Part shown: positions 1-64,000 of the stretch, in pieces
How the letters are laid out: every line of letters begins with the position of its first letter
How positions within the stretch are numbered: position 1 is the first letter of the stretch
DNA from: Peptococcaceae bacterium
Lineage (GTDB): Bacteria; Bacillota; Dehalobacteriia; UBA4068; JAAVYR01
DNA: 64,000 bases
Direction of reading: 5' to 3'
Assembly: GCA_022791255.1 (NCBI GenBank)
Contig: JAAVYR010000004.1
Coordinates: forward strand, 92,094 to 156,093
The notes under the pieces: generated by a model
What the model was told of the DNA's origin: nothing
What the model saw: only the letters and a program-made list of their open reading frames with translations
The model's database searches: none
Translations under genes and position numbers: made by a program

Positions 1-924
1 CTGAGGATGGGCCAAAACCCCATGCTGATGAATACCAGACTCATGACGAAAAGCATTATGCCCTACCACCGGCTTATTAGCTGCCATATCCACTGCCGTC
101 AGACTCTCCGTCAGCTTACTGGTCCGATAGATTTGCTTGGTATCCACGCCACAAGTAAAACCATAGTGGTCCTTGCGCACGGCAAGGCCCATGACTACTT
201 CTTCCAGGCTAGCGTTGCCTGCCCGCTCCCCGATACCATTCATGGTGCATTCTACTTGCCGTGCACCGGCCACAACGCCGGCTAGCGAGTTGGCGACTGC
301 AAGCCCTAAGTCATTATGGCAATGGACAGAAATCACCGCTTGATGAATATTGGGCACATGGTCCAGAATGCCGCGAATAAAATCTCCATATTCCTCAGGA
401 GTAGCATATCCTACCGTATCCGGCACATTGACAGTGGTAGCCCCTGCTGCTATCACTTGCTCCAACACTTGATAAAGGAAACCCCGCTCACTGCGGAAGG
501 CGTCCTCTGCCGAAAACTCAATATCCGAGCAAAACCGTTTCCCATACTTCACAGCAGATACTGCCGCCTCTAATACCTGTTCCGGTCGTTTCTTTAATTT
601 ATATTCCATATGCAGGGGAGAAGTAGCCAGGAAGATATGGATACGAGGAGACACCCCCTCTTTTACCGCTTGCCAACAAGCGTCAATATCTGCTGGCAAG
701 GCTCGACAAAGGCCACACACAGAAATATCCTTTAGTTCCCGAGCGATTTTCGTTACCGCTTCCCGGTCCCCCTTAGAGGCAGCAGGAAAGCCGGCCTCTA
801 TCACATCTACCCCCAACCGTTCCAGCTGACGACTAAGAGCCAGTTTTTCGGCAATATTTAAATTAATGCCCGGGGTTTGTTCCCCATCTCGCAAGGTCGT
901 ATCAAAAATCTTAATCTGCTCCAT
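1..924 (-). CDS. 2-isopropylmalate/citramalate synthase family protein (LeuA/CimA HMGL-like domain). N-terminal ~308 aa only; the gene continues past the left window edge.
   Basis: Reverse translation from complement of 924 gives [65 protein letters not shown], the typical LeuA/CimA N-terminus. Not in the ORF track because it runs off the window. Confidence 0.7.
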
Positions 925-939
925 TTACGCGCACCTCTC

Positions 940-1290
940 TTTCTTGGTTCATCAATAAAAAAGTCCTATGTCTTTTCAAAATGAAAAGACATAGGACGAA
1001 ATCACCTTCCGCGGTACCACCTATCTTCACTCTTTTGCAGATGAGTAAAAGCTATCTCACCACACAAAAAAGCACATCTCAAATGCCTGATTACGGAGGC
1101 TGCCGTCAGCAACTACCCAAAGCATAACTTGCTCCTTCCCTGCTGCCACTAAAAGGATGAGAAGAAATAACCAACCCCAAAGCCTTGCACCAACCGGCTT
1201 CTCTCTGCAAGGACCGATTATCTCCATTTCCCTATCATCGTGTTTCCCATATAAAAAACCTTAAATTTGGCTTTATGGTAGCACAGGAAC
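940..1290 (-). promoter_or_regulatory. T-box leader RNA upstream of the leuA/cimA-type gene, with T-box sequence and intrinsic terminator.
   Basis: Minus-sense AGGTGGTACCGCGGAAGG (plus 1006-1023) matches the T-box consensus AGGGUGGNACCGCG. It is followed by a terminator hairpin GTCCTATGTCTTTTC..GAAAAGACATAGGAC (plus 963-997) and a T-run, located 20-60 nt before the start codon. Specifier codon not resolved. Confidence 0.55.
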
Positions 1291-1308
1291 AGGCCTTTGT
1301 CAAGGCCG

Positions 1309-1833
1309 TCACTCTTTTATAGTCTGGTCGCAATCCGCCTGGGCTAGAAGCCCTCCCTTTTCTAATGCCAAGATAAACACTGTAGAAAGCACAGCACCGC
1401 CAACAGTCGACACCAAGAATGGAAACATATAAGCATAAAAAGCAATTTCCCCAGCACTTTTGCCTAGGAAGAAAATGGCAACAGGATAAGCACACAACCC
1501 ACCCAGCACTGCCGTGCCAAAAACTTCCGCTAGTAGGGTAAGGGGAATATTCCGCGTATAGCGGTAGATAAGGCCGCAAAGAAGCGCCCCCAGCATGCTG
1601 CCGGGGAAAGCCATCAAACTGCCAATGCCAAAAAGATTGCGGATGAGGCTCGCCGAAAAAGCAACCCCCACACCATACCAAGGCCCCAACAACACCGCAC
1701 ATAAAATATTCACCGTGTGCTGCACCGGCGCACACTTACTCCCCAGCACCGGGAAAGAAAAAAGACTGCCAATCACTGCCACAGCACAAAGAATGGCTGC
1801 CAAACATAGTTTCTTTGTTTGAGAAGATTTCAT
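1309..1833 (-). CDS. thiW: ECF-transporter S component, ThiW-like (thiamine-precursor transporter), small integral membrane protein.
   Basis: 174 aa with 5-6 TM segments and the GPWYG / FPGSM motifs typical of the ThiW family. Good RBS (AAAAAAGGAG). A TPP riboswitch lies upstream on the same strand. Confidence 0.55.
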   Translation of the reverse strand: MKSSQTKKLCLAAILCAVAVIGSLFSFPVLGSKCAPVQHTVNILCAVLLGPWYGVGVAFSASLIRNLFGIGSLMAFPGSMLGALLCGLIYRYTRNIPLTLLAEVFGTAVLGGLCAYPVAIFFLGKSAGEIAFYAYMFPFLVSTVGGAVLSTVFILALEKGGLLAQADCDQTIKE

Positions 1834-2029
1834 TATCTCAGCTCCTTTTTTATGAAAAGATACATCTTCAAGAACAACAGTTACAGCAAGGTTCTTAAAG
1901 AGCGGTCGAAGCTTATTGGCTTCCTCTCACGCCGGAACACGGCTTCCCATCGCTGTAAACACTAGATACAGGGCGCTCCCCCTCTATCCGCCTGGACTTA
2001 CCAGGAGTGCTGTTCTTCACATCCTTTCA

Positions 2030-2291
2030 TAAAAAAGTATCAACAAAAAACAAGGAGACACCCCCGCCTGATGAGGGTATCTCCGTAATACTTAACGAAA
2101 CAGGTCAAACAAAACATAAAGTAATCTTATCAAAAAATCTTGAGCTTCTGCTAACAGCTATTTTCAAATACTTTATCTTTTGTCACTGTTACTGTTACGA
2201 TTACCATGACTTCCTACGGCGGCATTACCCGCATCAGGTGTAAGGGTCGAAGTATCAGTACTTCCTCTCAGCCTGCAAGACAAGCTCCCCT
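2030..2291 (-). ncRNA. TPP (THI-box) riboswitch with terminator-type expression platform.
   Basis: Minus-sense aptamer AGGGGAGC..GGCUGAGAGG..ACCCUUACACCUGAUGCGGGUAAUGCCGCCGUAGGAAG (plus 2199-2291) matches the TPP consensus (CUGAGA, ACCUGAU.GG.UAAUGCC.GCGUAGGGAAG). Downstream hairpin GGAGAUACCCUCAUCAGGCGGGGGUGUCUCC (plus 2054-2084) is followed by a U-run. Confidence 0.8.
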
Positions 2292-2472
2292 GTATTTTGT
2301 TATGTTCATCATATCACAGCAGATTTCTTTCTGCAAGACAGGAAAAAGATAAACCATCGCGAATATCTTAAGAAACATCTTTTGTATTTTTTTATTCCAC
2401 AACACCCGCAGCATTATCTTAGACGCCTCGAAATAGCACTCTTCAGGGTGATAAGCAGAAAAGAGAGTTTAT

Positions 2473-3900
2473 ATGAAACTGATTTTCGGTGCAGAAAAAA
2501 CCATTTCTAATAAAATCAAGCTAACCTATAAAAAACGCTACATCCAAAACCCCAGTCTAACCATTATGGCAAGCTTTGCCGCCATTATTTTATGTGGGGC
2601 TTTTTTGTTATGCCTCTCCGCCACCAGCCGTACAGGTGAGGGCATGAACTTTCTAGACGCACTATTTACAGCCACTTCTTGCGTGTGTGTGACGGGCCTT
2701 TCTGTTGCAGACACCGGCACCACCTTTAATATCTGGGGCCAGCTTACCATGCTGCTTTTAATTCAAGCGGGAGGCTTAGGCTTTATGACCATTGCCACCG
2801 GGCTGATTTCCTTCCGCCGCAAAGGTATCTCCCTACGGCAAAGGATGCTCCTCAAGGAAACCTTTGGTAATGACGCCTTAACAGACGCCACAAACCTGAC
2901 CAAGCGAGTGCTGCTCTTTACCCTCACCTTTGAGCTGATTGGTGCGTTTTTCCTCTTCCTGGCCTTCTTACCTACTACTTCTTTGGAGGAAGCAGCTTGG
3001 TTTGGCCTCTTCCATTCTGTATCTGCTTTTAACAATGCAGGCTTTGATGTGCTGGGTAACGGCAACAGCCTTTATGCCCAGCAGCAAAATATACTTTTAA
3101 ATATCACCATGTATTTTCTCATTATCAGCGGAGGCTTAGGCTTCCTCACCCATAGCCAGCTGCTTTCTAGCTTTCAGCAGCGGCAACGTTACAAATCCCT
3201 TTCCTTATCCCTCAAGAAAAACCTTTCACTGCAAAGTAAAATCATCTTAAAAACAATGCTTTTCCTGGTATTCACCGGCGCGCTTACTTTCTTGTGTCTA
3301 GAGTATCACAACCCCACAACCATCGGAGATTTACCCCTGGGGCATAAAATCGCCACCTCCTTCTTTCAATCTATTACCTACCGCACCGCTGGCTTTAGCA
3401 CGGTAAATTTAGCAGAAGCATCTACTGCTAGTCAGTTCTTAGCCATTCTCTTCATGTTTATCGGGGCGTCGCCTGCCTCTACAGGCGGCGGCATCAAGAC
3501 CACCACGGTCTTTGTCCTTTGGCTGAAACTAAAAGCGACCCTGCAAGGAGACAGTGAGGTCCGCTATCGCAACCGCACCATCGGTACAAACACCCTTTCT
3601 AATGCTTTGACCATTATGGGACTCGCTGGCTCCTTAGTGCTTTTTACGACCCTGTTGTTGACCATCAGTGAGCCACGGCTGCCCTTTATGGCATTACTCT
3701 TTGAGGCAGTGTCCGCCTTCAGCACCACTGGGCTTAGCCTAGGCATTACCCCAGAGTTAAACAGCTTTAGCAAGGCACTACTTATCGCCTCTATGTTCAT
3801 TGGCAGAGTAGGGTTCCTGACGGTACTGTATGCCATCAGCGATAGAGACAACCCAGACAACTTACTCAGATACCCCACACAGGAGCTATCCGTGGGATAA
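2473..3900 (+). CDS. ktrB: TrkH/KtrB-family potassium uptake membrane subunit.
   Basis: 475 aa polytopic membrane protein with repeated selectivity-filter-like motifs (ATGLISF, NNAGFD, STGGGIKTTT). Followed directly by a KtrA/TrkA-type gene. Confidence 0.85.
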   Translation: MKLIFGAEKTISNKIKLTYKKRYIQNPSLTIMASFAAIILCGAFLLCLSATSRTGEGMNFLDALFTATSCVCVTGLSVADTGTTFNIWGQLTMLLLIQAGGLGFMTIATGLISFRRKGISLRQRMLLKETFGNDALTDATNLTKRVLLFTLTFELIGAFFLFLAFLPTTSLEEAAWFGLFHSVSAFNNAGFDVLGNGNSLYAQQQNILLNITMYFLIISGGLGFLTHSQLLSSFQQRQRYKSLSLSLKKNLSLQSKIILKTMLFLVFTGALTFLCLEYHNPTTIGDLPLGHKIATSFFQSITYRTAGFSTVNLAEASTASQFLAILFMFIGASPASTGGGIKTTTVFVLWLKLKATLQGDSEVRYRNRTIGTNTLSNALTIMGLAGSLVLFTTLLLTISEPRLPFMALLFEAVSAFSTTGLSLGITPELNSFSKALLIASMFIGRVGFLTVLYAISDRDNPDNLLRYPTQELSVG

Positions 3901-3940
3901 TTTTTCGTCACTTCCACTCCTCAGAAAGGCGGTTATTTTT

Positions 3941-4597
3941 ATGAAAAAGCAATATGCAGTCATCGGTATGGGTACCTTTGGCATGGCCCTGGCCGAAACC
4001 CTTATTTCCCATGGACAAGAGGTCCTCGCCATCGACTTAAAACACCAGCGGGTACAAGAGCTTTCTGATACCTTTGACCATGTAGTCCAGGCTGACGCCC
4101 GGGACCCAAAAGCATTAAAGGCCTTAGGTATTGATACCTTCGATGCGGTTATCGTTTCCATTGGCGACCGAGTAGCAGATACCATCTTTCTCACCCTCAC
4201 CCTAAAGGAACTGGGGGTAGAAACGGTCATCGTCACCACCAGTGACGACCAACAGGGGAAAGTACTGGAAAAGGTCGGCGCTACAAAAATCGTCTATCCT
4301 GTCCGAGACATGGGAGAACGGGTGGCGCTCAGCCTCCTTAATACCCGTCTGACCGACTATATGGAGCTGGCCCCTGGCTATATGCTGGTAGAGACGGCAC
4401 TGCCCGCAAAATTTGCCGGACAAACCTTAAAAGAGCTAAACCTGCGGGCAAAATACAAAGTAACCGTCATCGTTATCAAGCGGCAAGATACCATCATGAT
4501 TAACCCCGAACCGGATATAGCATTCCAGGCAGAGGATAATATCGTACTCCTAGGCGACAGCAAAAAAATCCAACAATGCGTCGAGGATTTTAGTTAA
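3941..4597 (+). CDS. ktrA: KtrA/TrkA-type K+ uptake regulatory subunit (RCK_N NAD-binding plus RCK_C).
   Basis: MKKQYAVIGMGTFG Rossmann motif followed by a TrkA-C domain. The ORF-track start at 3830 is in-frame upstream; 3941 is preferred from the N-terminal GxGxxG position. Confidence 0.85.
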   Translation: MKKQYAVIGMGTFGMALAETLISHGQEVLAIDLKHQRVQELSDTFDHVVQADARDPKALKALGIDTFDAVIVSIGDRVADTIFLTLTLKELGVETVIVTTSDDQQGKVLEKVGATKIVYPVRDMGERVALSLLNTRLTDYMELAPGYMLVETALPAKFAGQTLKELNLRAKYKVTVIVIKRQDTIMINPEPDIAFQAEDNIVLLGDSKKIQQCVEDFS

Positions 4598-4622
4598 ACA
4601 AAATAAGAGCAGCATAAGCTAA

Positions 4623-4722
4623 GATCCTTCACTAGCGTTCAGGATGACATTAGCATTCAGGATGATACGAGCGTTCAGGATGACATTAGCATTCAGGATG
4701 ATACGAGCGTTCAGGATGACAT
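4623..4722. repeat. Tandem array, ~5.5 copies of an alternating 18-bp unit (AGCGTTCAGGATGACATT / AGCATTCAGGATGATACG).
   Basis: Directly visible periodic TTCAGGATGA core every 18 bp. The core is shared with the dispersed hairpin repeat family (..CTCAGGATGACA). Confidence 0.85.
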
Positions 4723-4736
4723 TTAAGGGGACGGCA

Positions 4737-4766
4737 TTGACAGCCGCCCCCGGCTAAGAGTAAAAT
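4737..4766 (+). promoter_or_regulatory. Sigma-A type promoter for tRNA-Arg(CCU): TTGACA-18-TAAAAT.
   Basis: TTGACA at 4737-4742 and TAAAAT at 4761-4766 with a GC palindrome (GCCGCCCCCGGC) in the spacer, 27 nt upstream of the tRNA. Confidence 0.6.
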
Positions 4767-4793
4767 AAACAGGCTATCTATATTTGCGGTTAT

Positions 4794-4868
4794 GCTTCCG
4801 TAGTTAAATGGATATAACAGCCCCCTCCTAAGGGGCAGTTGTGGGTTCGATTCCCGCCGGGAGTACCA
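4794..4868 (+). tRNA. tRNA-Arg (anticodon CCU).
   Basis: Cloverleaf folds by hand. Acceptor GCTTCCG/CGGGAGT, D-stem GTTA/TAAC, anticodon stem GCCCC/GGGGC with loop CTCCTAA, T-arm GTGGG-TTCGATT-CCCGC, encoded 3' CCA. The minus-strand ORF (4686..4958) translating through it is an artefact. Confidence 0.8.
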
Positions 4869-4872
4869 AATA

Positions 4873-4907
4873 AAAAGCAAAACTGCTTTGAGCAGTTTTG
4901 CTTTTTC
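4873..4907 (+). terminator. Rho-independent terminator after tRNA-Arg.
   Basis: AAAAGCAAAACTGCTTTGAGCAGTTTTGCTTTTTC hairpin plus T-run. Confidence 0.7.
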
Positions 4908-4965
4908 TATAATTTTCCTAAATATAGATAGCCATAAAATTATGCTAAGGAACCGCAAAAGAACA

Positions 4966-5460
4966 ATGACTATCTATCAGCAGCAGCAATCATTAGAATT
5001 TTATATGCAGGAAGCATTATTAGAGGCAGAAAAAGCCCAGGCGCATGGAGATATCCCAGTAGGTGCCGTCATCGTGCGCCAAGGGGAAATCATTGCCCGG
5101 GGGCACAACCTACGGGAGCAGGAACAATCTGTCCTGCTCCATGCTGAAATGGTTGCCATTGCTGAAGCCTGCCAGGTTTTGGGTAGCTGGCGCCTCAAGG
5201 ACTGCGACCTCTATGTTACCTTAGAGCCCTGCCCTATGTGTGCAGGTGCCATCATCCAAGCCCAAATCAAAACAGTTATCTTTGGTGCAGATGACAGCAA
5301 ATGGGGCGCCGGCGGCAGCCTTTTCCAGCTGCTAGAGTCGCCCCTTTTAAACTATCAGGCAGAAGTTATCAGCGGCATTTGCGCCCCAGAGAGTAAAGCC
5401 TTGTTACAACAGTTTTTTCTCAACCGGCGAAATTCATCTAAGTCAGGTAATGACAGATAA
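4966..5460 (+). CDS. tadA: tRNA-specific adenosine deaminase (TadA; CMP/dCMP deaminase zinc-binding).
   Basis: HAEMVAI...PCPMCAGAI zinc-binding motifs. The ORF is open from 4888, but that would overlap the tRNA terminator; the start is placed at the in-frame ATG at 4966. Confidence 0.8.
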   Translation: MTIYQQQQSLEFYMQEALLEAEKAQAHGDIPVGAVIVRQGEIIARGHNLREQEQSVLLHAEMVAIAEACQVLGSWRLKDCDLYVTLEPCPMCAGAIIQAQIKTVIFGADDSKWGAGGSLFQLLESPLLNYQAEVISGICAPESKALLQQFFLNRRNSSKSGNDR

Positions 5461-5490
5461 AAGACCATACTGCTAGCAGTATGGTCTTTT
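5459..5490 (+). terminator. Terminator after tadA.
   Basis: AAGACCATACTGCTAGCAGTATGGTCTTTTGTTT perfect hairpin plus T-run. Confidence 0.7.
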
Positions 5491-5635
5491 GTTTACAAGA
5501 GGTAAGACTTTCTTCTTGATTACATGTCAGATGTCACATTTCCCATCACTTTGCATATGATGAAAAAAGAAAGAGGGCGCAATAGCTAATCCTTTTGTTT
5601 ACAAGCTATGGCACCTAGCGAAAGGAGAGACGGGA

Positions 5636-6814
5636 ATGACACAGGAACAACAAGACTTCACCGTAGAACAGCAACCTTCCGCTTCCTCTCCCCAAGATGA
5701 GATTGTCAAAGACGATAAAGTATACACTGCCTATCCCATGCCCAAAGAAGAAACAGAGGAAAAAGAACCCCCCACCTATGAACAAGGTCCTGGCTATTAT
5801 CAGACCAGAAGCGGCTATTACCGACAATATGAACGAACAGAACAGGCAGAACCTTGGACCAATACACAGCGCCAACAAGGAGGCCAAACCTATCAAAACC
5901 CCTCTGGTGGCCAAAGGCAACAATACACCAATCACAATACAAATTTCCAGCAAAACCAAGGACAAAACCAAAATCAGTATCAATATCAAAACCAATATCA
6001 AGGCAGACAAACCAACCAAAACAGACAATATCAAAACCAGCAACGCCAACAAAACCAGCAGTATCAGCAGTACCAATATCAACAGCAACAACAGCAATCC
6101 TATGGGCAAAATCAAAATCAACAAAACCAAAACCAGCAGCAGACGGCAAATGGTCAAGGCGCTCCATCTATGACGCAAATCGTCAATCAAATCCTACAAG
6201 CGCTGCAGCAAAACAGCAATGCAAACAGCAGCGGCGGAACTGCTGCCGCCAACAATACCAATAATACCAATAATGCTAACACTACAACAGCTGGCAACAA
6301 CAACGGCAACGGAAACACCAGCGCCAGTGCTGGATCTCTCCTGACCCAGCTGGCTCCAGTTATCAAATCTTTTATGAATAATGGCGGAGCTGCTGCCGGA
6401 CAAAACGGCAATACCATCCAGGCCATTACTAACTTCATCAACCAAAACGGCGGCATCGGCGCTGTGCTGAATATGCTAGGTGCAGCCGGCGGCGGACTGG
6501 GCAATACCTCAAGCGCCGCTAGTGCAGCCACCGGTGGCGGTTTACTGGGCAGCTTAGGCTCTTATCTGGGGAAAACGCTCCGAGGCAAACCCCTCAGAGG
6601 CAGTAATATGGGGCAGATGAACCAAATGGGGCAAATGGGTGCCATGGGACAAAGAGGCCCAAATGGTTCTGGGAATATGGGCGGCAGGGGCTACGGAGGC
6701 CCCGGTAATATGCCTGGCAGCTATGGCATGCCTACTTATGGCGGCGGGCCCCAAGGGCAAAACCTGCCGTCTTGGAATGAAGTCCAGCAAATGGTCAATA
6801 ACTGGAGAAAATAA
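5636..6814 (+). CDS. Q/N/Y/G-rich low-complexity (prion-like domain) protein of unknown function.
   Basis: 392 aa with strong RBS GAAAGGAGAGACGGGA-ATG. Long tracts of QNQ, QYQ, NNTNN, GGxG and MGQM repeats. The three other overlapping track ORFs (5615-6190 -, 5697-6173 +, 5706-6167 -) are frame artefacts of the repeats. Terminator at 6838-6872. Confidence 0.6.
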   Translation: MTQEQQDFTVEQQPSASSPQDEIVKDDKVYTAYPMPKEETEEKEPPTYEQGPGYYQTRSGYYRQYERTEQAEPWTNTQRQQGGQTYQNPSGGQRQQYTNHNTNFQQNQGQNQNQYQYQNQYQGRQTNQNRQYQNQQRQQNQQYQQYQYQQQQQQSYGQNQNQQNQNQQQTANGQGAPSMTQIVNQILQALQQNSNANSSGGTAAANNTNNTNNANTTTAGNNNGNGNTSASAGSLLTQLAPVIKSFMNNGGAAAGQNGNTIQAITNFINQNGGIGAVLNMLGAAGGGLGNTSSAASAATGGGLLGSLGSYLGKTLRGKPLRGSNMGQMNQMGQMGAMGQRGPNGSGNMGGRGYGGPGNMPGSYGMPTYGGGPQGQNLPSWNEVQQMVNNWRK

Positions 6815-6987
6815 TAAAAAACATGCTCTATAAAAATAAAAGAGAACTGTTATAGGTACAGTTCTCTTTTATTTTGAGAAACAGGTCGAAAGATGACAAA
6901 GATTTTTTCTCAGCGGGCATATTCCCTTCCCCTGGTGCATATGGTTATGTAACTGTAAATGTGAGAAAGCACACAGGAGGGATTGGT

Positions 6988-8436
6988 ATGGATAAGATTT
7001 ATTTTCCAATAGAAAAAACAGTGTTCCTACCACGGGAAAAAGCTCCCATTGGCAAAATGGAACAAGTAACGACAAAGGCAAAAATAGACGCCATCGAACC
7101 GGCACAAACAGGCTGGCTCTGCTATGGCAAGCTATTAATAGATTTAACATACACCCCCATGGGGACAGGACGGGAAAAACACCAAGAACAATGGAAACAA
7201 GTTTCCCAACAGCTGCTGGCTATGGGAAAAGATACGAAAGAAAGCTGCTCTATTATCGTGGATTTCATTCAGGAACTACCCGACAGAGACTTTACCTATG
7301 GTTGTGAATTTGATGCAGATGTACAGAAGAAGACCTGGCAGCAAATAGCCAGCAACGCCCTAGAAATCGGCGTCGACATCGCCCTCTCTGTACGAGAAAA
7401 GCAAAAAAAGGCCGTACAAGATATGGCTGAAGCCCAAGACCATTGCATGGTGTTAGAACAAGACAGCTTCTCCCTAGAGGAAAAAAAGGCAGACCCTTCC
7501 CGCACCAAAAAAGCCACAGCACAAGAACCAGAAGAACTTTACTACTATGCAGATGAAGAAGGCTGCGCCATGACGACCCTAGATAGCAATGAAGATACCC
7601 TTGTTTTCTGTCCGACTCCACCAGCAGAAGAAAAAACTGATAGTTGCCATTATCCGGTAGATTTCACCCAAAAAGAACTTTGCCCCACAGAAGAAGGTAC
7701 CGGCAGTAAAGGACAGCATCTTTTGGGGAAGCAACCGAAAGACCATTGCAAGCCAGAGGCAGAACTGGTATTAGAAGGAGACATGGCCTTCCAAGCGAAC
7801 TGCCCGGCAGAACCTGAAAAAGAAAAGAAAACAGAACCGAAGAAAACCGACCATGTAGATTGCTGTCTGGAAGAAAACGAAGAGGCTGCCCCCTGTCTTG
7901 CAGAAAGAAAAGCAGAAGTAACAGAAAAAATAATAGAAATGGAAACAGAAACCCGCATCATAACCAATACCAATGAAAACAATGCTGTCGCAGAAAAACC
8001 AACTGATACTGTAGATACGACAGATACGACGAATGAAACAGAAGAAGTTTGCATCAATGAAGAAATGGTATTAGAAACGGCCCCGCTCCCAGCAGAAGAC
8101 AACACCGATGAAGCCTGTGAAGTGGTACCACTACCCTTGCCTGGCAAAGAAAAACATCACTTCTGGAAAGGTAAAAGGGATAAAAAAGGAGATTTTTCAT
8201 TATCAGACATACCAGATATGTCAGATATGACGCCTCCCTTCTCTGCCACACCTGCTGAAAAACCAGCAGAGCCCAAAAAAGGCTACCGCTTAAAATTTTA
8301 TGTGGTGCAGGGCGGCGAAGACCTAGCTGCCATCGCCGAAAAGCATAGCGTCAGCCCAGACAGCATCCTAGCCGCCAATAAAAATATCAGCGAAGAAGAC
8401 ATCCGCACCGGCATGGTACTCTCCATCCCTATGTAA
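6988..8436 (+). CDS. spoVID: SpoVID/SipL-like sporulation protein: N-terminal domain, long acidic Glu/Asp-rich region and C-terminal LysM domain.
   Basis: RBS AGGAGGGATTGGT-ATG at 6988. C-terminal YRLKFYVVQGGEDLAAIAEKHSVSPDSILAANKNISEEDIRTGMVLSIP is a clear LysM. The acidic middle and the downstream ysxE-like CotS-family gene mirror the B. subtilis spoVID-ysxE operon. Confidence 0.5.
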   Translation: MDKIYFPIEKTVFLPREKAPIGKMEQVTTKAKIDAIEPAQTGWLCYGKLLIDLTYTPMGTGREKHQEQWKQVSQQLLAMGKDTKESCSIIVDFIQELPDRDFTYGCEFDADVQKKTWQQIASNALEIGVDIALSVREKQKKAVQDMAEAQDHCMVLEQDSFSLEEKKADPSRTKKATAQEPEELYYYADEEGCAMTTLDSNEDTLVFCPTPPAEEKTDSCHYPVDFTQKELCPTEEGTGSKGQHLLGKQPKDHCKPEAELVLEGDMAFQANCPAEPEKEKKTEPKKTDHVDCCLEENEEAAPCLAERKAEVTEKIIEMETETRIITNTNENNAVAEKPTDTVDTTDTTNETEEVCINEEMVLETAPLPAEDNTDEACEVVPLPLPGKEKHHFWKGKRDKKGDFSLSDIPDMSDMTPPFSATPAEKPAEPKKGYRLKFYVVQGGEDLAAIAEKHSVSPDSILAANKNISEEDIRTGMVLSIPM

Positions 8437-8480
8437 AAAGGTAAAAACACCGAGCATAACAGGGAAAAGGAGGGTCGGTC

Positions 8481-9467
8481 ATGGAACAACAAAACCAATT
8501 ATTAGCAGAAGCCCAGGACATTTTACGAGCCTGGACCGTCGTACCTATCTCCGTTGGCGCCAAAGGTAAAGATATCCTGGTGACAACAGAGGCAGGTACC
8601 AGACTGCTAAAATATTATCCCCAAGGTGCAAGACAAGGATTTCGTTGCCACATGGCTATGGAATACAGCATCGAGCGAGGCTTTTACAGCCTGCCACGCC
8701 ATATCTTAAATCGCAACGGCAAACCCCTTACCGTTTATGAGGAACGCTGCTATGGTCTAGCAGATATCTGGGCAGCAAAACCCATAGACTGGCAATGCAA
8801 CCAAGATATCTTCCGCTTAGGCCAGGCCATGGGCCAAGTGCACACAGCCATGGCAGGCTTCCACCAGGCATATCTGGAGCAACCAGAAAAAAATTGGCTC
8901 ACCCGTGCCATAGAAATGGCAGAAACTTGGCTGGCAGGAAAAGAAAAAATCCCCGTAAGCCTCCACCCCCAATGGGAACGGGTATGCTTATCCCTGGGCC
9001 ACCTAGTAGAAATATTAGGAGAACAAGAAGCAGTGCTTTTGGAAGTAGAAGCCGTCATGCCCTTTGTCCATAATGGCTTTACCGGCAAAGAAATCTTCCT
9101 CTTACCACAAGGAGAAGTATGGGTCGGTGGTTGGGAACAATGGCAAGGAGGAAATTCCCTAGCCGACCTCTGCGCCGTACTCCACAAAATCGCCTGGCAG
9201 CGCAACTGGGACGCCAAAGCCATGGAAGCCCTCTTTGCTGGCTATCGCTTAAAGGGTATCTTTCGTTCGGATATGGCGGCAGTGGTTTGCGCTTGGAGCG
9301 CCATGCCCTTTGCAGCACTAGACTTATTAGCCCGTTATAGCGAAGAAGACCGTCCCGGCACGGAAGAAGAATGGCAGCCTATCTTTAACCTGCAGCTGAA
9401 AAAAGAACAAGTCTATGAAGAGATTGCAGCCTGGACAAGAAATTACTGGCGAGGGGGCGATTTATAA
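8481..9467 (+). CDS. ysxE: CotS/YsxE-family spore-coat protein (aminoglycoside-phosphotransferase/kinase-like fold, degenerate catalytic motif).
   Basis: 328 aa, paralogous to the next two genes. Position immediately after the spoVID-like gene. Catalytic HxD..N region degenerate (FVHNGFTGKEI). Confidence 0.5.
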   Translation: MEQQNQLLAEAQDILRAWTVVPISVGAKGKDILVTTEAGTRLLKYYPQGARQGFRCHMAMEYSIERGFYSLPRHILNRNGKPLTVYEERCYGLADIWAAKPIDWQCNQDIFRLGQAMGQVHTAMAGFHQAYLEQPEKNWLTRAIEMAETWLAGKEKIPVSLHPQWERVCLSLGHLVEILGEQEAVLLEVEAVMPFVHNGFTGKEIFLLPQGEVWVGGWEQWQGGNSLADLCAVLHKIAWQRNWDAKAMEALFAGYRLKGIFRSDMAAVVCAWSAMPFAALDLLARYSEEDRPGTEEEWQPIFNLQLKKEQVYEEIAAWTRNYWRGGDL

Positions 9468-10693
9468 TGGAATGGGAACAATGGCAAAACCGCTCGATAC
9501 AACAAAAATACCCCTCTCTCACCCAGGTATTAGCTGCTTGGGAATTAGTCCCTACCTATGCGGCCATAGAAGGCACTCTTTGCCGCGTCAAGTGTCAGCA
9601 TGGAAAATGGTGGGTCCTCAAGCGCATAGACGGACGGGACCGAGCAGAGTTTATCGGCAATCTCCTGACCCAATTATCCCAATATCAACTAACACCGCCA
9701 GTGTTACGCACCAAATACGGGGACACCATTGCTTACTGGTTTGACGGCTATTATTATCTGATGCCCCTCATCCGCGGCAAGGAATGCTCTAATGAAAAAC
9801 TATCTGATGTCTCTTTATCGGCACAACGGCTGGCTCTGTTTCACCGCTATGCACAAGCACTAAATCTCCCTCGTTTCCAGGGAGATAACTTCCAGGAGCT
9901 AAGCAGCCGCCTGCCCCAATACCAAGAAATCTGCCACCCGGAAGTAGATAAAATAGAAAACACCCAGGTGCGGCTGGAAGCTGCTGATTTCCTCTATCAA
10001 GTTCAAAATAGATTAGCAAAATTCCCTCGCTACCAGCTGCAGGAACTAGAAGCAACAGCCATGGAAACCCAAACCATCCGCCATGGCCATTATCACTGTG
10101 GCCAAGTAATCAAAGAACACCGCAGCGCCTTTATTGTCCACTGGGAAGAAGCCGCTATCGGTGTACAGCTATTAGATTTATCAGACTTCTGTTATAAAGT
10201 CCTCTCCAAAAACAAATGGCAACCGGAATACTATCTGGCTATCTTAAATGGCTATCAAGATATCCTGCCCCTCAGCGACAGCGAGAAAGCTTTCTTAAGA
10301 GAAACGCTCCTACTGCCAATAGAACTAGAACGAGGCCTCATCGGCAGAAAACCCAAAGGCAAACGGCTGGAAAAATTATTCCGAGAGGCTATGGAAATAG
10401 ACCAACGAAAGCTAGCCTGCTTTGCAGCCCTACAAGGAGAAGCAGCCCCTAACCATCGAGACAAAAAAATGGAAAAAGCAGCAAAGGCGGAAAAAGAGAA
10501 AAAGGAAAAAGAGCGAAAGGCCAAAGAAAAGAAAAAGAAACAAGAAAAAAAAGCCAAGCAAAAAAAGAAACAGCAGCAAACACAAGCAGCAACTAGCACC
10601 AAAGGAAAACCGCAACCCCAATCCACACCCAAGCAAAACCAGCCAAAGAAAACCCCAGTCAAAGAAAACATAAAAGAAGACCCCGCGTCTTAA
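9467..10693 (+). CDS. CotS-family kinase-like spore-coat protein with ~80-aa Lys/Glu-rich C-terminal tail.
   Basis: Start overlaps previous stop (TAATG). HGHYHCGQV..LLDLSDF resembles the CotS/APH HGD..N..DFD region. Tail is KEKKEKERKAKEKKKKQEKKAKQKKKQ. Confidence 0.5.
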   Translation: MEWEQWQNRSIQQKYPSLTQVLAAWELVPTYAAIEGTLCRVKCQHGKWWVLKRIDGRDRAEFIGNLLTQLSQYQLTPPVLRTKYGDTIAYWFDGYYYLMPLIRGKECSNEKLSDVSLSAQRLALFHRYAQALNLPRFQGDNFQELSSRLPQYQEICHPEVDKIENTQVRLEAADFLYQVQNRLAKFPRYQLQELEATAMETQTIRHGHYHCGQVIKEHRSAFIVHWEEAAIGVQLLDLSDFCYKVLSKNKWQPEYYLAILNGYQDILPLSDSEKAFLRETLLLPIELERGLIGRKPKGKRLEKLFREAMEIDQRKLACFAALQGEAAPNHRDKKMEKAAKAEKEKKEKERKAKEKKKKQEKKAKQKKKQQQTQAATSTKGKPQPQSTPKQNQPKKTPVKENIKEDPAS

Positions 10694-10716
10694 AGAAGGG
10701 TAGGTGGCAAAAAACC

Positions 10717-11751
10717 ATGAGTGAGAAAACAAAAGAACAAAATCCCCCTACCCCACCAAACGCAGATATATTAACCGCCTTCGGCATAGAAAAACCCTAT
10801 GCTCTCTGGCCTATCCAAGAGAGCGTCTACAAAGTCAGCTGCATACAAGGTGACTTTTGTTTGAAATTTGTCCAGTATGACAAGGAAAAAATTGATTTCT
10901 TACACGATATTATGAACTATCTGCTAGACCAGGGGTTTTACCGCATTTCTCGGCCCATACCTACTTTATCTGGAGATAGCGCTGTAAAGACAGCAGGTGG
11001 CTTTTATACCTTAAACCGTTGGGTAGGCGGCATTGCCTGTGCATTGGATAACGATTTTCACCTGCTGGCAGCAGGTAGATGTCTAGCAGCCTTTAGCTGT
11101 GCCGCCTTAGGCGGTGAGCTGCTTCCCGGCGGCAAAGCAGGCTATCACGAGTGGCCAGAACGCTTTGCCCAGCGGACAGAAGACCTCATCACCTGGCAGC
11201 GACAAACAGCTGCTAAAAAACACCGCAATCCCTTTGAAAAGCTCTACTTAAAAGTCGCTCCGGAAATGATAGCAGACGGCATAGAAGCCCAGCGCTTACT
11301 GGCCCAGTCCGCCTATGGATATCTGGCAGACGAGGCCTTATATTATCGGGCCTTTGTCCACCGAGATGTGGCGGCAAGAAACTTTATCATCGGCCCAGAT
11401 GGAGAAGGCTGGCTCATCGATTTCGACTATTGCCGTTATGACTTGCCCCTGACCGATATTGTCCGCTTTGTAGAACGGGGCATGAAGGCAGTGGTCTACA
11501 CCCCCCAGCAATTAGATAGAATGCTGGGCGCCTATGAAACCATACGAAAGATTGACTCGGAGGAATACCGCGTCATTTCTGCCATGCTTTTATTTCCCCA
11601 GAAATTTTGGCGATTATGCAGCCGTTATTTCGCAGCCCCTGAGGACGCCTTAAAACAAGGGATTTATTATAAACTAATTAATGCCATGGGACAAATGAAA
11701 GCCCATAAAGATGTCTGGTTTTATTTCCATGGCAAATACGGCTGTCGCTAA
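10717..11751 (+). CDS. CotS-family kinase-like spore-coat protein (intact Brenner/APH motifs).
   Basis: FVHRDVAARNFIIGPDGEGWLIDFDY is the canonical H-x-D..N..D-F-D of the CotS/APH/choline-kinase fold. Confidence 0.65.
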   Translation: MSEKTKEQNPPTPPNADILTAFGIEKPYALWPIQESVYKVSCIQGDFCLKFVQYDKEKIDFLHDIMNYLLDQGFYRISRPIPTLSGDSAVKTAGGFYTLNRWVGGIACALDNDFHLLAAGRCLAAFSCAALGGELLPGGKAGYHEWPERFAQRTEDLITWQRQTAAKKHRNPFEKLYLKVAPEMIADGIEAQRLLAQSAYGYLADEALYYRAFVHRDVAARNFIIGPDGEGWLIDFDYCRYDLPLTDIVRFVERGMKAVVYTPQQLDRMLGAYETIRKIDSEEYRVISAMLLFPQKFWRLCSRYFAAPEDALKQGIYYKLINAMGQMKAHKDVWFYFHGKYGCR

Positions 11752-11793
11752 AGCCAGCCTCAACCAGCAACCAAAAAACAGAGGAGGAACAAT

Positions 11794-12918
11794 ATGTTAG
11801 TAGGGATAGACGGTAGAGGCGCCGTGTGGTACAGAGGGACCGGCATTGGCACCTATACCTATCAATTATTAAAACATTTGAAGGAACGGGAAGAAGGCCA
11901 AACTTACCGTATTTTTTGGCCGGGAGAAGAATATCTCTCCTTAAATATTTCCGACCAAGAAGACTTCCGTCAAGTAGAAGCAAAAGAAAATTACTGGGAA
12001 GAGGTGTTTCTGCCCAAAGCCATCCAGCGGGAAGCCATCGACATCTATCATGTACCCCAAAACGGCATCGGGCTGCCCCGGGAAAAAAAATGCCTTCAGG
12101 TCGTTACCATCCATGACCTAATCCCTTATGTCTACCCGGAAACAGTAGGCCGCAAATACCTGCAAAATTTCCTAGAAGAAATGCCCCGTATCATGGAGTC
12201 TAGCGACCATATTATTACGGTATCAGAGTGTTCTAAACGGGACATCCAATACATCTTTGACTACCCAGCTGAGAAAATCTCCGTCATTCCTGAGGCACCA
12301 GAACCCATGTACCGTATGCTTTCTTTAGACGCTGCAAAAGATTTTTTACGGCAAAAATACGGCATCAGCGGTAACTTCATTCTTTATCTGGGCGGCTTCG
12401 GCCCACGGAAAAATGTACGGGGTCTGATCGTCGCTTTTGCCCTAGCCTTAAAGGAAATGAAAGAACCCTGCCGGCTAGTGCTGCCTGGCCGCTGGCAAAA
12501 AGAGTCTGACCCGCTAGAGCATATGCTCCATGCCTTAAACATTGCAGATAAAGTTATCTTACCGGGGTATGTAGCAGTAGACCATTTGCCCTATTTCTAC
12601 CGAGCTGCTCAGCTATTTGTTTATCCTTCCTTTTATGAAGGGTTCGGCCTACCGCCCCTAGAGGCCATGGCCTGCGGCACACCAGTCATCGCCTCCAATA
12701 CCTCCTCCATTCCAGAAGTGGTAGGAGATGGCGCATGTCTTGTTAATCCTTTTGATACCGTATCAATGGCAGAACATATCTACCGCCTCTTAAATGATGA
12801 GGAAGCTCGCTTAGAATTAGCAGAAAAAGGCCGCAAACAAGTAAAGAAATATTCTTGGGCAAAAACAGCCGCATATACCGCTCGCGTCTATGAGAAAATG
12901 TTGAAAGCGAAAAAATAA
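11794..12918 (+). CDS. GT4-family glycosyltransferase, CotSA-like (spore-coat glycosylation candidate).
   Basis: [38 protein letters not shown] is the GT4 (EX7E) C-terminal signature. Good RBS. Located at the end of the cotS-like run. Bidirectional terminator at 12939-12968. Confidence 0.75.
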
Positions 12919-12997
12919 GAGAAAAAATAAATATAAAAAAGGAAGGCTAAAAAGCCTTCCTTTTTGCTGTTTCTCATTATTTGAATTATTATTTGAA

Positions 12998-13486
12998 TTA
13001 TTGCAGCACCATGGCACTGCACAGCCAGCCAATCAAGCTGCCGACAAATACATCCGAGGGAAAATGTAGTCCCAGATAAATGCGGGATACCGCTACCATC
13101 AACGCAATACCAAAGAAAACCGGCGCCAGCCACGGCACGCCCCAAGAAGCCATGGTCGCCATACAAAAAATAGTTGCCGAATGCCCCGAAGGAAAAGAAT
13201 AATCTGAAAGGGCAAAATTATGATCAAAATTCACATTAGGCAGGGCTTCATAAGGACGGGTACGGGAAACATGCTGCTTTAAAAACTGCACAATAATTTG
13301 AGTCAAAGCAAGAGCAATCAGCGTCCGCTGCAAGGGAAAAATATATAAAAAGGAAAAGACCACCAAGATACAAAAGGTAGCCATCGCCCCGCCTAAATTA
13401 GTAAAGTAGGGCATAATCCTATCTAAAAAAGGCGTTTTTAGATTATCATTAATCAGATTAAACAACTTAATATCCCATTTCAGCAT
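12998..13486 (-). CDS. PAP2-family membrane phosphatase (undecaprenyl-diphosphatase-like).
   Basis: KxxxxxxRP, SFPSGHS and SRIYLGLHFPSDV PAP2 motifs. Confidence 0.75.
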   Translation of the reverse strand: MLKWDIKLFNLINDNLKTPFLDRIMPYFTNLGGAMATFCILVVFSFLYIFPLQRTLIALALTQIIVQFLKQHVSRTRPYEALPNVNFDHNFALSDYSFPSGHSATIFCMATMASWGVPWLAPVFFGIALMVAVSRIYLGLHFPSDVFVGSLIGWLCSAMVLQ

Positions 13487-13799
13487 GATCCTTCCCGCCT
13501 TTCTTTTTTCTAGTAAGTTTATTATACACCTATTTTCCCCGTAAAATCTTAAGAAACCTTAATTTTTTCGAAATTTCCTCTTTTCTTTTGTAAAACACGC
13601 ATAGATTTCTGCCTTGCTTACCAATTTTTTGCTCATCATCGGGGAAAATCCTCGTAAACACTAGGAAATGGATGTAAAACATTGGCAGAAAAATTTATTA
13701 ACCAAATGGGGCAGGATATTTGTATTTTATCAAGAATTTAATAGCATATGCGTTTTTTTACAAAAATCAAATCCAAGCAAAGAAAGGAGCTTCGGCCTT

Positions 13800-14978
13800 A
13801 TGCAAACAGGTAAAAAGATATTGCTGGCTGGCGCAGTTTTTTGCAGCGCTTTTGGCATATTCAATATGAGCGAGCCCCCCTTGCAGGCCACAGGCGAGAT
13901 TAAAGTATATATTAACGGCACAGAAATGGTTACCGATGTGCCGCCTCTATTAAGTCAAGATAGGACTTTGGTGCCTATGCGCGCCATTGGCGAGCAATTA
14001 GGCTGCACGGTAAATTATGATGCCGCAAGCAAAAAAGTTACCATCAGTGGTAATGGACAAACAGTCACCCTAACGGTCAACCAAAAGCAAGCGTACATCA
14101 ATGGACAGGAACAGCTTTTAGATGTACCGGCTAAGGTAGTAAATGGTCGTACTTTAGTGCCGCTGCGTTTTGTAGGACAATCTTTCAATGCTACAGTCGA
14201 TTGGAATGGAGCTACCCAAACTGTTACCATTACTACTACTGGCAGCAACAACAACGGTAACAATAGTAATAATACTAATTCCAGTGGAAACGGGAATAAT
14301 AGCGCCAATTACCCACAAAGCTGGGCAAATTCCGCTACCTGGGAACAAGAATTGTTAACTTTAGTTAATAAAGCACGGACGGACTTGGGACTCAATGCAC
14401 TGGTAGCCATTGACGACCTTGCAGCACTTGCCCGCAGTCATAGCCGGGATATGGCAGTGAATAATTTCTTTGACCATACTTCCCCTGCAAAAGGCACAGC
14501 CGAACAACGCATGGCAGCAGCAGGGCTCCCCCCATGCCTGGAAAATATCGCCCACGGCTATATGAGTCCTACAGATACCTTTAATGCCTTGATGGCTTCT
14601 CCCAGCCATCGCAACAACCTCTTAAACCCAAATGGCGCCTTCTTTGGAGCCGGCGCCTATAGCATCCCAGTTGCAGAAGGCAAAACAGAAGATGTCTTTG
14701 TCACCATTGATATCGTCACAGGCGATAGCTTCTTTATGACCAATCGCAACCAATCTATAACAGACGAAACCCTAACTGTCAAAGGATATACCACACAGGA
14801 TAGCGTTAACGCCACAGCTTTCCTCTTGGTTTCTGGTAAAGATAATACCTATGCCGAAAAACAAACCTTCCCTATGACCGTAAAAGGCAATCAATTCAGC
14901 GGAGAAATCAAACTTTGGAAATCTGGGAAATATATCATCAATGTAGGCGGCGATAATCTGGTCATTACCAAACAATAA
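13800..14978 (+). CDS. Secreted protein: signal peptide, two copper-amine-oxidase-N-terminal-like (stalk) domains, N/S/G-rich linker, CAP/SCP (YkwD-like) domain.
   Basis: RBS AAAGGAGC-ATG at 13800. Two tandem copies of Y[IV]NG.E..DVP....GRTLVP.R..G. CAP motifs HSRDMAVNNFFDHTSP..HRNNLLNP. The ORF-track start at 13668 is an upstream in-frame extension. Confidence 0.6.
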   Translation: MQTGKKILLAGAVFCSAFGIFNMSEPPLQATGEIKVYINGTEMVTDVPPLLSQDRTLVPMRAIGEQLGCTVNYDAASKKVTISGNGQTVTLTVNQKQAYINGQEQLLDVPAKVVNGRTLVPLRFVGQSFNATVDWNGATQTVTITTTGSNNNGNNSNNTNSSGNGNNSANYPQSWANSATWEQELLTLVNKARTDLGLNALVAIDDLAALARSHSRDMAVNNFFDHTSPAKGTAEQRMAAAGLPPCLENIAHGYMSPTDTFNALMASPSHRNNLLNPNGAFFGAGAYSIPVAEGKTEDVFVTIDIVTGDSFFMTNRNQSITDETLTVKGYTTQDSVNATAFLLVSGKDNTYAEKQTFPMTVKGNQFSGEIKLWKSGKYIINVGGDNLVITKQ

Positions 14979-15207
14979 GCTACCGATATCAAGTACATCA
15001 TAAAAACCTGCTGCTTTTTATACAAACAGCAGATTTGAGAAAGAGAAGGAACTGTCCTACTGGACAGTTCCTTCTCTTTTGGGGAGGAAGTACCTATTGA
15101 TGGATTAGAAACAATGCTTGCTTTTCCCATATTCCGAAATATCTTTGCGAAAGAAATATTTTAGAAATGCACCTGTTTTTATTTCGGGAAAAGATTATCT
15201 TGCGACC

Positions 15208-15579
15208 TTATCCATTCTTTTTTCTTTCAGGAAATTTGAACCATGAGCTTAAGGTAGAGAGCAGAGCCATCAACAAAATCATCACAATCATATTGAAAAA
15301 CCCTGTCACTGTAAAGCCTTTAATGGTCATTTTTGCTACGATGAGCAAGATACCGTCTAACAGGCAGGAAAGCCCAAAGAAAATAGAGATATTTTCCATG
15401 GAATTTAACTGTCTTTTAGCCAGCAGGAAAAATGGTAACAGTAATCCATTCATCACCCCAAAAAGAAGCGCTGCCATAAACACACCGGCAAAATTCGCCG
15501 TATCTAACCCCGGCAACACACAAAAACCTAAGCCTATTCCAATGACATTGATTAAGAGTCTCCAGGCAAATGCACTCAT
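15208..15579 (-). CDS. DUF360/YvlD-type small membrane protein (holin-4-like).
   Basis: 123 aa, 3-4 TM segments, pattern LLINVIGIGL..LPG..FAGVFMAALLFGVMNGLL.PFF typical of the YvlD family. Confidence 0.5.
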   Translation of the reverse strand: MSAFAWRLLINVIGIGLGFCVLPGLDTANFAGVFMAALLFGVMNGLLLPFFLLAKRQLNSMENISIFFGLSCLLDGILLIVAKMTIKGFTVTGFFNMIVMILLMALLSTLSSWFKFPERKKNG

Positions 15580-15961
15580 GTTTTCTTCTCACTTCCTCTT
15601 TGCGTTTTACCACTTTTTCCTCTGAGTATATATATTTTACTTTTTCTCTCTTTTTCCTTTTCAAAACTACAATATCTTTTCGACAAAAAAAGCAGTCAAA
15701 TTTTGTCGTGCAATAAAATACCTGGTTAAGCTATGGATTGTCTGTCGAAAATTTATCTAATCAGGGGAAAAGTTTTTTTACCCAAACTGCAAAATTTCCC
15801 TAAATTTTACTTGTCCTTCTCTCTTACAGGAACAGCCCCAAACTGCAAAGTCGTAATCCGTCGAATTTTTATGGAAATTCCACTCTTTGGCCACTGCTTT
15901 TGCCATGCTAGAATAAAGATAAAGTAATACTTTATCATATTTTAACAAAGAGGATGACAGC

Positions 15962-16732
15962 ATGAATATCATAAAAAACACCGAAGAAGAAACAAACACC
16001 ACCGCCTTCTGGCACATGGACGACATTATCCCGGATATAGACTATCTTTATTTACAGCGGCTTCATGTCCGCCTGGGAGAAATGGTCTGGCATTTATATC
16101 ACAAACTACCCACGCTCTTGCGTCCAGCCGCTATCGGCACTTTCATTACCGAAGAGATTGCCAATGTCTATCAGGCCCTTGACCGCGCACATATATTTGC
16201 GCATTACCATGGCAGCAACAGTCAACGGCATGTAGAGGATATCTACTTTACCTGGCTCAAACAGCGAACCCTTACAAAGCTTTTTTTCCCTGCCATTGCT
16301 TACATCCTGCAGACACCGGCTACCGCTTTTTTCCCCTTAGAACCAGATATCTTCCTAAGCAAAGATTTTACTTTGCCGCAAAACCTACTTATTCATGTTC
16401 TAGACGGCACCCCGCTGCGGCTGGAAATCATCTATGATACAGAAAAAAGTTATCAAATACCGGAAGAACGCCTGGTAGCCGCAAAAAACTATTTAAAGAA
16501 AACCAGCTACAACACTCTTTTCTTATATCTGGATTTATTAGCAAATCAGGGCGCGCTACTGCCCCTGGAACAATTGACCTCAAGAGAAACAAAAGTCATT
16601 TCGCTGCAGACGGGACAGCAAAAGGCTACCGCTCTCTGTCAGGAAGATTTCATCTGGAACCTAGGAGAAATGCCCCCTATCTACCCAGAAGAAACCATGC
16701 AACTCCCCAAACTACAGCAAAAACAAGGATAG
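15962..16732 (+). CDS. Hypothetical protein.
   Basis: 256-aa ORF with RBS (AAAGAGGATGACAGC-ATG). No recognisable motif. Confidence 0.4.
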   Translation: MNIIKNTEEETNTTAFWHMDDIIPDIDYLYLQRLHVRLGEMVWHLYHKLPTLLRPAAIGTFITEEIANVYQALDRAHIFAHYHGSNSQRHVEDIYFTWLKQRTLTKLFFPAIAYILQTPATAFFPLEPDIFLSKDFTLPQNLLIHVLDGTPLRLEIIYDTEKSYQIPEERLVAAKNYLKKTSYNTLFLYLDLLANQGALLPLEQLTSRETKVISLQTGQQKATALCQEDFIWNLGEMPPIYPEETMQLPKLQQKQG

Positions 16733-16799
16733 ACCTCCCCCCTCCCACAGGAAACGGAAAAGCCAAGACGGGAAAAACCAAGAATTATGTAATTTTCTC

Positions 16800-16827
16800 T
16801 TGCCAATCCCGGGAAATGGATTATAAT
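16800..16827 (+). promoter_or_regulatory. Sigma-A promoter of pckA (TTGCCA-16-TATAAT).
   Basis: cTTGCCAatcccgggaaatggatTATAAT about 130 nt upstream of the pckA start. Confidence 0.5.
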
Positions 16828-16958
16828 TTAATTAGTAAGAAACTTTCTGCCTTACTGTGAAAAGAATAGTATTTTTCTCGGTGAGACAGATTTTTTCATA
16901 TACTTCTCTTTTATCAAAACACCAATAAAAATAAATTGTTTTGGAGGTAACATTTGTT

Positions 16959-18539
16959 ATGGTAACCAGAGAAAATTTAGCCCAATCCGGCATTGTCAAT
17001 GTAAAAAACATTTACAGCAACTTGTCTCCTACCCTTTTGGTAGAATACGCCCTTGCTCATGAAGACGCAGTGCTGTCCAGCACCGGGGCACTCAGGGTAG
17101 AAACAGGGAAATATTCCGGGCGTTCTCCTTTGGACCGTTTCATCGTAGATAGCCCTGCTATCCATGACAAGGTAGACTGGGGTGAAGTCAATCGTCCTAT
17201 CGACAAAGAAACCTATGAAAAATTATCCCACCGCTTAGAAGCATACTTAGCAGGGAAAGATGTTTTCGTATTTGATGGCTTTGTAGGCGCTGACGAAAAC
17301 CACCGCTTAAACATCCGCGTTATCAACGAATACGCTTGGCAAAACTTATTCGTACACCAAATGTTTATCCGTCCTACTGCAGAACAGTTGGCAGCTTTCG
17401 CACCAAACTTCACCGTCATTGCCTGCCCTGGCTTCCAAGGGGTACCGGAAGTAGACGGCACCCGTTCTGAAGTATTCGTAATCTTAAACTTCGACGAAAA
17501 GAAAATCATCATCGGCGGCAGCAGCTATCCTGGTGAAATCAAAAAATCTTGCTTCACCTTGATGAACTACTTCCTCCCAGAAAAAGGCGTATGCCCAATG
17601 CACTGCTCCGCCAATATGGGCGATGATAATGATACCGCCCTTTTCTTCGGTCTTTCCGGCACAGGGAAAACTACCCTCTCCGCAGACCCTAATCGTCATC
17701 TCATCGGTGACGATGAACACGGCTGGTCCCAAGACGGTATCTTCAACTTTGAAGGCGGCTGCTATGCCAAATGTTTAGACCTGACCCGGGAAGGAGAACC
17801 GCAAATCTTTGACGCCATCCGTTTTGGCAGTCTCTTAGAAAATGTTATCTTAGACCCAGAAACCAGAGTGGCCGATTACCATGATGATAAATTAAGCAAA
17901 AACACCCGGGCGGCTTACCCTATCGAATACATCCCAGGTGCTGTCATGTCTGGTAAAGGCACCCAACCAAATGCTATTTTCTTCTTAGCAGCGGACTCCC
18001 GAGGTGTATTGCCACCTATCTCTCGCTTAGACATTAACCAAGCTTGCTATCACTATCTTTCTGGCTACACCAGTAAAATGGCCGGCTTAGAACGAGGCAT
18101 CACTGAGTCCCAAGCTACCTTTTCCGCTGGCTTTGGTTCTCCATTCCTCGTGCGCCCTGCTGGAGTTTATGCTGACATCTTGAAAAAGAACATCGAAAAA
18201 TACGGTACCAAAGTATACTTAATCAATACTGGTTGGACTGGCGGCCCTTATGGAGTAGGGCATCGTATCCCACTGAAATACACTCGCTCCATGGTAACAG
18301 CAGCTCTTACCGGCGCCTTTGATAATATCGAATTTGTTAAGGACGAAGTATTTGGACTCTCTATGCCTACCAGCTGCCCAGATGTACCAGCTGATATCTT
18401 GAACCCAAGGAACACTTGGGATGACAAAGCAGCCTATGATGAAGCAGCTTACGCTCTCGCCGCCCTCTTCGTAGAAAACTTCAAAACATTAAAAGGTGTG
18501 GCACCGGAAATCATCGCGGCAGGTCCGAAAACCAAATAA
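16959..18539 (+). CDS. pckA: Phosphoenolpyruvate carboxykinase (ATP).
   Basis: GLSGTGKTTLS kinase-1a motif and full-length PEPCK-ATP architecture. RBS GGAGG-N8-ATG at 16959. Terminator at 18575-18617. Confidence 0.9.
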   Translation: MVTRENLAQSGIVNVKNIYSNLSPTLLVEYALAHEDAVLSSTGALRVETGKYSGRSPLDRFIVDSPAIHDKVDWGEVNRPIDKETYEKLSHRLEAYLAGKDVFVFDGFVGADENHRLNIRVINEYAWQNLFVHQMFIRPTAEQLAAFAPNFTVIACPGFQGVPEVDGTRSEVFVILNFDEKKIIIGGSSYPGEIKKSCFTLMNYFLPEKGVCPMHCSANMGDDNDTALFFGLSGTGKTTLSADPNRHLIGDDEHGWSQDGIFNFEGGCYAKCLDLTREGEPQIFDAIRFGSLLENVILDPETRVADYHDDKLSKNTRAAYPIEYIPGAVMSGKGTQPNAIFFLAADSRGVLPPISRLDINQACYHYLSGYTSKMAGLERGITESQATFSAGFGSPFLVRPAGVYADILKKNIEKYGTKVYLINTGWTGGPYGVGHRIPLKYTRSMVTAALTGAFDNIEFVKDEVFGLSMPTSCPDVPADILNPRNTWDDKAAYDEAAYALAALFVENFKTLKGVAPEIIAAGPKTK

Positions 18540-18716
18540 AAACTTACCACAAACTACATAAATTAAATAAAACCAACTACCTCTTACATATATTTCGTGT
18601 AAGAGGTAGTTTTTTTAGATCCTTCGCTTTCGCTCAGGATGACAGATGGTGCCACAAAGTACGAAAAAAATACGAACGACTTCTGACCGCCATACTTTTG
18701 CCTAAGCGGGAGTGGA

Positions 18717-18920
18717 TTATTTATATTTATCCATTTCCAGAATATGGTCTGTAGTAGTATGAAAAAACAGAGCCAGCTGCACCAAATGACAATTAGGAAG
18801 ATTTAACCTGCCAACTTCATAATTAGAATAAGTAGTCTGATGAATGCCTAAATAATCCGCTATTTGCTGTTGCGTAAGACCATGTTCTTTCCGTAGGGTA
18901 ACTAGCCGAGGATATGCCAT
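18717..18920 (-). CDS. Small XRE-family HTH transcriptional regulator (67 aa).
   Basis: MAYPRLVTLRKEHGLTQQQIADYLGIHQTTYSNYE is a Cro/C1-type HTH. Its start overlaps the stop of the upstream XRE gene by 19 nt (ATGGCATATCCTCGGCTAG). Confidence 0.6.
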   Translation of the reverse strand: MAYPRLVTLRKEHGLTQQQIADYLGIHQTTYSNYEVGRLNLPNCHLVQLALFFHTTTDHILEMDKYK

Positions 18921-19156
18921 AGGGGCTCGCCTTCTTTCTCCTCTGTAAAAAATTCGCTTAAGGAAATATTCAAAATCTGACAAAGTCTGACAATCGTCAG
19001 CATTTTAGGGTTACCGATGCCCTGCCGCATTCTCTTTAATGTGGTTTGAGACACACCAGAGAGGATGGATAGCTGAAACATCGTTAGATGTTGCTCTTTT
19101 CGTAAGGTCTCCACCCGTCTGCCGAGCCATAGGGTAAAATCATCAGTAGATATCAT
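18902..19156 (-). CDS. Small XRE-family HTH transcriptional regulator (84 aa).
   Basis: LRKEQHLTMFQLSILSGVSQTTLKRMRQG HTH. Divergent from the RHH gene. Confidence 0.7.
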   Translation of the reverse strand: MISTDDFTLWLGRRVETLRKEQHLTMFQLSILSGVSQTTLKRMRQGIGNPKMLTIVRLCQILNISLSEFFTEEKEGEPLWHILG

Positions 19157-19274
19157 AAAAATTCCTCCTAAAATATTACTCTAGTTGTGGAGCCAATTAG
19201 GAGCCATAACTACTTTTCAGTATAAGATAATGTCATAATGATGTCAAGATATCGCCAAAAAGGAGTCGATAAAA

Positions 19275-19451
19275 ATGAAAGACGATATGGTAAGATATTC
19301 ATTACGCATAGAAGGAGCTTTGTTAGATAAGTTAGGTTATGTGGCTGAATACGAAGGCAGGACAAAGAACAAAGAGATTGAACAGCTAATTAAGAAGAGA
19401 ATTGCCGACTTTGAAAAGAAATTTGGAGAGATAAAAGTAACAGAAGAATAA
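19275..19451 (+). CDS. Ribbon-helix-helix (CopG/Arc-like) small DNA-binding protein, 58 aa.
   Basis: RBS AAAGGAG-N9-ATG. RYSLRIEGALLDKLGYVAEYEGRTKNKEIEQLI is the typical RHH beta-strand/helix pattern. Below the 60-aa track cutoff. Confidence 0.55.
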   Translation: MKDDMVRYSLRIEGALLDKLGYVAEYEGRTKNKEIEQLIKKRIADFEKKFGEIKVTEE

Positions 19452-19857
19452 TATTCTGAGCGTTAGCGAAGAAAAGCTTTGATACTATTGCGGGGAGCCG
19501 CCGCCTGTTTGACGCGGGGAACGGCAAGTAGTGACGAGGCTGTTACTAGGTCAACCAGGCGGCAGTTTTGCTTCTTTTTCAAAAAGAAGTTAAAGACTTA
19601 CCAAAAGGAACTTACACCACTTGCCCAACTGTAAAAAGTACAATGTATATATTTAAGAGTTACTATCTACCTTTGACAACTGGGCAAATACGAATTATTT
19701 ACCTTGGGCTTGCTTTGCTTGTTCTTTTAAGAAAAGAACCAAAATCGCAATCTGGTTGCCTTTGCCTGGCAGCCTCGTCACTACCTAGTGCTCCCCGCGG
19801 CAAACAGATTGCCTTCCCCATTTACTAAAAGATCCTTCGCTTTCGCTCAGGATGACA
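19452..19857. repeat. ~400-bp structured repeat element, copy 1. It is bounded by imperfect inverted ~27-bp terminal repeats, an internal long stem and a central palindrome CTTCTTTTTCAAAAAGAAG. A ~130-bp associated tail runs to ~19990.
   Basis: Left end TATTCTGAGCGTTAGCGAAGAAAAGC; right end AAGATCCTTCGCTTTCGCTCAGGATGACA. About 85 % identical in inverted orientation to 30619-30927. The internal ORF (19568..19828) is not conserved as protein between copies. Confidence 0.7.
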
Positions 19858-20074
19858 GAAACCCTCCACTTGGTACAGAAGCAAAGCTCACTACTTCCTA
19901 GGCAAAAGTAACTGTTGGAAGTAGTATGTAGCCTTTTGTGCAGTGTAGCACCATCTGTGGCATCATCCGTGGCATTGTCTATCATCTATTGACAGTATAA
20001 TAGTTTAGCATTAAACTATTTATATCATAGGCAAATAACTCATATGATAGATTAATATGATAGGAGGCATTTTC

Positions 20075-20833
20075 ATGGGAAAATTAGACGGGAAAGTAGC
20101 CATCATTTCCGGTTCTGCCCAAGGGGTAGGCAAAGGGGTAGCAGAAGCCATGAGCCGTCATGGTGCAAAGGTGGTTATCTTAGATATTAACAAAGAAGGT
20201 GCAGAAAAAACTGCTGCTGAAATCGTAGCCGCTGGCGGAGAAGCCATCGGTCTGGGCTGTGACATTAGTCAAAAAGACCAAATCCAACAAGTCGTGGATA
20301 AAACAGTAGAAGTATTTGGTACCGTGGACATCATGGTGAATAACGCCCATGCGTCCAAGCAGAAGCCTTTTGAGACCTTGACGGAAGACGATTTTGCTCT
20401 TTCCTTTAACACCGGGTTCTGGGGCACCTACTATTTCATGCAAGCAGTATTTCCTATTTTCAAAGAAAAGAAAGCCGGCAAAATCATTAACTTCGGCTCT
20501 AACAGCAGCATCTTAGGCCACGCTTACCAAGGCGCCTATGCCGCTGCCAAAGAAGCCATCGGCGCCATCACCAAAGTAGCCGCTACCGAATGGGGCGTTT
20601 ACAATATCAATGTAAACATTCTCTGTCCTTTTGCCAATTCTCCCGGTATGGTAGCCTGGTCTCAAAACTTCCCGGAAGAATATGATAAGACCATCAGCCG
20701 TATCCCCCTGCGCCGAGTAGGCGATTGCAAGGACGATATTGGTGAAGTAGCTGCATGGTTAGGTTCTCATGAATCCGACTATGTGACAGGGCAAACCATC
20801 CTAGTAGACGGCGGCGCCCACTATGTCAGATAA
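20075..20833 (+). CDS. SDR-family short-chain dehydrogenase/reductase.
   Basis: GKVAIISGSAQGVGKG Rossmann motif, NNAH, YxxxK. RBS TAGGAGG-ATG at 20075. Confidence 0.8.
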   Translation: MGKLDGKVAIISGSAQGVGKGVAEAMSRHGAKVVILDINKEGAEKTAAEIVAAGGEAIGLGCDISQKDQIQQVVDKTVEVFGTVDIMVNNAHASKQKPFETLTEDDFALSFNTGFWGTYYFMQAVFPIFKEKKAGKIINFGSNSSILGHAYQGAYAAAKEAIGAITKVAATEWGVYNINVNILCPFANSPGMVAWSQNFPEEYDKTISRIPLRRVGDCKDDIGEVAAWLGSHESDYVTGQTILVDGGAHYVR

Positions 20834-21287
20834 GAGAAACAATCCCTCTGAAGAATTTGATGTTTTTGCCCTCATTCACAGCTATGAACAATTCTTCGGA
20901 AAATCTCATACCTATTGGCACAAACGATATAAAAACTACATCGGTACCAATCGAGTCCATGCTTTAGTGGAGCTAGACCGCACGCCACTTCTTAACCAAA
21001 AGGAGCTGGCAGAACGACTCTGCATCACGCCAGGGGCAGTTACCGCCATGACGGATGACTTAGAGAAAAAAGGCCTTATCGAGAAGGCATATAGCCCCAC
21101 CGACAAGCGAACCATTGAATTACGCATTACCTCAGAAGGGCAAGACCTGCTAGCAGAGACATTAGCAACGGCAAAAGTCTATGTAGAGGAAATCTGCAAT
21201 GTCCTTTCTCAAGAGGAAAAAAGGGCCCTTTTCGCTATCAATCAAAAGCTTTGTATGCATTTGGACCAATTTATTAAAAGCAAATAA
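20823..21287 (+). CDS. MarR-family transcriptional regulator.
   Basis: Winged-helix LNQKELAERLCITPGAVTAMTDDLEKKGLIEK..DKRTIELRITSEG. Overlaps the SDR stop. Terminator at 21293-21325. Confidence 0.75.
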   Translation: MSDKRNNPSEEFDVFALIHSYEQFFGKSHTYWHKRYKNYIGTNRVHALVELDRTPLLNQKELAERLCITPGAVTAMTDDLEKKGLIEKAYSPTDKRTIELRITSEGQDLLAETLATAKVYVEEICNVLSQEEKRALFAINQKLCMHLDQFIKSK

Positions 21288-21322
21288 ATAAAAAAGACAA
21301 CCGATTTGTTCGGTTGTCTTTT

Positions 21323-21841
21323 TTATTTACAGGTTATATGACACATAGACATGGCCGCAAGGGCACCTTTATGACTATCTGGCGTAACACCAGCACAACA
21401 GCTACTATCGACCGTAATTTCTGCTTCTGGCAATGCTGCTTTTAAGAGCATTACATTAGAGATAACGCAAATATCCGTACAAAGGCCTATCACTTCAATA
21501 TCATCAAACTGTTCCCCTAAGACATATTCCATCAGCGCTAAACTGCCAAAGGTAGGCTTATCAAAAATCTTCTTGTTTATGGTATATGCTTCCAGCTGGG
21601 GAATAATCTGCCAGCCTGTTGTTCCCCGAATGCAATGGGGAACAGGAAGCATTTTCCCCTCTTTCGTATCCAGATAGTTTTCCTCATGAGTATCGCGGGT
21701 AAAGACAACATTCACCCCTGCTTGAAGGGCTTGAGCTATCTTTTCTACCACGAGAGGAACGATAGCCTTTGCCTCCGCAGTACCTAGGGCACCGTCTACA
21801 AAATCATTTTGCATATCCACCACAACCAACAACTTCTTCAT
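21323..21841 (-). CDS. Isochorismatase-family cysteine hydrolase (nicotinamidase-like).
   Basis: MKKLLVVVDMQNDFV N-terminus and catalytic-Cys region. The 210-aa track ORF is truncated to the Met at 21841 because the upstream part is a tRNA. Confidence 0.7.
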   Translation of the reverse strand: MKKLLVVVDMQNDFVDGALGTAEAKAIVPLVVEKIAQALQAGVNVVFTRDTHEENYLDTKEGKMLPVPHCIRGTTGWQIIPQLEAYTINKKIFDKPTFGSLALMEYVLGEQFDDIEVIGLCTDICVISNVMLLKAALPEAEITVDSSCCAGVTPDSHKGALAAMSMCHITCK

Positions 21842-21906
21842 AAAGAACCCCGCCCTTCTCTTAGCAAGATAATAAAAAAACTCTGACAATGTTCTGTCAG
21901 AGTTTT

Positions 21907-21983
21907 TGGTGTGCCTGGAGGGATTCGAACCCCCGACCTCATGGTTCGTAGCCATGCGCTCTATCCAACTGAGCTACAAGCAC
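21907..21983 (-). tRNA. tRNA-Arg (anticodon ACG).
   Basis: GTGCTTGTAGCTCAGTTGGATAGAGCGCATGGCTACGAACCATGAGGTCGGGGGTTCGAATCCCTCCAGGCACACCA folds as a cloverleaf with anticodon loop CTACGAA. Confidence 0.85.
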
Positions 21984-22025
21984 ATAATCATACAGTATCT
22001 GCCCAAAGACAGATACTGCATTTTC

Positions 22026-22116
22026 TGGCGGAGAAAAAGGGATTCGAACCCTTGATACGGTTGCCCGTATACATGATTTCCAATCATGCGCCTTCGACCA
22101 ACTCGGCCATCTCTCC
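22026..22116 (-). tRNA. tRNA-Ser (anticodon GGA), long variable arm.
   Basis: GGAGAGATGGCCGAGTTGGTCGAAGGCGCATGATTGGAAATCATG..long arm..AAGGGTTCGAATCCCTTTTTCTCCGCCA. Upstream promoter TTGCCA-17-TATAAT at 22142-22170 (minus sense). Confidence 0.85.
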
Positions 22117-22210
22117 ACAACCATGTCAGCTTTATTATTATACCTATATTTTCTCTCCTTGGCAAGCTTTTTATGCAAAAATTTCACTTTTTCTCCAGGG
22201 ATTGGCTATT

Positions 22211-22576
22211 TTAAAGCATCACGATGGTGATACCGGGATTGGTGAAGACCAAGTCATGGTCTTTGCGGAGAAAAGGGCAACGATCTAGGGCATATAACAC
22301 ATTGGGGTTAAAGATATTCCATTCTTCCCCTGGTATGTAATCTGCAATCTTGCACTGGTAGCGCTGGTCATCCAGCCAGCGTCTGGCGGCGGCGCGGATA
22401 GCCCCCCCAGCCCCAGAAGAGCCATAGCCATGAATGACTTTGACGCCATCATAGCCTAAGGCCCGGGCATGAGCTAGGCCAGTAGCAAGACAGACTTTTG
22501 CCTCTTCCCATCGAGGCATACCTATCTTAATATTTAGCTGGTACAGCTCCTGCCTTTGATCAATACCTGCCATCAC
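22211..22576 (-). CDS. Smr-domain protein.
   Basis: [22 protein letters not shown] matches the Smr core (hGxGtG.L+..V..aL). Confidence 0.5.
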
Positions 22577-22587
22577 TATTCTCCCGT

Positions 22588-23988
22588 TTATTTTATCAGT
22601 TCATAAATAGCCTGGGCATAAATCTTTGTCATTAAAATCAAATCTGAAATGGGAATGCGCTCATTAGCTTGATGCACACAATCCGCTTGATGAGGAAACA
22701 TGGGCCCAAAAGCTACAAAGTTTTTCACAGCGCGGCAATAGGTACCACCGCCAATAACAAGGGGCTTGGTAAAGTCGCCGGTCATCTCCTGATAAACGCC
22801 ACACAATTTTTCTACCAGCGGATGGTCGGCTGGTACATATAACGGTGGTTTGTGCTCATTGATTTGTAAATCCATCTCTTTTGCCACTGCATGCTCATCT
22901 AACTCATGCCAAATCATAGCAAAATCTGCTGTAATCGGATAACGGATATCCATTTCACAAACAGCAATACCGTCCTTTGCACGAAACTCTCCCATATTCA
23001 TGGTAAGAGGACCAGAAAGCTCATCTGCACAGGCAACGCCTGCACCCTTACCATCATAACCCTCTAGAAACAGGGTATGGAATTTTTTCATCATGCGTTT
23101 TAAGTGTTGGTCCATACCGCTAACTGTCAAAAGAAAGGAAAGCAATAGACCAATGGCATTGACACCCATATCAGGGCGGGAGCCGTGGCAGGATTTGCCT
23201 TTTGCAGTAACGGTAATGGTCACGCCATCATCTGCAAGGGTAATAGCCTGTTTATCCGCAAGCTTTTTATAAGCTCGTTCTAGCTGATAACGACCTTCTG
23301 AACTCACAAAAAAGGTAGCCCTTGCCTCCCCTGGTACTACATTGGCGGCGGTGCCACCGGTAATCTCTTTTAACATTAAATCGACGCCTTTGCCGCTAGA
23401 ATAGTGGTCAGTAGCGCTAAACTGCAAGATACCCTTTTCCCCATGGATAACAGGAAAATCCCCATCGGGAGAAAATCCCATGACAGGAATTTCTTCATTA
23501 CGCAAATAATAATCAATACAGCCAAAGCCTTCTTCCTCATTTAAACCCATAATATGACGAACCCGCTTGGTAATAGGAAGACCGCTAAGCTTAATGACCC
23601 ACAAAGCAAAAAGTGCTGCAACAGTCGGGCCCTTATCATCCACAGCACCCCGCCCATAAATACAATCCCCCTGGATAAGCCCTCCAAAAGGCGGTAAATC
23701 CCAGCCAGCACCAGCCGGCACCACATCTAAATGGCTCAGCACACCAATTAATTCTTCCCCTTCCCCCAACTCTGCATACCCCACATAGCCTTGCATATTC
23801 TTATGGACAAGCCCCATCTGGTCTGCTATGGAAAGCATAAAGTCTAACGCTTCTGCCGGACCTTTGCCAAAAGGCTGATAGGGCAGTTTGCCATAACTAT
23901 AGACGCTTTCAATGGTCAAAAGCTTTTGTGTTGTCTCTACAATCTTTTGGGCATATTTATCTACTAAGTCATTTAAGATTTTTTCCAT
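22588..23988 (-). CDS. pepV: M20-family dipeptidase (PepV/Sapep-like).
   Basis: 466 aa with HLDVVPAG, GRGAVDDKGP and NEEEG metal-binding motifs of M20 peptidases. Confidence 0.8.
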   Translation of the reverse strand: MEKILNDLVDKYAQKIVETTQKLLTIESVYSYGKLPYQPFGKGPAEALDFMLSIADQMGLVHKNMQGYVGYAELGEGEELIGVLSHLDVVPAGAGWDLPPFGGLIQGDCIYGRGAVDDKGPTVAALFALWVIKLSGLPITKRVRHIMGLNEEEGFGCIDYYLRNEEIPVMGFSPDGDFPVIHGEKGILQFSATDHYSSGKGVDLMLKEITGGTAANVVPGEARATFFVSSEGRYQLERAYKKLADKQAITLADDGVTITVTAKGKSCHGSRPDMGVNAIGLLLSFLLTVSGMDQHLKRMMKKFHTLFLEGYDGKGAGVACADELSGPLTMNMGEFRAKDGIAVCEMDIRYPITADFAMIWHELDEHAVAKEMDLQINEHKPPLYVPADHPLVEKLCGVYQEMTGDFTKPLVIGGGTYCRAVKNFVAFGPMFPHQADCVHQANERIPISDLILMTKIYAQAIYELIK

Positions 23989-24161
23989 GTAAATGCTCCT
24001 TTAGGTCGTATCAAAATTATCCCCTATATTCTACCATAATTCGACAATTATGGAAATATGTCCCCGGTCATAAAAACCTTACTTATAATCTATCCAAAGG
24101 AAACAGTCCCTATACAAATAGAAAATTTCTTAGTATTATTTTAAGTATCACAAAAAATCTT

Positions 24162-24509
24162 TTAGGAATGTTTTAAGTTTCTTTCTAAAGTATCTTTTGT
24201 TGCTTTTAATACATCTACAAGAATGCGAATATCATGATTGGAACATTGGGAAAAAATCTCTTGAGCCTCTTTATTATAAACAGGGAAAGAATGTTGTACA
24301 TTATCACAAAGAAGTTCGTCTACAGAAACAGAAAGCGCATTGGCAATCTTAATGATAACCGCTAAACTCATTCTGGCATTTCCTGTTTCGATATTGCTAA
24401 TATAAACAGTAGAAAGTTTCACTTGATTGGCCAATGCCTCTTGCGTCATTTTTAATTTTAATCGTGCTATTTTTATTCTTAAGCCAATCGCTACATAATC
24501 TATTGCCAT
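24162..24509 (-). CDS. XRE-family HTH transcriptional regulator (115 aa).
   Basis: LKMTQEALANQVKLSTVYISNIETGNARMSLAVIIKIANAL HTH. AT-rich upstream region. Confidence 0.7.
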   Translation of the reverse strand: MAIDYVAIGLRIKIARLKLKMTQEALANQVKLSTVYISNIETGNARMSLAVIIKIANALSVSVDELLCDNVQHSFPVYNKEAQEIFSQCSNHDIRILVDVLKATKDTLERNLKHS

Positions 24510-24705
24510 ACTGTTGCCTCTTTATTTGAAATGCTAACAGTATTTATTGTAATTTATTATAAAATTTATTTTAATAAATGATAAAAAGTAATTAAAATAA
24601 ATAATTTATATTTTTAAACTATAAGAATATTTCCCTTTATAATTTATATTCTGCTGCAAATAAAAAAGAGGAAGCGATAAAATACCGCTTCCTCTTTTTT
24701 ATCTT

Positions 24706-26151
24706 TTATTTTTTCCGGTAAAACATGGGCAATACTAAGAGTAAAATGGGGAAAATCTCTAAGCGGCCTAACAGCATATAAAAGCTTAAGAGCAGTTTCG
24801 AAGCCCCTGAAAACTCCGCAAAACTGCCCATAGGCCCGACCACTCCAAAACCCGGCCCCACATTGCCCAGGCAAGCAATGACAGCGCTCAGATTTGTTTC
24901 AAAATCAAACCCATTTAAGGAAATAAAAAACACACCTACAAAAATGAGCAGCATATAACAGGTAAAAAATGTATTTACCCCATGGATGGTTTCTCGTTCT
25001 ACCGGTTTCCCATTCAGTTTGATAACATTGACCACCCGTGGATGGATGAGCCGCATGATTTCTACTGCAGTCTTCTTCATCAAGATGATAAAACGAGATA
25101 CCTTAATACCACCGCCAGTAGAACCGCCGCAGGCGCCAATAATCATCAAGAGAAACAATACTGTTTTTGCAAAGGTAGGCCACTGATTATAATCTGTAGT
25201 GCTAAAGCCAGTAGAAGAAATAATCGAGCACACCTGAAAATAGCTATGGGCAAGAGCTTCTTGCCAGCCAGGAAATAGGCCCGCTACATCCACAGTAATA
25301 CAAACAGTAGCAAAACCAATAATCAAGAGAAACCAACGTAGCTCTTCATTTTTCCAGATTTGTTTCCATTGCCCCACTAGGAGGAAATAATACAAGTTAA
25401 AATTCATGGCAAACAGCATCATGAAAATACCAATCACTGTAATGAGATAATAATTATCCCCATAGCTGCCAATACTTAGGTTCTTCATAGAAAAACCACC
25501 CGTACCGGCAGTAGACATGGCATGGACCACACTATCAAAAAGGGGCATTCCCCCTACCACTAAAAGACTAATCTCAACCACTGTCATTCCCAGATAAATA
25601 GCATATAAGATTTTTGCAGTGTTTTTCATCTTCGGGACGATTTTCCCCACATCAGGACCGGTCATCTCCGCCCGGATTAAGTGGATAGACCTGCCCTCTG
25701 CCAAGGATACCATGCTGAGCATAAACACCAGCACGCCCATGCCGCCTATCCAATGAATGAAACACCGCCAAAATAAAATACTAGGCGGCAACTGTTCCAC
25801 CGTAGGTAAAATACTAGCCCCAGTAGTAGTAAAACCAGAAACAGCCTCAAACAAACAATCTATAAAAGAAGGAAAGGTACCGCTAAACCAAAAAGGCAAC
25901 GCCCCGAAAAAGGAAATCAAAATCCAGGCAAGGGCTACCGTCATAAAGCCGTCTTTAGCATAAATCGTTTGGTCCTTCACCTTAATCCAAGAGAACAAGC
26001 TGCTACCAATGAGCAGCACTGCAATGCTCTCCAGGAAGGCCGCTGTCATGCCGTCTTGATAAGCAAGGGCGATAACCAGCGGCACTAGGAGCAGCACAGC
26101 CTCTAGGCGAAGAGCGCGGCTAGCCACCCAAAATATCATCTTATAGTTCAT
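24706..26151 (-). CDS. trkH: TrkH-family potassium uptake membrane protein.
   Basis: 481 aa with GGSTGGGIKVSRF and ATGF..NNAGF filter repeats. Terminator at 24662-24700. Confidence 0.85.
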   Translation of the reverse strand: MNYKMIFWVASRALRLEAVLLLVPLVIALAYQDGMTAAFLESIAVLLIGSSLFSWIKVKDQTIYAKDGFMTVALAWILISFFGALPFWFSGTFPSFIDCLFEAVSGFTTTGASILPTVEQLPPSILFWRCFIHWIGGMGVLVFMLSMVSLAEGRSIHLIRAEMTGPDVGKIVPKMKNTAKILYAIYLGMTVVEISLLVVGGMPLFDSVVHAMSTAGTGGFSMKNLSIGSYGDNYYLITVIGIFMMLFAMNFNLYYFLLVGQWKQIWKNEELRWFLLIIGFATVCITVDVAGLFPGWQEALAHSYFQVCSIISSTGFSTTDYNQWPTFAKTVLFLLMIIGACGGSTGGGIKVSRFIILMKKTAVEIMRLIHPRVVNVIKLNGKPVERETIHGVNTFFTCYMLLIFVGVFFISLNGFDFETNLSAVIACLGNVGPGFGVVGPMGSFAEFSGASKLLLSFYMLLGRLEIFPILLLVLPMFYRKK

Positions 26152-26268
26152 GGAAACTCCTCATAAACTGCATAATTCACCACTTAGTACAAAAGCAAAC
26201 TTACTGCCACCTAGGCAAGGTGTAATCATCAGAAGTAATTAGTTATTCCTTGGTACCTAGTGGATATT

Positions 26269-27636
26269 TTAAAAGTAGCTCTCGTTTAAAATATCGTTAA
26301 TCTCTAAAAAGCCACTTTCCTTGGTAATCACAATCACATTATCCCCCTGGCAAAGGATATCATTCCCATTGGGAATAATCAACTGACTACCCCGCAAAAT
26401 GCGGGCAATGAGCACATGGGGCTTTAAAGGGATATCCTTTAAGGGAACACCTAAAAAGGCACAGTCTTCACGAATGCGAAACTCCAATGCTTCCACCTGT
26501 TGATTAACGATTTTGGTCATGGCTTCTACACTACTGCCCCAGGAATTTTGCAAGGCCCGCACATAACGGACAATCTTATTGGCAGAAACCAGTCGAGGGG
26601 ATATCATACTATCCAAGCCGATATTCTCTAACACATCATTAAACGACTGACGATTAACCTTGGTAATCACCTTATCTACCTGGCGAGACACAGCAAACAT
26701 AGACATGATGACATTTTCTTCATCAAAATTTGTCAACGCTACAAAAGCGTCTACCTCATCGATGCCCTCTTCCATGAGGATATCTTGGTCAGAACCATCA
26801 CCATGAATAATAATAGCCTTTGGCAGTGACTCAGAAAGGGACAAGCACCGCTCTCGATCCATCTCAATAATCTTTACTTTAATGCCGCTGCCTAGAAGCA
26901 GCTTTGCCAGATAATAGCCAATCTTCCCGCCGCCAATGAGCATGGCAGTCTTGATGGTCTTCTTTAAAATACCAATTTGCTGGAAGAACGAAGCAATCTC
27001 TTGGGGAGACCCAGTAATACTTACTTTATCCCCTTCTGCTAAGGTAAAGTCCCCACCAGGAATAAACACTTCATTGCCCCGCTGCACCGCGCAAACTAAG
27101 AGCTTAACCCCATAAATCTTTGGCAATTCATAAAGAGGCATATCAATAAGACGACTATCTTTATTTACTTTAAACTCGACGATTTCCACGCGGCCTTTCG
27201 CGAAAAAGTCGATTTTCATAGCAGAGGGAAAACGGATAAGCCGGGACATAGCAGTAGCTGCTTCCAGCTCCGGATTTACCGAAAGGCTTAGTCCTAAATC
27301 ATCTTTGATAAAGTACAGGCTGTTGCTGTATTCTGGGTTACGTATTCTAGCCACAGTATACTGCGCTCCCAGCTTGCGGGCAAGAAGACAACAAATAATA
27401 TTGGTCTCATCTCCAGAAGTCACCGCAATGACCAAGTCTGCAGTGGCAATGCCAGCCTCGCGCAACACATCTACACTGACAGCATTCCCCTGCAGAGAAA
27501 TAATATCCAGGGCATTGGTAAATTTCGCCAGGGCCTCCGGCTTATTATCAATCACCACAATATTATGGTCTTCCTGGGCAAGCTGCTGCGTCAGGGTATA
27601 GCCCAGCTTCCCGCCGCCAATAATCACAATATTCAT
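26269..27636 (-). CDS. trkA: Trk system potassium uptake protein TrkA (two RCK_N plus two RCK_C domains).
   Basis: 455 aa with MNIVIIGGGKLGY and a second GGGKIGYYLAKLL Rossmann motif. Confidence 0.85.
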   Translation of the reverse strand: MNIVIIGGGKLGYTLTQQLAQEDHNIVVIDNKPEALAKFTNALDIISLQGNAVSVDVLREAGIATADLVIAVTSGDETNIICCLLARKLGAQYTVARIRNPEYSNSLYFIKDDLGLSLSVNPELEAATAMSRLIRFPSAMKIDFFAKGRVEIVEFKVNKDSRLIDMPLYELPKIYGVKLLVCAVQRGNEVFIPGGDFTLAEGDKVSITGSPQEIASFFQQIGILKKTIKTAMLIGGGKIGYYLAKLLLGSGIKVKIIEMDRERCLSLSESLPKAIIIHGDGSDQDILMEEGIDEVDAFVALTNFDEENVIMSMFAVSRQVDKVITKVNRQSFNDVLENIGLDSMISPRLVSANKIVRYVRALQNSWGSSVEAMTKIVNQQVEALEFRIREDCAFLGVPLKDIPLKPHVLIARILRGSQLIIPNGNDILCQGDNVIVITKESGFLEINDILNESYF

Positions 27637-27740
27637 AGACGCTATCCTCGTATCAATATCTCTTCAGCCTCTAAAGTAACCTTTTTCCCAGGGAAAGTCA
27701 ATATCAAAGCAGGATTTTCTCTCTGGCAGATAATGCTGAG

Positions 27741-28397
27741 CTACTGCAATTTATCTTTATCCGCCACCACACTAGGCCGATGAATATCCACTACATAAGA
27801 AACACCAGCCATAGCATCTAATAACGCTTCGGCATTATGGTCACATTTATAGTCCATTTCCCCGCGATACAAAGGCAGCACCTGATAAAAGTTTACTTCC
27901 TCACCATTTGGTAGCAAGCACACATCCCCCTCATCACCACAGATTTGCGGGTCAATAAGTAAAGCACCACACAACTCTGTATTCTCCGCAAAAGGTTCCT
28001 GATTATCCACGCTATGGCCCCAGCCCAGCCAAGTATCACAGGTAATGGGCATACGCGCTAAAGTCTTCAGCAAACGGATAGGCCAATACCAAACTTCCGC
28101 ATCATCCATCACTTGCCAATCTGGTGGTAGCGTAATGAGAAGTTCTGCACGCTCCAGCTTATACTCGGCAAGCTCTGTTGGTACATTCATACGGTGGGCC
28201 CCCATCCCCATAGTTATCAGTGTATAATAATTCCGCTCTGGGGTAGGCTCCAAAAGACAAATATCCACATGAATGTCGGGAGAGACGATTTCATGAAACA
28301 CATTTGCATAATCCCCAAAACAACTAGCAATATGCTCATCGATAGCCTCTAATTCTTCTTCCTCATAAAGTTCCGGAAACTGTTCTTCTTGCATCAT
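27741..28397 (-). CDS. SUFU-like (Suppressor-of-fused family) protein, immunity-protein-like.
   Basis: RBS AAAGGA-ATGATG at 28397. YYTLITMGMG..MNVP..ELLITLPPDW..WYWPIRLLKTLARMP..W.GWGH pattern matches bacterial SUFU-domain proteins. Its stop is only ~100 nt from the trkA start. Confidence 0.45.
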   Translation of the reverse strand: MMQEEQFPELYEEEELEAIDEHIASCFGDYANVFHEIVSPDIHVDICLLEPTPERNYYTLITMGMGAHRMNVPTELAEYKLERAELLITLPPDWQVMDDAEVWYWPIRLLKTLARMPITCDTWLGWGHSVDNQEPFAENTELCGALLIDPQICGDEGDVCLLPNGEEVNFYQVLPLYRGEMDYKCDHNAEALLDAMAGVSYVVDIHRPSVVADKDKLQ

Positions 28398-28487
28398 TAT
28401 CAATCCTTTCCCTATGCTACTAGCCAGATTAGCTAGATTAGCCAAATGCACAAAATAATAATTTGACTGTAAACTACATTTAATACA

Positions 28488-28754
28488 TTATACTTCTGGG
28501 TATTTATGATCCTTCCAATACCACCACTTGAGTTTTTCTTCCTCATAGACATCATTTTCAGCAAAGTAAACGGCACAGCAGAATACATACAATACGCAAC
28601 GATCGTCCCGATACCCCTTATAAAGGCACTCTTTTTCATAGAGTTCCTCCGGGTTTTGCCCTTGCAAATCTGCAATAGAAGTAATGCCCATGGCCTCTAA
28701 CACAGCCGCTATCTTTGGGCCAACACCAGGGATTTTTGTCAGTTCACTAGCCAT
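28488..28754 (-). CDS. TfoX C-terminal-domain-like helix-hairpin-helix protein.
   Basis: MASELTKIPGVGPKIAAVLEAMGITSIADLQGQNPEELY (HhH motif). The track ORF is trimmed to the Met at 28754 because rlmD ends at 28777. Confidence 0.45.
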   Translation of the reverse strand: MASELTKIPGVGPKIAAVLEAMGITSIADLQGQNPEELYEKECLYKGYRDDRCVLYVFCCAVYFAENDVYEEEKLKWWYWKDHKYPEV

Positions 28755-28776
28755 AAAGCCACACCTGCCTTCCTGA

Positions 28777-30153
28777 TTATTTGCGAGAAAAGAGACAAAC
28801 ATTTTCTACATGAGCTGTCTGAGGAAACAAGTCCACCGGCTGCACGCTTTCCAACCGATAGCCCAGCTCCTCTAGACGCTTTACATCTCGCGCCAGAGAA
28901 GCACCATGGCAAGAAATATAAACCAAATATGGAAAACCTGCTGCAGCAATAGCCGCAAGCACCGCTTCTTCACAACCGCTGCGAGGCGGATCTAACACTG
29001 CCACGCTTTTTGCAATCACCGCCTGATGGGCAAAGGCTCCTTCCTGCAGCAAAGAAGGCAGCACTTCTTCACACAGGCCGGCAAAGTAATGGCCCTCCAC
29101 CTGATTAAGCAGGGCATTTTCTTTGGCACTCTCTACGGCCTCTGGCACCACCTCGACACCTATCACTGTCTGCCCAGGAGAAGCAAGACAAATACCGATG
29201 GTACCGATGCCGCAATAAATATCCCAAAGGTAATCTACCTCTACAGGCAGCTGCGCCAACATCTCTCTGGCCACACCATAGAGGCGTTCCGTCTGACAGA
29301 AATTCACCTGGAGAAAATCCTTTGCCCCCCAGCGGAACTGCTTCCCCAAGAGAGATACGAGGAGCTTTTCCTGACCCCAAACCAACTGCCATTGGTCTGA
29401 AAAGTACCCATCCCAAGGAGTCTTTTGGCCATAATTATACCAAAGGCTCGCTATGGGTAAATCCTCTTGCCGCAGAAAATCAATATGTGCTTTGACATCC
29501 GGCTGATAAGTCCCCTCACAAAGAAAGGCGACTAGGCAACGGCCGTCAACATTGCTTTCTTTTATCAGCACATGGTGAAGACCCACAATCTCCCGAAGGT
29601 CCCCAATATGCTGCTGCAAAGAAGCAATCACTTGATTAATCTGTACTGAGGCTAAGGAACAGGCAGATATGGGAACTACTCTTTTGCTCCCCGGGGCAAA
29701 GAACCCTAAAGCGTGGCTTACCTCATCATAGTGGAGATAGACCCGATTGCGGTAGCCCCACACTGTATCAGCGCCGATGATAGGTAAGATTTCTACACCG
29801 GTCACGCCACCAATGCGAGATAGCTGCTGACGAACAAAGTCCTCTTTGGCAGCCAACTGACCGGCCTCATCCAGATGAGACAGCTGGCAGCCGCCGCACT
29901 GCATAGCAACTGGGCAACGAGGCATGACTCTCTGAGCGCTAGCAGTCACCATGTCTATGGCTTCCCCCCAGGCATAACGCCGCTTCTTCCCTAAGACACG
30001 CACCAGCACCCGCTCTCCCGGCAAAGCGCCAGCTACAAAAACAGCCATGCCCTCTACTCTGCCCACACCCTTGCCCTCGGTGGTAAGGCCGGTAATCTCC
30101 ATGGAATAGATTTCACCAACATTTACAGAATTATCTTTTGGTTGTTTTGTCAT
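28777..30153 (-). CDS. rlmD: 23S rRNA (uracil-C5)-methyltransferase RlmD/RumA family (TRAM domain, 4Fe-4S cysteines, SAM MTase).
   Basis: N-terminal TRAM (GEIYSMEITGLTTEGKGVGR), CPVAMQCGGCQ cluster, DIYCGIGTIG SAM motif, C-terminal ISCH catalytic Cys. Confidence 0.85.
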   Translation of the reverse strand: MTKQPKDNSVNVGEIYSMEITGLTTEGKGVGRVEGMAVFVAGALPGERVLVRVLGKKRRYAWGEAIDMVTASAQRVMPRCPVAMQCGGCQLSHLDEAGQLAAKEDFVRQQLSRIGGVTGVEILPIIGADTVWGYRNRVYLHYDEVSHALGFFAPGSKRVVPISACSLASVQINQVIASLQQHIGDLREIVGLHHVLIKESNVDGRCLVAFLCEGTYQPDVKAHIDFLRQEDLPIASLWYNYGQKTPWDGYFSDQWQLVWGQEKLLVSLLGKQFRWGAKDFLQVNFCQTERLYGVAREMLAQLPVEVDYLWDIYCGIGTIGICLASPGQTVIGVEVVPEAVESAKENALLNQVEGHYFAGLCEEVLPSLLQEGAFAHQAVIAKSVAVLDPPRSGCEEAVLAAIAAAGFPYLVYISCHGASLARDVKRLEELGYRLESVQPVDLFPQTAHVENVCLFSRK

Positions 30154-30182
30154 AAAAATATAATTCCTAACAAATTTTTTTA

Positions 30183-30422
30183 TTATAAATCCCTGAAAAA
30201 CTCATCAAAACTATCTACATGATAAAGTTCCTTTAATGCCAACAAGACGCTAACTTTAACACTATAACAACCTCGTTCCATTTGAGAAATTACTTCTCGA
30301 CTGATAGAAATATCTGCTAATTGCAACTTAGCAGCAACCTGTTCTTGAGATAAATTTGTTGCTTTCCGTAACCTTCTTAAATTATCACCAATAGAAATAT
30401 CTTGTTTAATGTTATTTGACAT
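30183..30422 (-). CDS. Small XRE-family HTH regulator (79 aa).
   Basis: RBS GGAG-N9-ATG at 30422. NLRRLRKATNLSQEQVAAKLQLADISISREVISQMERG HTH. C-terminal tail resembles that of the 18902-19156 XRE protein. Confidence 0.65.
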   Translation of the reverse strand: MSNNIKQDISIGDNLRRLRKATNLSQEQVAAKLQLADISISREVISQMERGCYSVKVSVLLALKELYHVDSFDEFFRDL

Positions 30423-30565
30423 AAAAATTTCTCCAATCTTTTTTTGGAATGTTTTCATTCCACTATTGATTTTAAACACTCACTCATGTTATTATTGGAA
30501 TGTATTAATTCCAATAATATTTTTTAGGAGAAATTTTTATCCAATGTCACCCTGAGGGAACCTTT

Positions 30566-31190
30566 AAGATCCTTCGCTTCGCTCAGGATGACAATCAGAA
30601 ACACCCACTACCTTTCCATGTCATCCTGAGGAACGCAGTGACAAAGGATCTTTTAGTATATGGGGAAGGCAATCTGTTTGCCGCGGGGAGCACTAGATGG
30701 TGACGAGGCTGCCAGGCAAAGGCAACCAGATTGCAAGTTTGGTTCTTTGCAGGCAAAGAACAGAAAAATGACCCAAAGTAAATAATTCGTACTTGCCCAA
30801 CTGTTAGAGGTAGATAGTATCTTTTAAATATATACATTGTACTTTTGACAGATAGGCAATTGCTACAAGTTTCTTTGAGTAAATCTTTAACTTCTTTTTG
30901 AAAAAGAAGCAAAACTACCGCCTGGTTATAATCTGCCACTTTTAAGGTAAGCAATGCTTAGTACTTCCAGACTGGGAAAAGTAAAATGTAGGCCAATATG
31001 TAAAAGTGGGGATATCTAGGCGGCAGGTCCCCGCCAATTAAAAGATCCTTCGCTTTCGCTCAGGATGACAGATAGTACCACTTTATACAAGGGAAACACT
31101 CACTGCTTCTAACAGAAGAGGAAAAGTAATTGCTAGTAGCTGTATGTAATTCTTTTGTAAAATGTGGCAGTATCTAGGATGAAAAAAACA
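30566..31190. repeat. Repeat element copy 2 (inverted relative to copy 1). Composite order: right-form hairpin repeat (30566-30593), inverted left-form (30619-30652), ~310-bp core homologous to copy 1 (30619-30927), second hairpin repeat (31042-31070), homologous tail (to ~31190).
   Basis: Reverse complement of 19568-19857 aligns at ~85 % to 30619-30927, including the CTTCTTTTTSAAAAAGAAG palindrome and TTGCCCAACTG blocks. The track ORF 30595..30954 lies inside it. Confidence 0.7.
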
Positions 31191-31221
31191 CACTATTTTT
31201 GCTTTAAGAGAGAGAAAAGTT

Positions 31222-31398
31222 ATGTCAGATTTTATCCCGAAAGGCTATACCAAACAGCAAATTACCATTCGGATAGATGAGCAAAAGCTGGAAAAGATAG
31301 ATAGAATAGCCGCTAAATTTAACCTAAGCCGCAGCGCCTTTGTAAATCAGTGTATCGACTATGCCCTCTCCATGATGGAGATAGGAAAGGAAAGTTGA
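31222..31398 (+). CDS. Ribbon-helix-helix (CopG-like) small protein, 58 aa.
   Basis: KQQITIRIDEQKLEKIDRIAAKFNLSRSAFVNQCIDYAL RHH pattern. Paralogous context to 19275-19451. Confidence 0.5.
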   Translation: MSDFIPKGYTKQQITIRIDEQKLEKIDRIAAKFNLSRSAFVNQCIDYALSMMEIGKES

Positions 31399-31478
31399 AT
31401 TGTCTCCTGTATAAGCAAAACGAACTAATCCCTAGGCCCAAAATAACTGCCGGAAGTAGTTCGTATTTCATATCCAGA

Positions 31479-32102
31479 TTATTCTTCTTCTGCACCTTCT
31501 CCATCTTCTGCAGGCACTGTCTGCTTTGGCGCTAGCTGGAAGGACTGAACAATCGCTGCAATATCATCCTCATAAGACTCCTTGCGGCTCTTTAAGGTCC
31601 AGGCCACTACCTGCACAAAATGGTCCGGACAATCAATGGTATACAGCCAATAATACACATTCAGGCCATCTACAGTACCGCTAACTTTGGCCAGGTAAGC
31701 CGCTCTATCGCCAACAGTAATGGCGACAGGTTCTGTCATCAGCGGGTTTTGCAGCTTGGCCATGGTTACATCGGCAACGATTTTCGTATAATCAGATAGC
31801 TCCATAGATAGGTCCGCTTTTAACTCTGGAATGATAATCAGATATTTATCTTTGGAGAGACTACCAATTTCCAACTCTGCCTCTGGGTGCAGCTGTCCTG
31901 TCATCATTTGCCAATCGGGGCCTACAGTTAGCTGAAACTCTCCGCCAGTGCTGGTAAAAGTAGTCTTACCATCCTTATTTGCAGCACCATTACCGTCTCC
32001 GGTATCCATACCGCAGGCAGAACACAACACCGACAAGGCGAGAAAAACACAGCAAAGAACCAAAATACTCTTTTTCTTGTTAGAGGTAAACACTCTCTTC
32101 AT
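31479..32102 (-). CDS. Hypothetical lipoprotein.
   Basis: Signal peptide plus lipobox (LSVLCSAC-G). No recognisable domain. Confidence 0.5.
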   Translation of the reverse strand: MKRVFTSNKKKSILVLCCVFLALSVLCSACGMDTGDGNGAANKDGKTTFTSTGGEFQLTVGPDWQMMTGQLHPEAELEIGSLSKDKYLIIIPELKADLSMELSDYTKIVADVTMAKLQNPLMTEPVAITVGDRAAYLAKVSGTVDGLNVYYWLYTIDCPDHFVQVVAWTLKSRKESYEDDIAAIVQSFQLAPKQTVPAEDGEGAEEE

Positions 32103-32123
32103 ACATTACATAAACCTTTCCGG

Positions 32124-32939
32124 TTATAAGATTTTATGAAAAATTGGCTGCATCTGCTGGAAGGTAGCCAGATAAGAAAAGCCTGCTTCTTTCAAAAAAG
32201 CGACTGCCGCCTGTTGCCCATAGCCCACATCCTGAGGCTTATGAGCGTCAGAGCCAATGGTAACAATCTCACCGCCTAAAGCGCGATACCGCTTCAGCCA
32301 TGTCATATCCAGGGTATCTTTACCTAGCGCGCGGAAAATAGAGGTATTGATTTCCAGCCCCTTGCCATGGTCGATAAGGTAACGAAACAAGGCATCTAAA
32401 ACATCCGGCGCATCTGTATAACGGAGCATCTTATCTTCATAGGGGCAGCCTTTGCTGGGAAAATCTATGTGGCCCACCACAGAAAAATCCTCCGGACCAA
32501 TGGTATGCTGTACCAAATGGTTAAGCTCTGTGAGATAGAGGGAAAAAGCTTCCCCTCTGGTCTTCCCCCCAAAGAAGCCTGGATAATAAGGGTCTTCCCC
32601 CTGGCAAAGATGACAGGAAGCGATAACAAAGTCCAGCTGGTTTTCTGCCACCAGCTGATGGATTTCCTCCTCATAACCCGGTAAGCTGAGAAGTCCCACT
32701 TCTGCCCCCTGACGAACCGTAATCCTCTCCTGCAGAGAGGCAAGAGCAGGACTTTTTAGGGCTTCTCTCCGCGCTGCTAAATCCACCTGCCACAAAGGCA
32801 ATCCTGGATAGGCTGGCTCATAGTGGTCGGTCAGACAGATTTCTTCTAAGCCATGGTCCAGAGCAGACTGGATTTGCACCCCAAGAGAAGCAGTGGAGTC
32901 AAAGGAAAACTCTGTATGCATATGGTAATCTGCCCGCAT
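32124..32939 (-). CDS. PHP-domain histidinol-phosphatase-family protein.
   Basis: MRADYHMHTEFSFDS N-terminal metal-binding His motif, ICLTDHYEP, GSDAHKP. Confidence 0.7.
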   Translation of the reverse strand: MRADYHMHTEFSFDSTASLGVQIQSALDHGLEEICLTDHYEPAYPGLPLWQVDLAARREALKSPALASLQERITVRQGAEVGLLSLPGYEEEIHQLVAENQLDFVIASCHLCQGEDPYYPGFFGGKTRGEAFSLYLTELNHLVQHTIGPEDFSVVGHIDFPSKGCPYEDKMLRYTDAPDVLDALFRYLIDHGKGLEINTSIFRALGKDTLDMTWLKRYRALGGEIVTIGSDAHKPQDVGYGQQAAVAFLKEAGFSYLATFQQMQPIFHKIL

Positions 32940-32957
32940 AAAATAGATACCTCTTTT

Positions 32958-33428
32958 TTAATCAAAATAGATTTTACAAGTTTCCGGAGTAAACCAAATA
33001 GCTGCTTCCTCCCGCACAGCTTGGGGACTATCGCTGGCATGGATGAGGTTTTCACACATTCTGTTTTCTGCCATAGAAGCCTCTAAGGAGTCACGGCCCA
33101 AGTCGCCGCGGATGGTGCCGGGAACTGCCTTTTTAGGGTCGGTAGCGCCCACCACAGTGCGGACAAAAGGCACAATGTCGGCCCGTTCTGCAGCAAGGAG
33201 CATGGGCAACACTGTCTTACCGTCAAAATACCGTTTAGCATTTTCTCGGAAGCCTTCGCCATATTTAGCAATAGGCTCTGCATAGTGATGGCAGATAATC
33301 TCCGGCGTGGCAGTGGTGCAATGAACATGGGCAATAGCAAGACCTGCATTTTTTAGTCTGGTGACGATTTCTTCCGTCAGGCCTTGGGCTACTGCGTCTG
33401 GCTTTAACATAATGAACGTATAATACAT
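32958..33428 (-). CDS. ndk: Nucleoside diphosphate kinase.
   Basis: TFIMLKPDAV..., catalytic His in NLIHASDS, 156 aa. Confidence 0.8.
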   Translation of the reverse strand: MYYTFIMLKPDAVAQGLTEEIVTRLKNAGLAIAHVHCTTATPEIICHHYAEPIAKYGEGFRENAKRYFDGKTVLPMLLAAERADIVPFVRTVVGATDPKKAVPGTIRGDLGRDSLEASMAENRMCENLIHASDSPQAVREEAAIWFTPETCKIYFD

Positions 33429-33475
33429 AAAAACATCCTTCTTTCTCTTTGCTGCATATTTTATTAATACTTGTT

Positions 33476-33991
33476 TTATTCGCTTATCTTTTCTATTGCC
33501 TGGGAGATAGCATCCTCTGCTTGTTCTGGGCTACCGCAAACAACAAAAATTAAATAATCATCTATCTCTTTTACCAAGGCATTATCTAGTTTGGCGGCCT
33601 CCTCTGGCAGATAAGAAGAGAAGCTTTCCTTTTGGGTCGCTACACGAGCCGTTATTTTTTCCTTTAGCAGCTTCTTACTGGCCTCATCTTTTGCCTTGAC
33701 GATGCAGATTTCATCGGCAGTAGCGCCAGTAGAAAGAAGCAACACTGCCTGCTCATAGTCTTCCCGCGTCACATCATAGACATAAGAAAATACTTCCTCC
33801 TCTACTGGAGAAAGCTCCGCCTCCAGGCCTAAGGCCTGCTGCAACTGGCTACTAAAGGCCGGCATATCAATGACAACAGGAGCAGCGTCATTTTTTCCTT
33901 CTTGGCCTCCTCCACAGGCGGAGGCAATCACTGCCAGTCCTAAAACTAAGCCAAAAGTAAGGAATAGGCGAAAATATTTTTTTCTTCCCAT
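33476..33991 (-). CDS. Hypothetical lipoprotein (DUF4358-like).
   Basis: Signal peptide plus IASAC-G lipobox, 171 aa. Confidence 0.45.
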   Translation of the reverse strand: MGRKKYFRLFLTFGLVLGLAVIASACGGGQEGKNDAAPVVIDMPAFSSQLQQALGLEAELSPVEEEVFSYVYDVTREDYEQAVLLLSTGATADEICIVKAKDEASKKLLKEKITARVATQKESFSSYLPEEAAKLDNALVKEIDDYLIFVVCGSPEQAEDAISQAIEKISE

Positions 33992-34082
33992 TAGAAAACT
34001 CCTTTACTATTTATCATTCACAACATCTATCACAACATCTATCACAACATTGATGATCAAAGTAGTTAGCTTTGCCTCTGTG

Positions 34083-35072
34083 TTAAGTGGCATTATTTAA
34101 GGCTACTTGTTCTTTTAGGTAGTCCATCCATAGGTTGCAATATTTCTTATTCAGGTGAATGCCATCTGTGCTGGCCTCTGCAAAAAGCGCACCCTCATCA
34201 TCCATAAAGCGAGCTGCAACATTAAAATAATCTACAGATTTTTCCCTGCACATTTGCTCTATCAATTGATTATAATGGACAATTTTTGGGTTATTATGAA
34301 TAGGATCGCTAGCAGACTTCTCCGCGCTCACTGGTAAGATAGACTGAACCACGATTTTACTATCAGGGTGATAACGGCGAATGGTATCGATGACCTGACC
34401 ATATTTGGCAATAAATGTCTTTTCGGAAGCCCAGCCAAGTTCATTCATGCCAAACATGATATAAAAAGTATCGTACTCCTGATTTTGGATGGCTTCTGCT
34501 ACAGTGATTTTCCCGCCGCTGCTATTGTTGATAGCTTCTTTTTGGAAGAAACCATCTACAGTGAGTGCCTTTACACCATAATTGCCTGCTCTAGTAAGAC
34601 CATTATACAAGAGAAAACCTTCTGTCCGGGAGTCGCCAATAAAAGCAGAATGATTAAAATAACTATTAGGGATGTCCTTCCCGCCCTGACGCAATAGACT
34701 AATCTTCCGTTCCCCAGATAAAGTACGACTAGCCAGCAACTCACTGCCTACACCGCCGCCACCGGCATAGGCCTTTACCGTGCCCATAGCAGGGTCTATG
34801 GCTGTCTCAGGTTGCTCCTCTTCTGCGGTACCAAAAAACTGACCTAATGACTCTAAAAAGCTGCTCCCTGTTTTCGCATCTAAAGCCGGTGCTGGGTAAG
34901 CATAACAGCCAATGACAGCTAGTACGCCCGAAACAAAAAAAAGCAATGGACGAAAAAAATGATGTTTTTTTACATCTACTTTTTTGATATTTGGATGGTC
35001 TTGGGTAGCGTCTTTTGTTTCTGTTTGCTGTTCCCGATTTTTTACATCATCCATTATCATATCCATGTCCAC
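34083..35072 (-). CDS. SGNH/GDSL-family hydrolase with N-terminal membrane anchor.
   Basis: FIGDSRTEGF (block I Ser), FGMNELG, DGIHLN (block V) motifs. Bidirectional terminator at 35213-35247. Confidence 0.7.
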   Translation of the reverse strand: MDMDMIMDDVKNREQQTETKDATQDHPNIKKVDVKKHHFFRPLLFFVSGVLAVIGCYAYPAPALDAKTGSSFLESLGQFFGTAEEEQPETAIDPAMGTVKAYAGGGGVGSELLASRTLSGERKISLLRQGGKDIPNSYFNHSAFIGDSRTEGFLLYNGLTRAGNYGVKALTVDGFFQKEAINNSSGGKITVAEAIQNQEYDTFYIMFGMNELGWASEKTFIAKYGQVIDTIRRYHPDSKIVVQSILPVSAEKSASDPIHNNPKIVHYNQLIEQMCREKSVDYFNVAARFMDDEGALFAEASTDGIHLNKKYCNLWMDYLKEQVALNNAT

Positions 35073-35326
35073 TGCTCCTTTCTGAAGTAATATTAACCAA
35101 AATTATGTTACCCTGGCTGTCTTATTCTATTTATAAAGACGGAAAAAAACAAAAAAAGTTCGTTATTTGTCGAAGGTTGTCAAAAAAACATACACTAAAA
35201 TTTTACACCAAGAAAAAAGTCTTTGCAACGCGTGCAAAGACTTTTTTAAAACAAAATCATCATAAAATTTGTAAAAAATCATTTTTTTAGATCCTTCACA
35301 TCCGTTCAGGATGACAATGCCATATC

Positions 35327-36240
35327 TTATTTTTGGCTCATTACTTCTTCTGCCATTTTTACCATACCGTCTTGGTCTAAAGCTAAGTCCTGACCGCACA
35401 AGTTATACTTCATACCGTCTTTTACCCAAGTCAGATTAGTCATATAGCAGTCTTCTACAGCGTCACTACCATAGCTGATAAAAAGTTCTCCAGCATCCAT
35501 TGCAGCCTGGTCTTCCGGCGTCACTTCATAGTTTACCGGTACGAATTTATAGTGGTCCTTTGCATAATGGTAATCGATACTTTCTCCGTTAGCCAGGGTA
35601 ATGGTACCGGAAACATCACCAAAATCTTGACCGGTAAAGACGCCACAAATAGAAAGAACAATCCATTGATTATCTGCATTACGATAATCTAAAGACAACT
35701 CCGGCATAGTTTCTAACTTTGCGCCGTTTTCATCATGAGTTGTGCTTTCTCCTACGCTATAGCTGGTAAATTTGAAGCCGTTGGAAAAGCTTTCTACTAC
35801 ATCAGGACGGGTATTTAATACCTATTCCATCTTGGTTACGGTAGGGAATGTTTCCCCGGCGCGGTGAGAATGCCCTTCATAGCTTGCAATTTTACCAAGA
35901 GCAAAGCAGGTAGCAGAGGTAAGACATAATGCAGCAGCAACAGCTGCTACTAACACTTTTTAGATTTCATTGGTTTATTCTCCTTTATTAGTTTCTGATT
36001 TTGAGATGCACTGCAATAAAGAGGAGTAACGATATCTTCTGGTTCTTTTTCCTGCAGCGGCATATTTTTTTCGGGGCCTTCTGCCATCATCTCTGCTTTG
36101 ATAACTTCCTCCATAATCCGGTCCGTAAAAGCAGCGGCTTCCTCCTTATTCGCAAAAAAGATATGGTCCTTCGCTGTATTTACAAACGCATCTTTTAAAA
36201 TTTCATCAAAGCATTGGGCTCGGTCTGTTTCTTTATTCAT
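35327..36240 (-). pseudogene. Anti-sigma factor gene (cytoplasmic N-domain, one TM helix, extracytoplasmic domain). Disrupted by a -1 frameshift in an A5 run (~35960-35966) and an in-frame TAG (35824-35826).
   Basis: Start ATG overlaps the sigma stop (ATGA at 36237-36240). Frame 1 ends MKSKKC* after 96 aa. The TM segment VLVAAVAAALCLTSATCFALG continues in the +2 frame and reaches TAG. The same frame then continues into the 126-aa ORF 35327-35707. Confidence 0.45.
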
Positions 36241-36839
36241 AAGGATACCTCCTCTTCATCAGTGGTTTTTCCGGAGTGAGTAAAAACAAAGGCAGATGTT
36301 TTGGCTTTTTGTAATAATTTTTCTTTTAACTTTTGCCTGCCATGATAAAGACGGGATTTTACAGTGCCTTCTCTGATATCCAACATCTGAGCAATTTCTC
36401 CCACAGAAAAATCATTAAAATAATACAAAGTGAGGACTGTACGATGGATATCCTCCAATTGATGAAGCATATCCAGCAATAACTCTTTATCTTCTGCTGT
36501 TTCCTCATCAGCTGCGGCTTGGCTTTTCTCTATTTCTTTTTCTTTGGCAGGAAAAATATCTGCAATAGGAATAGCTTTGCCATCTTTTTCCTTCTTCCGC
36601 CAAGCTATCCGCGTTAAGATACGGTAAAACCACCATTTGAATTGGGCGGGATTTCTTAGTTCTGATAAATGAAGATAACACTGAACAAAGGCCTCCTGCA
36701 CCACATCCTGAGCCGTATAATGATGTTGGGTGAGAAAGAAAGCCGTAGAGAGAGCATGGCTCTGATATGTCTCCACCAAAAAGCGGAAGCTGTCTTTATC
36801 TCCCCGTTGCGCTTGTAATACAGCAGTTACTTGGTCCAA
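36237..36839 (-). CDS. ECF-type RNA polymerase sigma-70 family factor.
   Basis: Region 2 (YQSHALSTAFFLT..DVVQEAFV) and region 4 HTH (FSVGEIAQMLDIREGTVKSRLYHGRQKL). TTG start at 36839 with RBS AAGGAG-N9; a GTG 24 nt upstream is the alternative. Confidence 0.75.
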   Translation of the reverse strand: MDQVTAVLQAQRGDKDSFRFLVETYQSHALSTAFFLTQHHYTAQDVVQEAFVQCYLHLSELRNPAQFKWWFYRILTRIAWRKKEKDGKAIPIADIFPAKEKEIEKSQAAADEETAEDKELLLDMLHQLEDIHRTVLTLYYFNDFSVGEIAQMLDIREGTVKSRLYHGRQKLKEKLLQKAKTSAFVFTHSGKTTDEEEVSL

Positions 36840-37047
36840 TATGATAATCTCCTTTCGGTGCACCTATCTATCAAGAGAACAAAACTTCTATATTGGTTCA
36901 AAAAATTGGTTCAAAAAATATATATTTTCTGTCATTCTGAGCAAAGTCGAAGAGTCTTAGGATTATTTAAGATAACCACATGGTACCACCGATATAAAAA
37001 GGGACTGCAAATTTTTGCAGTCCTTTAGCTATTTACCAAGTGGCAGA

Positions 37048-38115
37048 TTACGGCATGACGACAATATTGGTGGCAACTTTACGCTGGTTGCCGTCAGAAG
37101 GTTTATTGAGCAGCTTACCATTATACACCATAGCACTGGAGCCGCCACCATCTAAGGTAAAGGCTTCCATAACGCCTAGCCTTAACAGCAGTACTTGCAT
37201 TTCTTCTAAGGTAATGCCGGAACTCCAATCCTTTTGCCGTCCGTCTACGACGATGAAAAACACATCACCATTGGGGTATTGCCCTAGAACCGTACGAGGT
37301 TGCTTGGATTTTGCCCATTTGCTGGGGATAGTAATTTTTTCCCAGTCGCGGATAAGCACCGGCACAAAGCTAACGCCCTGCCAAGCGCCACTTTTCTTTA
37401 ACTCCTCTTCTGTATCATAAATGCCCCCTACCAATTTACCGCTTTTGGTAAAGCCAGCAAAGGCTAGGTCATTCCAAGAAGGAGTAAAATCACCAATCAG
37501 TTTTCCTTCTACCATCGCATTGCCTAGAGGCACAAGTTTGGTTACACCATCTTGGGTAGAAGAAGCAAAACCGCCTCCATTGACGCCAAAGATAGCTTTT
37601 GTTCGCTTGACAGCCTGAGCAGTGGTTTCTCCTTTAGGGCTATCATCTGGGTTCACTGTTACCCGCAGAGCTTTATCGGTCTTTAGCTTGATTTTCGCCA
37701 TATAGCCCCGCATATCTTCTTCAGCTAAAGTAAAAATCTGGATTTTAGAATTGGTGCCGTCATGGGTATAGACGGCTTTTCCCAAACGGTCCACAATCAT
37801 CTTTTCATAGGTGGCGTCTGTTAAATTTTTATTTTTAGAGCTATTCTGAGCTAGCTGATCCAGCTGACTAATAATATCCTTTTGCCGCTGGGCTTCTTCT
37901 TGGGCAGACTGTTGAAAGCCTGTCATCGCAGCAGAAAGCCTATCCAACCCACCTTGGAAATTCGTCAGATTACCATGGAAGGTCTCCCGGTTCCACACTT
38001 CCTTGCTCTCCTCTGCCAACACCATTGGCTTTTGCAACAAAGTTCCAGCCAATGCGCCTACGCTCATAGCAGCAACAAGACTGACTGCAAGCAGCAGATT
38101 ATTTCTTTCTCCCAT
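37048..38115 (-). CDS. Phosphodiester-glycosidase-family protein (DUF2233/NAGPA-like), secreted.
   Basis: Signal/TM N-terminus. FGVNGGGF and TLDGGGSSAMVYNGKLLNKPSDG motifs. Terminator at 36987-37018. Confidence 0.65.
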   Translation of the reverse strand: MGERNNLLLAVSLVAAMSVGALAGTLLQKPMVLAEESKEVWNRETFHGNLTNFQGGLDRLSAAMTGFQQSAQEEAQRQKDIISQLDQLAQNSSKNKNLTDATYEKMIVDRLGKAVYTHDGTNSKIQIFTLAEEDMRGYMAKIKLKTDKALRVTVNPDDSPKGETTAQAVKRTKAIFGVNGGGFASSTQDGVTKLVPLGNAMVEGKLIGDFTPSWNDLAFAGFTKSGKLVGGIYDTEEELKKSGAWQGVSFVPVLIRDWEKITIPSKWAKSKQPRTVLGQYPNGDVFFIVVDGRQKDWSSGITLEEMQVLLLRLGVMEAFTLDGGGSSAMVYNGKLLNKPSDGNQRKVATNIVVMP

Positions 38116-38851
38116 TGGCGTCCTCCTGTAAGATAGCTAAGCTCTTTTGCAGGGATTGCAATTGCTTATCCAGCTTTTCGATACGTTCGCTAATAGCAGC
38201 ACGGCTTTCTTGGCTGCTGGAGCCGATGGCAGCGCCTGTTTCTTCTAAGAGGCTGACGATTTCGTCAAAGTTAGTTTCCATACGACCCAGGGTCTCTCCC
38301 ATTTCGGCAATGGCTGCGTCGTTTTTGGCACGGATATCTGCCAGCTCTGTTTGGATATAGGTCATCATCTCCTGCTTATCAGCATTCAGCTTATAAAAAA
38401 TACCTAAAAAAGAACCAATGCAGATAACAGCTGCCCCTATCAGGGCAATCACCGTATGTTTATCCATAGATACAGATTTATCTTTTGTTCTTTCTGCAGC
38501 AAGTTTGCTGCCTGTTTCTCTTTCTTGCTGTCTACGAGAAGATTTTTTACGGTCTTTGGCAGCAGGCGTCCGCTCCTGCTTGCGAGGAGCAAACATATCT
38601 TCTTCAGATTTTCTTTGCTGTTGGATAGGGGCTTCTTCTCTGTACGAAAAATCAGTTTCATCTAGAGGGTTTTGCGTTAGCTGGCCCACGGCACGAAGGA
38701 GCTGATTTCTATCGATAGCAATACTACCGTCTGCTTTTTCTGCAGCTAAAGGAGAAGGAGTTTCTTCTTCTGTGGGAGTTTTACCATCTAATTGTTCCCA
38801 GAAGGAGTCTGTATCTGAAATTTTATTTTTATCTTGATGAAACTTATCCAA
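38099..38851 (-). CDS. Hypothetical membrane-anchored coiled-coil protein.
   Basis: 250 aa, basic/acidic N-region, one TM (VIALIGAAVICIGSFLGIF), C-terminal coiled coil. Confidence 0.45.
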   Translation of the reverse strand: MDKFHQDKNKISDTDSFWEQLDGKTPTEEETPSPLAAEKADGSIAIDRNQLLRAVGQLTQNPLDETDFSYREEAPIQQQRKSEEDMFAPRKQERTPAAKDRKKSSRRQQERETGSKLAAERTKDKSVSMDKHTVIALIGAAVICIGSFLGIFYKLNADKQEMMTYIQTELADIRAKNDAAIAEMGETLGRMETNFDEIVSLLEETGAAIGSSSQESRAAISERIEKLDKQLQSLQKSLAILQEDANGRKK

Positions 38852-38907
38852 TGTAACTACCTCTCTTTATCTTGGTCGGATTATCTCCATTATTTTCATT
38901 ATTCCCA

Positions 38908-39168
38908 TTATTCCCAATGAAAGGGATGTCGGTCGCTTCGCTTTTTTAATGTTTGGCTGGAAATAGGCGATAAATACAGTGCCTCTTCTGTCAGTATCAG
39001 AGATTTTATTTTATCTTGGTCCTTACAGGTAAAAATAGGCTTTTTTCTCTGTTGAAAACTTTTATAAAAAGATATATTGGCATTGCGCTCCTTATCAGTC
39101 TCCCAATTTAAGATGGCAATAATATCTTTTTTTGCTAATAATATATTATCCCCAATATGTAAAAACAT
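38908..39168 (-). CDS. remB: DUF370/RemB (YaaB)-like small protein.
   Basis: MFLHIGDNILLAKKDIIAIL N-terminus and the conserved position immediately downstream of recF, as B. subtilis yaaB. Confidence 0.55.
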   Translation of the reverse strand: MFLHIGDNILLAKKDIIAILNWETDKERNANISFYKSFQQRKKPIFTCKDQDKIKSLILTEEALYLSPISSQTLKKRSDRHPFHWE

Positions 39169-39242
39169 AATGCTACCTGCTTCCTAATTTTTGTAATTGT
39201 TTTCACAACTTCTTCACAAATACTAATTTATATTACTTTATA

Positions 39243-40415
39243 CTACTTTACTATGCCACCGTCTATAATGATGGTCTTACCATAATGAGAAAAAATATTC
39301 ATCTTTGTATCTGTAATCAAAGTCTGAGTTTTCTCCCCTACCAATTTTAATAGCTGTTGGCACCGCTTCTCATCTAATTCTGAGGCTACATCATCTAAAA
39401 GCAGCACTGGATATTGACCGCTCTTCTGATGAAACAAATCAATCTCTGCTAGCTTCAAAGCAAGGGCCGCTGTCCTCTGCTGCCCTTGAGAACCAAATTG
39501 ACGAGCAGAAATACCATTAATGGTAATGGCAATATCATCTCTATGGGGTCCTACACCTGTAGTGCCTTTATACAAATCTTCCCGCCGATTTCTTTCTAAT
39601 GCCAGTTTTAACTGCTCTTTTAAAAAATCCTGCTGGGTACTGGAAGAAGTATGGTCTTTTTTCATCCTAGCTAAGGTTTGCCAAACTTCATCGTTTTGTT
39701 CCTTTTGACGGAAAAGAGCTGCTTCATAAGAAAGATGGATATATTCTTTACCATCGCTCAACAACCGATGAATTTTTTCAGCAAAGGGAAGGATATCTTC
39801 TAGTAGCTGTTGTCTTTTCAGTAAAATAGCACTACCATGACGGCTAAGTTCCTCGTCCCACACGGCAAGCATCTCGGGATCTGTCTCACCATAGGATTGC
39901 TTTAAATATTTATTTCGTTGTTCCACACTTTGCCGGTAAGCACTGTAAACAGGATAAAACTCCCCATCAAGCTGCAGTAGTTCCCTATTTAAAAACTTCC
40001 GACGAATAGCAGGACCGTCCTTTACCAGTGATAAGTCCTCTGGAGAAAAAATAACTGTCTGAAAATGTCCCAGCACTTGGCTGGTCTTTTTCAGGGCTTT
40101 GCCATTGATTTTCCATAATTTTCTTTTTTCCCTAGTATATCCCACAGACATCTCCAGGGGCGTCTCCTCACCAGAAAAAGGGTCTCTGCCCCTGACCCCG
40201 GCACATAAAAAAAAGTAGGGTTCCTGCCAGCGAATTAAATCTACATCGCTGCTATCCCGGTAAGAGCTAGCCAACGAAAAATAACAGCAAGCCTCTATGA
40301 GATTAGACTTTCCTTGTCCGTTTAACCCCGTAATTAGGTTAATATTTGGGTGCCATTGGATGAATTGCTCCTGATAATTACGAAAATTCCGCAGTAATAA
40401 AGACTCAATACGCAC
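39243..40415 (-). CDS. recF: DNA replication and repair protein RecF.
   Basis: GLNGQGKSNLIEA Walker A, LLLDDVASELD Walker B, conserved dnaA-dnaN-recF order. Confidence 0.9.
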   Translation of the reverse strand: MRIESLLLRNFRNYQEQFIQWHPNINLITGLNGQGKSNLIEACCYFSLASSYRDSSDVDLIRWQEPYFFLCAGVRGRDPFSGEETPLEMSVGYTREKRKLWKINGKALKKTSQVLGHFQTVIFSPEDLSLVKDGPAIRRKFLNRELLQLDGEFYPVYSAYRQSVEQRNKYLKQSYGETDPEMLAVWDEELSRHGSAILLKRQQLLEDILPFAEKIHRLLSDGKEYIHLSYEAALFRQKEQNDEVWQTLARMKKDHTSSSTQQDFLKEQLKLALERNRREDLYKGTTGVGPHRDDIAITINGISARQFGSQGQQRTAALALKLAEIDLFHQKSGQYPVLLLDDVASELDEKRCQQLLKLVGEKTQTLITDTKMNIFSHYGKTIIIDGGIVK

Positions 40416-40476
40416 CCTTTTTCACCTACTCTTTCTTAGACGCTTTCTCTTTTAAAAAAGTTTCTTTTTATTTTTA

Positions 40477-40692
40477 TTATTCTGTTACAACTTCATATTG
40501 GATATCTTCTACTGTTACTTGATCACCAACAAATATTTTTTTGCCAGGGGAAGTTTCCATACTGCCATTTACCAGAACCATACCATCTCTAATCATTTCT
40601 TTTGCCATGCTGCCATTTTCAGCGATACCGCACCACTTCAACAACTGCTGCAGCTGAATATATTCTGTATGAATAAATACTTTTTCCATCAT
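40477..40692 (-). CDS. yaaA: S4-domain RNA-binding protein (YaaA/RlbA-like).
   Basis: 71 aa, IQLQQLLKWCGIAENGSMAKEMIRDGMVLVNG. Position between dnaN and recF. Confidence 0.7.
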   Translation of the reverse strand: MMEKVFIHTEYIQLQQLLKWCGIAENGSMAKEMIRDGMVLVNGSMETSPGKKIFVGDQVTVEDIQYEVVTE

Positions 40693-40835
40693 GATGCCTC
40701 TTTTATCTCATAAATTTATGTTCTAATTATCTTTATCATATGTTATCTATTATATCAAATATCTATCTTAAAAAAAACTACCTCTTATCCCATTGCTTTG
40801 CATAAGAGGTAGCTTATTTTACTTTTATTTAATTC

Positions 40836-41936
40836 TTATCCAATCCTTACAGGCAGGATTAAATAAAGAAAGTTTTCATCAGCGTCGCTGGTAATAATCC
40901 CCGGTGTTACAGGCCCGGTCAGCTCCATATAAAGAGAGTCGCCTTCTATATTTTTTAATACTTCTAAAATATACTTGCTATTATAAACGACTTCTATCTC
41001 TTCCCCTTGATGAAGGATAGACATATGACCATCAATGGTACCTAAATCCGGTGCGCTAGCATGGAAACCCAATAAATCTTGACCAAAATGAAGCTTAATC
41101 ACACCTGCCCCTTCTCTTGCTACCACAGAAGCCCGTTCCATTTCTTGTAAGAAACGGCTGCTTTGAATGACGCTTTTCGTAATAAAAGCCTCTTTTTTCG
41201 GAATTACTTGATTATAATCAGGATATTGTCCATTAATCACCCGGGAAATAAAGGCAACTTGTCCTGTCCGGAAATAAATCTGATTTTTAGAAATAATCAA
41301 ATCAATCTGTTGATCCTCCGCTGCAAAGCGAGCAATCTCTTGCATAGTCTTAGCAGGAACGATAACCTTGCCCACACCTTTTCCCTGCCAAGGAATGACT
41401 TGTTTTGCCAAACGGTGGGTATCTGTAGCCACCATGACCAACTGACCTTCTATAAAATCTAACAACACCCCAGTAAAAACAGGTCTTGCTTCATTGGTAG
41501 AAGCAGCAAAAGCAACTTGTCTTACAATTTTCTTAAAAAGAGGTGCCGGAATAGAGCCTTCAATATCCCCCTGTACTTCTGGAAAGGCTGGAAAATCCAC
41601 TGGGTCCATACCACGGAACACAGTCTCAGAATTTTCATAGCTGACTGTCAAATCAAATTCTCCTGTTTGAGCTAAAACAATAGTACCTTGGGGTAAAAAA
41701 CGCACTAAATCTAAAAAGTTTTTACCTGGAACCACTACTTTCCCAGAAGCTTCTACTTCTGCAGGAATACAACACTCGATAGCTAACTCTAAATTTGTAG
41801 ATTGTAAGAAAAGACGGTCATCCTCTGCCCACAATAAAATACCAGATAACACTGGCAAAGTATTTTTACCAGAAACAGCACGGCTTACTGTCTGTACGCC
41901 ATAAAGCAAATCTTCCATCTGACAAGAAACTTTCAT
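40836..41936 (-). CDS. dnaN: DNA polymerase III beta sliding clamp.
   Basis: 366 aa, three-domain beta-clamp pattern, immediately downstream of dnaA/oriC. Confidence 0.9.
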   Translation of the reverse strand: MKVSCQMEDLLYGVQTVSRAVSGKNTLPVLSGILLWAEDDRLFLQSTNLELAIECCIPAEVEASGKVVVPGKNFLDLVRFLPQGTIVLAQTGEFDLTVSYENSETVFRGMDPVDFPAFPEVQGDIEGSIPAPLFKKIVRQVAFAASTNEARPVFTGVLLDFIEGQLVMVATDTHRLAKQVIPWQGKGVGKVIVPAKTMQEIARFAAEDQQIDLIISKNQIYFRTGQVAFISRVINGQYPDYNQVIPKKEAFITKSVIQSSRFLQEMERASVVAREGAGVIKLHFGQDLLGFHASAPDLGTIDGHMSILHQGEEIEVVYNSKYILEVLKNIEGDSLYMELTGPVTPGIITSDADENFLYLILPVRIG

Positions 41937-42488
41937 ATTCTTAAAATCCTTTCTCTCTGATCCTCAAAACAACCCAAATATCTCTATATTCTATTTTACC
42001 TATTTTTAACAAGAAATAAAATACTTTTCTATTTTTTCTGTTTATTGTTTTTTTTCATAGGTTTTTTCTAACATATAATCATCCTCTTAATCACAATGTT
42101 ATCCACATTATCCACAATCTTTGTGTATAACTAAAAGCCCTTATAAACCAAGAATTTTTTTTGTTCTCATGAAAATGATTTTCAGAAAAAAACTGTCATA
42201 ACATGGTCTTTTAATTAGTTATCCACAGTATCTTTGTGAATAATCCAAGTGGATAGTGGAATATTTTGATAAGTAGGCGACCTAATAAAAAAACTGTGAA
42301 CAAATGTGGATAAATTGGTGATGATTTTAAGATTATCCACTGACAAAAAAATGTATAAATGACCTGCAACACACTATAATAAAGGGGTTATCCACAAAAA
42401 ATTGCTACCCTTATTATTAATACTATTTAAAATAATAATAAATATAATAATATGCACAATCATAACAAAATAGAAGAAAACAGAAAAA
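41937..42488. other. oriC segment between dnaA and dnaN: DnaA-box cluster plus AT-rich DNA-unwinding element.
   Basis: TTATCCACA or 1-mismatch boxes at ~42098, 42108, 42228, 42305 (TGTGGATAA), 42342 and 42388. 60-bp AT tract (AATAATAATAAATATAATAATATGCACAATCATAAC) at 42405-42480. Confidence 0.75.
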
Positions 42489-43892
42489 TTATTTGTTAAT
42501 TAAATCAATAAGTTCATTAATAGCTCTGTTTAAATTTTCGTCGGTTACTTTTTCTGCAGAGATTTTTTCATAAGCATGCAGCACAGTTGTGTGGTCTCTG
42601 CCGCCAAACTCTTGTCCTACTTTTTGCAAAGGTTCTTCTAAAATATCCCGACAAAGATACATAGCAATCTGACGAGGATAAGCGATGGCCCTATCCCGAC
42701 GTTTATTTTTAAAATCTTCTACTTTTAAATGATAATAGTCTGCCACTACTTCTTGAATGGTATCAATGGTAACGGGCTTTTTGGGTTCATCAGGTAAAAG
42801 GCCTTTTAAAGCTTCACCAGCAATGGCTGGTGTAATCGTATTCAAACAATTAATATGTGCATAATAAATCACTTTGTTTAAAGCGCCTTCTAATTCTCGA
42901 ATATTAGAGTGAATGCGGGAAGCAATGAAAAATAACACTTCATCGGAGACAATAATATTTTCCCGTTGGGCTTTATATTGTAAAATAGCAATTCTCGTTT
43001 CTACATCCGGTGGCTGGATATCGGTAATCAGACCCATTTCAAAACGGGAACGCAGCCGTTCTTCTAAGGTAGGAATATCCTTGGGTGGACGGTCGCTGCT
43101 TAAAATAATCTGTTTGCCAGACTCAAAAAGGCTGTTAAAAGTATGGAAAAATTCTTCCTGGGTACTTTCTTTTCCAGAAATAAATTGGATATCGTCGACT
43201 AAAAGCGCGTCAGCATTCCGATATCTATTTTTAAAACTATGGGCTTTACCTAAACGAACAGAGGCAATAAATTCATTGGTGAAAGTTTCGGTAGAAACAA
43301 ACACTACATTAAAACCTGGATTATGTTGAATAAGATAGTAGGCTATGGCTTGCATCAGGTGAGTTTTACCAAGGCCGGAGCCACCATAAATAAAAAGAGG
43401 ATTATATGCTCTGGCTGGGCGCTCTGCTACTGCGTGGGCTGCAGCATGGGCAAAACGGTTTGAGTTGCCTACTACGAAAGTATCAAAGGTATATCTAGGA
43501 TTTAATTTATAATTATTGCCAGCAGAGATAAAGGAGTCAGTTTGTATTTCCTCTTCCTCTTCTTTTGGTTGGGCAAAATGATTGCTAAAAGAATTGCTTT
43601 CTCCACCTGTAAAATCAGTAGGAGAAGGCGTTTCTTCCCATTGATTTTCATTTTGATGAAAGGATATAAATAAGGGGTCTAGTTCTTCTCCTGATACAGT
43701 ACAAAGGGCATTCTTTACAATATGAGACATATTTTCTTCCATCCAGTCGCGGGCTACTTCTGTAGGCATGGCAATAATAAATTGATTTTTTTGCCGTGTG
43801 ACAGATAGAATAGAACGAAACCACCGTTCGTAACGGTCTTCTGGTATTTGTTGTCTAATAATGGTTTGGGCCTTTTGCCAAATATTGCTCAT
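42489..43892 (-). CDS. dnaA: Chromosomal replication initiator DnaA.
   Basis: 467 aa with AAA+ Walker A (GGSGLGKTHL), sensor motifs and C-terminal DNA-binding domain. Confidence 0.95.
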   Translation of the reverse strand: MSNIWQKAQTIIRQQIPEDRYERWFRSILSVTRQKNQFIIAMPTEVARDWMEENMSHIVKNALCTVSGEELDPLFISFHQNENQWEETPSPTDFTGGESNSFSNHFAQPKEEEEEIQTDSFISAGNNYKLNPRYTFDTFVVGNSNRFAHAAAHAVAERPARAYNPLFIYGGSGLGKTHLMQAIAYYLIQHNPGFNVVFVSTETFTNEFIASVRLGKAHSFKNRYRNADALLVDDIQFISGKESTQEEFFHTFNSLFESGKQIILSSDRPPKDIPTLEERLRSRFEMGLITDIQPPDVETRIAILQYKAQRENIIVSDEVLFFIASRIHSNIRELEGALNKVIYYAHINCLNTITPAIAGEALKGLLPDEPKKPVTIDTIQEVVADYYHLKVEDFKNKRRDRAIAYPRQIAMYLCRDILEEPLQKVGQEFGGRDHTTVLHAYEKISAEKVTDENLNRAINELIDLINK

Positions 43893-44200
43893 AGGTAGGA
43901 CGCCTCTTTCTAATTGTTGAACTGACTATTTTTTTATAGTTTTTGAAATAATTGCTGAAATGTAGGATGTAATGCTTATTTATGACGATATAGATACATG
44001 AAAAAAAATTTTGTTATAACTAAAGAAATTTGTTAAAAAAAGAAAAATGGGATTTTTTGGATAATTTGGATAATGTGTATAAGTTGTGTATAAAATAAAA
44101 AATTGCCCACTAAAAGTAAGAAAAGTACCTTGTAGATAATAAAATTTATTGGAAATAAAATTTATCCACAATTTGTGGATAAATTTTTAAATTTATAAAT
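43893..44200. other. Upstream oriC DnaA-box cluster (dnaA promoter region).
   Basis: Inverted perfect pair TTATCCACAattTGTGGATAA at 44162-44182 plus TGGATAAT repeats at 44058-44075. Confidence 0.7.
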
Positions 44201-44491
44201 GCAGTTTCATAATAACAGAGAGACTTGTCAAATTCAAGTAGATATTTTTTCCTACTATTACGATTATAATAGGGATAATCCAAAGATAATGGAACAATAA
44301 AAGGAAAAAAGTCTATAAAAGATATCTTACATATTTTCCAGGGAATGGCTTGACATTTCTACTTAAAAAAGATATACTTTTTTCGTTATACTGGGAGTAG
44401 ACCAGGGGGTTGTCTACAGCTTGCCGGCAGATGGATAGCTGTAAGGGCCCTTGTGGTAACAAATAAGAAAAAAGAGAGGAGAGATTGAAAA

Positions 44492-44626
44492 GTGAAACGC
44501 ACTTATCAACCAAAAAGAAGAGTTCATAAAAGAGTTCATGGCTTCTTGTCCAGAATGAGCAGCAAATCCGGTAGAAACGTATTAAAAAGAAGAAGAGCTA
44601 AAGGCAGAAAAGTTCTTTCTGCTTAG
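44492..44626 (+). CDS. rpmH: 50S ribosomal protein L34.
   Basis: GTG start with [56 protein letters not shown]. Below the track size cutoff. Confidence 0.9.
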
Positions 44627-44755
44627 CCAGATGACGAAGGCCGCCTTCCGCGGTCTTTCTTTCTATTTATTATAAATTTATATTTTAAAGCCAATAGAAA
44701 GAAACATCTATAAAAAGTAATCATAAAAAAGTAATGATATGATAAGGTTCTATTT

Positions 44756-45112
44756 ATGTTAAAAAAAACATACCGTTTAACCAGAAGAAATGACTTTCGC
44801 CGCGTCTATGGCCGGGGAAAGTCAGTGGCGAATTACAGTATGGTATTGTATGTGGCTCCCAGCAGAAACCAATCTATGCGAATTGGTTTTTCTGTTTCTA
44901 AGAAAATAGGCAAAGCGGTTGTTCGCAATCGAGTAAAAAGATTGATGAGAGAGGCTTCTTTTCATTTGCTTCCCTCCTTTTCTCCTTATAAAGATTATGT
45001 CTTTATTGCGCGCAATGGCATCAAAGAACAAAGCTTGTTAGAAATAGAAAAACAAATGGCGTCTTTGTTAAAGAAAATCAAAGAAAACAAGAAAATAGAA
45101 CAAAGTAGATAA
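44756..45112 (+). CDS. rnpA: Ribonuclease P protein component.
   Basis: KTYRLTRRNDFRRVY..GKAVVRNRVKRLMRE. Conserved rpmH-rnpA order. Confidence 0.85.
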   Translation: MLKKTYRLTRRNDFRRVYGRGKSVANYSMVLYVAPSRNQSMRIGFSVSKKIGKAVVRNRVKRLMREASFHLLPSFSPYKDYVFIARNGIKEQSLLEIEKQMASLLKKIKENKKIEQSR

Positions 45113-45146
45113 AGTAGATAAAATGGGTATGTTTTTTTAAGAGGGT

Positions 45147-45365
45147 TTGATATTTGTGAAAAAATTGTGTATGGGTTTGATTTTGTTTTATCAAAAAGCC
45201 ATTTCGCCTTTATTGCCTGCACGGTGCAGATTTTATCCTACTTGTTCTCAATATGCTTTAGAAGCAGTGGAAAAATATGGGGTATGGAAGGGCGGTTGGA
45301 TGAGTGTGAAGCGCATTTGCCGTTGTCATCCATGGTCGCGCGGCGGCTATGACCCTGTAAAATAA
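45147..45365 (+). CDS. yidD: Membrane protein insertion efficiency factor YidD.
   Basis: [32 protein letters not shown] signature. Confidence 0.85.
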
Positions 45366-45397
45366 GTGAGGTGAACCGCATTTTTTGCGGAAAATAA

Positions 45398-46255
45398 TTG
45401 AGTAGTTTCATCAATCTAATTCAACAATTTGTTGAATATTTATTTGGTTTGACCCAATCTTTTGGGTTTCCCAGCTATGCGCTGGCTATTATTTTGCTTA
45501 CCATCATTGTAAAGGTATTATTATATCCTCTGATGCGGAAGCAAATGCAGTCTATGGCTACTTTGAATAAGTTACAGCCAAAGATTGCTGCTATTGACAG
45601 AAAATATGGTAAAAATCCCGCTAAGAAAAATGAAGCTTTAGTAAAGCTTTATCAACAAAACAATATTAATCCTATGGCAGGATGCTTGCCTTTACTTATT
45701 CAATTGCCTATTTTTGTTTGTTTATATCGCGCATTATTAAACTTTGAATACACTGGCGGGTTTGATAGCTTCTATTGGATTGAACATATAGGAAACCCAG
45801 ACCCTACAGGGATATATCTGCCTGTTTTAGTAGGGCTTAGCACCTATGCACAGCAGAAAATCATGATAACTAATAAAAATGACCGTATGCAAAACACGAT
45901 GCTCTATGTAATGCCAATTATGTTGGGTTTTATGGCAATTCGTTTTCCAGCTGGTCTTTGTCTCTACTGGATTACCTACAGCATTATCGGTACCTTGCAG
46001 CAGTTGGCAGTTAATCATGGCAGCTTATTTGGTGCTGTAAAGCATTATATGGATAAGAATAACGGGAATGCAGAAGCAGAAAAGGAAGACGCTGAAACTG
46101 ACAAAACTAATAAAGCAGATAAGACCAATAAGACTGGCAATCAAAAGAAAACTGAGAAAAAACAAGGCAAACAAAATAAGTCTGTTGAGAAACAGGAAGA
46201 GCCTGCTCAACAGCCAGAAGAGCTGGAACATCCTGACCAGCAGGATGAAGCGTAA
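45398..46255 (+). CDS. yidC: YidC/Oxa1-family membrane protein insertase (short Gram-positive form with K-rich tail).
   Basis: Conserved TM core (PLMRKQMQSM..LQP; NPMAGCLP..IQLPIF). C-terminal lysine-rich ribosome-binding tail. Confidence 0.85.
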   Translation: MSSFINLIQQFVEYLFGLTQSFGFPSYALAIILLTIIVKVLLYPLMRKQMQSMATLNKLQPKIAAIDRKYGKNPAKKNEALVKLYQQNNINPMAGCLPLLIQLPIFVCLYRALLNFEYTGGFDSFYWIEHIGNPDPTGIYLPVLVGLSTYAQQKIMITNKNDRMQNTMLYVMPIMLGFMAIRFPAGLCLYWITYSIIGTLQQLAVNHGSLFGAVKHYMDKNNGNAEAEKEDAETDKTNKADKTNKTGNQKKTEKKQGKQNKSVEKQEEPAQQPEELEHPDQQDEA

Positions 46256-46282
46256 GACATTGGTAAAGAAAGAGGGAAAAAG

Positions 46283-47017
46283 ATGTCTATTACAATAGAA
46301 AAAACAGCGAAAACTGTAGATGAAGCCATTGATAAAGCATTAAGCGAATTAAATGTTTCTATGGATGAAGCTGATGTAGAAATATTAGAAACTGGTAGCA
46401 AAGGTATTTTTGGCTTAGGTGGAAAGGACGCAAAGGTGCGGGTAACTGTAAAAGGGAAAGAAGAACCATTATCCTTTGCTGTTGCTGACCAACGAAAAGA
46501 GACTGAAAGTGTACCAGCTCCTGTTAAAAAGGCTGCTGTTCCTACAGATGATGGCGAAGTTGAAAAAATCGCTTTAAACTTCTTACAAGGTATTTTTGAT
46601 TATTTGAAGGTAACACCTGATATCGCTATAGAACGAAAGGAAGAGTCCTTGTGGTTGACAATGACAGGTGCTAACCTAGGCGTTATCATCGGTAGACGGG
46701 GAGAAACACTAGACTCTTTGCAATATCTGACTAATTTGGTGGTAAACCGTAAGGTGGCAGAAAAACAAAGAATTATCCTAGATGTAGAAGGATACCGCAA
46801 AACGAGAGAAGAAACGCTGCGGGATTTAGCGGAAAAAATGGCGGGTAAAGCTTTGAAAATGAATGGGCCATTGCGCCTAGAACCGATGAACCCCCATGAA
46901 CGGAGAATTATTCATATGACGCTGCAGGGAGACGAACGAGTAGAAACCTACAGCGAAGGGGAAGAACCTTTCCGTCGGGTCGTTATCAAGAAAAAGCGTC
47001 ATTTCCAAGATAAATAA
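46283..47017 (+). CDS. jag: Jag/KhpB (EloR) RNA-binding protein: Jag_N, KH and R3H domains.
   Basis: Jag_N at the start, KH GxxG (IIGRRGETLDSLQYL), C-terminal R3H. Terminator at 47024-47065. Confidence 0.85.
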   Translation: MSITIEKTAKTVDEAIDKALSELNVSMDEADVEILETGSKGIFGLGGKDAKVRVTVKGKEEPLSFAVADQRKETESVPAPVKKAAVPTDDGEVEKIALNFLQGIFDYLKVTPDIAIERKEESLWLTMTGANLGVIIGRRGETLDSLQYLTNLVVNRKVAEKQRIILDVEGYRKTREETLRDLAEKMAGKALKMNGPLRLEPMNPHERRIIHMTLQGDERVETYSEGEEPFRRVVIKKKRHFQDK

Positions 47018-47055
47018 ATAAAAAAAACTGCAACTTATGTTGCAGTTTTTTTTAT

Positions 47056-48174
47056 TTATTTTAAGTTTTCAGGATTTAATGGTTCTAGTTCAGGTAAAAC
47101 AAATCGTCCGTCTTTACGGATAAGCACATTGTCAAAGTAAATCTCTCCGCCGCCATATTCCGGACGATGAATAGCAACCAAATCCCAATGTACAGCGCTT
47201 TGGTTGCCATTATAGGCGTCGTCATAACAAGCACCAGGCGTAAAGTGAATACTGCCGCAAATCTTTTCATCAAACAAAATATCATAGAGCGGAGATAAGA
47301 CATAAGGGTTGACGCCAATGGCAAATTCCCCTACAAATCTAGCGCCTTCATCTGTGTCAAAAATGGCGTTTAATTCTTCTACATGGTCTGCAGCTGTAGC
47401 GTCGATGATTTTACCATCTTTGAAAGTCAGCTTGATATCTCGGAACACGATGCCTTGGTTTGGAGAAGCAACATTATAAGAAATGGTACCATTGACGCTA
47501 TTCTTTACTGGGGCGGTGTATACTTCCCCATCTGGAATATTACAGTTACCGGCGCATTTAATGGCGCCAATTCCTTTGATAGAGAAGGTTAAATCGGTAC
47601 CCGGCGCTATGATATGGACTTTATCTGTGTTATTCATTAAGAGCTGCAAAGCGTCCATGGCTTTATCCATCTTGCCATAATCTAGGTTACAAACGTCAAA
47701 GAAGAAATCTTCAAAGTCATCGGTAGTCATTTCTGCAGATTGAGCCATGCTATCGTTAGGGTAACGGAGAATGACCCATTTCGTTTTTGCTACGCGGATA
47801 TCGTGATGAACTGGTTTTTGATAAAGGCTGGCATAGGCTTGCATTTTTTCTGCTGGTATGCCAGACATTTCAAAAGCATTGGCTTTAGCGCGAATGCCAA
47901 TATAAGCGTCCATTTGGGCCATGCGAGCACAGTCCCACTCTGCCATGGCGGTGAGCTGAGCGTCTGTAATATCCATCAAAAGCTCCCTGAGAACGGGGCT
48001 ATTATTCATGGACACAAAAGGTTGACCGCCCTTTTGATATGCTAAACGAACTAACTCTTTGGTTAATTCATTGGTTTGACTGTCTGTTTCGATGAGCAGT
48101 TTTTCTCCTGGTTGGAGATTGACTGAATAATCTATAAGCTGATGAGCAAGCTTAGTAATTCTTGGGTCTTTCAT
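47056..48174 (-). CDS. M29-family aminopeptidase (AmpS/PepS-like).
   Basis: MKDPRITKLAHQLIDYSVNLQPGEKLLIE N-terminus typical of aminopeptidase T/II. RBS AAGGAAGG before the ATG at 48174. Confidence 0.7.
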   Translation of the reverse strand: MKDPRITKLAHQLIDYSVNLQPGEKLLIETDSQTNELTKELVRLAYQKGGQPFVSMNNSPVLRELLMDITDAQLTAMAEWDCARMAQMDAYIGIRAKANAFEMSGIPAEKMQAYASLYQKPVHHDIRVAKTKWVILRYPNDSMAQSAEMTTDDFEDFFFDVCNLDYGKMDKAMDALQLLMNNTDKVHIIAPGTDLTFSIKGIGAIKCAGNCNIPDGEVYTAPVKNSVNGTISYNVASPNQGIVFRDIKLTFKDGKIIDATAADHVEELNAIFDTDEGARFVGEFAIGVNPYVLSPLYDILFDEKICGSIHFTPGACYDDAYNGNQSAVHWDLVAIHRPEYGGGEIYFDNVLIRKDGRFVLPELEPLNPENLK

Positions 48175-48486
48175 AGCAATTCCTTCCTTTTTCAGTAATA
48201 TGGTTAGCAATATATTTCTGTAGAATTATTATAGCACTGTTCTCAAAAAATATACAATAAATACCATTATTTTTCTAGGATTTAAAATTTTTTTATTTTT
48301 TTATAAATTTTACTTGCAATTTTTGTTGACATGGTGTATTTTTATAATGAGGCGTTACCCAGCGATAAGACAACTTAATTTGGGGCACACCCCACACAGG
48401 TTTTTTAGTTTATTTGCGTTTATCTACATCTGTTCAGTTTTAGCTTTGCTTTGATTGATAAACAATTTTTTTAGGGGGTGCTTCAT

Positions 48487-49857
48487 ATGTTAGCCAGTCA
48501 AATTGTCTCCGGGATTATTTTCCTTATCATGTTTATCGTGATTATTTCTGATAAATGGGAACGGCACATTCCAGCTCTCATTGGCGGCGCTGTTATGATT
48601 GTGGTGGTATTCTTGGGTATGCTCCACAGTGTGGACGCTGTTATGGAAACCTTAAACTTAGCTAGTATTTTTACACCACATTTTTGGTATCCGGGGCCTG
48701 GGGCGTCTGAGTCTTTTATGGGGATTAACTGGACTACTATTTTCTTCATTGCTGGTATGATGGTTATGGTAGAAGGCATGGCAAAGTCCGGCTTTTTCCG
48801 TTGGCTTTGTCTTTTGGTAGCAGAATGGGTACATTATCGCATTGTGCCACTGCTTGTTGTTTTTATGCTCATGTCTGGCTTTTTGGCCATGTTTATTGAT
48901 AGTATTACAGTCATTCTTTTCTTGGCTGCGGTTACTGTAGAGCTAGCACGGCTCTTAAAGTTTAACCCGGTACCGGTTATCTTAGCGGAAATTTTCTGTG
49001 CTAATTTAGGGGGTTCTGCTACCATGTGCGGTGACCCGCCTAATATTATCATCGGTACTTCTTTAGGCTATAGCTTCCATGACTTTATTACCAATACGGG
49101 GGTTGTGGCTTGGATTGCTATGATTGTTTCTGTTTTCTTTTTCGTGGCCATGTTTGCCAAACGCATCCGTGCTGTGGAAAAACAACAGGATCCTCATCTG
49201 AGGGATAATGTGCCTCATCCGAAAACGGCTATTACTAACATGAGTCTTTTCGTAAAAAGTACAGCTATTTTCCTGCTCTCGGTAGTACTCTTGATTACCC
49301 ATGCGACGACGGGTCTTTCTGTAGCCTCTATTGGAGCGTTGGCTGCTATCCTGACGCTCATTGCTTCTGGCTCTATGAAAGAAGCCAAACATATTATGAA
49401 GCTGGTAGACTGGAAAACACTAGGCTTTTTTGTAGGTCTCTTTATCGTTGTAGGCGGTTTGGAGCAGACTCATGTATTAGAGGTCGTAGCTTCTTATATC
49501 GAAAAAATCAGCGGCGGTAACTTAACAGCTATTCTCTTGATTGTATTATGGCTCTCTGCTATTTGCAGTGCTATTGTGGATAATATTCCTTTTGCAGCTA
49601 CTATGGTACCGGTCATCAAGAATATTGCGCTTTCTACAGGGCTTGACTTAGACTCTATGGCTTGGGCGCTGGCACTTGGTACTGACATCGGCGGCAACGG
49701 CACGCCCATTGGCGCTTCTGCCAATGTAGTAGGGGTATCTGTTGCGGAAAAAGAAGGATATAAGGTAACTTGGGGCGAATATTGTAAATACGCAATTCCT
49801 GCTACGGTTTTGGTATTAGTCATCTGCTCTGCATATTTGATTATCCGCTACTGCTAA
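48487..49857 (+). CDS. ArsB/NhaD-superfamily anion permease (YbiR/citrate-transporter-like).
   Basis: 457 aa, ~12 TM segments, internal duplication. RBS GGGGG-N8-ATG at 48487. Terminator at 49949-49990. Confidence 0.6.
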   Translation: MLASQIVSGIIFLIMFIVIISDKWERHIPALIGGAVMIVVVFLGMLHSVDAVMETLNLASIFTPHFWYPGPGASESFMGINWTTIFFIAGMMVMVEGMAKSGFFRWLCLLVAEWVHYRIVPLLVVFMLMSGFLAMFIDSITVILFLAAVTVELARLLKFNPVPVILAEIFCANLGGSATMCGDPPNIIIGTSLGYSFHDFITNTGVVAWIAMIVSVFFFVAMFAKRIRAVEKQQDPHLRDNVPHPKTAITNMSLFVKSTAIFLLSVVLLITHATTGLSVASIGALAAILTLIASGSMKEAKHIMKLVDWKTLGFFVGLFIVVGGLEQTHVLEVVASYIEKISGGNLTAILLIVLWLSAICSAIVDNIPFAATMVPVIKNIALSTGLDLDSMAWALALGTDIGGNGTPIGASANVVGVSVAEKEGYKVTWGEYCKYAIPATVLVLVICSAYLIIRYC

Positions 49858-50056
49858 TTTTAATAAAAGGGATTATTCTAAGATTTAATACGATTTTTTA
49901 TATAGTATTTTATAGATATTTACAAATCATTCCTCATATAATATTCTCCCAGAAAAAGAGAGATGTAAAAAACATCTCTCTTTTTCTTTTATTTCTTTTT
50001 CTTACTTCTTTTTTTCTTTTTTCTGCATAAATTAGAGTGCGGAAAGGAGAAAATCG

Positions 50057-51067
50057 ATGCCTATTTTTTTTCAGGTTTGTTTTTGTTATCTGGGCGCGCT
50101 CATTGGTGCTGGTTTTGCTTCGGGGAAGGAAATCCAGTTGTTCTTTGGCAGATTTTCTATTGCGGCCTATCCTTCTCTTCTCTTTGCTGGACTTCTCTTT
50201 GCATTTTTTGCTTATGCTGCTATAGAGATTGTCAGAAAGCATAACCTATCCTCTTCTACTGAATTTTTTATTTTTTGTTTAGGTAAAAGATTAGGTCCCT
50301 TTTTGCTCCACTTTTTACAGGTGTTTTTATTTTTTTCGGTGACGGTCATGATTGCTGCCGGGGATAGTCTGTATCAGATTTTCTTTCTGGGTCGTCCCGG
50401 AGTAGGCGGTATTTTACTTTGCTGCTGCCTTTACCTTTTTTTAATTCGCCCGCAGAAGGGCATGGTAATGATTAATACCATTCTTGTGCCGGTGTTATTG
50501 GTTATGTTATTTTCCTTATGGCATAAATCTATAGATTTTCAGGTGATTAATCAGTGTTGGCAAAGTGCAGATTGCTTTACAATCGGCAACTATCTAGTAG
50601 CTCTTTTCTGGTCGCTGCTTTATGTATCTTATAATTTCTTTGGTATTAGTACGATTTTAATACCTTTTGGTATAGGTAGCAGAAAAAAAACGCCTGCATA
50701 TGGTGGCTTTTTAGCGGGTATTTTATTAGGAGCGTTACTCTTCTTTGGGGCGCTGGCGCTGCTTTCAGACCCTATTCTTGCAGAGGGGTCGCCTATGCCT
50801 TTTCTTGCTTTGGCTATGAAGCAAGGCGTGGGCATTGTATTTTATGGTGTGGCGCTTTTTGCGGCTATTGTTACCACTGCTCTTGCTAATAGCTTTACCC
50901 TTCTACAGAATATTGCGCCTTTAGGACGGATACTCTTTCTCACAGTTGCTTTTTTGATTGCTTACCGTTGGGATTTTTCTGGTCTGGTATCCTTCCTTTA
51001 CCCCTTTACTGGTCTCTTGGGATTATTGCTTATCTTTGCTATTTGTTATCGATTTTTTACTTCTTAA
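50057..51067 (+). CDS. YkvI-family membrane protein (spore-germination/amino-acid-permease-like fold).
   Basis: YLGALIGAGFASGKEIQLFF matches the YkvI N-terminal signature. 336 aa polytopic. Confidence 0.55.
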   Translation: MPIFFQVCFCYLGALIGAGFASGKEIQLFFGRFSIAAYPSLLFAGLLFAFFAYAAIEIVRKHNLSSSTEFFIFCLGKRLGPFLLHFLQVFLFFSVTVMIAAGDSLYQIFFLGRPGVGGILLCCCLYLFLIRPQKGMVMINTILVPVLLVMLFSLWHKSIDFQVINQCWQSADCFTIGNYLVALFWSLLYVSYNFFGISTILIPFGIGSRKKTPAYGGFLAGILLGALLFFGALALLSDPILAEGSPMPFLALAMKQGVGIVFYGVALFAAIVTTALANSFTLLQNIAPLGRILFLTVAFLIAYRWDFSGLVSFLYPFTGLLGLLLIFAICYRFFTS

Positions 51068-51146
51068 ACTTCAATCGTTTCACTTATATAAGCTGAATAA
51101 GAAAAACCGTCTAACCTTTCTGTCAAAAGTATAGACGGTTTCTTTG

Positions 51147-52283
51147 TTATTTTGCTAATTTCTGGATGGCAGCGACACATTTTTCCACTTCCCAGGGTTG
51201 ATTATAAATACCAAAGCTTATTCTCACAGCGCCTTGTTCCAGAGTTCCCATGGTTTTATGGGCAAGGGGCGCACAATGATATCCTGCTCTGACAGATATA
51301 TCATAGTCCTGGCCCAGGGCCCAGCCTACTTCATTACTATCTTTACCAACAATATTAAAAGATACTACTGGCAGTCTCTTTTCATCACCTTCTGGACCAT
51401 ATAATATTACATTAGGTATTTGAGATAGTTTTTCATAAAGATATTTGGTCAACATTTGTTCATGGCAGAGGATTTCTTCTAAGCCAATGGCATTCAAAAA
51501 TTCAATGCCGGCGCCTAACCCTGCTATACCCGGTGTATTGACGGTGCCACTTTCCAGCCGGTCCGGCATCATTTCCGGCTGTTCTGGTTCTAAGGAATTG
51601 CTGCCGGTGCCGCCCTCCTGCAGGGTGGCAAGAGGGAGCCCTTCTCTCACATAAAGGCCGCCTATCCCCATAGGACCGTATAACCCCTTATGTCCGGGGA
51701 AGGCAAGAAGGTCGATACCCATCTTTTCTGGGTAGATAGGTAAAGCTCCTGCAGTTTGTGCTGCGTCTACCAAGAAGCAAATATTATGTTCTTTAGCAAT
51801 AGCACCGATGGCAGCGATATCTAAGATACAGCCCAGCACATTGCTGCCGTGGATACAGACGATTAATTTTGTATTTGCTCTAATCTTTGTTTTTAAATCA
51901 TCTAAGTCTATTTTCCCCGTTGCACTTACTTTGAAACTATCGCAGGACACACCTTTTTTTCTTAAAGCATTGATGGGGCGCCAAACGGCATTATGCTCCA
52001 AAGAGGAATAAAGTACATGGTCGCCAGGGCGTAAAATTCCTTTGATTGCCAAATTGACGCTTTCTGTGGTATTGCGGGTGAAAACAATATTGCGGCAGTC
52101 GGAAATACCGAAAAAAGAGGCAATGGTCTCCCTGGTTTTATAAATCAAACGAGAAGTATCCATTGCCATTTTATATGCGCCGCGGCCAGGGTTTGCGCCA
52201 TAATCTGTAAAAGAACGGGCAATAGCCTCCAATACTTCAGGGGGCTTTGGCCAGGTAGTGGCGGCATTATCAAAATATATCAT
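51147..52283 (-). CDS. Class-V aminotransferase / cysteine-desulfurase-family PLP enzyme.
   Basis: MIYFDNAATTWPKPPEV.. N-terminus, PLP-lysine region (AFPGHKGLYGPMGIGGLYV). Confidence 0.75.
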   Translation of the reverse strand: MIYFDNAATTWPKPPEVLEAIARSFTDYGANPGRGAYKMAMDTSRLIYKTRETIASFFGISDCRNIVFTRNTTESVNLAIKGILRPGDHVLYSSLEHNAVWRPINALRKKGVSCDSFKVSATGKIDLDDLKTKIRANTKLIVCIHGSNVLGCILDIAAIGAIAKEHNICFLVDAAQTAGALPIYPEKMGIDLLAFPGHKGLYGPMGIGGLYVREGLPLATLQEGGTGSNSLEPEQPEMMPDRLESGTVNTPGIAGLGAGIEFLNAIGLEEILCHEQMLTKYLYEKLSQIPNVILYGPEGDEKRLPVVSFNIVGKDSNEVGWALGQDYDISVRAGYHCAPLAHKTMGTLEQGAVRISFGIYNQPWEVEKCVAAIQKLAK

Positions 52284-52307
52284 GGTATTGGTATGCTCCT
52301 TTTTTTT

Positions 52308-52323
52308 TGTTTCACATGAAACA
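52308..52323. promoter_or_regulatory. parS-like centromere site TGTTTCACATGAAACA (one central mismatch to TGTTNCACGTGAAACA).
   Basis: About 80 nt downstream of the parB stop. Identical copy at 54164. Confidence 0.5.
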
Positions 52324-52401
52324 TTTTCTTTAGAAGACTACATACCCTGATATCTTTTTTCGCTTGTCTCTCCTCTTCCCTTCTCTCTTCTCCTAAAAGA
52401 A

Positions 52402-53301
52402 TTAAAATTCTTCTCCTGGTAATAACAAATCTACCAGGCGGGTCAAATCCTCCGTATTAAAATATTTGATGCAGATTTGTCCCCCTTGCTCTTTCTCGGC
52501 AATGGTGATTTTAGTGCCGTATTTTTCTTCCATCCGTTTTAAGACGGCGCTATAGCTGGATTTACCGGATGTTTTTTTATTTACCTTTTTCTTTTCTGCT
52601 TGTTTTTTCTCTTTAGCGTCTTTTGCCCACTGTTCCGCTTGTCTCACGGAAAGATGATGTTTGACGATAGCTTCTGCCAGCTGTTTTTGTTCTTTTGCAG
52701 AGGTGAGGCTGAGGATGGCTCTTGCGTGGCCTGGGGATAAAACCCCATCTCGTATCATCTTTTGATATGGGGGGGCAAGAGAGAGCAGCCGTAAAGAGTT
52801 GGCGATATAAGGGCGACTCTTCCCCATTTTCCCAGCAAGTTGTTCTTGGGTATAACCAAATTCATCTATGAGGGCACGGTAACTGATGGCTTCTTCCAGA
52901 CCATTTAAATTTTCCCGTTGGATATTTTCGATTAGCGCCAGCTCTAAAATATCTTCTTTTTCTGTATTGCGGACAAAGGCTGGGATTTCAGTAAGACCTG
53001 CAAGAGTTGCTGCTCGCCAGCGCCGTTCCCCGGCAATAATCAGATAGAGGTCTTTTTTTGCTTCTGTGACAACGATAGGCTGTAAGATGCCATATGTTTT
53101 GATAGATGCGGCTAGTTCTTCTAGGGCGTTTTTATCAAAGTCTTTTCTTGGTTGATTAGGGTTTGGTGAAATATGAGAGATTGGCAGGAGTAATGGTTTA
53201 CCTGCTAATTCTTTTTCTTGTTTTGGTTCGATAGCGGCGCTTAAATCCATATCTTCTGGGATAAGGGCCGCTAGTCCCTTGCCTAGTCCTTTTTTATTCA
53301 T
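52402..53301 (-). CDS. parB: ParB/Spo0J chromosome partitioning protein.
   Basis: GERRWRAA box II motif, HTH, 299 aa. Overlaps the parA stop. Confidence 0.9.
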   Translation of the reverse strand: MNKKGLGKGLAALIPEDMDLSAAIEPKQEKELAGKPLLLPISHISPNPNQPRKDFDKNALEELAASIKTYGILQPIVVTEAKKDLYLIIAGERRWRAATLAGLTEIPAFVRNTEKEDILELALIENIQRENLNGLEEAISYRALIDEFGYTQEQLAGKMGKSRPYIANSLRLLSLAPPYQKMIRDGVLSPGHARAILSLTSAKEQKQLAEAIVKHHLSVRQAEQWAKDAKEKKQAEKKKVNKKTSGKSSYSAVLKRMEEKYGTKITIAEKEQGGQICIKYFNTEDLTRLVDLLLPGEEF

Positions 53302-54055
53302 GTTCCATTACCTCCATTGCCAGTTGTTCGTATACTTCTGCACCGCGGGATTTTGGGTCGTATAGGGAGATAGGCTTGCCATGGCTGGGTGCTTCAGATA
53401 GCCGCACATTCCGCGGAATAATGGCGCCAAAAACTTTGCCTTTGAAAAATTCCTTTACCTCATCTACTACTTGGATAGCAAGATTGGTACGGGCGTCAAA
53501 CATGGTGAGAAGCACTCCTTCTATTTCTAAGCCAGGGTTTAAGTGCTTTTTCACCAGTTGGAAAGTATTCATCAGCTGGCCTAATCCTTCTAAAGCGTAA
53601 TATTCGCACTGGATGGGAATGATGAGACTATCGGCGGCAGTGAGAGCATTTAATGTGAGGAGCCCCAGAGATGGTGGGCAATCAATGATAATATAATCAA
53701 AGTGTTCCTTTTCTTCTTCCATGGCATTTTTTAGCTTTTGTTCTCGATTGGCGCTGGATACTAATTCGATTTCAGCGCCGGCCAGAGAGATAGTTGCCGG
53801 CAGCACGGAAAGACCCTCTACCTCAGTGGGCTGGATAACGCCTGCCATGGGAATATCGTTGATTAATACATCATAAATGCAAAGCTCTAAATGGTCTCGG
53901 TCGACTCCTAAGCCGCTGGTAGCATTGCCTTGGGGGTCAATGTCGATGACCAATACCTTCTTCCCTGCTTTTGCCAGATAGGCGCTTAAGTTTACCACGG
54001 TGGTCGTTTTTGCTACGCCGCCTTTTTGATTCACAATTGCTATTGTTTTTGCCAT
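53294..54055 (-). CDS. parA: ParA/Soj chromosome partitioning ATPase.
   Basis: MAKTIAIVNQKGGVAKTTT deviant Walker A, 253 aa. Confidence 0.9.
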   Translation of the reverse strand: MAKTIAIVNQKGGVAKTTTVVNLSAYLAKAGKKVLVIDIDPQGNATSGLGVDRDHLELCIYDVLINDIPMAGVIQPTEVEGLSVLPATISLAGAEIELVSSANREQKLKNAMEEEKEHFDYIIIDCPPSLGLLTLNALTAADSLIIPIQCEYYALEGLGQLMNTFQLVKKHLNPGLEIEGVLLTMFDARTNLAIQVVDEVKEFFKGKVFGAIIPRNVRLSEAPSHGKPISLYDPKSRGAEVYEQLAMEVMEHE

Positions 54056-54157
54056 GTTTTCACCATCCGCTATTCATTGCTTTTGTTATCATTATCATTA
54101 CGATGATTTTCACGATTATATTTATTATATACGATACTGCACGGAGAAACAAGAGAA

Positions 54158-54186
54158 GGGTAATGTTTCACATGAAACATTACCCT
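54158..54186. promoter_or_regulatory. parS-like site inside an extended palindrome GGGTAATGTTTCACATGAAACATTACCC.
   Basis: Located between parA and rsmG. Same 16-mer as at 52308. Confidence 0.5.
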
Positions 54187-54251
54187 ATATTTTATGCAGA
54201 AGTACGATTTTTCGTGTTTTTTCCCTAAGAGAATGACAGAAAAGTGTGATT

Positions 54252-54971
54252 TTATAAAGGCTTCTTTTCCGGCACTCCTACCCGGCGCGGGTACTTTTCT
54301 GCAGTGGGAGATATTTTCTCTATGACGGTAATGCACCGTTCTCCCGGTTCTAATAATGCATAAGGATATTGGCCTTTTACCCGGCCGCCTAGTGTTATGA
54401 TAGCGTTTTGTGCCTCTGCCAGCTCTTCCTCTGCTTTTGCCCCCTTGAAGGCACAAAAGACGCCGCTTGTCTTCAGGAGTGGCAGAGCGTATTCGCAAAG
54501 GATAGAGAGTCTGGCTACTGCACGGGCAGTGACCATGTCATAGTTGCTCCTACCCTCTCCTCTGCCCCAGGTCTCTGCTCGGTCGCAAACGATAGTGACA
54601 TTTTCCAGGGAGAGTGCCTCAACTACTTGCCGCAAAAAATTGCAGCGTTTTTCCATAGACTCTAGCAGTGTTATGGACAACTCTGGCAGGAAGATAGCCA
54701 GAGGTATGGCTGGAAAGCCGGCACCGCTGCCGATATCTATTAACTTCTTCCCTGCTAGGTCTTTGATAAACAAACTTTCTAATACGGGAAGCAGCTGCCA
54801 AGCGTCTAAAAAGTGCTTCTCTGCTATCTGGTCTTTTTCAGTGATAGCGGTCAGGTTCATGGTAGCATTGGTTTCCAGCACCATCTCGCCGTAAAGAGCC
54901 AGTTTATCCAGCTGTTCGGCAGGCAAGTGAATGCCTTGTTTTGTAAAAATATCTATGATGGCTTGTTTCAT
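54252..54971 (-). CDS. rsmG: 16S rRNA (guanine527-N7)-methyltransferase RsmG (GidB).
   Basis: IDIGSGAGFPAIPLAI SAM motif. Conserved rsmG-parA-parB order. Confidence 0.85.
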   Translation of the reverse strand: MKQAIIDIFTKQGIHLPAEQLDKLALYGEMVLETNATMNLTAITEKDQIAEKHFLDAWQLLPVLESLFIKDLAGKKLIDIGSGAGFPAIPLAIFLPELSITLLESMEKRCNFLRQVVEALSLENVTIVCDRAETWGRGEGRSNYDMVTARAVARLSILCEYALPLLKTSGVFCAFKGAKAEEELAEAQNAIITLGGRVKGQYPYALLEPGERCITVIEKISPTAEKYPRRVGVPEKKPL

Positions 54972-55050
54972 CGTGTTACTTCCTTTATGATATGAGGTCT
55001 ATTACCATAAGTTTACTATAGCATAGCATAAAAGAGAATTTTTGGGAATA

Positions 55051-55365
55051 TCAGTCGGCAAATTCTGTATAATCCTTTTGATAAATGTCGATCATGATTT
55101 TGGCGCCGAGACGAAAGCCGTCGATATAGCTCTGAGCAGGTTGCCAATAGATTTCCTCCAGTTGTTCGGACTGGAGCCGTTCAAATTCTTCCTTTAGTTT
55201 GGGGTCTATTTCTTTTAATTTTTGTCCGAAGCTATCTTCGCGCAAATGGATGATTTTTAGTAGGCGGCGGTATTCAGCGATGTCCTCTTGGTAATCCTCT
55301 AAAGGGGCCAGCTCTCCTTCATAAAGCTGCAAAAGAGGGCTTTTCATCTTATCACTTCGTTCCAT
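55051..55365 (-). CDS. Hypothetical protein.
   Basis: 104-aa acidic ORF, no motif recognised. Confidence 0.35.
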   Translation of the reverse strand: MERSDKMKSPLLQLYEGELAPLEDYQEDIAEYRRLLKIIHLREDSFGQKLKEIDPKLKEEFERLQSEQLEEIYWQPAQSYIDGFRLGAKIMIDIYQKDYTEFAD

Positions 55366-55404
55366 AATTTATTCTCCTTTCTATTTTTTAGTTGTGGTTA
55401 TGGA

Positions 55405-55491
55405 TTTCTGAGTGTTAGCGAAGAAAAGCTTTGATACTATTGCGGGGACTCCCCGCAGACTAAAAAGATCCTTCGCTTCGCTCAGGATGAC
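55405..55491. repeat. Miniature derivative of the ~400-bp element: left-form terminal repeat, GCGGGGA/TCCCCGC stem and right-form terminal hairpin repeat, with no core.
   Basis: TTTCTGAGTGTTAGCGAAGAAAAGCTTTGATACTATTGCGGGGACTCCCCGCAG..AAGATCCTTCGCTTCGCTCAGGATGAC. The left 45 nt are nearly identical to 19452-19497. Confidence 0.65.
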
Positions 55492-55612
55492 CATAGAAAT
55501 AATGCCAGCAACTTCATTGTAGTTCTTTCTGTAAATAAGCAAAAGTGCCATAATCGGACACTGTAAAAAAGAACCACTATCTATAGATAGCGGTTCTTTT
55601 TTTGTATATGGC

Positions 55613-56290
55613 TTAGAGATACATGTTCCAAAGATAAGAAATAGGAATGACCAGTGCTAAAGCAGGAATTAGGTCCGTTACTGGTACCTCTTTGATTTTT
55701 GCTAAGCGTAATGTGCTCAAAAGCAATATCATGCCGCCGCAACCGGAAAAATCACCAATCAGTGCCGGCGTCATAATAGGCATCAAAACCCCTGCTAACC
55801 CATAAAATCCGAATAGTACCATGGCTAGGGGAAGCGTAATCGCCAGCAGTGACCAGCCGCATCCTGCAGCGAAGAATACGGCGGCTAGTGCGTCCATGAT
55901 GGCTTTGGTAATCAGCAGCTCTTTGCTGCCGGAAAATGCTAAATCCATGGCGCCTAAAATACCGGAAGTGCTGATGCAAAAGGCTGTAAATGCCGCTACC
56001 AAAAGCAGGGCATTGTTATTGTTTTCTTTAGCAGGGATTTTCCCTGATAAGGACTGTAAGCGGCGGTCAATCTTTAAGATATGTCCTACGACACCGCCTA
56101 GCAGGAAGGCAGTGACTACTGCAGAAAAATTATCTATCCTATCTATCAGGCGAATGCTGAGCACTGCTGTGACAATGGCAAAATAGACCATAGAGTTATC
56201 CTGCAAATCCCGGCTGATATATTTCCGTAGCAGGCAACCAATGATGGTCCCTAGCACGATGGCGCTCAGATTTACTAGTAAAATCCACAT
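55613..56290 (-). CDS. DUF554-family membrane protein.
   Basis: Start set at MWILLVNLSAIVLGTIIG with RBS AAAGGAG. ~6 TM segments. Confidence 0.5.
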   Translation of the reverse strand: MWILLVNLSAIVLGTIIGCLLRKYISRDLQDNSMVYFAIVTAVLSIRLIDRIDNFSAVVTAFLLGGVVGHILKIDRRLQSLSGKIPAKENNNNALLLVAAFTAFCISTSGILGAMDLAFSGSKELLITKAIMDALAAVFFAAGCGWSLLAITLPLAMVLFGFYGLAGVLMPIMTPALIGDFSGCGGMILLLSTLRLAKIKEVPVTDLIPALALVIPISYLWNMYL

Positions 56291-56497
56291 AAATATTTTC
56301 TCCTTTGACAGGTGGTATAGATATAGAAAGTTATATGTTCTAACAAACTTGTGGGTTGGTAATCTTTGTTTTAAGATCCTTCGCTCGCTCAGGATGACAA
56401 GCATATGTCTCTTGGTGGTAAAAAATACCTAGTACCTCTTTACGTTATAATTTTGTTTAAGAGGTACTAGGTATTGCTTTTGTTATAAGTGGAGTAT

Positions 56498-57106
56498 CTA
56501 GTTTTTTTTCATTGTGCGCATTTCGATGGTACCAGAAATCTTCGCACCGCGAGAAACAGACAAGGTGTCAACTTTAATATTACCGTCGATTTGGGCGCAA
56601 GCGTCAAGGGAAAGATTACCCTGGATGTCTAAATCCCCAATAATCCGGCCGGAGCAAGCCATATTTTCTGCATGGATATTCCCTTGGATGGTGGAGTTTT
56701 CGTTTAAGGTGACATCGCCAGTGACTTTCACATTCCCCCGCAAGTTGCAGTCTACCAGCAGCAGGCCTACTGCTGTAATATTGCTGGTGATGTTAGAATG
56801 GATGACTACCTTTCCTTTGGAAATGATATCCCCTTCAAACTCGCCGGCGATTTCTACATCACCTTTGGTTTGCAGGGTCCCTTTCATCATGGTGCCTTCT
56901 GCAAGATAAGTAGCGCCATAAGATTTGGTGGAGATGGAAGTGCCTACGGTAAAATCTGCAAAATTACCTTTGCTCTTGCCTTCCTCTTTGATTTGGTCCA
57001 TGGGTACAATTTCAGCAGCAGCGCTCGCACCAGCAGCAGCGCCTGGTTCTTTGCCGACGCCAAACATTTCGTGCATAGCCTGTCCGAAATTTTCCTTTTT
57101 ACTCAT
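56498..57106 (-). CDS. Bactofilin-family polymer-forming cytoskeletal protein.
   Basis: Repeated beta-helix units (G.V.I.G...G.I.S.G.V.I) across ~120 aa with a Gly/Ala-rich N-terminus. Confidence 0.7.
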   Translation of the reverse strand: MSKKENFGQAMHEMFGVGKEPGAAAGASAAAEIVPMDQIKEEGKSKGNFADFTVGTSISTKSYGATYLAEGTMMKGTLQTKGDVEIAGEFEGDIISKGKVVIHSNITSNITAVGLLLVDCNLRGNVKVTGDVTLNENSTIQGNIHAENMACSGRIIGDLDIQGNLSLDACAQIDGNIKVDTLSVSRGAKISGTIEMRTMKKN

Positions 57107-57171
57107 GTTAACACCTCTCGTTTCTTTTTCGTTGCGTATCGTTATTTTAATATTATTTTATTTTTTGTTCG

Positions 57172-58056
57172 TTAATCTTTATAAGGAAACATGATTGGCT
57201 TTAGTTCCGGGGTGATTTTATCTAAGGTAAAGCCCATGGTTTTTAGCTCTTTGATAATATTCTTTATCGCGCCGGCAGTAGCAGTTTTGGCAGCGCTATC
57301 GTGCATGAGGACCACGCCTCGGTTGACCTTTGCAGCTTTTCCGGTAACATTGGCAGTGATTTGTGCAGAGGTTACTTTTTTTGCGGTGGCGTCTTGAGCA
57401 GAAATATTCCAGTCCCAAGGTACAAACCCACGCCGTATCATCTCAGCGATGATTTCCTGGTAAATGTCGCCGTTGTAGGCATTAATACTGCCGCCGGGAA
57501 ACCGGAAAATAACTGGCGTCTCTCCTGTTGTTTCCTTAATTTGTACAAAGATAGGATACATGTCGTCTAAAAAGGCTTCTACGGAACTATATATTTTAGT
57601 GTAATTATGGGAATAGGAGTGCATGCCAATAGTGTGTCCTTCGGCGACGATGCGTTTCATCCGTTCTAAATCAGCGTTGCTTGTTCTGCCAGTGACGAAA
57701 AAGGTAGCCTTGACTTCTTCTTGCTTTAAGACATCCAAAATTCGGTCCGTATTAGCAGATGGTCCATCGTCAAAGGTAAGGTAAATGACGCCGTTTTTAC
57801 TTTCTGAGGCATGATAACCTTGGGGTGCATAAAAATCAGGATACAAGTCTTGATAAGGCAAATCCTCTTCATGCTTGGTAAAAACTTCTGCTAATTTTTC
57901 TTTTTCTGCCAATTGTTCTTGGAGAGAAGCAATCAGCTCTTTTTGTTCTTGCAAATCAAAATAGAAAGAAAAAGCGAAAGCAGTAGGCACTGCAATGAGT
58001 ACCAACACCGTTAATAATATTAAATTTTTGAAAAATCGGACGCTGCCGAAATACAT
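57172..58056 (-). CDS. Polysaccharide deacetylase (NodB/CE4) family protein with N-terminal TM anchor.
   Basis: YLTFDDGPS (motif 1) and HSYSH (motif 2). Start at MYFGS with RBS AGAGGG. Confidence 0.75.
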   Translation of the reverse strand: MYFGSVRFFKNLILLTVLVLIAVPTAFAFSFYFDLQEQKELIASLQEQLAEKEKLAEVFTKHEEDLPYQDLYPDFYAPQGYHASESKNGVIYLTFDDGPSANTDRILDVLKQEEVKATFFVTGRTSNADLERMKRIVAEGHTIGMHSYSHNYTKIYSSVEAFLDDMYPIFVQIKETTGETPVIFRFPGGSINAYNGDIYQEIIAEMIRRGFVPWDWNISAQDATAKKVTSAQITANVTGKAAKVNRGVVLMHDSAAKTATAGAIKNIIKELKTMGFTLDKITPELKPIMFPYKD

Positions 58057-58219
58057 AATCACAAAACCCTCTTTTTCTGTGGGTATAACAGATAAATTAT
58101 ACTGAATTTCTCTGTCATCGTCAACAGAAATCGACAAGAACCGAAAGGCTTTGCTACTTTATAATGTGGTATTATTGGAAAAGCCTACCAAGAAGGAATT
58201 CCCTCTGGTAGGCTTTCTC

Positions 58220-58295
58220 TGGTGGAGATAAGCGGGATCGAACCGCTGACCTCTTGACTGCCAGTCAAGCGCTCTCCCAGCTGAGCTATACCCCC
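58220..58295 (-). tRNA. tRNA-Ala (anticodon GGC).
   Basis: GGGGGTATAGCTCAGCTGGGAGAGCGCTTGACTGGCAGTCAAGAGGTCAGCGGTTCGATCCCGCTTATCTCCACCA with G3:U70 and anticodon loop CTGGCAG. Confidence 0.8.
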
Positions 58296-58609
58296 ATATT
58301 GATAAAATCATTCTAGCATATGCAAAATAGAAAGTCAATAAAGATCCTTCGTCGTTTCGCTCCTCAAGATGATAGAAATCCGGAGGCTAGGAATAGGAAT
58401 GTAAATAAAAGTAATTATATATGGTTTTTTGCATAGGTAAAAATAGATATGGTATACTAAAAGATATTTTTAATAAAGATATTTTAAGATATTTTCTTAA
58501 CTTTCGAACATATCAAAGTTGATATTTGCATATATTGAGTCAGCCGAAAAAAGAAAAGAAAAAGAAACAGTAAAATCGGTAAAATCAAAGGGAAGAAAGG
58601 GCGTTTATA

Positions 58610-59458
58610 TTGGCATATCTCAAAGAAATAGAATTAAATATCCTCATGTGGGTGCAGTCCTTTGCCACGCCGTCTTTAGATGTCATCTGGCAGTGCATTA
58701 CCATGCTGGGGGAAGAGACTTGGATGGTGTTAGCCTTTTCCTATATTTATTGGTGCTATCGTAAGGATATGGCATTGTATCTTAGCTTTTCCCTCTTTAG
58801 CGGTCTTGCGGTGAATAGTGTATTGAAGAATATGTTTCATCTGGCCCGTCCTATGGGAGAGCCTGGTATCCGTGTGCTCCGTGAACAGACCGCTACTGGT
58901 TACTCCTTCCCTAGCGGCCATAGTCAGTTGGGTTCTGCGGCCTTTTCTTCCCTTTATTTTTGGTGGAAAAAGAAAAGACTGCTGTTTTTTGCCATCCTGG
59001 CTTCTTTACTGATTGCTTACTCTCGTCTTTATTTGGGTGTTCACTATCCCAAAGATGTTATTGTTGGCCTTGCTTTGGGCTGGGGCGTTAGCTTTCTTTG
59101 TTATTATGGTTTTACCCATGTGCGAAAGCGCTACCTGCTATTTTTAGTGGTGGGTAGTGTGGCGGTAGCTGGGATGTTTTGCTTTCCGGGGAAAACTGCT
59201 TATCAATCAGCAGGGTTATTTGCTGGTTTCTTCCTGGGTAGTTGGGTGGAAGATCGTTTTATCACCTTCCAGCCTTATCAGGGCAGTAAATTGCGGCGGT
59301 TTTACCGTTGGATTTTAGGGGTTTGCGGTATTTTTGCCATTAAACTGGTGCTGTCCTATTTTACGCCTTCTCCTCTGCTCTGGGTGGGGGGCTATGGGTT
59401 CCTTGCCTTTTACATCTATGCGCTTTATCCCCTTGTCTTCACGAAGCTAAAGCTATAA
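58610..59458 (+). CDS. PAP2-family phosphatase with extended C-terminal TM region.
   Basis: KxxxxxxRP (LKNMFHLARP), YSFPSGHS and SRLYLGVHYPKDV motifs. Confidence 0.75.
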   Translation: MAYLKEIELNILMWVQSFATPSLDVIWQCITMLGEETWMVLAFSYIYWCYRKDMALYLSFSLFSGLAVNSVLKNMFHLARPMGEPGIRVLREQTATGYSFPSGHSQLGSAAFSSLYFWWKKKRLLFFAILASLLIAYSRLYLGVHYPKDVIVGLALGWGVSFLCYYGFTHVRKRYLLFLVVGSVAVAGMFCFPGKTAYQSAGLFAGFFLGSWVEDRFITFQPYQGSKLRRFYRWILGVCGIFAIKLVLSYFTPSPLLWVGGYGFLAFYIYALYPLVFTKLKL

Positions 59459-59935
59459 GAAGATACCATATAATATAATAAAATAATATAGAAAAACACC
59501 CTGTGGTCCCAACCATACCACAGGGTGTTTCTCTGAGTATATATTTGCAAGAAATACTTGCAACCGAGCAATATCACAAAATAAAAAAGTGATTTTGTTC
59601 TCTCTCGGTCTCATATATTCTCCCTTTTTTAGGAAAACCCTTTTTTATTTTTTCGGAAAATAAGAGAAATTTTCTTTTTACCACTGCCATTTTCTGGGAA
59701 AGAGAAAAGAAAGGTCTTTCCTGGCTAATGGATTAAGCCTCTTCCTTGCTTGTAGCAAGTGGTGGGGTAGCCTGTTTTGGTTCGGCCTCGGTGAGGATGG
59801 CGGCGGTCTTGGCTGCAGCTACGGTAATAGCGGACATGCCGGCAGCAAAGCAGGCTTGTTTTAAATTTTGCCATGTATTCATAAAATAAAATCTCCTTTT
59901 AAATATTTCTTTTTTCTTTCTATTTTTCTGAAAAT

Positions 59936-60805
59936 TTAACGGGAATGAGAAGAAATTTTTTTCTGCCAAGCGGTAACCACATGGGATAATAGCACGGCTG
60001 TAGTAATGGAGCCTACGCCTGCCGGTACGGGGGTGATTTTGGCGCAAATCGGTTCTATAGCGGCAAAATCCACATCGCCGCAGATTTTCCCTGGTTGGTC
60101 AGGGTCTGCATTAATCCCTACATCAATGATGACTTGTTGGGGGTGGGTAAATTCTTCTGTTACCATCCGGGCTTTGCCGACGGCAGCGACGAGAATATCT
60201 GCTCCGCGGCAAACTTCTGCTAAATGCTCTGTACGGGAGTGACAAATGGTAACGGTGGCGTGTTTTTCTAAAAGCAGCATAGCCGCAGGCTTACCTACCA
60301 CTAAAGAACGGCCTAACACGACCACCTTTTTCCCCTGGAGCGGAATGCCATAATAGTCCAGCGTTTCCATAACGGCAACAGGGGTGCAGGGTGCGAAAGC
60401 GTCCTTTGCCCCGGTGAAGACGCCGCCTAGGCTGGCAGTGGTCAGACCGTCAATATCTTTTTCTGGTGCAAGGGCTGCAAAGATGGCTTTTTCATCGATG
60501 GTTTTTGGTAGGGGTGCGAAAATCAGCACGCCGTCTATGGTCTCGTCTTGGTTTACGGCGGCTACTGCAGCCAGAAGTGTTTCTTGGGTTACGGTAAGGG
60601 GATATGCCTTTATCTCTAAATCAATCCCCCAAAGGGCACAATTTTTCTTAACGCCCCCTTCATAGAAAAGGTCGTCGGGTCGCTCTCCTACTCGGATAAT
60701 GGCAAGTTTTGGCGCACGAAAATTTGCTGCTCCTTGTTGAATAAGGGCAATGGCTTGTTCTTTTAGTCGGTCGGCGACGGGTTTCCCTTTTAATAATTCT
60801 GCCAT
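59936..60805 (-). CDS. folD: Bifunctional methylenetetrahydrofolate dehydrogenase/cyclohydrolase.
   Basis: MAELLKGKPVADRL start with RBS AAGGAG. Conserved FolD core (GRSLVVGKP, PGGVGP-like). Confidence 0.85.
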   Translation of the reverse strand: MAELLKGKPVADRLKEQAIALIQQGAANFRAPKLAIIRVGERPDDLFYEGGVKKNCALWGIDLEIKAYPLTVTQETLLAAVAAVNQDETIDGVLIFAPLPKTIDEKAIFAALAPEKDIDGLTTASLGGVFTGAKDAFAPCTPVAVMETLDYYGIPLQGKKVVVLGRSLVVGKPAAMLLLEKHATVTICHSRTEHLAEVCRGADILVAAVGKARMVTEEFTHPQQVIIDVGINADPDQPGKICGDVDFAAIEPICAKITPVPAGVGSITTAVLLSHVVTAWQKKISSHSR

Positions 60806-60834
60806 GTGATTACTCCTTTTATATTTTTTCATAT

Positions 60835-60909
60835 TGTCATTCTGCGCGTAGCGAAGAAGCCAAAAGATCCTTCGTTACTTTCGTCACTTTGTTCCTCAGG
60901 ATGACAAAG
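60835..60909. repeat. Paired left-form/right-form terminal hairpin repeats with no core (minimal element).
   Basis: TGTCATTCTGCGCGTAGCGAAGAAGCC + AAAAGATCCTTCGTTACTTTCGTCACTTTGTTCCTCAGGATGACAAAG. The right half supplies the last codons and TGA stop of the 60896-61648 gene. Confidence 0.6.
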
Positions 60910-61648
60910 GGTTATATTTTTCTGTGAGCGCTTTTAAGTTTGCAGCAATCAGCGGAAACACTTTTTGGGTGAAATCGGCCATAGCGGTTTGCTGTTCTTC
61001 TCGGATTTGTTGAATTAAGGCGGCGATTTGCGGAATACTAGCAGTGGTAATCTGGTGGCGAATACGCAGTTGGATTTCATACTTTTCTGCTAGCTCTTGG
61101 GGGGTGCCTTTGTCGATGCCAAAGATAACGGGGATTTTCTCCAGGGAGGCGGCAGCCTTTGCTGGGGGGATGCCGGCAAAAGCAGCGAAAGCCTCTGCTA
61201 CAAAATTTACAGCAGCGGTATCCTCAGCGGCAGCCATCATTTCCTGGCAAAGCTCGGGGGCTTTTTCGACGATATCGGCTTCGAAGGCCATCTCTACCAG
61301 ATTGTGACCTTTCCACTGGGCCCATTTTTCTGGGATGGCGCAAGCCTTGATGACTTGCGGTAAGTATTGATTTGCGTATTGAAAACAAAAGCCGCGCTCC
61401 TCACCGGGCCAATATTCATCAGAATAATAATCCAGCCCTTGGGGAGAAACGCCGTGGGTGGCAAAGAGAAAAGCCACTTCCTTGGCGGCTGGGCAGTTTG
61501 CCTGGGCCCAGCGATAAAAGGCTTCTCCTTGGGTGTGGCCAAAGGCGCGCTCTAGTCCCATATTCACACATAGGTCTGGTAGAACTGCGGCTAGCGCGAT
61601 GACGCTGCTATTAGAGGCGGCAAGATTTTTGCCGATATAATGGTGCAT
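60896..61648 (-). CDS. Hypothetical protein.
   Basis: ~250 aa. Start ambiguous (ATG at 61648 or TTG at 61660, 7 nt after a GGGGGG run). No recognised domain. Confidence 0.4.
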   Translation of the reverse strand: MHHYIGKNLAASNSSVIALAAVLPDLCVNMGLERAFGHTQGEAFYRWAQANCPAAKEVAFLFATHGVSPQGLDYYSDEYWPGEERGFCFQYANQYLPQVIKACAIPEKWAQWKGHNLVEMAFEADIVEKAPELCQEMMAAAEDTAAVNFVAEAFAAFAGIPPAKAAASLEKIPVIFGIDKGTPQELAEKYEIQLRIRHQITTASIPQIAALIQQIREEQQTAMADFTQKVFPLIAANLKALTEKYNPLSS

Positions 61649-61915
61649 CAGCGGAAACAAATAAAATCCCCCCTTTTTGCTGAAAATATATTGATTTTCC
61701 TTGTGGTTTTTATTATCATAAGGAAGCTGTAAAACAGCAAGCTTATTTATCTGAAGAGAGTTACTTTTTATTATTATAGTCAAAATGCTGTAAAAATGGC
61801 AAGCAAAGAAAAAATATAGTGAGATTTATTTTTCAGATTTTTCCTAAAAAAGAACGATAATATTGTCAATATGATTGGTTATGTTGGATTTACGAGAGAA
61901 AGGATTTTTCCTGTT

Positions 61916-62773
61916 ATGAAGAAACATCTTCTTCCCCTGGTTTTGATGACCATTGCTTCCTTTACAGGAGCGGCAAGCTTAGGGATTTATACCAATCCAA
62001 ACTCCTTTTTAGCTGGGGGCGTTTCTGGGATATCGGCCCTCACCCATCATTTTTTGCCCTTTATTTCTATTGCGGCTTTTTTGGTGATTTACAATATTCC
62101 CTTGCTCATTTGGGCTTATAAAGAACTGGATAAAGAGTTTGTCCTCTACTCTATCTATGGAGTTGGCTTAGAGGCGGTGCTCTTATCCCTTCTAGAAACT
62201 CATTTCCCGCAGCTGGTATATACAGAGGATCCATTGCTTGCGGCCATCTTTGGTGGGATTTTGATGGGATTTAGCACAGGGCTATCCATTAAAAGCCATG
62301 GTTCCTTCGGTGGCACAGATATCATCGGCGTCATCCTCTCTCGGCGCTATGGTCTTTCGGTAGGCTCTGTCTCTATTTGCTTCAATTTCTTTATCATTAT
62401 TGGAGCGGGCTTTGTCTTCGGTTTTGATAAAGCGATGTATACCTTGGTGAATATGTATGCTTCTGCCCAGACCACCGATAAAATTATCGAAGGTCTTTCT
62501 AAAAAACGGACGGCCACCATCATCTCCTCTTGCGGGGAAGAAATCGCGGCTCAGATTACTCAGAAAATCCATCGGGGCATTACCATGATGAAAGGCCACG
62601 GCGGCTATAGCAAGCAGGAAAAAGATGTGCTTATCTGCGTGGTCAGCCGGTTTGAGCTGCAGCGGTTAAAGCAAATCGTCCGAGAATGCGACAAACACGC
62701 TTTCGTCACGGTGACGGACACCTATGATGTGGTAGGTAATTACTTCCGCAATATGCCGGTATTAGACGATTAA
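61916..62773 (+). CDS. yitT: YitT-family membrane protein (DUF161 plus DUF2179).
   Basis: Start MKKHLLPLVL. TM N-domain and C-terminal DUF2179-like soluble domain. Terminator at 62776-62810. Confidence 0.65.
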   Translation: MKKHLLPLVLMTIASFTGAASLGIYTNPNSFLAGGVSGISALTHHFLPFISIAAFLVIYNIPLLIWAYKELDKEFVLYSIYGVGLEAVLLSLLETHFPQLVYTEDPLLAAIFGGILMGFSTGLSIKSHGSFGGTDIIGVILSRRYGLSVGSVSICFNFFIIIGAGFVFGFDKAMYTLVNMYASAQTTDKIIEGLSKKRTATIISSCGEEIAAQITQKIHRGITMMKGHGGYSKQEKDVLICVVSRFELQRLKQIVRECDKHAFVTVTDTYDVVGNYFRNMPVLDD

Positions 62774-62912
62774 AAAAGGACTGCCTTTATTTTGGCAGTC
62801 CTTTTGATTGTATCTGTTGTATTTTTGACAATGGGGTTGAAAGGTTTTTCTGTAATTATCTCGAATATCTACTTACTTATCTGGATAAAATAACCAAAAA
62901 GGAGGCTACCTT

Positions 62913-64000
62913 ATGACGGAAACAAAAACCAACACCCTGCCAAAGCGGGAAGAAATCCCGGCAAAATACTATTGGCAGCTGGAAAAAATATATGCGACTG
63001 ACGACGCCTGGGAACAGGAACTGGCTGCCATTAAGGCCATGCTGCCCAAAGCGGCTGATTACCAAAAAGACTTTAGTGCTGATGCAAACCAGCTCTTGGC
63101 AACCCTCACCTATAAAGAAGAGCTGGAACAAAAACTGGATAAATGCTACACCTATGCGGCCATGCGCAAAGACCAGGACAATGCCAACAGCAAATATCAA
63201 GATATGAAAAACCGTATCCACAGTGTGGCAGTAGAAGCCGGTACTGCCTTTTCTTGGTTTGCACCGGCCGTACTTGCTCTGGACCCGGCTGCCCTGGAAG
63301 CGGCCCTTGCCACGCCTGCTCTTGCCGGTTATCGGCGCTATCTGGAGGAAATCACTCGTCTGCGTCCTCATACTCGCCCAGCAGCCGAGGAAGAAATCTT
63401 AGCCATGACGGGAGAAATCAGCTCCGCCACCAATGAAATTTTCGGTATGGCCAATAATGCGGACATTAAATTTCCCTTTGTGAAAAATGCCCAAGGGGAA
63501 GAAATCGAGCTGACCCACGGCAACTACATCAACTTTATGGAGTCCTCTGATAGAACAGTACGGAAGAATGCCTTTACGGCGCTCTATGATACCTATGGTA
63601 AGCAAAAGAACACCTGGGCGGCGCTGCTCTCTAACAGTGTGAAACGGGATGTATTCTATGCGAAAGTAAGGAACTACCCCAGCGCTCTAGAGGCAGCGCT
63701 CTTTGATGAGAAAATCCCTTTCCAGGTATATGACCAGCTTATCGCTACGGTAAGGAAAAATCTGCCGGCCTTCTTTGACTATTTGAAAATCCGCAAAGAG
63801 TGCCTAGGTGTAGAAAAACTTCATATGTATGATGTCTATGCGCCTATCCTTCCGGAAAGCCGGGCTCATATCCCCTATGAAGAAGCGGTAGAAATGGTCA
63901 AAGCAGGCCTCCATCCCCTAGGGAAAGATTATGTAGATATCTTAAGCGATGGGGTGGCAAATGGCTGGGTAGATGTGATGGAGTCTGCCGGAAAGACCAG
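62913..64000 (+). CDS. pepF: Oligoendopeptidase F (M3B family). N-terminal 362 aa; continues past the right window edge.
   Basis: Perfect RBS AAAAAGGAGG-N7-ATG at 62913. MTETKTNTLPKREEIPAKYYWQLEKIYATDDAWEQE is a typical PepF N-terminus. Absent from the ORF track because it is unterminated; the antisense track ORF 62877-63371 is spurious. Confidence 0.75.
   Translation, partial: MTETKTNTLPKREEIPAKYYWQLEKIYATDDAWEQELAAIKAMLPKAADYQKDFSADANQLLATLTYKEELEQKLDKCYTYAAMRKDQDNANSKYQDMKNRIHSVAVEAGTAFSWFAPAVLALDPAALEAALATPALAGYRRYLEEITRLRPHTRPAAEEEILAMTGEISSATNEIFGMANNADIKFPFVKNAQGEEIELTHGNYINFMESSDRTVRKNAFTALYDTYGKQKNTWAALLSNSVKRDVFYAKVRNYPSALEAALFDEKIPFQVYDQLIATVRKNLPAFFDYLKIRKECLGVEKLHMYDVYAPILPESRAHIPYEEAVEMVKAGLHPLGKDYVDILSDGVANGWVDVMESAGKT

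Follow-up and report, generated by a model that had tools for sequence, protein, structure and literature searches.

An orphan Q/N-rich protein with a conserved sigma-K-type promoter, a candidate spore-coat component of uncultured gut Clostridia

Low-complexity proteins are a familiar element of the coat that surrounds Bacillus subtilis spores. GerQ carries a Gln-rich N-terminus and is a transglutaminase substrate, YppG is rich in Gln, Pro, Tyr and Met and depends on sigma-K, and the low-complexity coat proteins CotG and the Tyr-rich CotC and CotU are made in the mother cell. YqfQ (VrrA) of the same species is Gln/Tyr-rich and contains 12-bp coding repeats. Little is known about the coats of clostridial spores, most of whose components are lineage-specific. 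A listing of coat proteins includes YppG (PMC7725329), and YqfQ was detected in spore extracts (PMC13553755). Prion-like domains form a second group of related sequences: 2200 bacterial candidates are described from 839 proteomes (PMC4606120), and Rho of Clostridium botulinum is a documented bacterial protein with such a domain (PMC4703818). A domain is called Q/N-rich if at least 30 of 80 consecutive residues are Gln or Asn (DIANA/Michelitsch-Weissman, PMC8409284).

We analysed a window of 64,000 nucleotides from a Peptococcaceae bacterium (contig JAAVYR010000004.1), which encodes a Q/N/Y/G-rich protein at positions 5636..6814; all features are on the forward strand unless stated otherwise. 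Like the low-complexity proteins of the B. subtilis coat, this protein lacks a signal peptide, is rich in Gln, Tyr, Gly and Met and is predicted to be disordered. Its gene also resembles theirs in its short imperfect DNA repeats (6-12 bp only), its fast evolution, a mother-cell-type promoter and, in this lineage, its position beside spoVID/cotS-type genes. However, it has no detectable sequence homology with these proteins, is larger (392 aa) and ends in a distinctive, conserved multi-helix C-terminal module. With yeast Sup35 and Ure2, the prion domain of C. botulinum Rho and the bacterial candidates it has in common the Q/N-richness, the interspersed Tyr and Gly and, within the tract, the low number of charged and hydrophobic residues. 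Unlike in known prion-like proteins, the Q/N tract is joined to a helical module that is itself an orphan and not to a domain of established function, as in Rho or a translation factor, and the protein is likely expressed in a terminal cell.

Both the list of open reading frames and the sequence give an ATG start, 392 codons and a stop codon inside the span, exactly the ORF that an earlier sequence-only reading had proposed. The strong ribosome binding site and own terminator claimed there were also found. AAAGGAG (5621..5627) is located 8 nt 5' of the ATG within GAAAGGAG, which is invariant in 5/5 loci, and the gene is followed by an intrinsic terminator (6833..6875; -22.9 kcal/mol, z = -7.3, U tract) that is kept in the related locus L013. 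A second intrinsic terminator (5455..5494; 18-bp hairpin, -23.6 kcal/mol, z = -6.7, then TTTTGTTT) belongs to the upstream tadA-like deaminase gene and shields the Q/N gene from upstream transcription. Since a terminator hairpin is thus present on each side, the gene is monocistronic. Folding of a stem-loop in the 5' leader (5580-5612) was not significant (z -0.3 to -0.7).

Long open frames are frequent in low-complexity DNA, and the antisense strand of this very gene contains one of 191 aa (5615-6190); the frame might therefore be a chance product of CAA/AAC-rich DNA. This explanation is effectively refuted, because frame, start, ribosome binding site, promoter and terminator are conserved between species with saturated synonymous sites, with a whole-gene dN/dS of 0.10-0.21. 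We found intact orthologues in four further lineages (loci L001/L002, L003, L004 and L005) at 50-75% protein identity, with 50% for L003, so the absence or frameshift in close relatives that the sequence-only reading had named as speaking against its proposal did not occur. In addition, L013 holds a 90%-identical partial copy on a cut contig, while L015 lacks its promoter as well as the initial ~75 codons, through either truncation or chimeric assembly. The gene is real and under purifying selection; dS is saturated, and in the closer orthologues dN/dS of the core described below drops to about 0.03. Its dN (0.18-0.19) equals that of the adjacent SpoVID-like gene (0.18), compared with 0.004-0.09 for neighbouring housekeeping genes, and this evolutionary rate matches that of coat proteins. 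The family was found only in a small group of uncultured gut Clostridia/Peptococcaceae-type genomes with sporulation genes. Since it is known from metagenomes only, sporulation of the hosts is read from gene content. On that basis the hosts appear to be sporulators, and the Q/N gene seems to keep sporulation-type neighbours in the window and in L013, L016, L004 and L003.

The whole protein consists of 18.6% Gln, 14.5% Gly, 13.3% Asn and 5.6% Tyr, contains no Cys and has neither a signal peptide nor a transmembrane segment. Residues 1-74 (5636..5857; 43-82% identity) form the acidic N-terminus noted in the sequence-only reading, a Pro/Tyr-rich region with the motifs KVYTAYP and EPPTYEQGPGYYQTRSGYYRQYE and a net charge of -9 (-7 to -9, with 7-8 Tyr, across every orthologue). 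They are followed by the Q/N/Y/G low-complexity, prion-like tract (residues 75-176, 5858..6163), which contains 45% Gln, 18% Asn and 10% Tyr. Here composition is kept and sequence is not: identity is 16-49%, and the tract varies among orthologues from 88 to 135 aa, with 49-63% Gln plus Asn and 5-10 Tyr. Lys is absent from it in four of the five sequences; the tract of L003 has one Lys and a shift from Gln to Asn. An amphipathic helix, PSMTQIVNQILQALQQN (residues 177-193, 6164..6214), is conserved at 82-100% identity with a dN/dS of about 0.03-0.05; its hydrophobic moment is 0.53, and the helix is predicted at 179-193. It leads into an uncharged linker of 23-40 aa (residues 194-233, 6215..6334; 12-35% identity) that is made of Asn, Ala, Thr, Gly and Ser only and is free of charged and aromatic residues.

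The conserved core (residues 234-321, 6335..6598; net charge +5) comprises four short amphipathic helices, SLLTQLAPVIKSFMN, NTIQAITNFINQ, IGAVLNMLGA and LLGSLGSYLGKTLR, connected by Gly-rich linkers. Its identity is 91-94% to L001, L004 and L005 and 64% to L003 (dN/dS 0.03-0.13). A tract rich in Gly, Met, Asn, Gln, Pro and Tyr (MGQMNQMGQMGAMGQ..., residues 322-376, 6599..6763) again keeps its composition (36% Gly, 15% Met, 11% Asn, 11% Gln, 9% Pro) at 45-73% identity, and the protein ends in the conserved helix LPSWNEVQQMVNNWRK (residues 377-392, 6764..6811; 81-100% identity) with two invariant Trp. AlphaFold2 yielded a poor model with a mean pLDDT of 42 and a pTM of 0.18, and predicted helices only where blocks are conserved. 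The Q/N/Y tract was modelled as disorder throughout (pLDDT 30-58), and the C-terminal helix 377-392 was the sole segment to reach a pLDDT around 80. Low-complexity Q/N/Y, N/T/G and G/M/Q/P tracts are thus present as the sequence-only reading described, but they are not almost the entire remainder of the protein: about one third is not of low complexity and consists of six short amphipathic helices and the Tyr-rich N-terminal motif, all strongly conserved. The most conserved parts are the amphipathic helical segments 177-193, 234-283, 303-321 and 377-392. These modules therefore favour specific protein-protein docking over a purely compositional function.

Could the Q/N/Y tract be a genuine prion of bacteria or an amyloid with a function, that is, a self-propagating heritable or structural state? 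The richest 80 residues, starting at residue 95, contain 56 Gln plus Asn, far above the threshold of 30, and the four full-length orthologues reach 47-53. The protein and all four therefore fall under the compositional definition of a Q/N-rich domain, and the prion-like character proposed from the sequence holds at the level of composition. Tyr is interspersed in yeast Sup35N as it is here, and Q/N-richness is kept while the sequence drifts, even through the Gln-to-Asn shift of L003. Yet composition by itself predicts prions poorly, and the best conservation is found in the helices, not in the Q/N tract. Moreover, a prion state in the mother cell would have no lineage to inherit it, because this cell terminally differentiates. 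We regard a prion or functional amyloid as highly improbable.

Database searches did not connect the protein to any described family. In Pfam, the full protein matched no family at E <= 0.01, and neither its N-terminal 75 aa, its C-terminal 218 aa nor the orthologue P0002 matched one at E <= 10. Pfam HMMs of the coat families GerQ (Spore_GerQ), YppG-like and YqfQ-like gave no significant match, NCBIfam gave none, and the best hit among PDB sequences had E = 0.69. Two word-indexed homology searches of a 5.8-billion-sequence database recovered the protein's own family only, and relatives were not found in JGI metagenomes. An exhaustive HMMER profile search of 1.84 billion representatives returned the family plus P0006 alone. 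The latter hit (1006 aa, E = 5.7e-9) was judged spurious, as P0006 is a four-fold repeat protein that matches only ..NFVNQ..GIQDIFNMEG... By these searches, the Q/N protein represents an orphan family without a described family or a homologue of solved structure.

An indication of when the gene is expressed comes from its upstream region. A conserved motif, GTCACATTT-N12-GCATATGAT (5533..5561), places AC at 5536-5537 and CATA at 5554-5557, separated by a 16-nt spacer. The columns G.CAC.TTT-N12-GCATA.GAT are invariant in five loci, while the spacers and the flanks differ, and L003 keeps the motif despite an unrelated context beside jag, yidC and rnpA. Promoters of sigma-E and those of sigma-K share the same -10 element and are distinguished at -35, which is ATA in the case of sigma-E and AC in that of sigma-K (PMC3789822). 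As criterion for a sigma-K promoter we used AC at -35, CATA(nnnTA) at -10 and a spacing of 16-17 nt. All five loci agree with it through AC (5536-5537) and CATATGAT (5554-5561), except that the last two positions are TG, not TA as in the B. subtilis consensus CATAnnnTA. AC-N16-CATA also matches, in spacing too, the mapped sigma-K promoters CD1133 (TCACATTT...), CD1898 and CD2409 of C. difficile. Assigned by sequence, the motif resembles sigma-K promoters of Clostridia and Bacilli in AC at -35, the T-rich stretch after AC, the 16-nt spacer and GCATAT at -10. It thus appears to be of the sigma-K, late mother-cell type, and would be recognized by this factor. The promoter argument rests wholly on the cross-species conservation of five sequences, because the window shows no enrichment of the minimal sigma-K pattern (11 matches versus 6.7 expected). 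The adjacent spoVID-like gene may serve as an internal positive control: from knowledge of B. subtilis spoVID a sigma-E promoter is expected, and a sigma-E-type promoter, GCATATT-N14-CATATGGT (6917..6945), was found with ATA-N16-CATA invariant in six loci.

The same region can be read as a sigma-70-like site, GTCACA-N17-TATGAT, with 9/12 matches in the window. A housekeeping sigma factor acting there would make the Q/N protein a sporulation-independent, disordered protein of the cytoplasm, either a stress or desiccation protectant or the scaffold of an RNA/protein granule, and the Q/N/Y plus G/M/R tracts do resemble eukaryotic phase-separating domains. However, the hexamers degrade to ~6/12 in L003 (GGCACC/TAGGAT), whereas AC and GCATA are invariant across the loci. 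The invariant G-C-A in front of TATGAT is not known to serve any function in a sigma-A -10 element; in that of sigma-E/K, these nucleotides form the core. The finding of the family only in genomes with sporulation genes also speaks against such a cytoplasmic role, which we consider unlikely. Should the protein turn out to be vegetative after all, it would offer a candidate, rare among bacteria, for a cytoplasmic condensate driven by Q/N. Since its conserved promoter resembles those used by the mother cell late in sporulation, the Q/N protein probably adds to the lineage-specific components of the spore coat and is not a proven bacterial prion.

Our best reading, to which we assign a probability of about 0.45, is that of a late mother-cell-expressed matrix protein of the coat or outer layer. 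Late in sporulation, the mother cell would transcribe the gene from the sigma-K-type promoter, and the largely disordered, modular product, made in the cytoplasm, would become part of the spore coat or of an outer layer. Helices 177-193, 234-321 and 377-392 together with the Tyr-rich acidic N-terminus might dock to coat partners, to other copies of the protein, or to both partners and copies. The Q/N/Y, N/T/G and G/M/Q/P tracts, which evolve fast, might give rise to a sticky and hydrophilic matrix. Cross-links, either Gln-Lys (made by transglutaminase) or di-tyrosine, could fix this matrix, as could self-association driven by Q/N. A more specific version, which we hold to be rather improbable, has the Q/N/Y tract phase-separate or gel amyloid-like in the mother cell while the helices nucleate this process on the forespore, the resulting endospore-surface matrix possibly being cross-linked to tails rich in Lys, for instance the one carried by the neighbouring kinase-fold protein (9467-10693). 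If true, gut Peptococcaceae-like Clostridia would possess a condensate- or amyloid-based coat layer.

The sigma-K-type promoter would equally suit a mother-cell protein that is not kept in the mature spore, such as a transient scaffold, a chaperone or a condensate that arranges or delivers coat, crust or glycosylation factors by way of the conserved helices. The identity of 91-94% in the core, far above what is usual for the rest of the protein, would fit binding of a specific client or partner, and Met/Gln/Asn-rich amphipathic helices with Gly linkers are loosely reminiscent of client-binding helical-hand domains. On the other hand, no homology to a chaperone or adaptor family was detected in Pfam, NCBIfam or the PDB. 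The present data appear to fit such a role and a structural one alike; on the whole we judge the non-structural role quite unlikely. As a conserved orphan with a sigma-K-type promoter, the Q/N protein gives an uncultured gut clade a concrete candidate for the coat or outer layer, and it is a natural test case for prion-like composition serving as building material versus switching states. Its value is that of a lead; current understanding is not overturned.

Directly 3' of the Q/N gene lies a five-gene coat-type operon (6988..12918), identified by domain and family matches. Its first gene (6988-8436) encodes a SpoVID-like protein with a LysM domain. Genes for two YsxE/CotS-like kinase-fold proteins follow (8481-9467 and 9467-10693; 48 and 69 bits, below the TIGR02906 cut-off), then those for a CotS-family protein (10717-11751) and, as last gene, a GT4 glycosyltransferase (11794-12918). 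Of the spoVID/cotS names given from the sequence, cotS stands, as its product scores 199.9 bits against the TIGR02906 cut-off of 172.7. The SpoVID model TIGR02907 gave 18.9 bits, below its cut-off of 169.85, and matched the C-terminal LysM region alone. The product of 6988-8436 may be called SpoVID-like by its resemblance in architecture: the C-terminus is a LysM domain, the middle part is acidic, YsxE-like genes lie 3' and the promoter is of the sigma-E type.

The proximity to this operon, which had been taken to suggest a spore-coat role, applies to the window, L013 and L016 only. In L001/L002, L004, L005 and L015 a PAP2 gene is located directly 3' of the Q/N gene, L003 offers a quite different context, and L006-L010 and L014 carry the five-gene module in other surroundings. 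On this comparison of synteny, an ancestral linkage of the Q/N gene to the coat operon is rejected. The adjacency, being lineage-specific, argues for a coat role less strongly than had been proposed; the sigma-K-type motif of five divergent loci supports such a role independently. That coat genes are unlinked in most relatives, and that the conserved 3' neighbours are PAP2 phosphatase and CAP-domain genes, neither recognised as a sporulation gene, would also suit the sporulation-independent cytoplasmic role considered above. By analogy with L003, we asked whether the window carries a paralogue next to jag and rejected the ORF at 47056-48210 on the reverse strand, presumably aminopeptidase-like from its sequence, which is not of low complexity and bears no resemblance to the Q/N protein. 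Two smaller observations concern the surroundings of the orthologues. A Germane-domain gene and a GH18 gene are found near the Q/N gene of L004. Near that of L003 there are tiny Cys/Gly/Asn-rich ORFs, which match no NCBIfam family and the first of which is preceded by AC-N17-CATACTATA.

The open reading frame at 5636-6814 (+) encodes a protein of 392 aa, exactly the coordinates and length given in the sequence-only reading, and the Q/N/Y-rich composition described there was borne out. This Q/N protein comprises 18.6% Q, 14.5% G, 13.3% N and 5.6% Y, contains no Cys, and reaches 56 Q+N in its best 80-residue window against a standard compositional threshold of 30 Q+N per 80 residues for Q/N-rich prion-like domains (PMC8409284). 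Prion-like composition is uncommon but documented in bacteria (2200 candidates in 839 proteomes, PMC4606120), so composition alone is too unremarkable to carry the finding, and we regard a true prion or amyloid as highly improbable. The proposed ribosome binding site (RBS) and own terminator were both located: AAAGGAG lies 8 nt 5' of the ATG, and just past the stop there is a strong hairpin (6833-6875, -22.9 kcal/mol, z = -7.3). Since the upstream tadA-like gene also ends in a terminator (5455-5494, z = -6.7), the Q/N gene is monocistronic.

To assess the reality of the gene, we checked whether relatives lack the ORF or carry it frameshifted, as the sequence-only reading had suggested. Full-length orthologues were found on the related contigs L001/L002 (P0001, 75% identity) and L003 (P0002, 50% identity), all from Logan assemblies, and in two MAGs from GTDB, namely L004 ('uncultured Clostridia bacterium') and L005 ('uncultured Peptococcaceae bacterium', mouse-gut catalogue iMGMC). 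L013 and L016 carry copies at 90% identity. Frame, start codon and RBS are all kept, and dN/dS (Nei-Gojobori, synonymous sites saturated) was 0.10-0.21 over the full gene, falling to 0.03-0.13 within residues 234-321. Given these intact orthologues and low ratios, the test does not refute the Q/N gene. The ORF is a real gene, and the probability of a non-gene is close to nil. At the DNA level, repeats in its low-complexity region are all short and imperfect (6-12 bp). A Leu/Ile/Val-rich antisense ORF of 191 aa inside the Q/N tract (5615-6190 (-)) is an artefact, namely the reverse complement of CAA/CAG/AAC codons; it could wrongly be annotated as a membrane protein. One further orthologue (L015 289-1741, an ENA contig) lacks the promoter and the first ~75 codons, in place of which an unrelated antisense membrane-protein gene is found, reflecting either truncation or chimeric assembly.

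The Q/N protein matched no family in Pfam or NCBIfam, with no fragment hits even at E <= 10, and the best E-value in the PDB was 0.69. A 5.8-billion-sequence database, searched twice, gave its own family and nothing else, and no relatives were detected in JGI metagenomes. When 1.84 billion representatives were searched exhaustively with a HMMER profile, the family was recovered together with one outside match, P0006, which we judged spurious. The protein represents an orphan family, with no relatives beyond its own small clade and a record limited to a handful of samples, all metagenomic.

Alignment of the orthologues revealed a modular anatomy. Residues 1-74 are acidic (net -9) and Pro/Tyr-rich, with the motifs KVYTAYP and EPPTYEQGPGYYQTRSGYYRQYE (43-82% identity to orthologues). 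They are followed by a Q/N/Y/G tract (75-176; 16-49%) that varies in length from 88 to 135 aa while its composition is conserved (Q+N 49-63%, with a shift from Q to N in L003). An amphipathic helix (177-193; 82-100%) and an uncharged N/T/A/G/S linker (194-233; 12-35%) lead to four short amphipathic helices with Gly-rich linkers and a net charge of +5 (234-321; 91-94%, 64% to L003). A G/M/N/Q/P/Y tract (322-376; 45-73%) precedes the C-terminal helix LPSWNEVQQMVNNWRK with two invariant Trp (377-392; 81-100%). The earlier description of everything beyond the N-terminus as almost entirely repeats misses these helices, the parts most under selection. AlphaFold2, run on a six-sequence alignment, predicted a disordered protein (mean pLDDT 42) with helices confined to the conserved blocks and a pLDDT of ~80 in the last helix only. 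Neither a transmembrane segment nor a signal peptide was detected.

We then compared dN of each gene against the same relatives; dS was 0.7-2.7 and saturated in every gene. Values rose from PEPCK (0.004-0.006), GT4 (0.01-0.03), PAP2 (0.02-0.06) and TrkH (0.05) to the CAP-domain protein (0.08-0.14), CotS (0.09-0.10), the SpoVID-like protein (0.18-0.19, near-identical L013 left out) and the Q/N protein (0.18-0.27). The latter therefore evolves at a rate resembling that of a coat morphogenetic-type protein, driven by its low-complexity tracts. Its helical core shows a dN of ~0.035, as for an ordinary conserved protein; such a core might also suit a non-structural mother-cell scaffold or chaperone, which we consider improbable. 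Constraint on the GT4 glycosyltransferase is unusually strong: it retains 96-99% protein identity to relatives despite saturated dS, versus 50-73% for the SpoVID-like protein of the same operon (L013 again left out). Coat-type genes aside, the fastest-evolving protein of the neighbourhood is a 256-aa ORF (15962-16732; syntenic in L001 and L004, 57% identity) without a match in Pfam or NCBIfam.

The main new evidence on the Q/N gene is its conserved promoter motif. When the 200 nt upstream were aligned across five loci, invariant columns occurred in only four places: G.CAC.TTT, GCATA.GAT 12 nt on, a purine-rich stretch just downstream, and the RBS. Spacer and flanks were unalignable, and L005 lacks ~30 nt of leader. 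The motif (AC at 5536-5537, 16 nt, CATATGAT at 5554-5561) has the same look and spacing as TSS-mapped sigma-K promoters of C. difficile (CD1133, ACTCACATTTCTTG...GAATATAC; CD1898, GAAACA-N15-GCATATATT; CD2409). Sigma-K and sigma-E have the -10 element in common and are told apart at -35, by AC for the former and ATA for the latter (PMC3789822). Occurrences of AC-N16-CATAnnnT, the minimal pattern, show no enrichment in the window (11 versus 6.7 expected), so the argument rests on conservation and not on the match as such. The spoVID-like gene served as an internal control: it carries GCATATT-N14-CATA(T/A)GGT, invariant in six loci, a putative sigma-E class promoter (ATA-N16-CATA); spoVID of B. 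subtilis belongs to the sigma-E class. Across the loci of the five-gene module that the gene heads, this sigma-E-type promoter and its leader, GCATATTC-N12-TGCATAnGGTTATGTAACTGTAAATG...AGGAGGGATTGGTATG, are invariant. A consensus scan also scored the Q/N site as sigma-70-like (GTCACA-17-TATGAT, 9/12), which might suit a vegetative cytoplasmic disordered protein. In L003, however, these hexamers drop to ~6/12 (GGCACC / TAGGAT) while AC and GCATA stay invariant, a pattern that would be expected for sigma-K or sigma-E, unlike sigma-A. We consider vegetative expression unlikely.

The most economical reading, to which we assign a probability of roughly 45%, is a lineage-specific coat or outer-layer protein expressed late in the mother cell. 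The conserved helices and Tyr-rich N-terminus would serve docking or self-association, and the Q/N/Y-, N/T/G- and G/M/Q/P-rich tracts would form a hydrophilic, cross-linkable matrix. By composition, GerQ, YppG, YqfQ/VrrA, CotG and CotC/U of B. subtilis are non-homologous analogues. YppG is a coat protein (PMC7725329), YqfQ is present in spore extracts (PMC13553755), and coats undergo transglutaminase cross-linking (PMC6490927). The Q/N protein would thereby join the low-complexity, lineage-specific spore-coat-type proteins, a class overlapping the Q/N-rich proteins of bacteria.

The interpretation given in the sequence-only reading finds partial support. Its spore-coat link had originally been drawn from the adjacent coat-type cluster; the promoter motif conserved in five loci is the better argument. 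In the window, the Q/N gene indeed adjoins, at its 3' side, an operon that encodes first the SpoVID-like protein (true start 6988), which has a LysM domain at its C-terminus, then two YsxE/CotS-like kinase-fold proteins (the second at 9467-10693), a genuine member of the CotS family (199.9 bits versus a cut-off of 172.7) and, last, GT4 (11794-12918). L013 and L016, ~90% identical to the window, share this adjacency, which is specific to that lineage. In L001/L002, L004, L005 and L015 a PAP2 gene lies directly 3' of the Q/N gene, followed in all but L015, whose contig ends within PAP2, by a Cu_amine_oxidN1/CAP gene; in the window both are placed past the operon. L003 has the Q/N gene beside jag/yidC/rnpA. 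The five genes (window 6917-12918) recur in identical order with lineage-specific flanks, after sbcCD-like genes in L006 (8193-14094), before GT2 and MatE genes in L007-L009 (L007 1021-6910), and in L010 (253-6355) and L014 (423-5184), as a mobile module. Proximity to the coat operon is therefore a weak guide to function.

The DNA on either side of the Q/N gene looks like a rearrangement hot spot, and the gene tends to adjoin sporulation-type cargo. In L004, compared with the window, an insertion of ~5.7 kb (3686-9276) separates tadA from the Q/N gene; it encodes a HAD hydrolase, a GerM-like protein with a Germane domain, a Cu_amine_oxidN1-GH18 protein, an HTH regulator and an unknown protein of 168 aa. 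The chromosomal replication-origin region falls within the window, with recF, dnaN and dnaA on the minus strand at 39-44 kb (origin genes overall 39243-47017), rpmH, rnpA, yidC and jag on the plus strand (the last three at 44.7-47 kb), and parA, parB and rsmG at 52402-54971. The Q/N gene, ~37 kb from dnaA, and the coat operon both lie on the plus strand left of dnaA and are thus probably head-on to the replication fork. At the C-terminus of the second kinase-fold protein is a Lys/Glu/Gln-rich tail of ~75 aa (10480-10693, KAEKEKKEKERKAKEKKKKQEKKAKQKKKQQQ...); that this tail and its Gln-rich neighbour are transglutaminase partners is pure speculation. Immediately 5' of the L003 orthologue lie two tiny Cys/Gly/Asn-rich ORFs (1068-1360 and 1531-1740), each with a hydrophobic segment and without an NCBIfam match; upstream of the first is CACAC-N15-CATACTATA, sigma-K-like in appearance.

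Follow-up and report, generated by a model that had tools for sequence, protein, structure and literature searches.

A hairpin-rich, non-coding repeat family linked to small XRE and RHH regulator genes in uncultured gut Clostridia

Introduction

At two places in a contig of a Peptococcaceae bacterium, small XRE and ribbon-helix-helix (RHH) regulator genes stand next to a ~400-bp sequence rich in hairpins, which raises the question of what this sequence is and how it is tied to its neighbours. The stretch analysed (64 kb, hereafter the window) is the oriC region, and the genes that flank the two loci are housekeeping genes. The initial annotation had read the loci as paralogous regulator cassettes sharing a two-copy element. 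Here we describe the element as a repeat family, its companion hairpin modules and its fate in related genomes, and weigh the explanations that the evidence allows.

Results

Copies of the repeat

Alignment confirmed two inverted copies, of which ~85% identity had been claimed: positions 19553-19837 match 30927-30644 at 87.4% over 286 nt (blastn E = 6e-91). In all, ~285 bp are common to the two at 87-95% identity, and a repeat search returned stretches of 156 nt at 87% and 105 nt at 95%. We named this hairpin-rich, non-coding repeat family E; full units measure about 410-455 bp. Both announced copies were present, and the window proved to hold a third member as well, an 86-bp derivative consisting of ends only (mini-E).

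19454..19860, + strand: E copy 1, whole unit (repeats, ssDNA fold)
19454-19478: copy 1, degenerate H
19490-19499: copy 1, GCGGGGAGCC
19500-19563: copy 1, left arm hairpin
19571-19589: copy 1, palindrome A, CTTCTTTTTCAAAAAGAAG, 19 bp, perfect
19590-19720: copy 1, AT-rich centre
19721-19739: copy 1, palindrome B
19747-19812: copy 1, right arm hairpin
19831-19856: copy 1, H', GATCCTTCGCTTTCGCTCAGGATGAC
30619..31071, - strand (canonical orientation): E copy 2, whole unit; 30565-31071 including the adjoining hairpin dyad
30669-30734: copy 2, right arm hairpin
30742-30761: copy 2, palindrome B, followed by the centre
30891-30909: copy 2, palindrome A (CTTCTTTTTCAAAAAGAAG)
about 30928-31032: copy 2, type-2 left arm
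31044-31069: copy 2, terminal H
55406..55491, + strand: mini-E, 86-bp ends-only derivative (blastn against copy 1)

In mini-E the left end of E is fused straight to the right end (GCGGGGA-c-TCCCCGC), with 98% identity to 19454-19496 and 94% to 19824-19856 (blastn), and the unit sits about 36 nt upstream of a DUF6809 gene. A third full copy was found in another context in the same metagenome (contig L020; 88.6% identity with copy 2, 92% with the copy 1 core), so that one sample holds this copy besides the two full copies and one mini-E of the 64-kb window. Six further E loci occur in related metagenomic genomes, with copies in L160/161/163/164, L155 (two), L173, L142 (two) and L168, and full, half and ends-only derivatives are all represented. 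In this census, which covered the 64-kb window plus short related contigs, E is confined to a few related gut Clostridia, all uncultured. Separate assemblies of one strain end precisely at the edges of E or of its terminal hairpin motif H; repeats of this family interrupt metagenomic assemblies at predictable points.

Coding potential and database matches

The initial annotation had argued against protein coding, and our data bear this out. The open reading frames inside E (19568-19828 and 30595-30954; 86 and 119 aa) share an N-terminal stretch; however, 1-nt indels separate the frames of all three full copies, L020 lacks the ATG, and neither window ORF has a credible Pfam match. A phmmer search with the 119-aa ORF against the full protein library returned only P0007, itself E-derived, and one weak repetitive match, and a six-frame concatenated translation of E scored against none of 8000 candidates. 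P0001 and P0007 are E ORFs called as genes by automatic pipelines; such ORFs are not genes.

Nor is E a fragment of a known mobile element as far as the databases searched go: blastn found no match among 50,697 phage records (INPHARED) or 72,556 plasmid records (PLSDB), and two conserved E patterns had no match in IMG/VR. The arm pattern CGCGGGGA-N5-AG-N3-GTGACGAGGCTG gave 0 matches in representative-genome contigs, a set from which the species is evidently absent. A relaxed form of it gave three matches in metagenome contigs, all of them chance matches in GC-rich coding DNA, and was discarded. Rfam showed no match over E at gathering thresholds, and permissive scans yielded chance-level matches to eukaryotic miRNAs and snoRNAs (E of at least 0.12), far below gathering scores.

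Architecture, folding and conservation

Each unit runs from a terminal H hairpin through GGGGA, an arm hairpin and a small A/T palindrome to a variable AT-rich centre, followed by the mirror-image set. Both ends consist of the 25-28-nt hairpin motif H; inward of each end lies the arm hairpin with its 14-bp stem, reading GCAATCTGGTTGCC / GGCAAACAGATTGC. The imperfect terminal inverted repeats reported earlier correspond to the degenerate motif at 19454-19478 and to GATCCTTCGCTTTCGCTCAGGATGAC at 19831-19856, and the reported 19-bp palindrome CTTCTTTTTCAAAAAGAAG was recovered at 19571-19589 and again at 30891-30909 in copy 2. The long closing stem, put forward as a feature of the element, exists in copy 1 (19505-19542 / 19770-19807, 38 nt, 84% complementary; inverted repeat I3) and is confined to it, copy 2 and most other copies having a different left arm of ~100 nt.

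Folded as single-stranded DNA, copy 1 reached -82.1 kcal/mol (z = -8.4) and copy 2 a z of -5.7; a further single-strand fold gave z = -8.4. Among copy 1, copy 2, L020, L160 and the second L155 copy (L155b), identity is 88-99% in the right arm and 69-85% in the centre; the XRE2 coding sequence beside E is just 73% identical between L160 and the window. This conservation of the arms beyond neighbouring coding sequence would also be expected if purifying selection acted on a functional RNA or on a site bound by protein.

The stems of E keep their pairing through compensatory change, as an initially proposed check on aligned copies made plain: in the hairpin alignment 93% of cells were paired, and changes on both sides were found in six pairs (13 cells), a level reached in none of 500 shuffles, while slid controls gave at most 2 cells. 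Such covariation would look alike in RNA, in single-stranded DNA and in palindromic sites bound by proteins, and does not single out the sRNA or RNA-antitoxin reading first suggested.

Few independent events underlie the compensatory changes: in two related sequences the arm stem has its outer 3 bp replaced as one block.

The centre of copy 1 and of L020 contains TTGACA-N17-TATTTA. Since this is not conserved in copy 2, L160, L155b or L142, we dropped the idea of E as a "portable promoter"; at the scan threshold no outward promoter was found in E.

Companion hairpin modules

Smaller modules accompany E: the motif H with its 26-mer form H', a dyad of two H units (D) and a small palindromic module (S).

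18618..18643, + strand: H' motif GATCCTTCGCTTTCGCTCAGGATGAC, just 3' of the pckA terminator (18575-18611)
18644..18714, + strand: left half of S, made up of an arm and the centre hairpin 18693-18714 (seen from inverted repeats I5 and I9 and from homology to S of L011)
19857..19958, - strand: complete S module, in opposite orientation to its orthologue in L011/L013/L014 (blastn)
30568..30650, no strand assigned: D dyad, REPIN-like, made of H' (30568-30592), a ~26-nt spacer and inverted H (30622-30650)
31070..31180, no strand assigned: back-to-back palindrome resembling S, separating E copy 2 from RHH2 (direct repeat family D2, matching 18617-18687)
31424-31460: S centre hairpin 3' of RHH2 (92% match to the S hairpin)

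H is ubiquitous in metagenomes and present in contigs of very different base composition. The 64-kb window has six strict matches and several degenerate copies, and three copies of the exact 26-mer H' against 0 expected; the stem pairs co-vary, ATCCT/AGGAT in some copies and ATTCT/AGAAT in others. An exact-sequence literature search for H found no paper, and a large MITE survey (PMC11602168) mentions neither the H motif, Clostridia nor XRE. Readings of H or the E centre as a hammerhead, a MOB_P nic site (YATCCTG|Y) or a dif-like site were rejected on misfitting core positions and the lack of a ribozyme match in Rfam.

At the first locus, 18644-18714 pairs with 19889-19958 as inverted repeats of ~75 bp, and the entire locus-1 block is therefore bracketed by them. 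The S half stays joined to the 3' end of XRE1 in L155, and the complete S aligns in inverted orientation with its counterpart in a relative (L011 1784-1875 against window 19938-19846, minus strand, 84%, blastn). Further D dyads lie at L141 7964-8048, L020 2029-2112 and L160 1547-1625.

Regulator genes adjoining the repeat

Pfam confirmed the small XRE genes (HTH_3/HTH_26/HTH_31) and both 58-aa RHH genes (Arc, RHH_1) of the initial annotation.

18717..18920, - strand: XRE1, 67-aa HTH_3 regulator (Pfam HTH_3 1.8e-10)
18902..19156, - strand: XRE2, 84-aa HTH_3/HTH_26 regulator (Pfam)
19275..19451, + strand: RHH1, 58-aa Arc-like ribbon-helix-helix protein, divergent from XRE2 (Pfam Arc 0.0096)
30183..30422, - strand: XRE3, 79-aa HTH_31/HTH_3 regulator, directly upstream of rlmD (Pfam)
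31222..31398, + strand: RHH2, 58-aa CopG-type ribbon-helix-helix protein (Pfam RHH_1 5.9e-5)

The mechanical ORF of XRE1 extends to 18983, and its ATG at 18920 agrees with the gene calls of relatives (67 aa in L001 and L155-L158). The unusual 19-nt overlap of the tandem XRE genes (18902-18920) recurs in independent calls, L155 4892-4910 and L159 1666-1684. Homologues of XRE2 that are 94, 85, 83 and 63% identical occur in differing genomic contexts, and a sigma-70-like promoter for this gene is predicted at 19247-19219. XRE3 is called as a 79-aa gene in L008-L010, and the palindromes at 30445-30462 and 30491-30520 are candidate operators for it.

The claim that the cassettes are paralogous did not survive: RHH1 against RHH2 gave E = 0.059, XRE2 and XRE3 did not align, and XRE1 shares 22% identity with XRE3 (E = 7e-5), so that beyond superfamily level no paralogy is detectable between the regulators of one locus and those of the other. 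When the five regulators were scanned with PADLOC and PHROG, they returned generic HTH, Arc and controller-protein matches alone and revealed no defence-system link. Across Pfam, PHROG and PADLOC the cassettes contain DNA-binding proteins alone and no toxin gene. The cassettes of the two loci should be annotated neither as paralogues nor as toxin-antitoxin pairs.

The reported association with regulator genes, on the other hand, extended well beyond the window. Wherever E is present as a full, half or core copy, an XRE or RHH gene adjoins it; this includes four loci that were located without regard to XRE genes (L020, L142 twice, L168), and the regulators concerned belong to different, barely related XRE subfamilies. 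E is physically linked to small XRE/RHH cassettes that themselves lie at different chromosomal sites across relatives, and the data support a non-random association. Flanking genes are co-directional with E in 11 of 16 cases, which is not significant.

Presence, absence and rearrangement in relatives

E is polymorphic between related genomes. In three of them (L011, L013, L014) the XRE-XRE-RHH-E block of locus 1 is wholly missing, and the pckA-SDR gap of 464 nt holds H, S and an E-end-like stub only. In L141 a 204-nt gap replaces XRE3-E-RHH2; it contains none of the window's three genes and no E, and a D dyad is its sole recognisable repeat module. At these sites E is always absent jointly with the neighbouring XRE/RHH genes and never alone, and we found no locus differing by E alone, each polymorphism also involving genes or other modules.

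Rearrangement goes beyond gain and loss. In relatives, S and D face the opposite way with respect to the genes beside them, as does E with respect to RHH1 in L173 compared with the window, and L155 carries an RHH1 remnant fused to an E end. In L168 the DUF6809 gene that follows mini-E in the window is preceded by XRE73, D and an E end, and in L170 by another XRE gene.

Of the two things sought in relatives at the outset, presence/absence polymorphism was found and target-site duplications were not: copy 1, copy 2, L020 and L160 share no common flanking direct repeat. The inserted blocks are only 1.1-1.3 kb, and neither the window ORFs that were examined nor the related contigs showed a transposase, RAYT or integrase gene. 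Of the proposed MITE-like mobile element, E shows the repetition, the structure and a presence that differs between relatives; a classical MITE is not supported, no target-site duplication, E-only empty site or cognate transposase having been found.

Discussion

Interpretation

We hold with moderate confidence that E is a lineage-specific hairpin-mosaic repeat of the MITE/REPIN/BIME kind which marks and reshuffles small regulator cassettes. It would behave as a non-autonomous element whose hairpin-bearing ends are kept while the centre drifts, and from strain to strain E, like the modules H, D and S, is found inverted, deleted or recombined. Rearrangements that carry regulator cassettes into the gaps directly 5' of resident genes may act on these hairpin modules, possibly by hairpin-directed single-strand transposition with an enzyme encoded elsewhere in the genome, or else by recombination between inverted repeats. 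Where E abuts a gene start it would be co-transcribed and become the leader of that gene. If the association is functional, an uncultured gut lineage shuffles small transcription-factor genes between chromosomal sites along with a hairpin repeat dedicated to them, which would let the control of housekeeping genes be rewired at little cost. E would then be a tractable test case, because the repeat ends are better conserved than the neighbouring gene.

We regard as rather unlikely the alternative that E, or the right half alone, works in cis as a structured RNA. As a long 5' leader or an intercistronic element on the transcript of the XRE/RHH genes, it could control their translation, mRNA stability or read-through into the downstream gene, and its several copies would have arisen when regulator modules were duplicated, not by transposition. 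The H' end in L160 and L155 lies ~30 nt before the ATG of the XRE2 homologue with only a ribosome-binding site between, no sigma-70-like promoter was found between E and these genes, and the junction is nearly the same although the proteins are only about 63% identical. At 6 of 8 loci the gene that E points toward is co-directional with it. In the type-2 left-arm hairpin, G.U pairs are retained, and changes to G.U are seen, on the sense strand of the downstream XRE gene, and the compensatory changes and the right arm's conservation above that of adjacent coding sequence point the same way. However, no co-directional XRE gene follows E in copy 1, L020, L155a or L173, and the flip relative to RHH1 between the window and L173, like the half and ends-only derivatives, is awkward for a leader. 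A near-palindromic design and the reuse of a ubiquitous motif are typical of DNA repeats; Rfam is silent, and no promoter was identified inside or upstream of E.

Less likely still is a bolder variant of the preferred reading, in which the H, D, S and E hairpins are recombination sites of an undescribed regulator-cassette system with a hairpin-recognising enzyme encoded elsewhere, E being its cargo-less or leader form. Such a system would move XRE/RHH genes with their promoters into the ~25-30 nt upstream of resident genes such as rlmD, the DUF6809 gene and the SDR gene and so rewire the control of these, and the conserved arms of E would act as single-stranded DNA or RNA structure.

It is improbable that E acts in double-stranded form as regulatory DNA whose palindromes (A, B and the CTGTTTG/CAACCAG arm stems) bind the neighbouring dimeric XRE/RHH proteins or a nucleoid protein. 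Symmetric covariation would then mean two half-sites read by one dimer, and symmetric base changes do preserve the palindromes; E is tightly associated with genes for DNA-binding regulators, and in the window perfect A/T palindromes are confined to E (3 matches against 0.03 expected). Yet these palindromes are nearly constant beside barely related XRE subfamilies, and the operator-like repeats of XRE3 (30445-30520) and of the XRE2/RHH1 promoter region (19157-19274) lie outside E and are unlike it.

A divergent XRE/Arc-like pair is the classical layout of an immunity region, and the two loci might be read as a decayed prophage, integrative element or plasmid with XRE/RHH as immunity switch and E as replication or transfer origin or attachment site. 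Besides this divergence, PHROG matches to phage repressors (for RHH1 an Arc-like repressor, 1.4e-5) and a faint NikA-like Pfam match of RHH2 (E = 0.065) fit such an origin, which we nevertheless consider highly improbable given the lack of similarity of E to phage, plasmid and IMG/VR records, the lack of integrase, replication, relaxase or structural genes nearby, the housekeeping flanks in the oriC region and the small size of the blocks.

That E encodes a small protein, such as a hydrophobic type-I-toxin-like peptide, is effectively refuted: against the shared N-terminal stretch and the automatic calls stand the frameshifts, the lost ATG, the missing Pfam match, a mere 1-2 weak relatives among billions of proteins, and the fact that the best-conserved parts of E are the arms and not the ORF core.

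Comparison with known systems

MITEs, whose general properties have been reviewed (PMC10969869, PMC3184786, PMC2229807), resemble E in that it is short, non-coding, repeated and intergenic and has terminal inverted repeats, the left one degenerate in copy 1. E differs in having no identified target-site duplication, parent IS or transposase in the window ORFs examined and related contigs, and in its consistent linkage to XRE/RHH genes, which is not a MITE property. Correia elements (NEMIS) of Neisseria have length variants that arise by internal deletion, often lie directly upstream of genes and would form a long hairpin if transcribed. All three traits recur in E, which is larger (about 410-455 bp) and has several self-folding hairpins per half instead of simple double-stranded terminal repeats.

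Integron attC sites have the core sites RYYYAAC / GTTRRRY. Like them, E consists of imperfect palindromes with a conserved internal mismatch beside small mobile genes that are inserted just upstream of others, and its single-strand hairpins are plausible recombination substrates. Unlike them, its arm stems lack the two core sites, the window has no integrase and no cassette array, and E is 3-8 times longer.

REPINs consist of two inverted REPs (PMC3116915, PMC3337134), a layout that the D dyad shares. H resembles a REP, a palindromic unit of 20-40 nt, in being a short hairpin present many times with co-varying stem pairs; its ends read GTCATCC...GGATC and lack the GTAG or CGTC tag that defines the two REP superfamilies (PMC3733652). 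No RAYT (Y1 transposase) gene lies within the 64-kb window, and whereas REPIN-RAYT systems are described as mostly vertically inherited, H occurs across the range of base compositions noted above.

BIME and ERIC sequences of enterobacteria are intergenic mosaics, found inside operons too, in which palindromic units of alternating orientation are combined with further short motifs. E is modular in the same way and occupies the same kinds of site, and its longer and shorter variants come from internal insertions or deletions at fixed points; it is unrelated to them in sequence, and its host is an uncultured lineage of gut Clostridia (Peptococcaceae). To our knowledge, an association with regulator cassettes has not been described for BIME or ERIC. 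The kind of bacterial repeat is thus familiar, while E itself is a new family of it.

Organization of the two E loci

The window covers an oriC region, with dnaA at 42489-43892 (minus strand) together with dnaN, recF, yidC, jag, gidB, parA and parB (origin-region genes at 39243-47017 and 52402-55365). The two loci that hold E, a hairpin-rich repeat of ~400 bp, both lie 12-25 kb from dnaA, on the same side. E and the genes around it are interspersed with a terminal hairpin motif (H or H'), a dyad of inverted H motifs (D) and a small palindromic module (S).

Locus 1
Left edge: pckA end, with its terminator at 18575-18611
18618-18643: H' hairpin motif, 26 nt
18644-18714: S module, half only
18717-18920, minus: XRE1 (XRE-HTH regulator)
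18902-19156, minus: XRE2 (XRE-HTH regulator)
Between XRE2 and RHH1: divergent promoter gap
19275-19451, plus: RHH1 (ribbon-helix-helix, 58 aa)
19454-19860: E copy 1
19857-19958: S module, complete, orientation inverted
Right edge: SDR (short-chain dehydrogenase) promoter and gene

Locus 2
Next to XRE3: rlmD
30183-30422, minus: XRE3 (XRE-HTH regulator)
30568-30650: D dyad, two inverted H motifs
30619-31071: E copy 2, canonical orientation on the minus strand
Between E copy 2 and RHH2: S-like palindrome
31222-31398, plus: RHH2 (ribbon-helix-helix, 58 aa)
Beyond RHH2: S centre hairpin, then lipoprotein gene end (right edge)

All sequence details that the initial annotation listed for these loci are present, including the inverted arrangement of the two E copies, which share 87.4% identity across 286 nt (E = 6e-91). 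Its term "paralogous cassettes" is appropriate for the DNA element and the layout but not for the genes, since at the protein level the regulators at locus 1 and locus 2 have only their superfamilies in common. XRE1 and XRE2 overlap by 19 nt. XRE3 ends 30 nt ahead of rlmD, which may therefore now be controlled by this inserted regulator. Two palindromes in the XRE3 promoter region (30445-30462 and 30491-30520), with common half-sites TGGAAT...ATTCCA, are likely XRE3 operators judging from their sequence.

No transposase or integrase was found among window ORFs of at least 150 aa. Elsewhere, a TPP riboswitch (2194-2301, minus; 69.4 bits) precedes a ThiW thiamine-precursor transporter gene (1309-1833, minus), an ordinary arrangement. 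Four tRNA genes are present (21910-22116, minus; 4794-4865, plus; 58223-58295, minus), one of them overlapped by a mechanically called ORF (21323-21955) where relatives have a 172-aa isochorismatase gene called.

Structure of E

Parts of E in canonical order
1: H (GTCATCCTGAGCGAAAGCGAAGGATC)
2: spacer of ~12 nt, then GGGGAsCyGCCGCC
3: left arm
4: AACCAGGCGGCAG
5: palindrome A (CTTCTTTTT-C-AAAAAGAAG)
6: AT-rich centre, ~130 nt, with TTGCCCAACTGT ... ACAGTTGGGCAA
7: palindrome B (GTTCTTTT-AAG-AAAAGAAC)
8: right arm, with a 14-bp stem GCAATCTGGTTGCC / GGCAAACAGATTGC around a 38-nt loop
9: CTTCCCC, spacer, H'

The long closing stem described initially, 38 nt in length, is particular to copy 1; in copy 2 and the majority of other family members the left arm is a different one, of ~100 nt. 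Across copy 1, copy 2 and the copies L020, L160 and L155b from related contigs, identity was 88-99% in the right arm versus 69-85% in the centre. The XRE2 coding sequence adjoining the L160 copy is 73% identical to that of the window, and thus the ends of E are more conserved than the adjacent gene.

In an alignment of eight half-elements, 93% of the cells in three hairpins were paired. Changes on both sides of a stem affected six pairs (13 cells), a level reached in 0/500 shuffles, with at most 2 cells in slid controls. In the arm stem, for instance, GCAATC/GATTGC is exchanged for GCCGCC/GGCGGC, and the basal pair of the small palindromes is either G-C or C-G; one arm-stem mismatch holds a constant position throughout. 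These changes are suggestive of kept pairing and not conclusive, because they trace to few independent events. Single-strand folds of E copies gave z = -8.4, -5.7 and -8.4. In the type-2 left-arm hairpin, G.U pairs are kept on the canonical strand, which hints weakly at a single-stranded form specific to that strand. No Rfam family matches E or H.

Copies of E and H beyond the two loci

Exact-protein look-ups recovered the same strain at 100% identity from several metagenomes. Its contigs repeatedly stop at H or inside E (window 19830, 19943, 30600, 30673 and 31041-31044), as would be expected of a multi-copy sequence. A third full copy (L020:1605-2113) was reached through a spurious ORF called within E; this copy has an unrelated 199-aa gene on one side and an HTH_26 XRE gene, with its 3' end nearest, on the other. 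Within the window, blastn identified an 86-bp derivative, mini-E (55406-55491), in which the copy-1 left end (98%) is fused to the right end (94%) via GCGGGGA-c-TCCCCGC. A TrkA scan placed nearest an uncultured Clostridia MAG (L141; TrkA 96% aa) and an uncultured Peptococcaceae mouse-gut MAG (L142; 91%). The latter has a half-E immediately upstream of a two-XRE operon and a diverged E core upstream of a further XRE gene. Downstream of the operon, a 130-aa coiled-coil protein (5070-5462, minus) contains five tandem MKDDIV(G/S) repeats.

Profile searches of the window and of 1.46 Mb of fetched loci with nhmmer found no extra E copies, and a search with one E arm pattern did not find it among the GTDB representatives or the JGI metagenomes. 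E was also not found in PLSDB plasmids, INPHARED phages and IMG/VR, which bears out the view that it is not a piece of a catalogued element.

The pattern GATCCTTCG-N4-16-CTCAGGATGAC, representing H, occurs 6 times in the window (18618, 19831, 30568, 31044, 55467, 56375) versus 0 expected, with degenerate copies near 19454, 30622, 35285, 36926, 55406 and 60878. It is also present in more than 120 IMG/VR viral or metagenomic contigs at least (L021-L140), of very varied GC. The motif is 25-36 nt long; its loop varies and often reads GCGNAGC on the opposite strand, and some copies have the co-varying stem ATTCT/AGAAT. One contig (L104) carries five H units in tandem with a period of 87 nt. By sequence, H was not found in the literature; as a cross-phylum repeat it is worth separate study. 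The ends of E are thus taken from a hairpin repeat with a much wider distribution, and its interior is lineage-specific.

Association with XRE and RHH genes

Homologues of XRE2 (94-63% identity) occupy at least five distinct genomic contexts, and E was present in 4/5 XRE2/RHH1-homologue contexts. In L160/161/163/164 a full E with 80% identity to L020, and in L155/157 a half-E, stops ~30 nt ahead of the XRE2-homologue ATG. L155 has a second full E joined to a remnant of the RHH1 3' end, and in L173 an RHH1 homologue is directly followed by an inverted E; no E accompanies XRE1-XRE2-RHH1 in L159. At loci found independently of XRE genes, an XRE gene adjoins E in all four (L020, L142 twice, L168). 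The chromosomal site of the XRE2-XRE1 operon differs among relatives. One ENA assembly (contig L002) encodes a 61-aa XRE2 variant, P0005, with an in-frame internal deletion of most of the helix-turn-helix, which may be a genuine deletion allele or may result from misassembly.

Polymorphism between relatives

For locus 1 we compared L011, L013 and L014, three independent assemblies of one related strain, whose MarR protein is identical to that of the window and whose pckA 3' end is 89% identical. Their pckA-SDR gap of 464 nt contains H', S, H, a stub TAAATACTTTCTCGGGGAGCCGCCGC matching the E left end, and 120 nt of unrelated sequence, and lacks E as well as any XRE or RHH gene. S is oriented opposite to the window's at the orthologous site (L011 1766-1865 versus window 19857-19958). 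At locus 2, the 204-nt gap between the lipoprotein gene and rlmD in L141 has the D dyad as its sole content, inverted (7964-8048) relative to the window (30568-30650). These opposite orientations suggest either that S and D were inverted between the inverted H motifs on their two sides or that they were inserted again independently.

Where the window has mini-E, the related contig L168 has an E end, a D dyad and a 73-aa XRE gene before the same DUF6809 protein, and L170 has another XRE gene. This gap (L168 199-420, L170 2-205, window 55366-55612) shows at least three alleles upstream of an identical protein: one is mini-E, and the other two are divergent XRE genes, different from each other, each with its own promoter region. 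For both rlmD and the DUF6809 gene, homology to the window restarts ~20-25 nt upstream of the start codon, which means that the inserted blocks lie directly against the ribosome-binding sites of genes already in place. No case of E-only presence/absence was found among the loci compared, and no target-site duplications are visible at E loci.

Discussion

The weight of evidence favours E being a non-autonomous hairpin-based repeat of the MITE/REPIN/BIME kind, because its ends are conserved while the centre drifts, it has full, half and ends-only derivatives, inversions are frequent and copies chimeric, assemblies break at it, and its distribution is lineage-restricted. The initial proposal of a MITE-like element or RNA partner is thus supported in part, "MITE-like" being right as to kind. 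We infer that the hairpin modules would be substrates of rearrangements that relocate XRE/RHH cassettes.

In the main competing explanation, the well-conserved right half of E would act as a structured leader RNA of XRE genes. It is supported by the way E adjoins the ATG in L155 and L160, by arms that are conserved to excess, and by the G.U pairs of the left-arm hairpin; it is weakened by copies that lack a co-directional XRE gene on their downstream side and by the inversions of E. Operator DNA and a prophage or plasmid remnant are less likely readings. So is coding sequence, as the initial annotation had argued: indels between copies break every ORF, and L020 lacks the ATG.

E is a new family, a somewhat unusual variant within a known kind of bacterial repeat; what is unusual, and sets it apart, is its consistent company of small XRE/RHH genes.

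What the first reader, a model, noticed from the sequence alone, without database searches (positions are those of the whole stretch)
30183..31398. Second, rearranged copy of the XRE/RHH + structured-element cassette
Copy 2 is inverted relative to copy 1, lacks the long closing stem, and ends near 30927.

It is flanked by three copies of the 28-nt hairpin repeat. Two of these form a head-to-head pair at 30566-30652 separated by 25 nt.

An RHH gene (31222-31398) and an XRE gene (30183-30422) flank it as in locus 1. The C-terminal tails of the XRE proteins (..SLSEFFTEE vs ..SFDEFFRDL) suggest the regulators were duplicated together with the element. The mosaic arrangement points to recombination or transposition activity of the repeat family.
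Basis: seen in the sequence. Interest (0 to 1): 0.6.

Follow-up and report, generated by a model that had tools for sequence, protein, structure and literature searches.

The report
Mobile palindromic repeat beside regulator genes
The "second cassette" is a complete second copy of a ~330-375 bp non-coding fold-back repeat, wedged between short REP-like repeats, which appears, disappears and flips next to unrelated small regulator genes in a narrow group of uncultured Peptococcaceae-like bacteria; it is an undescribed member of an ordinary class (intergenic mosaic/mobile repeats), not a duplicated regulator-plus-RNA cassette.

Summary
The similarity is real. Window 19553-19857 aligns inverted to 30927-30619 (312 columns, 85.6%). 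Three details of the finding are wrong.

- Copy 2 is full length (30662-31034). Only the tip of one hairpin was swapped for about 88 nt of other sequence.
- The "long closing stem" is a by-product. The element is two inverted ~125-nt paralogous units around a central hairpin.
- The XRE and RHH proteins of the two loci are not paralogues.

Each unit carries two local hairpins. P1 has 13 bp, 100% Watson-Crick in 8 units, with 4 compensatory pairs. P2 is perfect in 12 units.

Related contigs show the following:
- single units alone at a site where another MAG has the full element;
- an empty site;
- the element in the opposite orientation downstream of an RHH1 homologue at the same PEPCK-linked locus (a REP pair lies between them);
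- a third, mosaic copy elsewhere in the same metagenome, whose homology stops exactly at flanking REP repeats.

There is no Rfam, phage, plasmid or viral match, no conserved ORF and no strand signal.

Best reading: a lineage-restricted, non-autonomous fold-back/mosaic repeat of the REP/BIME/MITE kind. No transposase was found. One oddity is unexplained: every known site adjoins a small XRE or RHH regulator gene. Interest is low to moderate.

The parts
18617..18646 (+). REP-like 28-30 nt repeat, (+) orientation, at the left edge of locus 1. It sits just after the PEPCK terminator hairpin and about 70 nt 3' of XREa.
   Evidence: Exact 26-mer match; repeat family D1.
18717..19156 (-). Two overlapping XRE-family genes of locus 1: XREa 18717-18983 and XREb 18902-19156.
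   Evidence: Pfam HTH_3 at 1.8e-10 and 3.9e-8. NCBI name MCI8335907.1 for XREb.
19275..19451 (+). RHH1, a 58-aa Arc/TraY-like ribbon-helix-helix gene. It is syntenic with PEPCK in related organisms.
   Evidence: Weak Pfam Arc match at 0.0096. Named 'TraY domain-containing protein' MCI8335908.1. PEPCK-linked in L041; in L031 it follows two XRE genes and an unidentified 442-aa ORF that I assume to be PEPCK.
19452..19480 (-). Degenerate REP in (-) orientation, abutting the RHH1 stop codon.
   Evidence: Fuzzy match. Aligns with the intact REP(-) of locus 2 and L046.
19490..19819 (+). Element copy 1 (type 1). Unit A is 19490-19612 (+), the central hairpin H3 about 19622-19689, and unit B 19819-19697 (-).
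   Evidence: (I3).
19830..19859 (+). REP (+) flanking copy 1. It is joined to the B end through the conserved spacer ATTTACTAA.
   Evidence: (D1).
30183..30422 (-). XRE2 gene (79 aa).
   Evidence: Pfam HTH_31 at 2e-10; MCI8335920.1.
30445..30545 (.). Divergent control region of XRE2. It has operator-like palindromes (TGGAATG-N4-CATTCCA; TTGGAAT-N7-ATTCCAA) and promoter-like hexamers on both strands.
   Evidence: consensus matches only.
30546..30652 (.). REP cluster: degenerate REP(-) 30546-30571; REP(+) 30567-30592; 27-nt spacer; REP(-) 30620-30652. The last two form a REPIN-like doublet.
   Evidence: The doublet folds at -36.7 kcal/mol, z = -7.1. The same arrangement is seen in L046.
30662..31034 (-). 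Element copy 2 (type 2), inverted relative to copy 1 and full length.
- Unit B: 30662-30785, sense on +. P1 is 30669-30682 with 30721-30734; P2 is 30742-30761.
- H3: 30793-30859.
- Unit A': 31034-30865, sense on -. Its P2 is 30881-30899. Its P1 base is 30915-30925 with 31016-31026.
30928..31015 (-). Alternative hairpin tip of unit A' (about 88 nt). It replaces the 'TTTGACGCGGGGA..GTGACGAGGCTG..GTCA' interior of copy 1. The same variant occurs in L046.
   Evidence: Alignments A1 and A4. It forms its own stem, CCACTTTTA/TAAAAGTGG.
31043..31072 (+). REP (+) flanking the A' end of copy 2.
31222..31398 (+). RHH2 (58 aa, CopG family).
   Evidence: Pfam RHH_1 at 5.9e-5; MCI8335921.1.
31413..31465 (.). 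Copy of a second small hairpin repeat (ACGAACTA..TAGTTCGT), between RHH2 and the convergent 207-aa gene. It is related to 19879-19930.
   Evidence: 77% over 53 nt.

Best explanation
The feature is one member of a small, lineage-restricted family of non-coding fold-back repeats.

ANATOMY
- The building block is a ~125-nt unit with two local hairpins. P1 is a 13-bp stem with a conserved T.C mismatch, enclosing the motifs CGCGGGGA and GACGAGGC. P2 is a perfect 7-9-bp stem.
- A full element is two such units in inverted orientation (paralogous types A and B) around a central hairpin, H3.
- In this genome the element sits between inverted copies of an abundant 28-nt REP-like repeat.

BEHAVIOUR
It behaves as selfish or structural repeat DNA. 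It is gained, lost, flipped, halved and recombined between copies at intergenic sites.

INFERRED MECHANISM
It moves or is copied as a REP-bounded segment. Either a trans-acting enzyme elsewhere in the genome acts on the hairpins (RAYT / IS200-IS605-like single-strand transposition would fit the lack of target duplications), or REP-to-REP recombination and gene conversion do it. When transcribed with its neighbours it would simply add stable hairpins to the RNA.

SHOWN VERSUS INFERRED
- Shown: the anatomy, the compensatory changes, the presence/absence/orientation polymorphism, the REP-delimited homology, and the lack of paralogy of the neighbouring regulators.
- Inferred: the mobilising enzyme and any RNA-level effect.

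Copy 2 is therefore an independent, complete insertion between XRE2 and RHH2. It is not a rearranged duplicate of the locus-1 gene cassette.
For: (1) Complete second copy with a swapped hairpin tip.

(2) Third copy in the same metagenome sample at an unrelated site, L046:1645-2017.
- It is 87% identical to locus 2 over 517 nt.
- Homology starts and stops exactly at the outer REPs.
- It is a mosaic: the tip is like copy 2, and the rest is 92.7% like copy 1.

(3) Fourth copy in another MAG, L008:3940-4265, 82% identical, with no REPs of this family in the 8 kb read.

(4) The L008 site in relatives. Where the neighbouring XRE is 98% identical, the site holds only a solo unit: B-type in L037, A-type in L039/L040, and a B-type with a replaced tip in L038 (that contig ends after the unit). 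In an 88% relative (L034-36) it holds only REPs.

(5) Empty site in L033. There the sequence reads GATACTATT-AATTTTCCC-ATATAC. The window has GATACTATT-[330 nt]-ATTTAC.

(6) In L045 the element lies downstream of an 80% RHH1 homologue at the PEPCK-linked locus, after a REP pair, in the opposite orientation.

(7) Metagenome contigs of these organisms repeatedly end inside the REPs or the element, as expected for multi-copy repeats.

(8) Local hairpins are maintained by compensation.
- P1 is 100% paired in 8 units; 4 of its 13 pairs change on both sides; there is no G.U.
- P2 is perfect in 12 units with 3 stem variants.
- Arm-to-arm pairing is only 64-69% Watson-Crick, with G.T and A.C about equal.
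- Both strands fold with similar z-scores.
This is the pattern of DNA palindromes, not of a one-strand RNA.

(9) No Rfam family matches. There is no conserved reading frame, and only one database 'protein' overlaps it, which is L046 itself.

(10) The REP family is dispersed: 13 core matches in 64 kb against 0.17 expected.

(11) XRE(-)/RHH1(+) pairs of more distant relatives carry neither units nor REPs.
Against: - No transposase or recombinase was found in the window. The Y1 test used query sequences recalled from memory, so it is weak. Neighbouring genes are housekeeping.
- No target-site duplication is seen.
- Only three copies are known in this organism and few elsewhere. A GTDB-wide pattern scan found one true hit and a JGI metagenome scan none. 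Both scans needed exact matches to 20 fixed bases, and the JGI set evidently lacks the source sample.
- All five known sites adjoin small DNA-binding regulator genes, four of them XRE. The window has only 4 XRE-type ORFs. This looks non-random, and this model does not explain it.
- Conserved loop motifs plus compensated stems could reflect selection for a function.
- The central hairpin has more G.U pairs on one strand (7 against 2).
Confidence: 0.6

Rival explanations
1. The ~125-nt unit is a functional structured RNA module: a three-way junction of a closing stem, P1 and P2, with conserved CGCGGGGA / GACGAGGC loops. It would be carried on or next to XRE/RHH regulator genes and would act in cis (leader, 3' stabiliser or attenuator) or as an sRNA or protein decoy. 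Full elements would be sense/antisense pairs of it.
For: - Compensatory changes in P1 and P2.
- The three solo or first units at the XRE-ECF site (L037, L039, L038) are co-directional with both flanking genes.
- In locus 2, a promoter-like site at 30466-30495(+) would transcribe unit B in sense towards RHH2.
- In L037, L039 and window unit B the 5' GGGG and 3' CCC ends can close a junction.
- The element recurs next to XRE/RHH genes at 5 of 5 sites.
- H3 has 7 G.U pairs on one strand against 2 on the other.
Against: - No Rfam hit, even at E<=10.
- Unit folding z-scores are modest (-1.5 to -3.3) and similar on both strands.
- P1 and P2 contain no G.U pair at all.
- The 'conserved' loop motifs are dispensable: the tip is replaced in copy 2, L046 and L038, and altered in L045.
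- The neighbouring regulators belong to no single family.
- The orthologous intergenic region works without it in L034-36, L031 and L033.
- There is no dedicated promoter or terminator, and the orientation relative to RHH1 differs between the window and L045.
Confidence: 0.17
2. This is the first reader's model: a segmental, inverted duplication of a functional cassette (XRE + RHH + structured element), followed by rearrangement and truncation of copy 2.
For: - Both loci hold a leftward XRE, a rightward 58-aa RHH and the element, within about 1.3 kb.
- REP plus about 40 nt of flank are also similar: 18617-18687 vs 31043-31113, 77%.
Against: - The element copies are 86% identical in DNA, yet the proteins are unalignable (XRE) or 23% identical (RHH). 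DNA similarity stops at the REPs.
- The gene order relative to the element differs between the loci.
- Copy 2 is not truncated.
- The closest relative of copy 2's flank structure is L046, at a site with different genes.
- The RHH1 module exists without the element in L031, L033 and L047-54.
Confidence: 0.03
3. The element is a double-stranded DNA regulatory platform. Its nested perfect palindromes (P2 CTTCTTTTT-C-AAAAAGAAG; GTTCTTTT-N3-AAAAGAAC; H3 arms) would be operators for the adjacent dimeric XRE/RHH proteins.
For: - 19-21-bp perfect palindromes are invariant across copies.
- Dimeric HTH/RHH genes are always adjacent.
Against: - The palindromes are the same at loci whose regulators are unrelated.
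- XRE2 has its own, different operator-like palindromes next to its promoter.
- The element lies downstream of genes in locus 1, L008 and L046, not in promoter regions.
- Regulators of the same families lack it elsewhere.
Confidence: 0.05
4. The two inverted copies matter chiefly as a recombination substrate. They would mediate reversible inversion of the 10.8-kb segment between them (19.8-30.6 kb), or the centre of each element would be an invertible switch.
For: - Two copies lie in inverted orientation 10.8 kb apart, with a 105-nt stretch at 95% identity.
- The relative L033 has RHH1 and RHH2 adjacent, so rearrangements have occurred between these loci.
Against: - No contig shows the inverted configuration; all break at the repeats.
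- The L033 arrangement needs breakpoints at gene starts outside the elements, not inside them.
- The central segment is collinear with the arms in all four full copies.
- No recombinase gene lies nearby.
Confidence: 0.05

Closest known systems
REP / BIME mosaics and REPIN-RAYT systems (Enterobacteria, Pseudomonas; PMC3116915, PMC3337134)
   Same: - An abundant ~28-nt palindromic intergenic repeat.
- Inverted REP doublets with a short spacer that fold as one hairpin (30567-30652).
- Mosaic combinations of REPs in alternating orientation with other conserved motifs.
- Lineage-specific REP variants (GGATC here, GAATC in L034/L041).
- No target duplications.
- Homology of the duplicated segment ends at REPs.
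   Different: - The large element is not itself made of REPs, and in L008 it occurs without them.
- It is low-copy.
- No RAYT gene has been seen.
- The organism is a Firmicute MAG, outside the groups where REPINs are characterised.
ERIC / IRU elements of Enterobacteria (127-bp imperfect palindromes; from my own knowledge)
   Same: - An imperfect palindrome in intergenic, probably co-transcribed DNA.
- No coding capacity.
- Size variants created by insertions or replacements at fixed internal positions.
- Patchy presence at orthologous sites.
- Unknown mobilising mechanism.
   Different: - Three times longer.
- Built of two two-hairpin units plus a central hairpin.
- The units also occur alone.
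- No sequence relationship was tested or is expected.
Bacterial MITEs and modular repeats (Correia elements of Neisseria, BOX and RUP of S. pneumoniae; from my own knowledge)
   Same: - Short, non-coding and dispersed.
- Long inverted terminal regions that can fold back.
- Modular make-up, as with boxA-B-C.
- Presence/absence polymorphism between strains.
   Different: - No target-site duplication.
- No cognate IS with matching ends has been found.
- The terminal 'repeats' are ~125-nt diverged paralogous units (64-69% complementary) rather than short TIRs.
IS200/IS605-derived PATEs (palindrome-associated transposable elements; from my own knowledge)
   Same: - Hairpins at both ends in the same orientation, if the REP(-)...REP(-) bounded segment of locus 2 / L046 is taken as the mobile unit.
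- No TIR requirement and no target duplication.
- Single-strand hairpin recognition would explain stems kept by Watson-Crick compensation.
   Different: - No TnpA(Y1) or TnpB gene nearby.
- Cleavage-site and guide tetranucleotides are not identifiable.
- Locus 1 lacks the second REP(-).

Membership tests
MITE | Short (<~600 bp) and non-coding | tested here: met
   The element is 326-374 bp. ORFs across it lose frame between copies. Only one predicted 'protein' in 5.8 billion overlaps it, and that is another copy.
MITE | Terminal inverted repeats | tested here: met
   The element matches its own reverse complement over nearly its full length (nhmmer E=1.6e-39; I3). The arms are only 64-69% complementary.
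MITE | Target-site duplication flanking each copy | tested here: not met
   The flanks of copy 1, copy 2, L008 and L046 share no direct repeat. The filled-versus-empty comparison (window vs L033) shows none.
MITE | Autonomous IS with the same ends in the genome | not testable with these tools
   Only 64 kb of the MAG is available, and no transposase is in it.
REPIN-RAYT system (applies to the 28-nt repeat, not the large element) | Abundant short palindromic REP, mostly intergenic | tested here: met
   13 matches of the 12-nt core in 64 kb against 0.17 expected. Copies are listed.
REPIN-RAYT system | Inverted REP doublets with a spacer, folding as one hairpin | tested here: met
   30567-30652 folds at -36.7 kcal/mol, z = -7.1. 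The same doublet occurs in L046 and L041-45.
REPIN-RAYT system | Single-copy RAYT (Y1 HUH transposase) gene in the genome | tested here: inconclusive
   tblastn of IS200 TnpA and E. coli RAYT sequences (recalled from memory) against the window gave nothing below E=0.09. The rest of the genome was not available.
REPIN-RAYT system | The large element itself is a pair of REPs | tested here: not met
   Units A and B share no similarity with the REP. The L008 copy has no REP of this family in the 8 kb read.
Curated structured RNA family (Rfam 15) | Match to a covariance model | tested here: not met
   No hit at gathering score in the window. No credible hit at E<=10 on either locus, nor at E<=1 on a solo unit.
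Structured non-coding RNA (generic) | Base pairs supported by compensatory change | tested here: met
   P1 has 13 pairs, 100% paired, 4 with changes on both sides. Covariation is 0.294 against 0.129 in shuffles (0 of 500 reach it), and slid controls pair in <=40% of cells. P2 is perfect in 12 units. The units are paralogues and relatives, so this shows hairpin maintenance; it does not show that the hairpin acts as RNA.
Structured non-coding RNA (generic) | One functional strand (G.U asymmetry, own promoter/terminator, consistent orientation) | tested here: inconclusive
   - z-scores are equal on both strands.
- G.T against A.C counts are 7-11 against 9-15.
- H3 has 7 against 2 G.U.
- There is no dedicated promoter or terminator.
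Invertible promoter switch (inverton) | Central segment found in both orientations between fixed inverted repeats; recombinase nearby | tested here: not met
   The centre is collinear with the arms in all four full copies. No recombinase gene adjoins either locus.
   XRE2 vs XREb gives no alignment. XRE2 vs XREa is 24% over 45 aa. RHH1 vs RHH2 is 23% over 31 aa. The element copies are 86% identical in DNA.

The most novel reading that the evidence does not exclude
The ~125-nt two-hairpin unit is a new mobile structured-RNA (or single-strand DNA) module. Its biology would be tied to small XRE/RHH DNA-binding regulators. For example, it could be an RNA partner, decoy or antitoxin-like component of XRE-RHH switch modules, spreading as solo units or sense/antisense pairs. 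This would explain why all five independent sites adjoin such genes, and why its stems are kept by compensation while its conserved loops (CGCGGGGA, GACGAGGC) persist in two diverged paralogue types.
Probability: 0.1. Interest if true: 0.65.

Novelty: new member of a known kind. Interest (0 to 1): 0.3.

Why it matters
- Annotation. The ~800-bp gap between MCI8335920 and MCI8335921, and the ~600-bp gap after MCI8335908, are repeat DNA. They are not missed genes or a novel riboregulator.
- Assembly. The repeats explain why metagenome assemblies of these organisms fragment here.
- Biology. It adds a Firmicute example of REP/BIME-like mosaic repeats with an unusual modular fold-back member. The clean filled, empty, solo and flipped states could be used to work out how such elements move.
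- Open point. The one feature that could make it more than ordinary is the consistent adjacency to XRE/RHH genes. This is worth a genome-wide test.

Tried and rejected
- Rfam at gathering score and at E<=10 on both loci, and at E<=1 on a solo unit: nothing credible.
- Exact-pattern scans of viral contigs with four different blocks: 0 hits.
- blastn against the plasmid and phage collections: no match.
- GTDB genome scan with CGCGGGGA-N10-GTGACGAGGCTG: one true hit (L008) and one chance hit.
- JGI metagenome scan with the arm-consensus pattern: 16 hits, all chance. That collection evidently lacks the source sample.
- The protein-coding reading. ORFs across the element share about 45 codons and then lose frame. 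A search with the 119-aa ORF found only another element copy.
- Riboswitch or leader for the ECF transporter of L008. Rejected because the orthologous spacer in L034-36 has only REPs, and the unit also sits in unrelated contexts.
- oriT/sso reading, prompted by the 'TraY domain' name of RHH1. Rejected because L008 and L046 have no RHH, RHH1 occurs widely without the element, and no relaxase or Rep gene is present.
- Strand assignment from folding energy. The strand that reads GGGGAAGGCAAUC... folds 12-14 kcal/mol better in all three copies tested (copy 1, copy 2, L008), but so do its shuffles, so the z-scores are equal.
- Literature search for the REP sequence string: only unrelated primers.
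- Searching other strains for an inversion of the 19.8-30.6 kb segment. Every contig ends in the repeats, so the question stays open.
Full report

Yes, in its core. Window 19553-19708 is 87% complementary to 30772-30927, and 19733-19837 is 95% complementary to 30644-30748. As one gapped alignment, 19553-19857 matches 30927-30619 over 312 columns at 85.6%.

The 26-nt core of the short repeat, GATCCTTCGCTTTCGCTCAGGATGAC, occurs exactly at 18618, 19831 and 31044. Variants lie at 30567-30592 (+) and 30620-30652 (-), and a degenerate one at 30546-30571 (-).

Pfam confirms the gene calls. XRE2 is 30183-30422(-) and RHH2 is 31222-31398(+). In locus 1 there are two XRE genes (18717-18983 and 18902-19156, both -) and RHH1 (19275-19451, +).

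(a) Copy 2 does not end at 30927. The reverse complement of 31016-31034, GCGGGGACCTGCCGCCTAG, is the 5' end of the element as in copy 1. A profile built from three copies aligns to 31036-30651 over model positions 3-345. What differs is about 88 nt (30928-31015). This stretch replaces the interior of one hairpin and forms a hairpin of its own.

(b) The regulators are not co-duplicated.
- XRE2 vs XREb gives no BLASTP alignment.
- XRE2 vs XREa is 24% identical over 45 aa.
- RHH1 vs RHH2 is 23% identical over 31 aa.
- The element copies are 86% identical in DNA.

(c) The gene order differs. In locus 1 the element follows RHH1. In locus 2 it separates XRE2 from RHH2.

3. ANATOMY

Copy 1 (19490-19819) folds as one giant hairpin on either strand (-129 and -143 kcal/mol, z about -8). 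That picture is misleading.

Relatives carry half-elements alone (see section 4), which shows that the building block is a ~125-nt unit. The full element is unit A (sense), then a central hairpin H3, then unit B (antisense). Each unit has two hairpins.
- P1 is a 13-bp stem, GCAATCTG-TTTGCC / GGCAAC-CAGATTGC in B-type units and GCCGCCTG-TTTGAC / GTCAAC-CAGGCGGC in A-type units. It has an invariant T.C mismatch.
- P2 is a perfect 7-9-bp hairpin.

Across eight units, P1 is 100% paired. Four of its pairs change on both sides (AU/CG, AU/GC, UA/CG, and one position with CG/AU/UA). None of 500 shuffles reaches the observed covariation score, and slid controls pair in 40% of cells or fewer. P2 is perfectly Watson-Crick in 12 units, with three stem variants.

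Arm-to-arm complementarity is only 64-69%. G.T and A.C mispairs are about equally frequent. So the 'long closing stem' is simply what two diverged inverted paralogues look like when folded.

No stem pair in P1 or P2 is G.U. Folding z-scores are the same on both strands. Only H3 shows a mild bias, with 7 G.U pairs on one strand against 2 on the other. There is therefore no convincing strand signature.

4. RELATED SEQUENCES

The window comes from an NCBI MAG labelled Peptococcaceae bacterium (MCI8335907/908/920/921).

- One GTDB genome, an uncultured Clostridia MAG, has a full copy at L008:3940-4265. It is 82% identical, has no REPs around it, and lies between an XRE gene and an ECF-type transporter gene.
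- In contigs whose XRE is 98% identical to that of L008, the same spacer holds only a single unit. L037 has a B-type unit. L039 and L040 have an A-type unit. L038 has a B-type unit with a replaced tip, but that contig ends after the unit. The flanks are identical in all of them.
- In an 88% relative (L034-36) the spacer holds three REP-like repeats and no unit.
- Downstream of an 84% RHH1 homologue, L033 shows an empty site. It reads GATACTATT-AATTTTCCC-ATATACAAAAGGATCC, where the window has GATACTATT-[330-nt element]-ATTTACTAAAAGATCC.
- In L031 (RHH1 89%) a second small RHH-like ORF and a terminator follow RHH1 instead of the element.
- In L041-45 (RHH1 80%, also next to PEPCK) a REP doublet and then the element follow RHH1, in the opposite orientation.
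- A third copy from the same sample as the window's contigs sits in a different gene context, L046:1645-2017. Its homology to locus 2 (87% over 517 nt) begins and ends exactly at the outer REPs, giving REP(-), element, REP(+), 27 nt, REP(-). It is a mosaic: the variant tip is like copy 2, and the rest is 92.7% like copy 1.
- More distant homologues of RHH1 (75%) and of the L008 XRE (72%) have neither units nor REPs.
- Contigs from several samples end inside the REPs or the first conserved block of the element, as expected of repeats.

5. WHAT IT IS NOT

- It matches no Rfam family.
- It has no similarity in the phage, plasmid or viral collections.
- It does not encode a conserved protein.
- No transposase, recombinase, relaxase or reverse transcriptase lies near either locus. 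The neighbours are PEPCK, an SDR, MarR, isochorismatase, tRNAs, TrkAH, a TRAM methyltransferase, a PHP protein and NDK.

6. MOST LIKELY EXPLANATION

The element is a lineage-restricted, non-autonomous fold-back/mosaic repeat of the REP/BIME/ERIC/MITE kind.

Shown:
- its modular anatomy;
- hairpins maintained by Watson-Crick compensation on both strands;
- filled, empty, solo and flipped states at orthologous sites;
- recombination between copies;
- duplication of a segment delimited by REPs.

Inferred:
- The mode of spread. The absence of target duplications, and the same-orientation REP hairpins at both ends of the locus 2 / L046 segment, fit single-strand, Y1/RAYT-type mobilisation in trans. 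REP-to-REP recombination or gene conversion would fit equally.
- Any RNA-level consequence, such as extra stable hairpins in read-through transcripts. The REP on its minus strand reads as a hairpin with a GAAA loop followed by CUUUU. It often lies 3' of minus-strand genes.

I give this reading 0.6.

7. WHAT REMAINS ODD

All five independent sites adjoin small DNA-binding regulator genes.
- Window locus 1: XREa, XREb and RHH1.
- Window locus 2: XRE2 and RHH2.
- L008: an XRE.
- L046: an HTH_26-type XRE.
- L041-45: RHH1.

The window has only four XRE-type ORFs, at three places, among about 55-60 genes. If each element lands in one of about 55 intergenic regions, of which about 6 flank an XRE locus, the chance is roughly 0.1 per site. 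This is my own back-of-envelope estimate. Four XRE-adjacent sites out of five is therefore unlikely by chance.

Possible reasons are an insertion preference for the terminator-rich, REP-rich spacers around such stand-alone genes, tolerance of insertions there, or a real functional link. The last is the basis of the 'novel case' (probability about 0.1), and of the RNA-module rival (0.17).

8. COMPARISON WITH KNOWN SYSTEMS

The 28-nt repeat passes the descriptive tests for REP/REPIN: it is abundant, and it forms inverted doublets that fold as one hairpin (PMC3116915, PMC3337134). The RAYT gene could not be assessed.

The large element meets the MITE criteria of size, non-coding nature and inverted ends. 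It fails the target-duplication criterion.

It resembles ERIC in being a long imperfect palindrome with internal insertion variants. It resembles BOX and BIME in being modular. The ERIC, BOX and BIME comparisons rest on my own knowledge.

It is not a member of any curated RNA family. I file it as a new member of a known kind.

9. VERDICT

Recombination or transposition of a repeat family is supported. A duplicated regulator cassette, truncation of copy 2, and a closing stem are not. Interest is 0.3.

Noticed in passing
window 39243-47017: The window contains the chromosomal origin region. The genes are recF (39243-40415 -), dnaN (40836-41936 -), dnaA (42489-43892 -), yidC (45398-46255 +) and jag (46283-47017 +). 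The cumulative GC-skew minimum is near 44 kb, and GC falls to 0.34 at 42-46 kb. The two element copies lie about 13 and 24 kb to the left of dnaA.
   Followed up: partly
window 2400-21300: Nearly all large ORFs here are on the + strand, which is head-on to a fork leaving the origin at about 44 kb leftwards. GC skew stays negative but weakens to about -0.03 at 4-12 kb, and AT skew rises to +0.26. This could mark an old inversion.
   Followed up: no
window 4621-4720: A REP copy is followed by a tandem array of its 3' half (GTTCAGGATGAC alternating with ATTCAGGATGAT, period 36). It lies just upstream of a tRNA gene at 4794-4865.
   Followed up: no
window 19879-19930, 31413-31465, 18693-18714: This is a second small hairpin repeat family (ACTACTTCC..GGAAGTAGT / ACGAACTA..TAGTTCGT). 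Copies lie at the right edge of locus 1, after RHH2, and, inverted, left of XREa. Together with the REPs it gives locus 1 ~70-nt inverted flanks (18642-18714 vs 19958-19889, 71%).
   Followed up: partly
window 30445-30545: Operator-like palindromes TGGAATGTTTTCATTCCA and TTGGAATGTATTAATTCCAA lie between promoter-like hexamers on both strands, upstream of XRE2. This is probably the real XRE2 control region. The REP/element mosaic separates it from RHH2.
   Followed up: partly
L033:2200-2758: In a relative, RHH2-like (-) and RHH1-like (+) genes are adjacent and divergent. They share the ~118-nt intergenic region that in the window lies between XREb and RHH1. The leftward gene is exchanged exactly between its ribosome-binding site and its ATG. 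This suggests cassette-like swapping of small regulator genes.
   Followed up: partly
L047-L054; window 18902-19451: A divergent XRE(-)/58-aa RHH(+) gene pair recurs in many Clostridia contigs, in varied contexts (next to peptidase M3, PEPCK and others). The RHH family has more than 1000 database members, the best 120 of them at 66-100% identity. The function of this two-gene module is unknown.
   Followed up: no
L008:4648-4944; L037, L038, L040, L041-44: A 97-98-aa DUF6809 gene sits divergently upstream of either the XRE (L008 group) or RHH1 (L041 group). It takes the place that XREa/XREb occupy in the window.
   Followed up: no
window 2194-2301 (-): A TPP riboswitch (Rfam RF00059, 69.4 bits).
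   Followed up: no
window 24165-24521 (-): This is the fourth XRE-type ORF in the window (HTH_3, 8e-13) and the only one with no element or REP next to it. The flanking spacers are AT-rich, with several short inverted repeats (24553-24702).
   Followed up: no
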